Below, piece by piece: positions 1-32,000 of a stretch of 32,000 nt of DNA. The stretch spans positions 270,001 to 302,000 of the forward strand of contig NZ_CP042911.1 in the NCBI RefSeq assembly GCF_008065095.1. Direction: 5' to 3'. Source of the stretch: Gemmata obscuriglobus. Lineage in GTDB: Bacteria; Planctomycetota; Planctomycetia; Gemmatales; Gemmataceae. The position numbers and the translations under genes are program-made. Each line of letters begins with the position of its first letter. The stretch's first letter is position 1. A model generated the notes under the pieces. That model saw only the letters and a program-made list of their open reading frames with translations, was not told the DNA's origin and made no database searches.

Positions 1-1
1 C

Positions 2-2866
2 CCCTCGAAGCAGATAAAAAAGGGCTACGAAACGGTCACGGTCGTCACCACCGACGACCGCACGATCACCGGGCTGCTCGCGGGCGAAACGGCCGACGCG
101 CTGGCGCTCGTCGACCCTGCGGCGAACGGCCGCCGGGTCAGCGTTCCGAAAGCGGACGTGGCGAAGCGCACGACCGCCGCACAGTCGCTCATGCCCGACG
201 GGCTGGCGGACCTGCTGTCCGACCGGCAGCAGTTCCTCGACCTCGCCCGGTACCTCATCGAGGTTGCCGAGGGCGGGCCGGGGCGGGCGCGGGAGCTGCG
301 CCCGCCGGTGACGGCGCTCGTGATCCCCGGGTACGAAAAGGACCTCGACCACGCCGGCCTCGTTCGCGCCCTCGACGACAAGGCGCTCAAGCGCGGCGAG
401 GCGATCTACGCGCGGGTGTGCGCGAACTGCCACGGCACGAAAGACCAGCCCGGCTCGCTGCCCGCGTCGCCGCGGTTCGCCGCGCACGCGTTCAAGAACG
501 GGAGCGACCCCTACAGCCTGTACCAGACGCTCACCCGCGGGTACGGCCTGATGGCCCCGCAGACGTGGATGGTGCCGCGGCAGAAGTACGACGTGATCCA
601 CTACATCCGCGAAACGTACCTGAAGCCGCACAACCCCGGCCGGTACACGAAGGCCGACGGCGCCTACCTGGCCAAGCTGCCCGCGGGCAAGAAGGGCGAG
701 TTCGGCCCGGCCCCGGCGAACGTCGAGCCGTGGGCCGCGGCGGACTACGGCCCGAGCCTGATGAACACCTACGAGGTGGGCGGGCCGGGGCCGAACATCG
801 CGTACAAGGGCGTCGCGGTGCGCCTCGACGCGGGCGCCGGCGGCGTGTCCCGCGGGAAGCGGTGGGCGCTGTTCGACCACGACACGATGCGGTTCGCGGC
901 GGCGTGGACCGGTGACGGCTTCATCGACTGGAAGGGCATCCACTTCAACGGCCAGCACCAGATCCACCCGAAGCTCGCGGGCGACGTGGCGTTCGCGAAC
1001 CCGGTCGGGCCGGGCTGGGCCGACCCCGAAACCGGCGGCTTCAGCGACCCGCGACCGCTCGGCCGCGACAAGCGCCCCTACGGCCCGCTGCCGAAATCGT
1101 GGGCCGCGTTCAAAGGCGCCTACCAGTACGGCGACCGCACCGTTCTGTCGTACCGCGTCGGCCGGGCGGACGTGCTGGAACTGTTCGGCACGGAGAGCGA
1201 CCCGAAACAGCCGGGCGTCGCGGTCTTCACGCGCACGCTGGAGTTCGGCCCGACCGCGCACGACCTGCTCGCGCGGCTGGCGCCGGACGGCGTCGCGGTG
1301 GAACTGGTGGGCGAACCGGGCGCGGAACTCGCGCGGGCGGACGGCTTCGTGCTGCTGAAGGTGCCGGCCCGGCGCGAGCCGCGGCGGGTGAAGGTGCTGC
1401 TGGCGAAGGGCACGGCCGAAGCGCTCCAGGCATACGCGAAGACCTCGCCAGCCCCGGTCGCCCTCGCGCCGCTCACGGCGGGCGGGCCGCGGCGGTGGCC
1501 GGAGGTACTCAAGACGACCGTAACGGTTGGCAAAGACAGCGGCCCGTTCGCGGTGGACACGTTCGGGCTGCCGGAGCCCAACTCGTGGAACGCGCAACTG
1601 CGGCTCACCGGATTCGATTTCCTCCCGGGCGGCCAACAGATGGCGGTGTGCTCCTGGGACGGCGACGTGTGGCTGGTGAGCGGCCTCGGCGCCCCCGGCG
1701 GCGCGCTGGCGTGGCAGCGGATCGCGTCCGGGCTGTTCCAACCGCTCGGGCTGAAGGTGCGCGACGGGGCGATCTTCGTGTGCTGCCGCGACCAGATCGT
1801 GAAACTGCGCGACCTCAACGGCGACGGCGAAGCGGACTTCTACGAGTGCTTCAACAGCGACCACCAGGTGACGGAACACTTCCACGAGTTCGCGATGGGG
1901 CTCCAGACCGACGCGGACGGGAACTTCTACTACGCCAAGAGCGGCCGGCACGCGCTCCCGGCGCTGGTGCCGCACCACGGCACGCTGCTGAAGGTGGCGA
2001 AGGACGGCTCGACGACGGAGGTCCTGGCCACCGGGTTCCGGGCCGCGAACGGGGTGTGCCTGAACCCGGACGGTACGTTCTTCGTGACGGACCAGGAGGG
2101 GTTCTGGACGCCGAAGAACCGCATCAACCTCGTCACGCGGGGCGGGTTCTACGGGAACATGTGGGGCTACACCGACCAGACCGACACGAGCGACGCGGCG
2201 ATGAAGCAGCCGCTGTGCTGGGTCACCAACAGCTTCGACCGCTCGCCGGCGGAGCTGGTGTGGGTGACGAGCGACAATTGGGGGCCGCTCAAGGGCGCGC
2301 TGCTGAACACCTCATACGGGCACGGGAAGCTGTACGTGGTGCCGCACGAGGTGGTGAACGGTCAGGCGCAGGGCGGGATGTGCGCGCTGCCGCTGCCGAC
2401 GTTCCCCACCGGGATCATGCGCCCGCGGTTCGGGCCGGTCGACGGGCAGTTGTACGTGTGCGGCATGTTCGCGTGGGCCGGGAACCAGACCGCCGCGGGC
2501 GGGTTCTACCGGGTGCGGTACACGGGTCAGCCCGTCGACCTGCCGGTGGGCCTGAAGGCGCGGGCGGGGGGCGTGGAGGTGACGTTCACCGACCCGCTGG
2601 ACGCGACCGACGCGGCCGACCCGAAGAACTACGCGGTGAAGGTGTGGGGGCTGAAGCGGAGCCAGAACTACGGGTCGAAGCACATCGACGAGCGTCCGCT
2701 CGCGGTCCAGAAAGCGACCGTTTCGGCCGACGGCAAGACGGTGCGTCTGGACCTCCCGGACCTCGCACCGACTTGGGGTATGGAGATCACTTACCGTGTG
2801 AAGGGCAAGGGCGGCCGCACCGTGACGGGCACGATCCACAACACGGTTCACGAACTGCCGAAGTGA
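2..2866 (+). CDS. c-type cytochrome / beta-propeller dehydrogenase-like multidomain protein (5' partial, N-terminus upstream of window)
   Basis: The frame is open from base 2 with no upstream in-frame stop, and ends at the stop at 2864-2866. The first residues (KGYETVTVVTTDDRTITGLLAGE...SLMPDGLADLL) resemble the C-terminal module of planctomycete heme-binding proteins. A CxxCH heme motif (CANCHG) is present. The distal part has propeller-like segments (DGNFYYAKSG, NPDGTFFVTDQEGFW). Confidence 0.8.
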   Translation, partial: PSKQIKKGYETVTVVTTDDRTITGLLAGETADALALVDPAANGRRVSVPKADVAKRTTAAQSLMPDGLADLLSDRQQFLDLARYLIEVAEGGPGRARELRPPVTALVIPGYEKDLDHAGLVRALDDKALKRGEAIYARVCANCHGTKDQPGSLPASPRFAAHAFKNGSDPYSLYQTLTRGYGLMAPQTWMVPRQKYDVIHYIRETYLKPHNPGRYTKADGAYLAKLPAGKKGEFGPAPANVEPWAAADYGPSLMNTYEVGGPGPNIAYKGVAVRLDAGAGGVSRGKRWALFDHDTMRFAAAWTGDGFIDWKGIHFNGQHQIHPKLAGDVAFANPVGPGWADPETGGFSDPRPLGRDKRPYGPLPKSWAAFKGAYQYGDRTVLSYRVGRADVLELFGTESDPKQPGVAVFTRTLEFGPTAHDLLARLAPDGVAVELVGEPGAELARADGFVLLKVPARREPRRVKVLLAKGTAEALQAYAKTSPAPVALAPLTAGGPRRWPEVLKTTVTVGKDSGPFAVDTFGLPEPNSWNAQLRLTGFDFLPGGQQMAVCSWDGDVWLVSGLGAPGGALAWQRIASGLFQPLGLKVRDGAIFVCCRDQIVKLRDLNGDGEADFYECFNSDHQVTEHFHEFAMGLQTDADGNFYYAKSGRHALPALVPHHGTLLKVAKDGSTTEVLATGFRAANGVCLNPDGTFFVTDQEGFWTPKNRINLVTRGGFYGNMWGYTDQTDTSDAAMKQPLCWVTNSFDRSPAELVWVTSDNWGPLKGALLNTSYGHGKLYVVPHEVVNGQAQGGMCALPLPTFPTGIMRPRFGPVDGQLYVCGMFAWAGNQTAAGGFYRVRYTGQPVDLPVGLKARAGGVEVTFTDPLDATDAADPKNYAVKVWGLKRSQNYGSKHIDERPLAVQKATVSADGKTVRLDLPDLAPTWGMEITYRVKGKGGRTVTGTIHNTVHELPK

Positions 2867-2976
2867 CGGCAATCGTGGCGCACCGGGCCGCGTCTCTCCC
2901 GTTACGAGAGCCGGACAAACCGGGTACTGGCGGGCGCGGAGCCGGCACCGCGTCCGCAGGGCACCTGGCCGAACCG

Positions 2977-3140
2977 GATATCGGGGATATAGGCATTTAT
3001 GTCGTTGATGAAATAATATCAAGATCCATTGCGGTGGAATTATTAATACCTACGGATTGTGTGTTTTGCACGATTATGAAATCTTATTATTGCGCATGCT
3101 ATGAAGGCGGATTTGTGCGATAACTGTCGTGGCAATATGC
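2977..3140. other. AT-rich island (~160 bp) in otherwise GC-rich DNA
   Basis: Runs such as tttatgtcgttgatgaaataatatcaagatcc and attatgaaatcttattattgcg contrast sharply with the flanks. No credible ORF on either strand. Confidence 0.6.
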
Positions 3141-3243
3141 GTTCTGTCCGGCGCGCGCGTTGCGAGCCGGCGAAATGGTCCCGTGTTGGCGTGCGGAGCC
3201 TCGCACACTAAATACTGGTTCGGCACCGGAGGACGCTCGATTG

Positions 3244-3525
3244 ATGACGCCGCTGGCCCCTGAGCCGATCCTGCGGGCCGCCCTGTACGTGGTCCACGTT
3301 GCCGCGTATACGACCCGCAACTGGACGTACGCTGACGGGTGGCCGCGGCAGCAGGTGTACGACCTGTGGGAGGCTCTGCACGAGGTGCCGGACTTGATCA
3401 CCCGCTGGCGTCCCGACGCTGAGCGGGAGTTGCTCATGTACTTCGACGAGTACGACCGCAAGTGGCCCGCGCCACGGCTGCGGGAGATGTACCAGCAGCA
3501 CCAGGAGCACGGCGGTCCGGCTTGA
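3244..3525 (+). CDS. hypothetical small protein (93 aa), family not recognised
   Basis: ORF 3160-3525. I prefer the ATG at 3244, which follows GGAGGA (3228-3233). The composition is protein-like (W/Y/E/D-rich, not Arg/Pro/Gly shadow-like). Alternative starts are at 3160 (TTG) and 3175. Confidence 0.5.
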   Translation: MTPLAPEPILRAALYVVHVAAYTTRNWTYADGWPRQQVYDLWEALHEVPDLITRWRPDAERELLMYFDEYDRKWPAPRLREMYQQHQEHGGPA

Positions 3526-3648
3526 CTGATGGGCCGCAGAAGCCGAACCCGGCGCGGCACCTGACACCGCCGGCTAAAATGTGACGCACCGCTCATCCGG
3601 TGAGGGCGGTGCAGGTGCGCTCATCGTTCGGCCGCCCGAGGGCTTCGG

Positions 3649-4188
3649 ATGGCGGAATCTCTCGTCGCGCGATTCCGTGAGCGCATCCGGCGAGAGCCGA
3701 CCGTTGATTACACCTGGCAGGAGCCGCCGATCCGCCCCCGCCCGCCGCTCACCCCCGAGGCGCTGGCGGCAGCCGAGGGGCGACTCGGGTTTCCGCTCCC
3801 GCCGCTACTCCAAGCGCTGTACACGCAGGTCGGCGACGGTGGGTACGGCCCCGGCCGTGGGTTGGAGGTGCTGGCCGAAGGGGAGTGGTCGTTAGTCGCT
3901 CACGTCGAGGCGATCCGCCGGCCCGAGTGGCCGCGGCGGTTCATCCCACTCATCTCGTGGGGGGGCCTGTATCGGTCGTGGGTCGATTGCTCCGCCCCAC
4001 CATACCCGGTGTGGTTCGACGACCCCGACTACGGCGTCGAGGGCGCGCCGGAGTCGGACTACTTCTACCCCCAAGCTGAATCTCTTGAGGGGTGGCTGTC
4101 GGAGTGGCTCGACGGGGCCGACCTGTGGTTGGCTGGCAAACGGCATAAGTCGGCCGAACCCGGCACCGCGCCAGACACCGCTCGCTGA
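3649..4188 (+). CDS. SMI1/KNR4 (SUKH-1) family protein, immunity-protein-like
   Basis: LTPEALAAAEGRLGFPLPPLLQALYTQVGDGGYGPG is the characteristic SMI1_KNR4 N-terminal motif. ATG is preceded by GAGGG. Confidence 0.8.
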   Translation: MAESLVARFRERIRREPTVDYTWQEPPIRPRPPLTPEALAAAEGRLGFPLPPLLQALYTQVGDGGYGPGRGLEVLAEGEWSLVAHVEAIRRPEWPRRFIPLISWGGLYRSWVDCSAPPYPVWFDDPDYGVEGAPESDYFYPQAESLEGWLSEWLDGADLWLAGKRHKSAEPGTAPDTAR

Positions 4189-4656
4189 TCGGGGACGCAT
4201 CGCTGCTCGGGACGTGGCGGTGCAGGTACTCATCGACCGGTACCGGTCGGCGGGCGACGATCACAAGCGGAACCCACCGCACCCCGGCCCACATCGTGTG
4301 CGCGCGGCTCCTGCTGATCCGGTTCCCGGATCGCACGGCCGGGATCGCCGGAGATGCGGGGGCGCGGAACGCACGACGTGGCCCGGTTCTGGGAGCGGCC
4401 CGGCAAGGCGAGGCGGTTACCACGTTCTCCGATGCATGGGTCGCGGTACAGCGGTGGCTCTGGGACGAAACGCTGCGGGTCGTCTCGGCGCCGGTGAGCT
4501 TAACTCACTCGTTAATGGTGAGCGTTTTCGCGTCGTGGGTCGGCGTGCGGGGCTTGTTTGGCATGCCCCCGATTGTGTCGCGGCCCGTCCCACGCGCGAA
4601 GCTCGGAAGGCCCGGGGAGTCACAGACTCCAGCGGCCCGTTCTGGGATCTGTGCCC

Positions 4657-4692
4657 GGAAAACGAAGAAAGCCCTGGTTTCCCAGGGCTTTC
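4657..4692 (-). terminator. rho-independent terminator of tRNA-Ala
   Basis: On the minus strand: GAAAGCCCTGG-gaaa-CCAGGGCTTTC followed by TTCGTTTTCC. It lies immediately 3' of the tRNA. Confidence 0.65.
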
Positions 4693-4698
4693 GCGAGG

Positions 4699-4771
<73 letters not shown>

Positions 4772-4783
4772 TCGGCTGAAATT

Positions 4784-4812
4784 AAAGTAGTGGTGGAATA
4801 GGCCGGTGTCAA
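4784..4812 (-). promoter_or_regulatory. sigma70-type promoter for tRNA-Ala
   Basis: Minus strand: TTGACA (4812-4807), 17-nt spacer, TACTTT (4789-4784). The -10 element ends 12 nt upstream of the mature 5' end of the tRNA. Confidence 0.5.
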
Positions 4813-4897
4813 CCCTCACCGTCGCGAGTCGTTGAACTAGACGCGAACACCTCCCAACCGCACAATCATCCCAGTTCCCGACGCGGTCCGGAGGCGA

Positions 4898-6028
4898 GTG
4901 GTGAAGAAGCACGCGGCGAAGTGGGTCGTTCCGTTCCTGAAATACGGCGTCGGGTTCGCCCTGCTCGCGTATGTCATTTCGCGGTACTGGGAGCCGAAGA
5001 CGACCGTGAAGGTCGATCCCACGACCGGGGCGGAAACCGTCCTCGTCACGCCGGGCATCGGGGAACTGATCCAGGGCACCATCGCGTTCGAGTGGCTGGC
5101 CGGTGCCGCCCTCCTCATGGTCGGGGCCGCGGCGCTGCAAATCTACCGCTGGTACCTGCTGGTCCGCGCGCTCGACCTGCCCTTCAGCGTGCGGAACGCC
5201 TACCGGCTCAGCCTCGTGGGCATCTTCTACAACACGTTCATCCCCGGCTCGGTCGGCGGCGATCTCGTGAAGGCGTACTTCATCGCGCACGCCCACCCGG
5301 AGCGCAAGTCGCGGGCCGTGGCGTCGGTCATCGCGGACCGCGCGCTCGGGCTGTTCGGGCTCATCCTGTTCGTCGCCGTGCTGGGCTCCGTCGCCTGGGC
5401 GACCGGTGACCCGCGCATCTCCCAGAACCCCGACCTCCAGAAGATCGTGAAGCTCATGGCCGCGATCGCGTCCGGGAGCGTGCTCGGGTTCCTGCTTCTG
5501 GGCTTATTGCCGCCCAGCCGCGTGGACCGGTTCGCCGGGCGCCTGAAGTGGGTTCCGAAACTCGGGACCGCGCTGGCGGAGATGTGGTACGCGGTGTGGG
5601 AGTACCGGAAGCGGTTGAAGGTGGTGGCGGTCGGGGTGCTGCTGTCGGCGGTGTCGCACTTCGGGCTGGTGTTCGCCTTCCACTGCGCGTCCCGGGTGTT
5701 CCCGCCGGCGGACCCGGCCGCGGAACTGGCCAGCGCGTCCGAGCACATGGTCATCGCGCCGATCGGGTTCATCGCGCAGGCGATCCCGATCACCCCGGGC
5801 GGGGTGGGCGTGGCCGAGGGCGTGTTCGCGTGGCTCTACAAGCTGTCCGACCGCCCCGAGACGCGGGGCATCATCGCCCGGCTCTCGCTCCGGCTCGTGG
5901 AATGGCTCATCGCGCTCACCGGCTACCTCGTGTTCCTGCGGATGCGGGCCGAGGTGCGCGAGATCCAGCACGACATTGAGGTCGAAGGGGAGTCCGGCGG
6001 GGCCGAAGCCGCGAACCCCAAGTCCTGA
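4898..6028 (+). CDS. lysylphosphatidylglycerol-synthase-TM-region / flippase-like (UPF0104) membrane protein
   Basis: Multi-pass hydrophobic protein with the family motif IYRWYLLVRAL...GIFYNTFIPGSVGGDLVKAYFI. GTG start. Confidence 0.8.
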   Translation: MVKKHAAKWVVPFLKYGVGFALLAYVISRYWEPKTTVKVDPTTGAETVLVTPGIGELIQGTIAFEWLAGAALLMVGAAALQIYRWYLLVRALDLPFSVRNAYRLSLVGIFYNTFIPGSVGGDLVKAYFIAHAHPERKSRAVASVIADRALGLFGLILFVAVLGSVAWATGDPRISQNPDLQKIVKLMAAIASGSVLGFLLLGLLPPSRVDRFAGRLKWVPKLGTALAEMWYAVWEYRKRLKVVAVGVLLSAVSHFGLVFAFHCASRVFPPADPAAELASASEHMVIAPIGFIAQAIPITPGGVGVAEGVFAWLYKLSDRPETRGIIARLSLRLVEWLIALTGYLVFLRMRAEVREIQHDIEVEGESGGAEAANPKS

Positions 6029-6032
6029 AACC

Positions 6033-6091
6033 GAATCCAGTTGTTTCAAGTTCGCGCGGCCCTGGTAATCGGCCGTGAGATCGGAATACGG
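6033..6091. repeat. solo end (half copy) of the GAATCCAGT-AGTTTCAAGTTCG repeat family
   Basis: gaatccagttgtttcaagttcgcgcggccctggtaatcggccgtgagatcgg aligns by eye with the reverse complement of 7160-7219. It fills the gap between the convergent genes ending at 6028 and 6094. Confidence 0.6.
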
Positions 6092-6093
6092 CC

Positions 6094-6822
6094 TCACCCC
6101 GCGCCGTTGGTCCCGTTCCGGAGCCAGCGGGCGGGCAGGCCGCCGGTGCGGAACACGTCCGTCAGCATCTGGCGGGCGGTGTCGTCGCGCACCGTCGCCT
6201 CCATCGCGGCGACCGTCTCTTCGACCGGGTACTCGACGCGCTTCAGTTGCACCTCGTCGCCGTCGATCACCGCGTACGACGCCAGCGGGTTGCCGTCGCG
6301 CCCGATCCCGACGCTGCCGGGGTTCACGACCAGCGTCGCGCCCACCCGAAGGGTGTACGGGATGTGGGTGTGGCCCGCGAGCAGGTAATCGACCTTCAGC
6401 CCCGCGAGCCGGGGCTTCCAGAACGCCGCGTCGGGCGGCGCGTACTCGTCCATCGGGTCGCGCGGGGTCGCGTGGACCATCAGGAACCGCTTGCCGTTTA
6501 ATGTGAACATCCGCGACGTGGGCAGCTCGGCCAGGTACCGCCGCTGCACGGGCGAGAGGGCCGCGACCGAGAGCGGGCGGGTGACGGCGGTGAGGAACCG
6601 GAACCCGCCGGCGCCCTGGATCTCCACGTTCTGCGCCGCCCCGTGGTCGTGGTTCCCGCGGACGCAGTGGGCGGCGTGGCGGCGCACCCAGTCCACGCAC
6701 CACGCCGGTTCGGGGCCGTAATCGACCAAATCGCCGACGCACAGGCACAGGTCGAACGGCTCGCGAACGGCTTCCAGCGCGGCCCGGTTCCCGTGAATGT
6801 CCGCGATCACCAGCACGCGCAT
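6094..6822 (-). CDS. metallophosphoesterase family protein (YfcE/MJ0936-like)
   Basis: MRVLVIADIHGN...CVGDLVDYGP...VRGNHD...GHTH motifs. GGGAGG Shine-Dalgarno upstream. Confidence 0.85.
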   Translation of the reverse strand: MRVLVIADIHGNRAALEAVREPFDLCLCVGDLVDYGPEPAWCVDWVRRHAAHCVRGNHDHGAAQNVEIQGAGGFRFLTAVTRPLSVAALSPVQRRYLAELPTSRMFTLNGKRFLMVHATPRDPMDEYAPPDAAFWKPRLAGLKVDYLLAGHTHIPYTLRVGATLVVNPGSVGIGRDGNPLASYAVIDGDEVQLKRVEYPVEETVAAMEATVRDDTARQMLTDVFRTGGLPARWLRNGTNGAG

Positions 6823-7051
6823 GCGATCGGCCTCCCTGTCGCGAATTCTAGGGCACGAATCCGGAGCGGGAAGCGAAGGGCGGAACAGCCGCGAAGCCGG
6901 AAGTCAAAAGTCGGATCGGTTGCAAAATCGCAAAAGAACAGAAGCAAAAACAAGAAAGAACGCGGTGCGTGACCCGGCGGCCCCGGTCGCAACGCAATCA
7001 CATCGGGCTCGGGCTGCGCGCGTGCGGCCCGAGTGGCGACGGTTCCGGACG

Positions 7052-7219
7052 GAATCCAGTAGTTTCAAGTTCGTCAAGTGTGTGCGCCACCCGCCCGCCG
7101 ACGCCGGCGGTTCGACCGTGGCTTGTCGAACCGCTGCGTCAGCAGGCGGGTGTAACCTCGACGTGTTCCGATCGGACGGCCGATTGCCAAAGCCGCGCGA
7201 ACTTGAAACTACTGGAATC
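7052..7219. mobile_element. 168-bp MITE-like element with 22-bp terminal inverted repeats and an internal long hairpin
   Basis: Left end is GAATCCAGTAGTTTCAAGTTCG (7052-7073). Right end is CGAACTTGAAACTACTGGAATC (7198-7219), 21/22 complementary. The internal arms 7088-7116 and 7125-7152 pair imperfectly. No ORF. Confidence 0.6.
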
Positions 7220-7328
7220 AATCTGGTGCCCCGTGGGATAACCGGCGGGCCGCTGCCGTTCGCCGGTCCGGGAGTGTGGACGCGAGGGGGCGGCTGAACT
7301 GCGGCCCGGCGCCCCGCCATCAGAACCA

Positions 7329-8741
7329 CTACGCCAGGAGCTTTTCGACCACCACGCCGTGCACGTCGGTGAGCCGGAAGTCGCGCCCCTGGAGCCGGTA
7401 CGTCAGCTTCTCGTGGTCGAGCCCCAGCAGGTGCAGGAGCGTCGCGTTCAGGTCGTGAACGTGGACGCGGTCGTCGGTCGCGTTGAACCCGAGGTCGTCG
7501 GACGCGCCGAGCACCAACCCGGGCTTCACCCCGCCGCCCGCGAGCCACACCGAGTAGCAGTTCGGGTGGTGGTCGCGCCCGTCGTTGCCGCCCTGAACCA
7601 TCGGGGTGCGCCCGAACTCGCCGCCCCAAACCACCAGCGTGTCTTTCAAGAGCCCGCGCTGCTTCAGGTCCTTAATGAGCGCCGCGCACGCCTTATCGGT
7701 TTTGCCGCATTCCGCTTTCAGACCGTTGGTGAGGCCGCCGTGGTGGTCCCACGCCTCGTGGAACAGTTGCACGAAGCGAACCCCGCGCTCGACGAGCCGG
7801 CGCGCGAGCAGGCAGTTGTTGGCGAAGCTCGGCTTTCCGGGCTCGGCGCCGTACATCGCGAGCGTCTCCTTCGTCTCCTTGCTCAGGTCCATGAGTTCGG
7901 GCGCGCTCGACTGCATCCGGCCCGCCATCTCGTAGGCCGAGATGCGCGCGGCGATCTCGGGATCGCCCACCACGTCCAGGCGCCGCTTGTTGAGCGCGTT
8001 GAGGGCGTCGAGCGAGTCCCGCTGGAGCCCCGGGTCGATGCCGGCGGGGTTGCCGAGGAACAGCACGGGGTCGCCGGCGGAGCGGAACAGCGTGCCCGCG
8101 TGGCTGGACGGCAGGAACCCGCTGCCCCAGCACGAGTTCCCGCCGCTCGGCCCCTTGCTGCCGCTCGAAAACACGACGAACCCGGGCAGGTCCTTCGACT
8201 CGCTCCCGAGGCCGTAGCTGACCCACGCGCCGGCGCTCGGGCGGCCGAACTGCTGGTGCCCGGTCAGGGCCAGGATCTGCGCCGGGGCGTGGTTGAACGC
8301 GTCCGTGTGCATCGACTTCACGACGGCGATGTCGTCCACAACGGCGCCGAGGTGCGGGAGCAGTTCGCCGAGTTCGGTGCCGCTCTGACCGAACTTCTTG
8401 AACTTGAACTTCGGGCCGAGCAGCTTGGAGTTGGGGTTGATGAACGCGGCCCGGTAGTTCTTGAGCAGCTCCGGGGGCGGGAGGGTGCCGTCGAACTTCG
8501 CGAGCTGCGGCTTGTTGTCGAACAGCTCCAAGTGGCTGGGCGCGCCGCCCATGAACAGGTAAATGACGCGCTTCGCCTTCGGCTCGTGGTGCGTCTTGAG
8601 CGCGCGGGGGGCATCGGCCCCCCGCGCCTCGTGGCGCGCGAGGTCCGCGAGCGCCATCGCGCCCAACCCGACGCCGCACTCGCGCAGGAACCACCGGCGG
8701 TTGAGAAGTTGCTGTCGTTCGGCGGGAGAGAAGGGGAGCAT
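7329..8741 (-). CDS. DUF1501 domain-containing (sulfatase-like) protein with Tat-type signal
   Basis: [18 protein letters not shown] twin-arginine leader plus DUF1501-typical blocks ([25 protein letters not shown]). I prefer the ATG at 8741, which follows GGAGAC. The listed longer start at 8792 would overlap the upstream toxin gene by 50 nt. Confidence 0.9.
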
Positions 8742-8742
8742 C

Positions 8743-9075
8743 TCAGGTCGTCTCCGATGGCGGATCGGCCGGCAAGTTGCGGTGCCACGCACCGGGCCGG
8801 CGCGACGAGTGAATCACCGCGACCACGAGCACGTCTTCGCCGCGCACTTGGTAAATGACGCGCCGCTGGAACCGCTCGATAAAATACTCTCGGAACTCTC
8901 GGCCGGTCGGAGCGTCTTCTGCGGGCGGGAACTGTCGCGGTGCGTCGCTGATGGCGCGAATCGCGCTACGCACCGCTTCGTTAAACGCGGTGCCGTACCG
9001 GCCCGGTTGCTGGTCGTACCACAGCGCGATTGCCATCGTATCCGCCTGGGCCGCGGGCGAGACAACGGCGCTCAT
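8743..9075 (-). CDS. type II toxin, RelE/ParE family
   Basis: The C-terminal [33 protein letters not shown] is a typical ParE/RelE motif. Its ATG overlaps the antitoxin stop (ATGA). Confidence 0.8.
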
Positions 9076-9341
9076 GTGTTTCTCGCCTCGTCCAGTGCTT
9101 TGCGCACATTGGCGAACATTTCCTCGGGCGTAATGGGTTTGACTCGCCCGCTCTCGATGTCCTCGATGCGGCGCAAAAGCTCCGCCCGCAGTGCGTCTTC
9201 CGACTCGTACACGCCCGGCGGCGGGGCGACGCTGTCCATCAGCCGCCGCGCAATCACCTCGCGCTCGGGCGCGGAGAGCTTCAGCGCCCGGTCGAGTACG
9301 TCGCGTGCCTCGGGGGTGGCCGGTGTCGCAGTCGTGTTCAT
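9072..9341 (-). CDS. addiction-module antitoxin (putative addiction module component family)
   Basis: 89 aa: LKLSAPEREVIARRLMDSV...ELLRRIEDIESGRVKPITPEEMF. GGAGGA lies 6 nt upstream of the ATG at 9341. There is a 4-nt overlap with the toxin start. Confidence 0.8.
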   Translation of the reverse strand: MNTTATPATPEARDVLDRALKLSAPEREVIARRLMDSVAPPPGVYESEDALRAELLRRIEDIESGRVKPITPEEMFANVRKALDEARNT

Positions 9342-9371
9342 GACGTTTCCTCCGTGCCAGCGCTCGCGCCG

Positions 9372-9380
9372 ATTGTACCA
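9372..9380 (-). promoter_or_regulatory. extended -10 promoter candidate for the toxin-antitoxin operon
   Basis: The minus strand reads TGgTACAAT, ending about 30 nt upstream of the antitoxin ATG. The -35 element is weak. Confidence 0.35.
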
Positions 9381-9559
9381 CATCACCCGAGTCCCGTGAC
9401 AGCATACGGCCGCCAACTCGTACCGCATGCGGTATGAGGGCGTGTTTCCGCGGTCCTTAATCGGGCCGGACCGAACGGGTGCTTGTGTAAGCGAAGCCGG
9501 TGCAACGTGAGTTCCGAACCGCTGCACGCAGACGTGGGGCGGGGCGTATTCGGGTTCTT

Positions 9560-9657
9560 GGGGCTTCAGGTCAAAAGTCCAAAAGTCCCAAATCCAGCAA
9601 CAACAATGGCTTGTGGCTTTATGACTTGCTGGTCTGACGATTTTTGACTCGAAGCCC
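9560..9657. repeat. 98-nt hairpin-forming dispersed repeat, copy A
   Basis: Its reverse complement aligns with 12711-12807 at roughly 75% identity with one 1-nt gap. The termini ggggcttcaggtcaaaagtc / gatttttgactcgaagccc are inverted repeats. Confidence 0.65.
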
Positions 9658-9711
9658 TTATTCATCATGCGGCTGGTGGTGCCTGTTTCCGTGGCACAGA
9701 CCAAAACCGAC

Positions 9712-9846
9712 CTCATACATGAACCCGCCTGCGGTGTCGCGTTCTTGACGAGCCGCGACCGCCCGGGAGCGGGGTACGTGGCACCGCTCCCGGGCGGTCG
9801 CGGCTCGTCAAGAACGCGGCAATATTACCGGGTACGTGTATCAGGC
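9712..9846. repeat. 135-nt palindromic element, copy A (perfect 34-bp stem 9739-9772 / 9784-9817)
   Basis: gcgttcttgacgagccgcgaccgcccgggagcgg, an 11-nt loop, then its exact complement. The outer termini are also inverted. It is the reverse complement of copy B at 14075-14209. Confidence 0.85.
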
Positions 9847-9926
9847 AACCGGACCGTGAATGAGGTGCCAAAGGCGAACTGCGCCGCCGGACGGTCCGGC
9901 GACGCGGCGGCACTCGCCCACCGAAC

Positions 9927-12290
9927 TTATTGCCGGCCCTGGCTGCCGAACAGACCCATCGAGAAGCTGAACAGTTGGCGGTGGTCGTACGGCCCCTTCA
10001 CCACCGGGAACGCGAGGTCGAACGCCAGCGGGAGCGGCCCCAGCGCCGGCACCGACAGCCGGATGCCCGTACCCACCGACACCCGGTAGTCCTTGATGTC
10101 GAACTTGCTCTCCACCGTCCCGTGGTCCACGAACGCGACCCAGAACATCTTCTCGCTCGGCAGAATCGGGATCTGGTACTCGATCGAGTTGAGCAGCGAG
10201 AACGTGCCGCCGACCGCCAGCGTGTTCTCGTACGGCCCGACCCCGCGGAAGCTGAACCCGCGGAAGCTCCGGATGCCGCCGGCGTAGAACCGCTCGAACA
10301 CCGGGGCGTTGGTGCCCGCGACCGCCACCTGGGTGCGGAACCCGAGCACGTGGCGCTGGCTCCCGTCCTCGCGGGCCAGGTACTTGGTGGAGAAGAACTG
10401 GGTGAACTCGGCCGTCCCGACCGGGAACGTGTAGTCCCCGAGCACCTGCTCGAACCCGGCGTCGAACATGCTCCCCTTCGTCGGGTAGATGTACGAGTCG
10501 CGGGTGTCGCGGGTGATCCCGGCCCGCAGCCCGAGCAGGAAGTGGTTCCCCGCGTCCTTGGCGATCGACCACGGGGCGTACGCGGGCACGTCGCGCACGT
10601 TCACCCCCTCGACGCGGGTGCTGGCCGACGCGGTCCAGATCGAGTCCAGCCGCCGGTCGATGGTGACGCGCCCGCCGTACCGGTCCTCGTTGTACTCCGC
10701 GAACGAGCGGTTGTAGAAGTACGCCGCGGTGGTCAGCCCGAACGGGGTGTCGAACAGGTACGGCTCCCGGAACGTCGCCGAGTACCGCTGGAACGTGGTG
10801 CCCGGCGCGGCCTCGAGGCGCAGCTCCTGGCCGGCCCCGCGGAACGCCCGGCCGTACCGGAAGTCGTCCCAGCTCGTCGGGATGCGGGTGATGTCGAAGT
10901 TGCGCTCGTTGAGCGAGATGTTACCCGTCAGCCCGGCGTCCGAGTTCACGCTGCCGCCGAAGATGACCTGCCCGGTGCGGGTCTCCTTCACCCGCACGTC
11001 AATGTCCTTGAACGAGGTGTCCAGCTCGTTCGGCACGTCCCGGACCGTCGGCGGCTCCTCCATATCGAAGAGGCCGAGGCGCGAGAGGCGCATCTGGGCC
11101 TCCTCGAGCTTCGGGTACTCGAGGATCTGTCCCGGCCGCAGGTCGAGCTGGTTCAAGATGACGCGGTCGCGGGTGATGTCGTTGCCCTGGATTCTGATGC
11201 GCCCGACCCGGTCCGGCACCCCGCGGTCGTTGCCCACGACGTACTGCACCTGGACGACGCCGGGCTCGACCTCGTACCACTGCTCATCGATGGGCACGTT
11301 GTGCCCGCGGCTGCCGTAATACTCGCGGAGCCGCGTTTGGTCGCGCTGGGCGATGCGGCGGTCGTACCGGTCCCCGGGCTTCAGCTCGGTGACCGCCATG
11401 AGCTTGTCGGTCTCGAACGACTTGTTGCCGGTGATGATCTTGTCGGAGACGCGGTACTGCTGGCCCTCGACGATGTGGTACACGATGGTGACGCGGCTCT
11501 GGTCGGCCGAGCGGCGCACCTCGGGCTCGATCTTGACCGCGAGGTAGCCGAGCGCCTGGTAGTACTCGGTGAGCGCCTTGCGGTCCATCTCGATCGTCAT
11601 CGGGTTGAACTTGCCGCCGATCGCGCCCGCGAACGCCGTCTTCGTGGTGATCTGGGTCTTGAGCCGCCCGGTGATCGCGCCGACGTTGCCGACGAACTCG
11701 ACGCCCGCCACCTTCACGACCGGCCCTTCGACGATGTTGTACACGACGCGGCTGTCGGTCGGTTTGTTCCCCTCGACCAGTTCGACGGTCGCGTGGTACC
11801 GCCCGTCGTCCTGGTAGCGGCGCAGGATCGCGGCGCGGCCGACCTCGTTGGCCATCGGGTTCATGGCGTCGCCCTTGCGCAGCCCGGTGAGCGTGCGCAG
11901 GTCGCCGTCGCTGAGGTGCTGCGCCCCGTGGTACACGATCTCCTGGACCGTGTTGCCCAGTTCGGTGACGACGAACGTGACCGTCACCCGGCCGTCGGCT
12001 TCGTTGGTGGTGAGCACGCGGACGCCGTCGGCCGTGAACCAGCGCGTGCTCTGGAGCCGGCGCACGTCCTCTTGAACGAGCGCCTGGTCGTAGGGCTTGC
12101 CGGCGCGGCTGTGGACCATGTTGAGGATCTGGGCGGACGAGCGGAGGCGGCTTCCGGCGGTTTGGACCTCGGCAATCGTTTTCCCCTGCGGGTTGTCGGC
12201 CGCGGTCAGCCACCCGCGCGAGCCCGCGAGCAGCGCGAGCGCGAACACGGCGGCTACGAGCCACGGACGGAGACGACGACAGGCGGGCAT
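9927..12290 (-). CDS. bamA: outer membrane protein assembly factor BamA (Omp85, POTRA repeats plus beta-barrel)
   Basis: 787 aa with a signal peptide, repeated POTRA-like segments (VEFVGN..., IRIQGNDITRDRVILNQL) and a C-terminal Omp85 barrel ending in an aromatic-rich tail. Confidence 0.92.
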   Translation of the reverse strand: MPACRRLRPWLVAAVFALALLAGSRGWLTAADNPQGKTIAEVQTAGSRLRSSAQILNMVHSRAGKPYDQALVQEDVRRLQSTRWFTADGVRVLTTNEADGRVTVTFVVTELGNTVQEIVYHGAQHLSDGDLRTLTGLRKGDAMNPMANEVGRAAILRRYQDDGRYHATVELVEGNKPTDSRVVYNIVEGPVVKVAGVEFVGNVGAITGRLKTQITTKTAFAGAIGGKFNPMTIEMDRKALTEYYQALGYLAVKIEPEVRRSADQSRVTIVYHIVEGQQYRVSDKIITGNKSFETDKLMAVTELKPGDRYDRRIAQRDQTRLREYYGSRGHNVPIDEQWYEVEPGVVQVQYVVGNDRGVPDRVGRIRIQGNDITRDRVILNQLDLRPGQILEYPKLEEAQMRLSRLGLFDMEEPPTVRDVPNELDTSFKDIDVRVKETRTGQVIFGGSVNSDAGLTGNISLNERNFDITRIPTSWDDFRYGRAFRGAGQELRLEAAPGTTFQRYSATFREPYLFDTPFGLTTAAYFYNRSFAEYNEDRYGGRVTIDRRLDSIWTASASTRVEGVNVRDVPAYAPWSIAKDAGNHFLLGLRAGITRDTRDSYIYPTKGSMFDAGFEQVLGDYTFPVGTAEFTQFFSTKYLAREDGSQRHVLGFRTQVAVAGTNAPVFERFYAGGIRSFRGFSFRGVGPYENTLAVGGTFSLLNSIEYQIPILPSEKMFWVAFVDHGTVESKFDIKDYRVSVGTGIRLSVPALGPLPLAFDLAFPVVKGPYDHRQLFSFSMGLFGSQGRQ

Positions 12291-12347
12291 CGGATTCCCC
12301 TGAGGGCCTCGGACAGCGGCGGAGCGGTATCGGTGGCGCGAGACGGG

Positions 12348-12376
12348 CCAATACGCCGGGGAGAAATTTGTGTCAA
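12348..12376 (-). promoter_or_regulatory. candidate sigma70-type promoter for bamA
   Basis: Minus strand: TTGACA (12376-12371), 17 nt, TATTGG (12353-12348), about 55 nt upstream of the bamA ATG. The -10 is weak. Confidence 0.35.
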
Positions 12377-12710
12377 GATCGCGGCGCGCGGTGCCGAAAG
12401 GTGCGAGCCGGAAAAGAACGGTTCACCTCAATGGCACGCAGAGCACGAGGGGGACACAGAGAAGGCAAAAGAACGAAGAGCAAAATGGGAACGTGGGGCA
12501 GGAAGGAAAAACCAGTAGGGGCACGTATCCGCACTTTCGGTCGCGCGCTGTGTCTTTTCCAGCTTTCTCGGCTTCGCCTCTGGTTTCCCGTTTTGTTTGC
12601 GCCCCGTCGCATGATTGATTTCGTGCTGAGCGGTTCTCTCCGACATGGTTCGTGAGGCGATCGCGCGAGGCCTGCGGGCGACTTCGGAGGCGGTTCCGTC
12701 ACGAAACTGA

Positions 12711-12807
12711 GGGCTTTGGGCCAGAAGTGTCAGGTCCGCAAGTCGTAAAGCTACGGGCCATTATTACTACTGGATTTGTGACTTTAAGACTTTTGGCCCA
12801 AAGCCCC
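12711..12807. repeat. 98-nt hairpin-forming dispersed repeat, copy B (inverted relative to copy A)
   Basis: gggctttgggccagaagt...gacttttggcccaaagcccc. The arms pair over about 18 bp with one G-U. Confidence 0.65.
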
Positions 12808-12887
12808 AAAAGCGACCGCCACTGAATCTCTTCTCGCGCACCGCCACGCCAGAAAAGTGATCCATATGGTACAAGTGTGACGCGCCG

Positions 12888-13967
12888 ATGTACTACAATT
12901 TGGTCGCGAGCCCGGCTCTCCCGTCCGTTCACACTGCACCATTTATGTTCGCTATCCCTGAAGCACTTTACAAACTCGCACCGGTCACACTGCCGAGCCG
13001 CCGCTCCGAGCGGTTCAACGGGGCCGGCTACGAGGTTCCGCTGTCCCGGTTCGCGCCCGCCGATCGGGAGATCCTCGGTCGCGTGTACCAGAGCGTCAAC
13101 GGGCTGCCGCAGCTTTGGCACCCGATGCGGCATGACGCGGATTACTCGGTTCTGGAAGCGTACATCCGCCGGGTCGGCGGCGGCGGCGCGTTGCTGGCCG
13201 AAGTGGGCCACCTCGGGGAGGCGACACTGGCCGCCGGCGCGTCTGATCCCGCAATCCGCAAGGCGGTTCACGACATCCGCGGGGGCGGGCTCACCCTACT
13301 GCTCGGCACGGCCGACCTGCTCGACATCATGCCCGGGAACCGGAACGTCGTCCGCAAGTGCGTGGACGCCGCCCGGGATCACGCCAAGATTATGCGCAAC
13401 CTGCTTCCGGACATCGACCCGGTGGTGCGGGCGGCGGACGAGGCCACGAAGGCGCACACGATCGATCACTTCACGTCCAAATGGGACGGCATGGCGACGC
13501 GCGGCCAGACCGGGCCGGTGTTGGTAAGCATGCGGTGCTTGTTCACCGGGGCCATCTCGGCCCGGTGTCTGGAGACCTCCTCAATCGACCGCGTCGTTTA
13601 CAACTACGTGAACAACGCAGTACGGTTCGCGGCCGGCGGGGCCGTCACGGTGTGGATCTTCCCGGTAACGTCCGGGCTCACCCGGTGGGTGGTGCAGAAC
13701 GCCATCGGCGCCGACCAGGAGGCGTTCCTGGCCGAGCGAGTGGGGGACCTGGGGCGGTTGTTCGCGGGCGGGATCACCCGCGGCGGCACCGGGGTGGGAC
13801 TGGCCAACTGCGCCGAGATCGTGGCCGACTGCTTCGGGCTGGCCTCCCCGGCCGAGGCCGTATCCCGCGGGTATTTGGGTGCGGCAACGAGGGCGGGCGA
13901 CTACTTCACCTGGTTCCACTGGCCGGCCTACACGCCGGGCGCGGTTCACACCGCCATGGCGGTGTGA
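12888..13967 (+). CDS. histidine-kinase-like (GHKL) ATPase protein, soluble, no adjacent receiver
   Basis: H-box-like VHDIRGGGLTLLLG, N-box VVYNYVNNAVRFA, G2-like GGTGVGLANCAEIV. No TM segments. The start is uncertain (an alternative ATG gives MFAIPEAL at 12945). Confidence 0.7.
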   Translation: MYYNLVASPALPSVHTAPFMFAIPEALYKLAPVTLPSRRSERFNGAGYEVPLSRFAPADREILGRVYQSVNGLPQLWHPMRHDADYSVLEAYIRRVGGGGALLAEVGHLGEATLAAGASDPAIRKAVHDIRGGGLTLLLGTADLLDIMPGNRNVVRKCVDAARDHAKIMRNLLPDIDPVVRAADEATKAHTIDHFTSKWDGMATRGQTGPVLVSMRCLFTGAISARCLETSSIDRVVYNYVNNAVRFAAGGAVTVWIFPVTSGLTRWVVQNAIGADQEAFLAERVGDLGRLFAGGITRGGTGVGLANCAEIVADCFGLASPAEAVSRGYLGAATRAGDYFTWFHWPAYTPGAVHTAMAV

Positions 13968-14028
13968 ACTCGGGCTCTGAAGTGCGGCGTCGTGATTCGC
14001 TCATCACCGGACCGCGCGGGGTGGTAAC

Positions 14029-14062
14029 AAAAAAGCGGGCCGCCTCACTGAGGCGACCCGCT
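14029..14062 (-). terminator. rho-independent terminator (minus strand)
   Basis: Minus strand: AGCGGGTCGCCTC-loop-GAGGCGGCCCGCT followed by TTTTTT. The single non-Watson-Crick pair is G-U on the minus-strand RNA but C-A on the plus strand. Confidence 0.6.
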
Positions 14063-14074
14063 TGGCTCTGAGAA

Positions 14075-14209
14075 CTCATACACGTACCCGGTAATACTGC
14101 CGCGTTCTTGACGAGCCGCGACCGCCAGGGAGCGGTGCCACGTACACCGCTCCCTGGCGGTCGCGGCTCGTCAAGAACGCGACACCGCAGGTGGGTTCAC
14201 GTATCAGGC
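14075..14209. repeat. 135-nt palindromic element, copy B (perfect 34-bp stem 14102-14135 / 14147-14180)
   Basis: Same element as 9712-9846 in inverse orientation. It differs in the stem by a paired substitution on both arms (ccgccAggg / cccTggcgg versus ccgccCggg / cccGggcgg). Confidence 0.85.
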
Positions 14210-14611
14210 GCCACAACTCGAACAGGACGCGGCGTCCGACTTCCAGCCCTTCTCGGTCTCGGCCGAGTTCTTGGTCAGGTGGACGTGATCCTCGTGGACC
14301 CGGCCGACCCACGCGGTCGGCACGAAGTGGTGCTGACCGTCCGGGCTGTCGCTCCGGGTCAACTTGATGGCGTTCCCTTCAAGGTGATCGACGACGCCGA
14401 CCTTCTTGCCGCAGGAGGCGTACACCTCCATGTGCTCCTTGATCCCGGCCACGCCCTGGTTCTCACCCTTGTCGGCGCACCCGAACTTGGCCTTCTCCTT
14501 CACGTAGGCCGCCGTCTCGGACGCGCATTCGGCGATCTTGTGCCCGACGTTCTTCGCCGCATCGACCACCGTTTGGCCGGCGTCGGTCACTTTGTCTTTG
14601 ATGTTCGACAT
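14204..14611 (-). CDS. DUF2171 domain-containing protein with an N-terminal hydrophilic module
   Basis: IKEHMEVYASCGKKVGVVDHLEGNAIKLTRSDSPDGQHHFVPTAWVGRVHEDHVHL matches the DUF2171 pattern. GAGGAGA Shine-Dalgarno. Confidence 0.8.
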   Translation of the reverse strand: MSNIKDKVTDAGQTVVDAAKNVGHKIAECASETAAYVKEKAKFGCADKGENQGVAGIKEHMEVYASCGKKVGVVDHLEGNAIKLTRSDSPDGQHHFVPTAWVGRVHEDHVHLTKNSAETEKGWKSDAASCSSCGA

Positions 14612-14714
14612 GATCGTTCTCCTCAGTTTCAGTTGGGGGAGGCTATGTGAAGCGCCCGGTGCGGGCGGTAAGAGGGTGACTCGCCCGCACGCGGGCGGAC
14701 CGGTGTTACGCGGC

Positions 14715-14903
14715 TCACGTGCCGCTCTTGTCCTTCAGCTTCTGGCCGGCGTCTTTTGCCGCCTGGCCCGCCGACTTGACCGCGTCGGCGGTCTTTTCGG
14801 CCACCACCTCGGCCCCGTCCTGAATCTTTTCCCCGGTCTTCTTGGCCGCGTCCTTCACGGCTTCACCGGCGGTTTGGATCTTTTCCTTGATGGTGTCCGC
14901 CAT
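14715..14903 (-). CDS. small hydrophilic LEA/YtxH-like stress protein (62 aa)
   Basis: MADTIKEKIQTAGEAVKDAAKKTGEKIQDGAEVVAEKTADAVKSAGQAAKDAGQKLKDKSGT. AGGAGA lies 7 nt upstream of the ATG at 14903. Confidence 0.6.
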   Translation of the reverse strand: MADTIKEKIQTAGEAVKDAAKKTGEKIQDGAEVVAEKTADAVKSAGQAAKDAGQKLKDKSGT

Positions 14904-15019
14904 TTGCTCGTCTCCTGGTTTGGCCGGGCTACCCGGTCGGCTTGGCGAAGCTGTTATTTGCAACCGCCGTGCCGATCACCCGTGCCGTGCCGCGTGGTCC
15001 ACCGGCTCATTAACGGGCA

Positions 15020-15045
15020 AAGCCGCGGGCGATCGCCCGCGGCTT
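15020..15045 (-). terminator. perfect 26-nt palindrome, terminator-like hairpin after the 15068 gene
   Basis: aagccgcgggcgatcgcccgcggctt, located 23 nt downstream of the stop of CDS 15068-15253. On the minus strand only a short T run follows. Confidence 0.4.
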
Positions 15046-15067
15046 GATCTTGTCCGCCGAGGGCGGC

Positions 15068-15253
15068 TCAATCCTCCTCCGCCCCTCGACCTTCGCGACG
15101 CACGTCTTTCACAGGCTCTTGCCCCTTGTCGCGGGTCGTGCTGGCCGTTGGCGCGCCCGAGCCGTCCGGTGCGGCTGTGCCCACGGGTTCACCTTTCATG
15201 TCCTCGTCTTCACGCTTGCGGTCTTCGTCGCCGCGTTTGGTGCGCTCGGCCAT
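15068..15253 (-). CDS. small highly charged, probably disordered protein (61 aa)
   Basis: MAERTKRGDEDRKREDEDMKGEPVG... AGGAGA Shine-Dalgarno upstream of the ATG at 15253. Family not recognised. Confidence 0.5.
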   Translation of the reverse strand: MAERTKRGDEDRKREDEDMKGEPVGTAAPDGSGAPTASTTRDKGQEPVKDVRREGRGAEED

Positions 15254-15296
15254 ACCTGTCTCCTGTGATGTAAAACCAGGAAGGGTGGTGCGCGAC

Positions 15297-15536
15297 TCAG
15301 CCGGCGTCTTCGCCGTGGCGCGTGCCGCCGTCGTTCTTGGGGCCGGGCTGTTGCCGGGCGTGCTCGCCCGTTCCGGTGAAGTCACCGAGCCGCCGCTTCG
15401 GGTCTTCCTCCTGGAAGCCCTCCCCTTGATCGGCGACGGCGCCCGGCACGTCGTCGTCTTGTGGCCTGAAGGCCGTGCCTGATTGCGGGCGGTTGCCGGC
15501 CGGAACGGGACCTGTGCTATGGTTTTTCTTGCTCAT
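15297..15536 (-). CDS. small hydrophilic protein (79 aa)
   Basis: MSKKNHSTGPVPAGNRPQSG...GGTRHGEDAG. GGAGAC upstream of the ATG at 15536. Only 43 nt separate it from the next gene, so the two are probably co-transcribed. Confidence 0.5.
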   Translation of the reverse strand: MSKKNHSTGPVPAGNRPQSGTAFRPQDDDVPGAVADQGEGFQEEDPKRRLGDFTGTGEHARQQPGPKNDGGTRHGEDAG

Positions 15537-15750
15537 GGCGCGTCTCCACGATGCGGGCGAATGGCGAACGTGGAGCCGCAAGTGGTGTGCCAAGCGCCGT
15601 CGATCACCGGCTCAAAAGGAAATGGGCGACCACTCTATTCGATTTAGCTTGGCGATCGGGAAAAAATAGTTGTTTTAACGTGCGCAGCCGGTTGCACGCC
15701 TGCGTTTGCCACTTACAGCCACGTTGAAGAGGTCGGAGGGTGTGCCCGAC

Positions 15751-17250
15751 CAGGCCATTCACGGTGCCGTCCGTAATTGTAAGGTGTTTCCAGGGAACGA
15801 TTAGTGTGCTCTACGGACGGACGGGCTCATGATTCTTGGCGCCGTGTTCGAGCGATTCATGAACGAGAGCCCATTAAGCGTCATGTCCCGTGCCACGATC
15901 GAACACGCGCTGTCGGCTTCGGCTCTGGATGCGTTGTTCGCACGGGTGGCGGAGCGCGGGTACACTCGGGAGCTGTTGTTCTCCACGGTGGTGGAGCTGA
16001 TGAGCGCGGTGGTGTGCGGTAAGGCGCACCATGTGCAATCGGCGTATCAGCAGATGGCGGACCGGATCCCGGTGTCCCTGAAGTCGGTGTACGAGAAGCT
16101 GCAACATCTTGAGCCGGCGGTGTCGGCCGCGTTGGTGCGGCACGTGGCGGATCGGTGCCACGAGCTGATCCAGCAGTTGGGTGGGGAGCGCTCGCCGGTG
16201 CTGTCCGGCCGGGCCGTTCGGGTTCTGGACGGGAATCACTTGGGGGCCACCCAGAAGCGGCTCCGGGTGACCCGCGGGCGCACCGCCGGACCGCTCCCGG
16301 GGCTGGTCCTTGCGGTTCTGGATCCGGCCCAGATGCGGATCACGGACCTGATCCCATGCGAGGACGGTCACACCCAGGAGCGGGCTCTTTTGGATCAGGT
16401 GGTGCCGCTGGTGCAACCGGACCAGGTGTGGGTCGCGGATCGGAACTTCTGCACCGCCGAGTTCGTGTCCCGGATCGATCAGCGGGGCGCGTTCTTCGCG
16501 ATCCGCCGACACGGGAACACCACACTCGACCCGGCCGGGGAATGGACCCCGGACGTGCGCACCGCGACCGGGTGGGTGAGCGAGCGACCGGTGTGGGTGT
16601 GCGTGGGCGGTGAGCCGGTGCTGCGGGTACGGTGCGTGCGCGTGCGGTTGGATCATCCGACCGGAGACGGGGACGCGGAGATCGAGATCCTGACCAACCT
16701 GCCGGAGGACGAGGCGGACGCGGTGGTGGTGGCCGTCGTGTATCGGGGGCGGTGGGCCATCGAAGGCGCGTTCCACGAGCTGACCGTGGCGCTGCGGTGC
16801 GAGGTGAACACGCTCGGGTATCCGAAGGCGGCCCTGTTCGGGTTCGCGGTGGCGGTGGTGGGGTACAACGTGCTCGCGGTGCTCAAGGCCGCAATGCGAG
16901 CGGTACACGGAGCGGACACGGTGCAGAAGGATGTATCCGGGTACTACGTGGCCTTGGAATGGGCCACCGTGTACCCGGGCATGATGATCGCCCTCCCTCC
17001 GGCCGAGTGGGTCGTGTTCGGTACCCTCTCGGCCGACCAACTGGCCCCGCAGCTTCGGGACTGGGCCGCGAAGATCAACCTGAAGAAGGTCCAGAAGGCA
17101 CCGCCTCGTAAACCGACGAAACAGAAGCCCCCGCGCATCAACGACAATAGCCCGCATGTCTCGACCGCCCGGTTACTCGAAGACGAACGGAAGAGCAGCC
17201 GGACAAAAATTAAGGCACGTAAACAAGAGTAGCCCACCGTGAATGGCCTG
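15751..17250 (+). mobile_element. IS4-family insertion sequence, 1500 bp, intact
   Basis: Perfect 16-bp TIRs: CAGGCCATTCACGGTG (15751-15766) and CACCGTGAATGGCCTG (17235-17250). It is flanked by the direct repeat GGTGTGCCCGAC (15739-15750 and 17251-17262) and holds a single transposase ORF. Confidence 0.9.
15829..17232 (+). CDS. IS4-family DDE transposase
   Basis: DDE candidates VLDGNH, WVADRNF and the Y-x2-R-x3-E signature YRGRWAIEGAFHELT. The stop lies 2 nt before the right TIR. Confidence 0.9.
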   Translation: MILGAVFERFMNESPLSVMSRATIEHALSASALDALFARVAERGYTRELLFSTVVELMSAVVCGKAHHVQSAYQQMADRIPVSLKSVYEKLQHLEPAVSAALVRHVADRCHELIQQLGGERSPVLSGRAVRVLDGNHLGATQKRLRVTRGRTAGPLPGLVLAVLDPAQMRITDLIPCEDGHTQERALLDQVVPLVQPDQVWVADRNFCTAEFVSRIDQRGAFFAIRRHGNTTLDPAGEWTPDVRTATGWVSERPVWVCVGGEPVLRVRCVRVRLDHPTGDGDAEIEILTNLPEDEADAVVVAVVYRGRWAIEGAFHELTVALRCEVNTLGYPKAALFGFAVAVVGYNVLAVLKAAMRAVHGADTVQKDVSGYYVALEWATVYPGMMIALPPAEWVVFGTLSADQLAPQLRDWAAKINLKKVQKAPPRKPTKQKPPRINDNSPHVSTARLLEDERKSSRTKIKARKQE

Positions 17251-17356
17251 GGTGTGCCCGACTGGCGGTTCCGACCGGTTGATTGACCCGTCGGTGCTAC
17301 AAGAACCGGGGGCTACGTGAGCACCCGCACGAGCGCGTGATTTGGAAGTGAGCTGT

Positions 17357-17413
17357 GGAAAACGCTCATCCGGATGAGTTGCCAGCCTCCCGAACTGGCA
17401 ACCCACCCGGATG
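17357..17413 (-). terminator. rho-independent terminator (minus strand), orphan
   Basis: 19-bp stem (17413-17395 / 17385-17367), 9-nt loop, then AGCGTTTTCC. Both non-Watson-Crick positions are G-U on the minus-strand RNA but A-C on the plus-strand RNA. Confidence 0.55.
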
Positions 17414-17540
17414 GGTTCAGCGGTGTGTCTGTCCGCCCGAGTTCGCTCGCGCCGCCTCTCCCCTCAACGCGATTCGTCGGTCGGTGATCACACCGCTGCG
17501 CTGACAGGGGAACTCGTCGTGTAAGACGACCTGTCGCGAT
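17358..17540 (-). ncRNA. candidate ~180-nt small RNA defined by a promoter-terminator pair
   Basis: Bounded by the TTGACT-16-CATAAT promoter and the terminator above. It contains no ORF with a start plus Shine-Dalgarno. A 5' stem-loop is possible (gacagg...cctgtc). Confidence 0.3.
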
Positions 17541-17546
17541 GAGGAT

Positions 17547-17574
17547 ATTATGGGTTGCGAACGTAAGGAGTCAA
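17547..17574 (-). promoter_or_regulatory. near-consensus sigma70-type promoter in AT-rich intergenic patch
   Basis: Minus strand: TTGACT (17574-17569), 16-nt spacer, CATAAT (17552-17547). Confidence 0.45.
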
Positions 17575-17823
17575 TGCTTAATTACTACTAACAAAATTCA
17601 CAATATTCACTTTGTCACCTCACGCGACGGTTCGCGTCTTTTCAGCGCGATTGTAGATCACCCCAATCGCTGTCTCGAACTCGGATGGTAAGTGGTGCCG
17701 AGTCGCACCCCGATGTGACTGGATGAAGTACCGAGAGGCAGGTAAGGCGGAAGCCTTTGATACAACCCGAGGGGCACGCGCCATTTCTTGGTGATACGCG
17801 TGGGTTCCGGCGCAGGTCGGCGT

Positions 17824-18483
17824 TCACTCGTCTTCGATCGTCAGGCCGCACCACGAGTTTTCCAGCTCGTCGAGCGTAACCCAAAACTCACCCGGCCCGT
17901 ACCCGTCGCGCTGGCGCTCTGCGGGGATGCCGTCGTTGTTGCCGTATGGGTTCCGGACCCGCGCCGTCCCGACGGAAGGTTCGTATTCCAGTAGCCCGAA
18001 GCAGTGCTGCGGCGGAACCCAGTTCAACTTCGGCGTCGTCCACTTTCCGTCCGACCCGCCCAGCACCATCAGCCGCCGCTGCGCGGTCGCGTTCTCCAAC
18101 TGGCGCCGCAGCCAGCGCCGCTTCGAGGTGATGTAGAGCGGGGCGAAGCCGGCTCCCAGGGCGTTCGTGTAGCCCGCGCGGTTGTGGCCCGTCAGCAGCC
18201 CGATGCCGAGGCCGTAAGACAGCATCCGCGGCGTCCGGGCGTCGCCCAGCTCCGCGTGCGCGGCGGCCTCCAGCGCCGCCGCGTACGGCGCGTCGTCCGC
18301 GCGGTCCGGCGTGACCGCGTGCGGCTCGCGGCCCGGGAACGTCACCACGAACGTTCGGGCCGGACCTTCTTGCAGCATACTGGTGAGCGCTTCGGGGCGC
18401 TGGAACGCCAGCCCGTCGAGGGCCGCGCGGAACCAGCAGTTGTTCCACGCGCCCTGGCGATGTGTGCGGTGGTCGATGCGCAT
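17824..18483 (-). CDS. calpain-like (peptidase C2 family) cysteine protease, minimal core, cytoplasmic
   Basis: QGAWNNCWFRAAL (Gln plus catalytic Cys; compare calpain QGxxGDCW), PQHCFGLLEY (His), VRNPYGNNDG (Asn; compare RNPWG), GEFWVTLDEL (compare GEFWMS). It starts 30 nt after the upstream gene's stop. Confidence 0.75.
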   Translation of the reverse strand: MRIDHRTHRQGAWNNCWFRAALDGLAFQRPEALTSMLQEGPARTFVVTFPGREPHAVTPDRADDAPYAAALEAAAHAELGDARTPRMLSYGLGIGLLTGHNRAGYTNALGAGFAPLYITSKRRWLRRQLENATAQRRLMVLGGSDGKWTTPKLNWVPPQHCFGLLEYEPSVGTARVRNPYGNNDGIPAERQRDGYGPGEFWVTLDELENSWCGLTIEDE

Positions 18484-18513
18484 CGCGCCACCAACAGTAG
18501 GAGGCGGAAGGGC

Positions 18514-20259
18514 TCACACCCGGAGCTTGATCTCTTCGAACGCGCTGGCGGACGGGGAGGCGCCGTCGCCCTCGATCACGGCGCGGACCACCTGGTCCTG
18601 GCGGAACGGCTTGAACAGCACGTGCCGCATCCCGTCGGCCCGGGCCTTCACGATGGAGTGCGCCACGTCGTACCCGAAGCCGGTGGTGAGCGCGATCGTC
18701 GCCCCGGGGGACGCGGCCTTCAGGCGGCGGTAGCACTCGTACCCGCCCAGGTCCGGCGGCTTCACCTCCTGGAAGATCGCGTCGTACCGCCCGTCCGCCG
18801 CCAGCGCGACCCCGTCGGCGCCGGTCGCGGCCGTCTCCACGGTCGCGCCGAGCCGCCCGAGCATCAGGTGCGCCGCCCGCCGGATCCGCTCGTCCGACTC
18901 CACCACCAGCACCCGCTTGCCGAGCAGCGGCTGGCTCCCCGGGGCCGGCGCGTCGGTCATGTCGCGGCCCACCTGCGCGATGCTGTCCTTCACCCGCCGC
19001 GCCGCGGTCAGGATGCGCCGCAGCCGGTCCGCGTCTTCGGGGGCGCCCCCGGCCCGCTCCAGCAGGACGCTCGCCCCGGTCAGGATCTCGTCGAGCGGCA
19101 GCGCGACCTCCTTGTTCACCGACTCGATCGACTGCCCGGCGGTGCAGAACTGCTGCGCGCTGAGCAGGTCCAGCGTGTGCAGCGCCGCCGCCACCTCCTT
19201 GCTGAACAGCTCCGTGAACTGGAGGTCGTCGGGGCCGAACCCGTCCGCCCGCGGGCTCTCGACGTTCAGCGTGCCGATCACCTCGTCCTGGAACTTCAGG
19301 GGGATGGTCATCGAGCTGCGGGCGCCGGCGGCGCCGGCGATGTAGTGCGGGTCGTGGGCCGTGTCGCGGCACAGGTAGCTGACCCCGGTGGCCGCGACGA
19401 ACCCGGTCACCCCGTTGTCGGTGCGCCGCGCGTACAGCACCCGCTGCGCCGCCTCCGGCAGCATCCCGTCTTCCAGCAGGGGCTTCAGCTCGCCCGTCGA
19501 GCGGTCGAGCAGTCGCACCTCGATCGTGTCGTAGTGGAGCAGGTCGCGGATGGTGCGCCGCAGGTTCGCCTTGAGCAGCTCGACCCGGGCCTCGACGTTC
19601 ATCTCGGTGAGCTGGTCGGCGTCGAGCCCGGCGAGCTCGCGGCCGGCCGTGTGGAGCGCGTCGAGCTTCTGCTGCTGGGCCACCATCGCGGTCACGTCGC
19701 GGACCACCGCGGTCAGCCCGGACACCCCGCCGTCGGGGCCGAACACCGGGCGGACGTCGATCTCCAGGAACGGCTGGTCGGCGCGGTCGGGCCGGTGGAC
19801 CCGGAGGGCCGTGGCGGCCCCGCGGCGGGCCGGGCTGAGCGGGTCGGCCAGGTCGTCGGGTGCGCCCGGGGGGACGACCCGCGAGCCGACCGGGCTCTCG
19901 AGGTTCTCGATCGACACGCGGTCGCTGCCCAGCGAGTCGAGCAGCGGGCGGCCGACCGGCTCGACCGCGGCGGCGGCCCGGAACACCGGGTTGGCCCACT
20001 GCACCACGCCCAGCGGGTCGAGGATCGCGAGCCCCCGCTCGATGTGGCTGATGATGAGCTCGTCGCGGCGCACCCGGTCGATCAGCCCCGCGACCACGTC
20101 CGGCGCGGCGACGACGGCCGCGTACCCGCCGGCGCGGAGCCGCCGGGCGACCTCGCCGGCGTCGGGCGACACCGGGTCGACGTCGGCGGTCGCCGCGAGC
20201 GCGCCATCGAGTGGCCCGGCGGACGGGCCGATCAGCAACAGGCGGGGGCGCTCGGTCAC
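18514..20259 (-). CDS. PAS/GAF signalling protein with H-box-like helix lacking His and C-terminal receiver with Glu at the phospho-acceptor position
   Basis: GAF-like block (GVTGFVAATGVSYLCRDTAHDPHY...IGTLNVES) and PAS-like block (GLAILDPLGVVQWANPVF). Receiver segment: KRVLVVESDE...DAIFQEVKPPDLGG...ALTTG...FKPF. I prefer the GTG at 20259, which follows GGAGG, over the listed start at 20397. Confidence 0.8.
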   Translation of the reverse strand: MTERPRLLLIGPSAGPLDGALAATADVDPVSPDAGEVARRLRAGGYAAVVAAPDVVAGLIDRVRRDELIISHIERGLAILDPLGVVQWANPVFRAAAAVEPVGRPLLDSLGSDRVSIENLESPVGSRVVPPGAPDDLADPLSPARRGAATALRVHRPDRADQPFLEIDVRPVFGPDGGVSGLTAVVRDVTAMVAQQQKLDALHTAGRELAGLDADQLTEMNVEARVELLKANLRRTIRDLLHYDTIEVRLLDRSTGELKPLLEDGMLPEAAQRVLYARRTDNGVTGFVAATGVSYLCRDTAHDPHYIAGAAGARSSMTIPLKFQDEVIGTLNVESPRADGFGPDDLQFTELFSKEVAAALHTLDLLSAQQFCTAGQSIESVNKEVALPLDEILTGASVLLERAGGAPEDADRLRRILTAARRVKDSIAQVGRDMTDAPAPGSQPLLGKRVLVVESDERIRRAAHLMLGRLGATVETAATGADGVALAADGRYDAIFQEVKPPDLGGYECYRRLKAASPGATIALTTGFGYDVAHSIVKARADGMRHVLFKPFRQDQVVRAVIEGDGASPSASAFEEIKLRV

Positions 20260-20290
20260 AACACCTCCGGGAGCGGGCGGGTGGTGTCGA

Positions 20291-20320
20291 ATTATAGCGA
20301 CCGGCGGCGCGCACCCACAA
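20291..20320 (-). promoter_or_regulatory. candidate promoter for the PAS/GAF-calpain operon
   Basis: Minus strand: TTGTGG (20320-20315), 18 nt, perfect TATAAT (20296-20291). This is about 30 nt upstream of the GTG at 20259. Confidence 0.35.
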
Positions 20321-20429
20321 GCAGACACGTCCGAGTTCGTCGCGCCGGCGGGCGGGCGGCCCGGATTTCGCGCCCGGCGCGGATTTCCCCGCGCCAAACG
20401 TCATACCCGGTTACCCTTCCCGCGTCCGG

Positions 20430-20435
20430 TAGAAT
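20430..20435 (+). promoter_or_regulatory. candidate -10 box for the ECF sigma gene
   Basis: TAGAAT lies 23 nt upstream of the ATG at 20459, with GAGGTG between them. No convincing -35 element. Confidence 0.3.
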
Positions 20436-20458
20436 AGACTTACCGCGAGGTGAACCCA

Positions 20459-21043
20459 ATGTCGGTCACGTCGGCCACACTCCTGGAACGGCTCCGCGAC
20501 CCGCGCGACGCGGACGCGTGGGGCCGGCTCGTCGACTTGTACGCCCCCCTCATACGGGTGTGGGCCGAGCGGCTCAACGTGCACGGGGCCGACGCCGACG
20601 ACCTGGTCCAGGAGGTCATGGCGGTGGTGGTGCGGCGGTTCCCGGAGTTCGTTCACCCGGAGAAGCCGGGGGCGTTCCGGGGCTGGCTCCGGGCGATCGC
20701 GGCGAACTGCGCCCGCTCGATGTGGAAGGCACGCCGGGTGCGCCCCACCGTCCCGGGCGGGTCGGACTTCGGGAGCTACCTGAACCGGCTCGAGGACCCG
20801 ACCGACGACTTCGCCCGCGCGTGGGAGCGGGAGCACGACCTGTTCGTGACGCGCAAGCTGCTCGACCGCATCCGCCCGGACTTCGAGACCCGCACCTGGG
20901 AGCTGTTCGGGCGGTTCGTGCTGGACGGGGTGCCCGCCGAGGAGGTGGCCGCCGAGGCCGGGGTGACCGCGAACGCGGTGTACATTGCCAAGTCGCGCGT
21001 CCTGGCCCGGCTCCGGCAGGAGGCGGGCGGGCTCCTCGGGTGA
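20459..21043 (+). CDS. ECF-type RNA polymerase sigma factor
   Basis: Region 2 (DADDLVQEVMAVVVRRFPEF...FRGWLRAIAAN) and region 4 (GVPAEEVAAEAGVTANAVYIAKSRVLARLR). I prefer the ATG at 20459; the listed GTG at 20450 lies inside the Shine-Dalgarno-like GAGGTG. Confidence 0.85.
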   Translation: MSVTSATLLERLRDPRDADAWGRLVDLYAPLIRVWAERLNVHGADADDLVQEVMAVVVRRFPEFVHPEKPGAFRGWLRAIAANCARSMWKARRVRPTVPGGSDFGSYLNRLEDPTDDFARAWEREHDLFVTRKLLDRIRPDFETRTWELFGRFVLDGVPAEEVAAEAGVTANAVYIAKSRVLARLRQEAGGLLG

Positions 21044-21280
21044 GTTCGGGGCCGCCCGCAGCATTTCGCGTTTAACCAGAAGGGCCGTTCGCGCCCCGCA
21101 CGAACGGTACAAAATTCGCCGATTATCCGCCGAGCGACGGCCCGAAACGCTGACAGGTGGTCCGGATCACGTGCCATCTTTTGATCGAACGTCGAGCGCC
21201 CAACCGTTCGAGGTTCCCGGGCCGAGCGCCGCCGGCGCCCGGGACCGCCAACGCGCCCCTGATCGATGAGGTTCGAGCTG

Positions 21281-23452
21281 ATGCCCCACCGCTGCCCCAC
21301 AACGGAAACGCTGGCTGCGTTCGTCCGGGGGGACCTGCCGCCCGACGAACTGGGCGCGGTCGCCGACCACGTGGACGGGTGCGCGGCGTGCGGCCGGGCG
21401 CTACAGTTCGTACCGGAAGACTCGCTCGCGGGCCTAGCCCGCGCCGCCGTCGCCGCGGACACGGTGCCCCGGTCGGCGGGCGGCGCGACGGCCATCGCCC
21501 CGGGCGCGCCGGCGAGCGCCCCCGAGGGGTTCGCGGACCACCCGCGGTACCGGATCGTCGGCCGGCTCGGGGCCGGCGGCATGGGCACCGTGTACAAGGC
21601 CGAAGACCTGTGGATGGGGCGGGTCATCGCGCTCAAGATCGTGTCGCCCCACCTCACCGCCAAGGCGTCGGCGATCGAGCGGTTCCGGAAGGAGATCCGG
21701 GTCGCCGCCCAGCTCAACGACCCGCGCATGGTCATCGCCCACGACACCGGCGAGGCCGGCGGGTGCCAGTTCCTCGTGATGGAGTACGTGGACGGGTTCA
21801 GCCTGGACCGGCTGGTCGCCAGGAAGGGGCCGCTCCCGGTCCACACCGCGTGCGCGCTCACCCGGTCCGCGGCCCTCGGGCTCCAGCACGCGGCCGAGAA
21901 GGGGATGGTCCACCGGGACATCAAGCCCCAGAACCTGATGGTCACGCGCAAGGGGCAGCTTAAAATCCTGGACTTCGGGCTGGCGCGGTTCGCGCACTCG
22001 GAGGCCGACGAGGGCGGGGCGGGCGGGCGGCTGCCGTTCGGGGCCGGCAAGGCGCTGGGCGGCGAGGGGCTGACGAACCCGCACATGCTGATGGGCACCC
22101 CGGACTACCTGTCGCCCGAGCAGGCCAAGAACTCGCACGACGTGGACCACCGCAGCGACATCTACTCGCTCGGCTGCACGCTGTACTTCCTGCTCACCGG
22201 GGTCCCCCCGTTCGGAGGCGCCGAGGCGCTACTGGACAAGCTCCTGGCTCACACCCACGAGGCGCCCCCGTCGCCGTGCGACGTGCGGCCCGAGGTGCCC
22301 GCCGGGCTCGACTCGATCCTGAACCGGATGATGGCGAAGCGCCCCGAGGAGCGGTACCAGACGGCCGCCGAGGTGGCCGCCGCGCTGCTCCCGTTCACCC
22401 GGGCCGACGTGGCCCGCGAGCCCGTCTTCGAGGTGGTCGATGCGGTCGTGGTGGCGCCCGCGCGGGCCGCGAGCATCGCCCTCTCGGGGCCGCTGTCCGA
22501 CACGACCCCGGCCGCGCAGCAGCGGACCCTGATCGACACCCCGGCCCGCCCGCGGCGGCCGCGCAAGAAGAAGCCGACGTGGTGGAAGCGGCGCAAGGGC
22601 ACCGTGGTCACCGGCACGCTGGCGGCCGTGCTGCTGCTCGTCGGCGGCGCGGTTGCCAACACGGTCCGGAAGAAGCTGGCGGACCCGGCGCCCGACACGA
22701 CCGCTGCGCTGAAACCGGCCGCAGGCGACGCGCCGCCCCGGGCGGCCGATGCGCAGCCCCGGCCCGATGTCCGGAACGAAAAAACAGACAAAATCGACCA
22801 GGGCGAAAAGCCCGACAAGCCCAGGGACGAGAAACCGCCGGCTCCCCCGACGCCGGTTCCGCCGCTGGTGATCGCTCCGCAAAAGAGGCCGCAGGTCCTG
22901 TACGTGCTCCCGAGCGACGGGGTCAGCCTGAAGGAGTTCGGTGAGGTGCGGGACCACCTCGTGAAGAACGGCGTCACGGTCGTGACCGCGTCGTTCTCGG
23001 GCGATCTGGCCCGGCCGGGGCGGCGGCCGGCCGCGCCGCCTCTTCCCCCCGTTCCCGTCGACAAGGCGCTCCGGGCGGAAATGGACCTCTCCGACTTCGC
23101 CGCGGTGCTCTTCTGTGGCGACCGGGTGGATGAGTACGTGCCCGGCGGGCGCGGCGCGCAAGCGGCGGGCGCGGTGATTCAGCGGATGCAGGCGACCGGT
23201 AAACCGGTGGGCGCCATCGCCTCGGGGCTGGCGGTACTCGCCACGCACGGGACGCTCAAAGGTAAACGTGCGGCGCACAGTTGGCCCCTCGTGAGCACTT
23301 ACCCCAACGGACACTGGGACAAGTTGAACATTAACTGGGAACGAGGAGAGAAGGGGCGGGTGGTGGTGGACGACAAGATCGTGACCGCCGGCGGGCCGCG
23401 CGAGGCCGCCGAGTTCGCCGACGCCGTGCTCAAGCTGATCGGCGAGAAGTAA
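21281..23452 (+). CDS. Ser/Thr protein kinase with N-terminal HxxxCxxC (ZAS-like) motif, one TM segment and C-terminal DJ-1/PfpI-like domain
   Basis: ADHVDGCAACG. Kinase motifs GAGGMGTVYKA, HRDIKPQNLMV, DFGLAR, SPEQ. TM segment TGTLAAVLLLVGGAV. DJ-1-like QVLYVLPSDGV...DFAAVLFCGD...KPVGAIASGLAVLA...VVVDDKIVTAGGP. The ATG at 21281 follows GAGG; an alternative ATG is at 21266. Confidence 0.88.
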   Translation: MPHRCPTTETLAAFVRGDLPPDELGAVADHVDGCAACGRALQFVPEDSLAGLARAAVAADTVPRSAGGATAIAPGAPASAPEGFADHPRYRIVGRLGAGGMGTVYKAEDLWMGRVIALKIVSPHLTAKASAIERFRKEIRVAAQLNDPRMVIAHDTGEAGGCQFLVMEYVDGFSLDRLVARKGPLPVHTACALTRSAALGLQHAAEKGMVHRDIKPQNLMVTRKGQLKILDFGLARFAHSEADEGGAGGRLPFGAGKALGGEGLTNPHMLMGTPDYLSPEQAKNSHDVDHRSDIYSLGCTLYFLLTGVPPFGGAEALLDKLLAHTHEAPPSPCDVRPEVPAGLDSILNRMMAKRPEERYQTAAEVAAALLPFTRADVAREPVFEVVDAVVVAPARAASIALSGPLSDTTPAAQQRTLIDTPARPRRPRKKKPTWWKRRKGTVVTGTLAAVLLLVGGAVANTVRKKLADPAPDTTAALKPAAGDAPPRAADAQPRPDVRNEKTDKIDQGEKPDKPRDEKPPAPPTPVPPLVIAPQKRPQVLYVLPSDGVSLKEFGEVRDHLVKNGVTVVTASFSGDLARPGRRPAAPPLPPVPVDKALRAEMDLSDFAAVLFCGDRVDEYVPGGRGAQAAGAVIQRMQATGKPVGAIASGLAVLATHGTLKGKRAAHSWPLVSTYPNGHWDKLNINWERGEKGRVVVDDKIVTAGGPREAAEFADAVLKLIGEK

Positions 23453-23512
23453 AGCGGCCCAGGGACATGTTTGCGCGCTGGGCTGCGCGAGTGCTTGTTT
23501 CGCTGTAAGCGT

Positions 23513-24355
23513 TCATGCGCCAAGCATGGAACGCCGGAAGAACTCCCAAATCATTTCGGTGGCGCGGACCGCGGTCGAGGGCGGGCCGGCGAGCCGCGGG
23601 TTCAGCAGCGCCCGGCCGCCGGGCCAGTGGTGCCCGAGCCCTTCAATCGTTACCGCGTCGAACGTGACCGGGCCGGGGTACGTGTCTACCCGGACCGCCG
23701 GATCGTCGCTCCGGACGACCGGTGCGGCCGCACACCCGAGCGCCTGCGCCCAGCGTTCGAGCGTGTCGGTGACCGGCGGCCGCCGCACGAGGCGCTGGTT
23801 CCAGGGCAAGCGCACGTCCCCGCCGCGGAGCGGGATCAGCAGGTCTCGTGTGCCGACTGTGTAGAGCGTGGGCACCGGGCGCAAAAGTTGCAGGTCACCA
23901 ACCCAACAGTAACCGGCGACCGGCGCGATCGCGGCCACCCGATCGGCGGCCTCAGCGGCCAACCGGAACGCCATTCCGGCGCCGTTCGAGAACCCTGTTA
24001 CAAACACGTGCCGCGGATCGACTTCGTAACGAACGGCCGCGTCATCGATAACCGCGGTCAGAAACTCGACGTCGTTTTGTTGTGGCTGTTGGAACAGCGG
24101 CGGCGAGCCGTCGTTCCACCGCGGCGGGTTTGTGAGGAAGGTGGGCGGTGCCGCCGGGTCGGGCGGGAGTGCCTCCGGCACCGCAAGCGCAAAACCTTCC
24201 TGGCGAGCGAGTTCGGACCAACCAGTTTCCCGATCGGCCCACTCCGCCGTTCCGCCGGTGCCGGTCAGGAAGACCACGAGAGGGGCGCCCGGGGCAGCCG
24301 GGAAAATGAGCCATTCCCGAGAAAATCCGCCGATTTCTGACTGATTTCGTTCCAC
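23513..24355 (-). CDS. alpha/beta hydrolase, PHB-depolymerase-family esterase (LpqC-like)
   Basis: The GFSNGAGMA nucleophile elbow and overall LpqC-like layout (PLVVFLTGTGGTA..., GHHWPGG). Confidence 0.8.
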   Translation of the reverse strand: MERNQSEIGGFSREWLIFPAAPGAPLVVFLTGTGGTAEWADRETGWSELARQEGFALAVPEALPPDPAAPPTFLTNPPRWNDGSPPLFQQPQQNDVEFLTAVIDDAAVRYEVDPRHVFVTGFSNGAGMAFRLAAEAADRVAAIAPVAGYCWVGDLQLLRPVPTLYTVGTRDLLIPLRGGDVRLPWNQRLVRRPPVTDTLERWAQALGCAAAPVVRSDDPAVRVDTYPGPVTFDAVTIEGLGHHWPGGRALLNPRLAGPPSTAVRATEMIWEFFRRSMLGA

Positions 24356-24831
24356 CAGGGCGTTTTAGTGAGTGCCGTCTGAGTCGGAAGGGGATTCGCT
24401 CACAGACCAGACTTCAGAAGTGTGCCAAATTGCGCCACCTGGAGCCAGTTGCGCGGAAAAATGAGGGGCGCCGTTTGCGCCCGAATGCAACTGGTGAAGG
24501 GCGGAAAAGTTTGCCGTGCGATTCCGCGCCCGGGTGCGGATGGTCGGGTATAATAGAGAGCCCCTGATTTCAGGGGATTCTACGCACGCGGTGAACCTTT
24601 CGTTTGCCGAATGCGTCGAACTAAGGGCGGGAACTCCCGCCGTGACCGGAACTGTTTTCTCGCGCGGGTCGGCCAGGAACCTCCGACCCGGGGCACCCCC
24701 TCACGACACCAACGACCCTGACACGGGCGCCGACCCGGGGCACATGCTCCGGCGGCCCGTACCGCGACGCGAACGACCCTGGCGAGCTACAACGCGGTCT
24801 CGAGCCCCGAGGGTGGAGAGCGAACAGGAAC

Positions 24832-26397
24832 ATGAACCGGATGACGCACAACGACGGCTTCACCGACCGCCCGGACGACGAGACCCGCGAGGATCTCGAC
24901 GAGAAGGCCCACGGGCGCGACGAGGACGAGGACGACCTGGCCGACGAGTCCGACGAGGACGAGGACACCGCGCTCGAACCGGCCCGCGGGGAGGACGAGG
25001 GCGCCGCGGAGGACGAGTACGCGAGCGGCCCGGACGACGCGCTCGGGCTGTACCTGCGCCAGATGGGCTCCATCCCGTTGCTGAACCGCGAGAAGGAACT
25101 GGCGCTCGCCAAGCGGCTGGAGCACCACCGCAACCGCTTCCGCGCCGCGGCCCTGCTGTGCCCGCGGCTGCTGGACCGGGCGCGGGAGAAGTTCGAGCAG
25201 ATCGCCGCCGGGCAAACGCCGATCGATCCCAACATCGACGCCTACTCGTCGGCCGACCTGCGGCTCACCCGCGCGCAGATCCACGCCCGCCTCGCGACCG
25301 ACCTGCCGACCCTCGGCGTGCTCCTCCAGCAGGACGCCGAGGTGTTCGCCGCCGGCGCCCGGGACGAGTATCGGGGCTCCCGCAGCGACTGGCAGCGGGA
25401 CCGGTTCCTGCGGCTCGCGAAGTGCCGCCGGCTGGTCCACGAGCTGTCGCCGCGCACGGAGATCCTGGAGCGCTGGACGGACGAGCTGAACGACCTGGCC
25501 GATGAACTGAAGCATTTGGCGATCGCGCACGCTGCGGCGGCCTCGCCTGCGGACCGCGCCCGGCTCGGCCGGCAGCTCCGCGACGCCGAGTGCCGCGCCT
25601 GCATGACCGCCGACGAACTGGCCGCGCTGGTCCGGGTGCTCCGTAAGCGCCGGCTGGCCTATCAGGCGGTGCGCAAGGAACTGGCCGAGGCGAACCTGCG
25701 GCTGGTGGTGTCGATCGCGAAGAACTACCGCAACCGCGGGCTGCCGTTCTCGGACCTGATCCAGGAGGGCAACCGCGGGCTGATGCGGGCCGTCGACAAG
25801 TACGAGTGGCGGCTGGAGTTCAAGTTCGGCACCTACGCGACGTGGTGGGTGCGGCAGGGCATCACCCGGGCGCTGCACGACAACGCCCGCACCGTGCGCG
25901 TGCCGTGCCACCAGATCAGCCTGCTGTCGCGCATGGAGAAGTTGCGCGGCGAACTGACGGTAGCGACCGGCCGCGAGCCCACCTCCGAGGAACTGGCGGA
26001 GGCGCTGGGGGTGAAGCCCGAGGAGGCGCGGAGCCTGCGCATCGTCGGCCGGCACCCGGTCAGCCTGAACGACTCGGTGGGCGGAGATGGGGAGCGTGCG
26101 CTGGAGGACTTCCTCAGCGACACGCACATCTCCCCGCCCGGCGAGCACGTGGACGCGAACCTGTTGAAGGAACGCATCGGCGAGGTGCTGAAGAGCCTTG
26201 CGCCGCGTGAGCGTGAGGTGATCGAGCTGCGGTTCGGGCTGAAGGACGGCACCCCGAAGACGCTCGACGAGGTGGCGAAGCAGTACGGGATCACCCGCGA
26301 GCGCATCCGCCAGATCGAGGCCCGCGGCCTGTTGAAGCTGCGCCAGCCGACCCGCTCCTGCCGGCTCGAAGAGTTCGCTGACGCCGACGAAGAGTAA
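24832..26397 (+). CDS. rpoD: primary RNA polymerase sigma factor RpoD/SigA
   Basis: Acidic N-terminus, region 1.2 ([23 protein letters not shown]), region 2 ([40 protein letters not shown]...[16 protein letters not shown]), and regions 3 and 4 ([27 protein letters not shown]). Confidence 0.93.
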
Positions 26398-26415
26398 AGC
26401 GATCTGTGTTTTCCG

Positions 26416-26463
26416 CGCCGCCGGCCGGTCCCTTCAGAGAAGGGACCGGCCGGCGGCGTTTGG
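26416..26463 (+). terminator. strong hairpin terminator after rpoD
   Basis: Perfect 19-bp stem cgccgccggccggtccctt / aagggaccggccggcggcg with a 5-nt loop, followed by TTTGG. It begins 19 nt after the stop. Confidence 0.65.
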
Positions 26464-26518
26464 TAGTCACGCTCTCGCCGGGGGCTCTCACCCCCGGGGC
26501 CGCGCTTGCGTCGCGCAG

Positions 26519-26548
26519 CACCCGTCTGCTGACGCAGGCGGTTCGACC
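26519..26548. repeat. 30-nt motif shared with the core hairpin arm of the MITE-like element
   Basis: cacccgtctgctgacgcaggcggttcgacc versus 7088-7117 cacccgcccgccgacgccggcggttcgacc (about 26/30 identical by eye). Confidence 0.45.
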
Positions 26549-26677
26549 GGTTACGTTCGGTCCCTGAGCCCTGGAAGGGCGACCGTTGGTAACGAGAGGT
26601 TACTTCGCCCCCGCTCGCCTTTGGTGCGGTCGCGCCCGACAATGCCTCCTCCCGCACGACGCACACAGGGACGCGGC

Positions 26678-27556
26678 ATGACCGAGCCGGTACTGGCCAC
26701 CGAGAACCTGACCAAAGACTACGGCTCGTTCCGCGCGCTCCGCGCGCTCACGCTGTCGGTGCAACCCGGCGAGGTGGTGGGGCTGCTCGGCCCGAACGGG
26801 TCCGGCAAGTCCACCGCGCTGCGGCTCATGCTCGGCTTCATTCGGCCCACCGCGGGCCGCGCTACCCTCGCGGGTTTCGACTGTTGGTCCCAGAGCGTCG
26901 AGGCACGCAAGCGGGTCGCGTACCTGCCCGGCGAACTGCGGCTCTACGAGACGATGACCGGGCGCCGGCTCGTCTCGTTCCTCGCCCGGCTCCGCGGCGA
27001 CACGGCCGGGCCGGAAGTCGAGGCGCTGGCCAAGAAGCTGGACATCGACATCGACCGGCCGCTGACGCAGATGTCGAGCGGGATGAAGCGCAAGGTCGCG
27101 CTGCTCGCGGTGCTCGTGCCCCGGGTGCCGCTCATCATCCTGGACGAGCCGACCAACACGCTCGACCCCACCATGCGTGACGAACTGTTGGACCAGTTGA
27201 AGTCGGCCAAAGCCCGTGGCCAGGCGGTGCTGTTCTCGTCGCACGTGCTGCAAGAGGTGGAAGCGGTGTGCGACCGGGTGGCGGTGCTGCGCCGGGGCGA
27301 GCTGGTCCACGTGCAGCACATGAGCGAGTTGCGCGAGGGCCGCGCGGTCCGCGCGCGGCTCACCGGTCCGGCCCCGGCGCGCGGCCCCGGCGGTACGGAA
27401 CTCGGTCCCGACGAGCTGACCGGCGACGGGCGGTTGCAGCTCACGTTCCGCGGCCCGCTGCCGGTCCTACTGGAGTGGCTCGCGAACCAACCGCTCACGG
27501 ACCTCGTCGTCGAGCCGCAAGGGCTGACGCCGATCTACAAGAAGTACCACGGGTGA
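26678..27556 (+). CDS. ABC transporter ATP-binding protein
   Basis: Walker A GPNGSGKST, signature MSSGMKRKV, Walker B LIILDEPT. Start taken at MTEPVLATENL. Confidence 0.88.
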   Translation: MTEPVLATENLTKDYGSFRALRALTLSVQPGEVVGLLGPNGSGKSTALRLMLGFIRPTAGRATLAGFDCWSQSVEARKRVAYLPGELRLYETMTGRRLVSFLARLRGDTAGPEVEALAKKLDIDIDRPLTQMSSGMKRKVALLAVLVPRVPLIILDEPTNTLDPTMRDELLDQLKSAKARGQAVLFSSHVLQEVEAVCDRVAVLRRGELVHVQHMSELREGRAVRARLTGPAPARGPGGTELGPDELTGDGRLQLTFRGPLPVLLEWLANQPLTDLVVEPQGLTPIYKKYHG

Positions 27557-27721
27557 GGTCGGCGCCGCGAGGCGTGGAGGTGTGGTTCTGGTCTTGAGCG
27601 TGGCCGCTCGCTCCCCGAGCGGTGCTTCGGGAATCGGATCGGCCATGTGGTGCGTCCGGTGCGGCGTCGCAGCCGCCGTCTTGAAGTGGTGATTTCAGCC
27701 CTGTGGGTCGCGCGAGGCGCT

Positions 27722-28717
27722 ATGACGTTCATTCTCGTTCGCAAGCTGCTGCGCGACGCGCGGGCCGCGCTGATCGTGGTGTGCCTGCTGCTGTTCGTGT
27801 TCGCCGCCTTCTGGGTGAAGATCACCCAGCGCGTCACGACGCAGATCGTTCCGGTGGCCCGGCTGGTGTCGCAGCCGTTCGGCAACGAGAAGACGCTGGA
27901 GAAGGTGTTCGTCCGCGGGCCGAGCAAGGTGTCGCAGGCGGCACTCGGCTGGGGCGAGGTGAACTTCAACCAGCCGGTCGACTTCCTGGCCATCGGCCTG
28001 CTGCACCCGGTGGTGCTGGTCGTGTGCCTCGTGTGGGGGGTGGGCCGGGCGGCCGGGGCGGTCGCGGGCGAGTTGGACCGGGGGACGATGGAACTGCTGC
28101 TCTCGCAACCGGTGCCGCGACACCAACTCGTCCTCGCGCACCTCGCGGTCGATGCGGTGGTGCTGCCGCTGCTGTGCCTGAGCTTCTTCGCGGGCACGCA
28201 GTTCGGGCTGTGGGCGGCGGGCGACTTCGTGCCCGATTACGCCCTGCTCGACGAGGCCGCCAAGGAGTCGCCGAAGCTCGCGTCGCTGCTCGACCTGATC
28301 CCGCTCGACCGCACCCCGCTCGCCGTGAACGCGCAGGGCGAACTCCTCGGGCTGGTGAACACGCTCGGGCTGCTGTTCGCCATTAGTGGGATGACGCTGG
28401 CGCTCTCCGCCCTGGGCCGCAGCCGGTGGCGGGTGATCGGCTATGCGGTGCTGGTACTGGTCGTGATGTTCCTGGCGAACACGATCGGCCAGTTGTGGGA
28501 GCCGGCGGGCTGGGTGCGGCCGTTCACGCTGTTCTACTACTACCAGCCGCAGCGCGCGATGATCGAGGGGGCGTGGTGCGTCGACCTGGGCAAGACGTGG
28601 GAACTCGGCCGCCCGGTGCCGGTGCCGGCGGTCGGGGTGCTGCTGGCGGTCGGGGCGGCCGGGTACGCGCTGGCGCTGCGGGCCTTCACCCGGCGCGACC
28701 TGCCGGCCCCGCTGTGA
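27722..28717 (+). CDS. ABC-2-type transporter permease
   Basis: Multi-pass hydrophobic protein directly downstream of the ATPase gene. The ATG at 27722 is preceded by GAGG; the alternative start at 27647 adds an Arg-rich leader. Confidence 0.7.
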   Translation: MTFILVRKLLRDARAALIVVCLLLFVFAAFWVKITQRVTTQIVPVARLVSQPFGNEKTLEKVFVRGPSKVSQAALGWGEVNFNQPVDFLAIGLLHPVVLVVCLVWGVGRAAGAVAGELDRGTMELLLSQPVPRHQLVLAHLAVDAVVLPLLCLSFFAGTQFGLWAAGDFVPDYALLDEAAKESPKLASLLDLIPLDRTPLAVNAQGELLGLVNTLGLLFAISGMTLALSALGRSRWRVIGYAVLVLVVMFLANTIGQLWEPAGWVRPFTLFYYYQPQRAMIEGAWCVDLGKTWELGRPVPVPAVGVLLAVGAAGYALALRAFTRRDLPAPL

Positions 28718-28906
28718 TCCGCGGCCGTTCAATCGCGCCGGAGGGGCGTGCGGTCCCCGGCGTGTGGCCCGCTCACGGAGCGGCTGCGCAACGGCCGGTG
28801 CTGCAATCCGTAACAGCGATCTGACACCCGAGGCACCGCTCGCAGAGCGAGCGGGCGGCATTGCACACGGCACCGGTTGCGTTCCCCCGCAGCCGCGACC
28901 CCACAC

Positions 28907-29314
28907 TCACTTCTTGGTCTTGAACACCAGCAGGTACGGGACCGCCGAGCGGTCGTCGGCGTCTTTGAAGTTTCCGAACTTCTCGCTGTTCACCCAGATC
29001 GCATAGGTCTTGCCGGGTTCCAGTTTCACCGGCAGCACGCAGGTCCGCTTGTCCGCGAGGTACTTTGGTTTGCCGTCCAGCTTCGGGAAGCTCTCCTCGG
29101 ACACGGTGGCCCACGACCAGGATTTGTCCTGCATGTCCTTGCTGAACGTGACCCGAATTTCGGTCACCTTCGGATCGACCTCTCCGGCCCCGGCTTCGGG
29201 AACCGTCTTCACGACCACTGGGGGAACGGAACCGAGGGTCACGTCGTCCGCCCGTGCGGCGGTCCCGCCGAGACCGCTCGCCAGAGCCACAAGGATAGCC
29301 GTCACGCAATTCAT
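28907..29314 (-). CDS. secreted Ig-like (SbsA/Big_5-like) domain protein
   Basis: Signal peptide MNCVTAILVALASGLGGTAARA, then PPVVVKTVPEAGAGEVDPKVTEIRVTFSKDM...PGKTYAIWVN. GGAGG Shine-Dalgarno upstream of the ATG at 29314. Confidence 0.7.
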   Translation of the reverse strand: MNCVTAILVALASGLGGTAARADDVTLGSVPPVVVKTVPEAGAGEVDPKVTEIRVTFSKDMQDKSWSWATVSEESFPKLDGKPKYLADKRTCVLPVKLEPGKTYAIWVNSEKFGNFKDADDRSAVPYLLVFKTKK

Positions 29315-29465
29315 GTGGTTGCACCTCCGCCGGCCGGCAAGCGGGGCGCTTGCCGGTCCGGCCGCTACTGAAACGACGGCGCACGCCCCCCAATTCAGCC
29401 AACGCCCCTTAAGCAGGCGGGTGTAGCGTGTTGGGTTCCGCAAGTGATGTTATCTCGGCCAGCGT

Positions 29466-29490
29466 CAACTTGAAGCTACTGGAATCGATC
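29466..29490. repeat. degenerate solo end of the GAATCCAGT-AGTTTCAAGTTCG family
   Basis: caacttgaagctactggaatcgatc versus 7198-7222 cgaacttgaaactactggaatcaatc. Confidence 0.5.
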
Positions 29491-29595
29491 CGACTCCGGC
29501 CGGTACCGGATCGCGTTGCCCGGCGCGTGAAAAAGCCCCTTCCACTTGGAGGGGGCCTCGCGTTCGCGAATCGGCTGTGCGGTGGATAAAGCTGG

Positions 29596-29632
29596 GGCGA
29601 TTGGCCGAAGCGAGACGAACTTGAAAGTACTG
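29596..29632. repeat. second degenerate end of the same family, direct orientation
   Basis: ggcgattggccgaagcgagacgaacttgaaagtactg versus 7178-7215 ggccgattgccaaagccgcgcgaacttgaaactactgg. Confidence 0.45.
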
Positions 29633-29649
29633 TTGCGGCTACGGGCCGT

Positions 29650-29727
29650 CAAAAAGCGGCCACTCGCGGTCCGTCCGCGGCCTTGGCCCCACCACAGGCG
29701 CGGGGCCAAGGCCGCGGGCCGACCGCT
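29650..29727 (-). terminator. terminator hairpin after the WD40-kinase gene
   Basis: Perfect 16-bp stem ccgcggccttggcccc / ggggccaaggccgcgg (29675-29690 / 29702-29717), with outer aagcgg/ccgctt pairing. A TTTTT run follows on the minus strand. Confidence 0.5.
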
Positions 29728-29732
29728 TCATA

Positions 29733-32000
29733 CTACTTCTTGATCTCCCACACCTTCACGGTGCCGTCGCGCCCGCCGGCGGCGAGCGTCGTGCCGTCCC
29801 GGGCGAACCGGACCACGTGGTACGCCGTCGGGCCGTGGAAGGAGAACACCTCGGCGCCGGTCTCCACGTCCCACACCTTCACGAACCCGTCGGACCCGGC
29901 ACTGGCGACCCACTTCCCGTTGTTCCCGAAACTCACCGACCAGGCGTCGAGGTCGTGGGCCTTGATCGGCTGGAGCTGCGTGCCGTTGACCGCGTCCCAG
30001 ATGCGGACGTAACCGTCCCACCCGGCGCTGGCGATCCGCGACCCGTCGGGGCTGAACACCACCGAATACACCCCGCCTTTGTGCTGGGCCAGGTCCACCG
30101 ACTCCACCGCCCCCTCACCGTTGATCCAGTTCACGTTCTTCAGGTTCCACACTTTCACCTTGCCGTCCGAGCCGGCACTCGCGAGCTGGGTGCCGTCCGG
30201 GTTGTACGCCACCGAGTGGACGGTGCCGCGGTGCTGGAGCTTCACCACCGCGATGTTGTTCGCCCAGTCCCAGATCTTGACCTGCGAGTTCCGGCTCCCG
30301 GTCGCGAGGTACTTCCCGTTCGGGCTGAAGGCCGCGGTTTTGGTCGAGGTCGATTCGGGGAACGAGAACTCGGGCCGCTGCACGTTTTGCAGGTTCCAGA
30401 AGGTGACCGCCGAGTCGTCGGACGCCACCATCAGGTACTTACACTTCAGGCACGCGTCCGCGGCCCAGATGTTCCCGCTGTTGCCGTCCGGGTGGTTCAG
30501 CTCGTTCCGCACCGTCCCCCGCTGCCAGTCCCAGATTTTGACCGTGCCGGACTCCATGCCCATCACGAGCTGGTTGTTGTCCAGGAACGTGATGGCCCAC
30601 ACCGCCCCGGACTCGCCCCGGAGGACGATTTTCGGCTCGGGGTTCGTGGTCGTCCGGCGGGCCGCGCCGCTGGCCACGTCGATGCCGCGGAGCGTAACGA
30701 GCTGCGTCAGGTCGGCCGCGACCGGCGCCGGCGCAACGAGGTCCGGCGGAAGAACCGGTTCGGCGTTCACGGGCTTGCCGTTCCCACCCAGCGAGAACCA
30801 GAGTGCGCCGACCGCGATGGCGCCGAGCGCCGACCCGCCGGCCCACGCCTTCGACCGGTGCGCGACCGCCTTCCAGCAGATCGGTTGCCTCCGCAGCCGG
30901 GTGCTGGAGCGCGACCCCGCGCACACCTCGGCCGGCACGTCGAGCGGCGAGAGCATGTGCATCTCGGCCAGCCCCTCGGCGAACACCTCCGCCACCTCGG
31001 CGGCGCTCTGGAACCGCTCCGCGGGCTCTTTCTGGAGGAGCCGGTCCACGGCGTCGGACAGCCACTTCGGGATGTCGGGGTTGATCCGCACCAGCGGCAT
31101 CTGCGTCTCGTCCGAGACGCGCCGCAGCACCGCCAGCGGGGTCTTCGCGTCGAACGGGGCGACGCCCGTGGCCGCTTCGTACAGCACCGTCCCGAGCGAG
31201 AACAGGTCGGCCCGGGTGTCCACCGGCTCGCCCCGGGCCTGCTCGGGGGCCATGTACAGCGGCGACCCGGCCACGAACCCGGTGCGGGTGAGCTTCACGT
31301 CCTCCGCCGCCCGCGCGAGACCGAAGTCGGTCAGCTTCACGCGGTCGACGGGCGCTTCGAGCAGAATGTTGCCGGGCTTGATGTCGCGGTGGATGAGCCC
31401 GCCGGCGTGCGCGGCCGCGAGCCCCGCCGCCGCCTGCATCCCGAGCCGCGCGACCTCCCCGGCGGACAGCTTGCCGCCCCGCTTGATGCGCTGCTCGAGC
31501 GACTCGCCCTGGATCAACTGCATCACGAGGTACGGGAGCCCCGACGGCTCGTCCTCGTTGACCTGGTGGACCGCGACGAGGTTGTCGTGGGTGACCGCCG
31601 CGGCGGCGCGGGCCTCGCGGCAGAACCGCTGCCGCGCGACCTCGTTGTTGGCCAGTTGCGGGTCGATCACCTTGATGGCGACGTTGCGGTCGAGGGACGG
31701 GTCGTAGGCCTGGAGCACCACGCCCATCCCGCCCCGGCCGACGACCCGAACGATCTCGAACTGCGCGAGCTTGCCGAGCTGGTCCGCCTTGTCCGGCGGT
31801 TGGAGGAACTCGAGCTTGAGGTCGTTTTCCGGCGCGGGGGTGTCGGCCAGGCCACCGGTCGCGAAAAACGCCGTGCGGCGCAGCTCGTCTTCGGCGTCGC
31901 GCAGCGCACGCCAGTACGCGGAGTTCTGGGCCGGGGTCTCTTGAGTGGCCTCGCGGAGGTGCTCGGCGAGGTCGGTCCCGGAGCCGGTGAGGCTGTCGAG
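29733..32000 (-). CDS. Ser/Thr protein kinase with TM segment and C-terminal WD40 beta-propeller (5' partial, N-terminus beyond window end)
   Basis: The frame stays open upstream of the listed Met through base 32000 (translating ...FEIVRVVGRGGMGVVLQA, the Gly-loop). HRDIKPGNILL, DFGLAR, APEQ. Repeated WD40 units follow (e.g. VWAITF...VKIWDW, VHSVAYNPDG...VKVWNL). Confidence 0.88.
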   Translation of the reverse strand, partial: LDSLTGSGTDLAEHLREATQETPAQNSAYWRALRDAEDELRRTAFFATGGLADTPAPENDLKLEFLQPPDKADQLGKLAQFEIVRVVGRGGMGVVLQAYDPSLDRNVAIKVIDPQLANNEVARQRFCREARAAAAVTHDNLVAVHQVNEDEPSGLPYLVMQLIQGESLEQRIKRGGKLSAGEVARLGMQAAAGLAAAHAGGLIHRDIKPGNILLEAPVDRVKLTDFGLARAAEDVKLTRTGFVAGSPLYMAPEQARGEPVDTRADLFSLGTVLYEAATGVAPFDAKTPLAVLRRVSDETQMPLVRINPDIPKWLSDAVDRLLQKEPAERFQSAAEVAEVFAEGLAEMHMLSPLDVPAEVCAGSRSSTRLRRQPICWKAVAHRSKAWAGGSALGAIAVGALWFSLGGNGKPVNAEPVLPPDLVAPAPVAADLTQLVTLRGIDVASGAARRTTTNPEPKIVLRGESGAVWAITFLDNNQLVMGMESGTVKIWDWQRGTVRNELNHPDGNSGNIWAADACLKCKYLMVASDDSAVTFWNLQNVQRPEFSFPESTSTKTAAFSPNGKYLATGSRNSQVKIWDWANNIAVVKLQHRGTVHSVAYNPDGTQLASAGSDGKVKVWNLKNVNWINGEGAVESVDLAQHKGGVYSVVFSPDGSRIASAGWDGYVRIWDAVNGTQLQPIKAHDLDAWSVSFGNNGKWVASAGSDGFVKVWDVETGAEVFSFHGPTAYHVVRFARDGTTLAAGGRDGTVKVWEIKK

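Follow-up and report, generated by a model that had tools for sequence, protein, structure and literature searches.

A PAS-GAF pseudo-receiver protein and a predicted compact calpain-type protease encoded by neighbouring genes in a Gemmata sublineage

A large sensor protein ending in a pseudo-receiver domain and a small predicted calpain-type cysteine protease are encoded next to each other in the window analysed here, a stretch of 32,000 nucleotides of the Gemmata obscuriglobus contig NZ_CP042911.1 (Table 1). The account rated as reasonably probable treats them as two distinct genes, each of a known kind, which became neighbours in one Gemmata sublineage and are probably co-transcribed there. 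Pseudo-receivers of the Glu type and bacterial calpains that consist of the peptidase alone have already been described, and the two proteins are best read as uncharacterised members of these known kinds.

Table 1. Features of the sensor-protease locus and its divergent neighbours, with positions counted from the first nucleotide of the window
Feature	Position	Strand	Basis
Compact calpain-type (peptidase C2) core, predicted, 219 aa, WP_010047072.1, annotated as hypothetical	17824..18483	-	ORF, orthologue family, AlphaFold2, Foldseek
Codon of Asn178, third triad residue, in VRNPYG	17950..17952	-	aligned with Asn of calpain RNPWG
Codon of catalytic His160	18004..18006	-	invariant; aligned with His of m-calpain GHAYS
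Codon of catalytic Cys16	18436..18438	-	aligned with m-calpain catalytic Cys
Codon of Gln10 (oxyanion hole)	18454..18456	-	conserved; aligned with calpain
Spacer of 30 nt from sensor stop (18514-18516) to protease ATG (18483)	18484..18513	-	GGTGG Shine-Dalgarno-like motif
Sensor gene, 581-aa signalling protein, GTG start	18514..20259	-	100% match to G. obscuriglobus WP_010047070.1
Pseudo-receiver, residues 449-563	18571..18915	-	Response_reg and alignment to CtrA, RssB and others
Two-helix hairpin, DHp-like (343-402 and 407-434), between GAF and receiver	18958..19233	-	AlphaFold2 model
GAF domain core, about residues 245-342	19234..19527	-	GAF E 4.2e-14, invariant columns, Foldseek
PAS domain, about residues 72-190	19690..20046	-	PAS_4 E 3.8e-6 and AlphaFold2 model
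N-terminal beta-alpha-beta-alpha-beta mini-domain, residues 1-51	20107..20259	-	AlphaFold2 secondary structure and conservation
Sensor promoter: TTGTGG (20315-20320), 18-nt spacer, TATAAT (20291-20296)	20291..20320	-	sequence and conservation
-10-like TAGAAT overlapping TAGACT, 5' of the divergent ECF sigma gene	20430..20440	+	sequence
ECF sigma gene and kinase fusion gene, divergent	20450..23452	+	Pfam, synteny

The sensor comprises, from its N- to its C-terminus, a mini-domain, PAS and GAF domains, a helical hairpin and a pseudo-receiver, as delineated with Pfam and AlphaFold2, and a GGAGGTG Shine-Dalgarno motif is located 4 nt upstream of its GTG start codon. The PAS and GAF domains both combine an above-threshold HMM score (PAS_4, 27.5 bits against a cut-off of 23.1; GAF, 53.6 bits) with a fitting fold, and Response_reg is matched with 47.9 bits against a cut-off of 30.2. 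HisKA and HATPase_c are absent from the Pfam matches to the sensor even at E ≤ 1, and no HATPase domain is seen in its AlphaFold2 model, the inter-domain confidence of which is low (pTM 0.44). The sequence-only reading of this protein as a PAS, GAF and receiver protein lacking a kinase domain is thus borne out. The GAF domain is the best-conserved part of the sensor, with many invariant columns, and its Foldseek matches include the cAMP-binding GAF domain of Lcd1, the PtsP GAF domain and fRMsr (target-normalised TM 0.71-0.80); phytochrome PAS-GAF modules are also matched by the sensor. The N-terminal mini-domain, with strands and helices at residues 6-51, had been overlooked in that reading; it is conserved and carries the motif RPRLLLIGP.

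The C-terminal domain of the sensor is modelled as a (beta-alpha)5 fold at residues 449-563, and 69 PDB receiver sequences match it at E ≤ 0.01. Glu498 (codon 18766-18768, 581-aa numbering) aligns with the phospho-Asp of the CtrA receiver (4qpj), as the sequence-only reading had proposed, and on this alignment the domain is therefore a pseudo-receiver, with Glu rather than Asp at the acceptor position. Thr525 and Lys550-Pro551 are kept, as had also been claimed, whereas the acidic pocket described as intact is not a DD pair: the HMM alignment places E454-S455-D456 there, with Ser at the second acidic position. The pattern [ED]-x-D holds across the whole sensor family, including its Asp-bearing members. 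Among 118 sensor homologues the acceptor column contains Glu in 106 and Asp in 12, and the two residues alternate over the family, with Asp in the more distant members and Glu recurring in separate branches. In pseudo-receivers, Glu is the residue most often found at the D position and may act as a phosphomimetic, although this idea has been refuted in some cases (PMC12632262). By analogy, Glu498 may be phosphomimetic rather than simply dead. The replacement of Asp by Glu with retention of Thr and Lys is shared with the Glu-type pseudo-receivers of plants (PRRs), fungi (Rim15p) and bacteria (Bourret et al. 2025, PMC12632262), and some relatives of the sensor within its own family still carry Asp, a situation like that of Rim15p. 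Unlike those pseudo-receivers, that of the sensor is C-terminal to PAS and GAF domains and a hairpin, and is accompanied by no recognisable output domain.

Upstream of the receiver, the hairpin segment VNKEVALPL is in register with SHELRTPL, so that Lys383 (19111-19113) stands opposite the His of HK853, and this position is a Lys or Arg column in the sensor family. While the H-box likeness seen in the sequence-only reading holds in this respect, a relation to HisKA does not follow from it, as the alignment of the HK853 DHp with the sensor hairpin falls short of significance (hhalign probability 0.5%, E 0.13) and Pfam reports no HisKA. No conserved His was found in the hairpin, the nearby His361 being Arg or Asn in some members of the wider family. 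The description of the sensor as having lost both phosphorylation sites is thereby correct as to the absence of the acceptor Asp and of a hairpin His, but the loss of a His is not demonstrated, because the hairpin could not be established as a HisKA homologue. Pseudo-histidine kinases and DHp-only scaffolds such as Caulobacter DivL carry sensory domains followed by a dimeric hairpin lacking the phospho-His, which presumably serves in protein contacts. DivL retains a HATPase domain and a recognisable HisKA, whereas neither is detectable in the Gemmata sensor, whose modelled hairpin appears only DHp-like.

On its alignments and predicted structure, the neighbouring 219-aa protein is a cytoplasmic calpain-type core that stands alone and keeps the Gln/Cys/His/Asn set intact. 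Its AlphaFold2 model has a pLDDT of 87.1 and a pTM of 0.88, and the best 38 PDB matches to it in Foldseek are all calpains (E 5e-9 to 1.7e-3, query-normalised TM 0.46-0.69). The strongest are calpain protease cores (E about 5e-9, TM 0.65-0.69), with the eukaryotic PC1-PC2 cores 1KXR, 6BKJ and 2P0R as the best structural matches and the catalytic residues in register. A family profile over residues 8-212 likewise brings Cys, His and Asn into register with m-calpain (1KFU), Gln10/Cys16, His160 and Asn178 falling opposite QGALGDCW, GHAY and RNPWG, respectively. The Cys is invariant in 118 longer relatives and near-invariant in the 19-sequence orthologue family, where the lone exception lacks the N-terminus. 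The Asn178 column contains N or D in the orthologue family, with Asp in most non-Gemmata orthologues, whereas the wider relatives have N there almost without exception. The calpain/C2 identity assigned from the sequence alone is thus upheld by the 38 top structural matches and by the conserved, aligned Gln10, Cys16, His160 and Asn178. The same holds for the absence of a signal peptide, which the ORF layout does not allow for, since the first start codon 3' of the upstream stop is the one that Cys16 follows, and for the absence of extra calpain domains, the protein consisting of a compact core only.

It is very improbable that this protein is not a working endopeptidase but a papain-fold amidase or transferase of other specificity, or a pseudo-enzyme. 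This possibility derives from the sub-threshold score of the protease alone on Peptidase_C2 (PF00648, 12.8 bits against a cut-off of 23.8), from a length about 100 residues below that of calpain cores (target-normalised TM about 0.47), from the replacement of the Trp of RNPWG (NPYG, DPHG, DPRG) and from weaker Foldseek matches that include phytochelatin synthase (E 4e-3). Against it, Gln10, Cys16, His160 and Asn/Asp178 are conserved family-wide in register with calpain, the best 38 structural matches are calpains without exception, and Peptidase_C2 is matched at E ≤ 0.1 in 14 of the 19 orthologues (best 2.2e-8) and at E ≤ 0.001 in 114 of the 118 longer relatives (best 1.8e-24).

In bacteria, homologues of calpain (MEROPS family C2) occur rarely and in a patchy pattern, are reported to lack Ca sites and in many cases consist of the peptidase domain only, and a single homologue was recorded in Planctomycetes in the survey of Rawlings (2015) (PMC4631099). 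The Gemmata protein shares the calpain-type papain fold and the Gln/Cys/His/Asn active site with bacterial calpains such as Tpr of Porphyromonas gingivalis. It differs from the bacterial calpains surveyed in being only 219 aa long with its Cys at residue 16, in falling below the Pfam threshold when taken alone, in the replaced Trp of RNPWG and in lacking a signal peptide or membrane anchor. Compared with the eukaryotic calpain core it is about 17% identical and about 100 residues shorter, and unlike eukaryotic calpains it lacks C2-like and penta-EF-hand domains. The Gemmataceae protease family forms about 20 clusters at 90% identity, and the wider set of bacterial calpain-like domains comprises 2279 representative clusters at E ≤ 0.001; EF-hands are a recurrent accessory domain, being present in 32 of the 118 longer relatives. 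The GC3 of the protease gene is 0.89, compared with 0.986 for the sensor gene.

The ORF coordinates place the protease exactly 30 nt 3' of the sensor on the same strand, as had been noted previously. No terminator-like site was found in this 30-nt spacer, and with the shared strand and the short gap this makes co-transcription plausible; on this layout, the two genes are probably co-transcribed in Gemmata. In G. algarum the corresponding spacer measures 34 nt, and in loci L023, L003 and L022 its length is about 34, 120 and 153 nt, respectively. The two -10 boxes reported for the region upstream of the sensor are both present, TATAAT at 20291-20296 on the reverse strand and TAGAAT/TAGACT at 20430-20440 on the forward strand. 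The arrangement GCTTGTG...TATAAT is kept in 15 of the 15 aligned ECF-sensor intergenic regions, and a TAGACT/TAAACT-like box is kept in the same loci; the sigma-70 scan missed the sensor promoter because its -35 element matches at only three of six positions. The divergent ECF sigma gene has its probable ATG at 20459 and ends at 21043, and is accompanied by a gene coding for a zf-HC2 / Ser-Thr kinase / DJ-1-PfpI fusion (21266-23452; Pfam).

By synteny, this ECF sigma/kinase pair is a more widely conserved neighbour of the sensor than the protease is. It is conceivable, if unlikely, that the ECF sigma factor and the zf-HC2 / Ser-Thr kinase / DJ-1 fusion are the functional partners of the sensor, which could for example be phosphorylated by the kinase or modulate the sigma/anti-sigma pair, with the protease irrelevant or a late addition. 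An ECF sigma gene of 72-98% identity is found beside the sensor in the window and in loci L009, L006, L007 and L020, as well as in 11 of the 64 metagenomic sensor loci with an upstream flank, several of the ECF-bearing loci also contain the kinase, and a conserved, compact control region (about 90 nt) is common to the ECF and sensor genes. The pairing of ECF groups with Ser/Thr kinases has been described in Planctomycetes (PMC7826278). The ECF gene is, however, missing at the other 53 of these 64 loci, the link being limited to a Gemmataceae-like branch (at least 64% identity), and the sensor promoter is sigma-70-like rather than ECF-like.

The sensor and protease genes occur as a pair in all five informative loci of the closest Gemmata clade, defined by a protease identity of at least 73% (the window, L009, L003, L022 and L023). 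Beyond this clade the sensor is next to none of the nine loci with protease homologues of 44-53% identity, all of which have unrelated contexts, and no protease is found beside the sensor orthologues in six genome or long-contig loci (Frigoriglobus, GCA_000531095 and four others) or in 63 metagenomic sensor loci whose downstream flank covers 700 nt or more. The sensor family itself extends over more than 100 genomes or metagenome contigs at 46-97% identity, almost always without the protease. Conservation of the gene pair in related genomes is accordingly restricted to a few close Gemmata relatives (0/9, 0/6 and 0/63 elsewhere). The outer flanks of the paired loci differ: the window has an IS element and non-coding DNA, L003 an ECF sigma gene, L022 other ORFs and L023 a PQQ-propeller gene. 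The gene order in L023 is sensor, protease, PQQ-propeller gene, while in L007 and L024 the sensor is immediately followed by the PQQ-propeller gene, and in L026, L027 and L006 the two are further apart or have other genes between them. The comparison of L023 with L007 and L024 points to an insertion of the protease in one sublineage, and on gene order the protease gene looks to have been inserted between the sensor and PQQ-propeller genes.

The sequence-only reading suggested ligand- or redox-gated proteolysis; in such a model the PAS and GAF domains would sense a ligand or redox state and the hairpin and pseudo-receiver would bind the mini-calpain to activate or inhibit it. Such direct gating, which would amount to a phosphorylation-independent signal-to-proteolysis module, is rated as quite unlikely. 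The shared strand, the 30-nt gap and the absence of a terminator-like site are consistent with it, and the persistence of the pair in five of five Gemmata-clade loci despite differing flanks could reflect selection for the pair in five distinct genomes, beyond the short spacer. The protease also lacks the EF-hand regulatory extensions found in many relatives, and a cytoplasmic protease core without a regulatory domain needs control, for which the upstream sensor is an obvious candidate. Receiver-controlled proteolysis has a conceptual precedent in RssB (RpoS/ClpXP) and CpdR (ClpXP), which are among the generic receiver matches; these are phosphorylatable adaptors for AAA+ proteases and not calpain partners, and their likeness to the sensor is confined to the receiver domain. 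On the other hand, the sensor family is older, far wider and nearly unchanged without the protease (0/63 and 0/6 loci), protease orthologues occur elsewhere without the sensor (0/9 loci), and the Glu substitution is earlier than, and independent of, the protease. No fusions of calpain cores to REC, GAF or PAS domains were found among the 118 longer relatives. A dedicated ligand- or redox-gated proteolysis system therefore sits poorly with a sensor family mostly lacking the protease, homologous proteases lacking the sensor and the want of fusions. The case illustrates how little the closeness of two genes in a single genome says about whether they form a functional module.

Under the preferred account of two separate genes, the sensor would be a core, widely conserved planctomycete signalling protein expressed from a conserved housekeeping-type promoter (TTGTGG-18-TATAAT). 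It may dimerise through its long helix and hairpin and sense a small ligand or redox state with its near-invariant GAF domain and its PAS domain, its output presumably consisting of a conformational change and protein contacts of the C-terminal pseudo-receiver rather than His-Asp phosphotransfer. The acceptor Asp would have been replaced by Glu in the Gemmata branch with Thr and Lys kept, Asp persisting in many more distant members, and the likeliest effect of Glu would be to bias the receiver towards the 'on' conformation and move control to the sensory domains. The protease would be a compact cytoplasmic calpain-family cysteine peptidase with, by alignment, its Gln/Cys/His/Asn(Asp) set intact, a patchy accessory gene of Gemmataceae without the EF-hand or surface-protein extensions of its relatives. 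It would have landed between the sensor and PQQ-propeller genes in the ancestor that G. obscuriglobus and G. algarum share with a few uncultured relatives, and its present expression most likely depends on read-through from the promoter of the sensor. Given such insertion and read-through, the link between the two would be one of shared expression and not that of an obligate sensor-effector pair.

That the PAS-GAF pseudo-receiver of the G. obscuriglobus / G. algarum lineage captured a minimal calpain as a new output by gene insertion is improbable; if true, it would constitute a ligand-gated proteolytic switch without a characterised bacterial counterpart. Such coupling would represent the first bacterial calpain-type protease under a dedicated cytoplasmic sensor, and would give one pseudo-receiver a concrete output, in a class with largely unknown mechanisms (PMC12632262). 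Irrespective of coupling, alignment and modelling suggest a new annotation, that of a compact C2-family peptidase, for a 'hypothetical protein' of G. obscuriglobus. A highly conserved family of planctomycete signalling proteins with PAS, GAF, hairpin and receiver domains is now defined, and through the alternation of Asp and Glu at its acceptor position it offers a natural set of proteins on which to test the phosphomimetic hypothesis.

The sensor and protease genes, both encoded on the minus strand, have products that are 100% identical to the Gemmata obscuriglobus proteins WP_010047070.1 and WP_010047072.1 ('hypothetical protein GobsT_02590'), respectively. Within the 30 nt spacer between them lies a Shine-Dalgarno-like motif, GGTGG, and nothing resembling a terminator hairpin was found there. 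Long ORFs are also present on the opposite strand (e.g. 18004-21075), which are the usual by-product of a 73% G+C content, and homology supports the minus-strand reading of both genes. A role in anti-phage defence was considered and dropped, as PADLOC returned no matches for either protein.

Features of the sensor-protease locus and the surrounding window (sensor domains, in residues, are from the AlphaFold2 model)
Feature	Location	Strand	Description
tRNA-Ala (GGC)	4697-4771	minus	
BamA-like protein	9927-12290		787 aa; five POTRA repeats and Omp85 domain
359-aa ORF	12888-13967		weak HATPase_c match
IS4-like insertion sequence	15750-17251		DDE_Tnp_1 transposase at 15829-17232, plus strand
Protease gene	17824-18483	minus	219 aa
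Sensor gene	18514-20259	minus	581 aa, GTG start; preceded by GGAGGTG and TATAAT box
Sensor N-terminal domain	residues 6-51		small beta-alpha-beta-alpha-beta
Sensor PAS	residues 76-188		
Sensor GAF	residues 245-335		
Sensor hairpin	residues 343-402 and 407-434		60-residue helix folding back on second helix
Sensor receiver	residues 449-563		
Sensor promoter	20291-20296 and 20315-20320		TATAAT and TTGTGG
ECF-facing box	20430-20440		TAGAAT/TAGACT
Kinase fusion gene	21266-23452	plus	728 aa; N-terminal zf-HC2 anti-sigma-type zinc finger, Ser/Thr kinase, C-terminal DJ-1/PfpI
Esterase-like ORF	23513-24355	minus	280 aa; no Pfam matches

Searched alone against Pfam, the protease yields one 21-residue sub-threshold Peptidase_C2 match, around QGAWNNCWF, a single-sequence PDB search returned only a chance LysR match, and calpains were reached in the PDB only via the protease family profile (E 0.02). 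This profile aligned with m-calpain across residues 8-212, with the protease Cys, His and Asn in register with QGALGDCW, GHAY and RNPWG, respectively. The orthologue family comprises 20 clusters sharing 44-91% identity, almost all of them 205-240 aa long. Its invariant positions include H160, P179 and the GPxEFW block (G196, P197, E199, F200 and W201), Q10 and C16 come close to invariance, and position 178 is either Asn or Asp. Peptidase_C2 is matched at E<=0.1 in 14 of 19 family members (best 2.2e-8). The 38 top PDB structural matches of the AlphaFold2 model (pLDDT 87.1, pTM 0.88) are calpains only, with E-values down to 5e-9; the best among them have query-normalised TM scores of 0.65-0.69. 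An exhaustive profile search with the family retrieved 2279 representative clusters at E<=0.001, nearly all of them longer proteins with the ~220-residue core at the C-terminal end. Among 118 longer relatives scanned for domains (from P0141-P0287), Peptidase_C2 was detected in 114 (best E 1.8e-24), N-terminal EF-hands in 32 and surface-protein domains in a few, while fusions of the calpain core to a signalling domain (REC, GAF or PAS) occurred in none. Two relatives are giants, P0158 (6902 aa) and P0182 (6523 aa), with seven to eight matched stretches in the two; RHS repeats occur in one relative and SdrD_B, Calx-beta and cadherin domains in another. The family conservation, the m-calpain register, the model matches and the Peptidase_C2 relatives identify the protease as a genuine calpain-family core and predict that it is probably active; that it does not function as a peptidase is very improbable. 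The calpain assignment of the sequence-only reading is thus borne out, as is its statement that signal peptide and extra calpain domains are missing, the protein being trimmed at both ends with no signal peptide possible. Bacterial calpain homologues with a peptidase domain only are already on record (PMC4631099).

Pfam detects PAS_4, GAF and Response_reg in the sensor and neither HisKA nor HATPase, in agreement with its description as a PAS/GAF/receiver protein without HATPase, and the AlphaFold2 model has a pLDDT of 78.8 but a pTM of only 0.44. In receiver alignments Glu498 sits opposite the acceptor Asp, as had been read by eye; Thr525 and Lys550-Pro551 are likewise retained, but the acidic pair is E-S-D, an instance of the [ED]-x-D pattern common to the entire sensor family. 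A Lys had also been proposed at the phospho-His position. Lys383 does align with the phospho-His of the HK853 DHp in hhalign, but with a probability of only 0.5%, and the alignment is statistically meaningless. Family alignments reveal no conserved His in the hairpin, and His361 was rejected as an alternative phospho-His because the position varies across the wider family, with Arg or Asn in several members. Only chance matches (E > 0.5) came from a PDB profile search with the hairpin alignment, and whole-sensor Foldseek gave PAS-GAF and GAF matches only, with nothing informative for the hairpin. A phytochrome reading was rejected, given 8-14% identity, high rmsd and a generic PAS-GAF arrangement. 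DHp homology is unproven because Pfam HisKA is absent, the PDB matches are due to chance and the hhalign probability is so low; 'DHp-like hairpin without His' is a fair description of the predicted helices. Of the proposal that both phosphorylation sites were lost, the substitution of Glu498 for Asp stands, but loss of the His is not demonstrated, since the Lys383 alignment is meaningless and His361 is variable.

The sensor belongs to a large family of striking conservation, in which the best 120 matches are 59-100% identical. A comparison of the family alignments and loci L024-L103 (L-handles denote loci with sensor or protease homologues) showed that the acceptor is Glu in almost every member at >=60% identity, those nearest Gemmata, Asp (FLDVKP) in most members at 50-60% identity and Glu again in separate, more distant branches (L070-L072, L083 and L084). 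The Thr, Lys and [ED]-x-D stay fixed while the acceptor alternates. Glu is the commonest replacement at the acceptor position of pseudo-receivers and can be a partial phosphomimetic (PMC12632262).

The ECF-sensor intergenic region was aligned for 15 loci (window 20260-20458, L006, L007, L009, L020, L024-L028, L034, L035, L037, L038 and L074). Upstream of the sensor, GCTTGTG(G/A), ~18 nt and TATAAT are conserved, and on the ECF side a TAGACT-like box lies 15-20 nt from the start of the ECF gene. The conserved core is ~90 nt, which in the shortest loci is the entire region, and lineage-specific GC-rich insertions separate the two boxes in Gemmata and some other lineages. Scanning the control region for the sigma-70 consensus found nothing; the sensor promoter, predicted to be of housekeeping type from its conserved elements, emerged only from the alignment. 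Both of the -10 boxes originally noted are real, and that of the sensor is conserved in the aligned regions. Of the sensor's neighbours, the divergent ECF sigma gene is conserved more widely, adjoining the sensor in 11 of the 64 metagenomic loci that include upstream flank (the 11 all at >=64% sensor identity) and in L006, L007, L009 and L020. The kinase fusion gene often accompanies it downstream, a pair conserved in Frigoriglobus and other Gemmataceae; Pfam detects only region 2 of the ECF sigma factor. This wider conservation would favour a functional link between the sensor and the ECF/kinase pair, although such a link is considered unlikely.

The protease gene is followed by a 570 nt non-coding stretch (17252-17823, minus; ~58% G+C in a 70% genome) with a near-consensus sigma-70 promoter (TTGACT-16-CATAAT, 17574..17547), downstream of which 17545..17300 is strongly structured (MFE -112 kcal/mol, z = -4.0, hairpin ~20 bp). 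Rfam searches of the window and of 17100-17900 gave only the tRNA-Ala and one sub-threshold chance match, so the stretch has no Rfam match. Conservation does not extend to the region behind the protease gene in G. algarum, and the stretch may represent a small RNA or a leader. The adjoining IS4-like element has perfect 17 nt terminal inverted repeats (15750-15766 and 17235-17251) and a 12 bp target duplication (GGTGTGCCCGAC), and its insertion looks recent; excision in silico restored no long ORF.

In the closest protease clade (73-91% identity), each of the five informative loci has sensor and protease side by side, with the same orientation, differing outer flanks and a short spacer: 30 nt in the window, 34 nt in L009 (G. 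algarum), 120 nt in L003, 153 nt in L022 (sensor C-terminus RHVLFKPFRPEQVV...) and ~34 nt in L023 (sensor ending ...EEVRLRV, then stop). This arrangement speaks for a sensor-protease system, yet elsewhere the survey found no such pairing. No sensor occurs near the protease homologues of 44-53% identity (nine loci in Gemmataceae, Urbifossiella and other Planctomycetia), and no protease beside the sensor orthologues on genomes or long contigs (six loci) or at 80 metagenomic loci from a sensor-profile scan, including 63 with >=700 nt of downstream flank. Immediately after the sensor, L007 and L024 carry a PQQ-propeller gene, which lies further downstream in L026, L027 and L006. In L023 the order is sensor, protease, PQQ-propeller gene, the putative signature of an insertion because the protease splits the sensor from the PQQ gene that follows it elsewhere. 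The lower GC3 of the protease gene (0.89 vs 0.986 for the sensor) also speaks against such a system. The ligand- or redox-gated proteolysis originally proposed is possible but quite unlikely, and is not favoured given the absence of the pair from the surveyed loci outside the closest Gemmata clade.

No recurring protease neighbour was found outside Gemmata, except at two Urbifossiella loci, where a gene 58-61% identical to the esterase-like ORF of the window (L016 887-1741 and L018 50-889) directly adjoins the protease homologue in divergent orientation. In the window this ORF lies 5 kb from the protease, beyond the sensor, ECF and kinase genes.

With minor corrections, the original sequence observations are confirmed. 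We somewhat favour the view that the two genes are independent and each of a known kind, one for a core PAS-GAF pseudo-receiver signalling protein and the other for an accessory minimal calpain-like peptidase. The peptidase gene would have been inserted beside the sensor gene in one Gemmata sublineage, where the sensor promoter probably drives expression of both. The sensor and protease are uncharacterised members of described classes.
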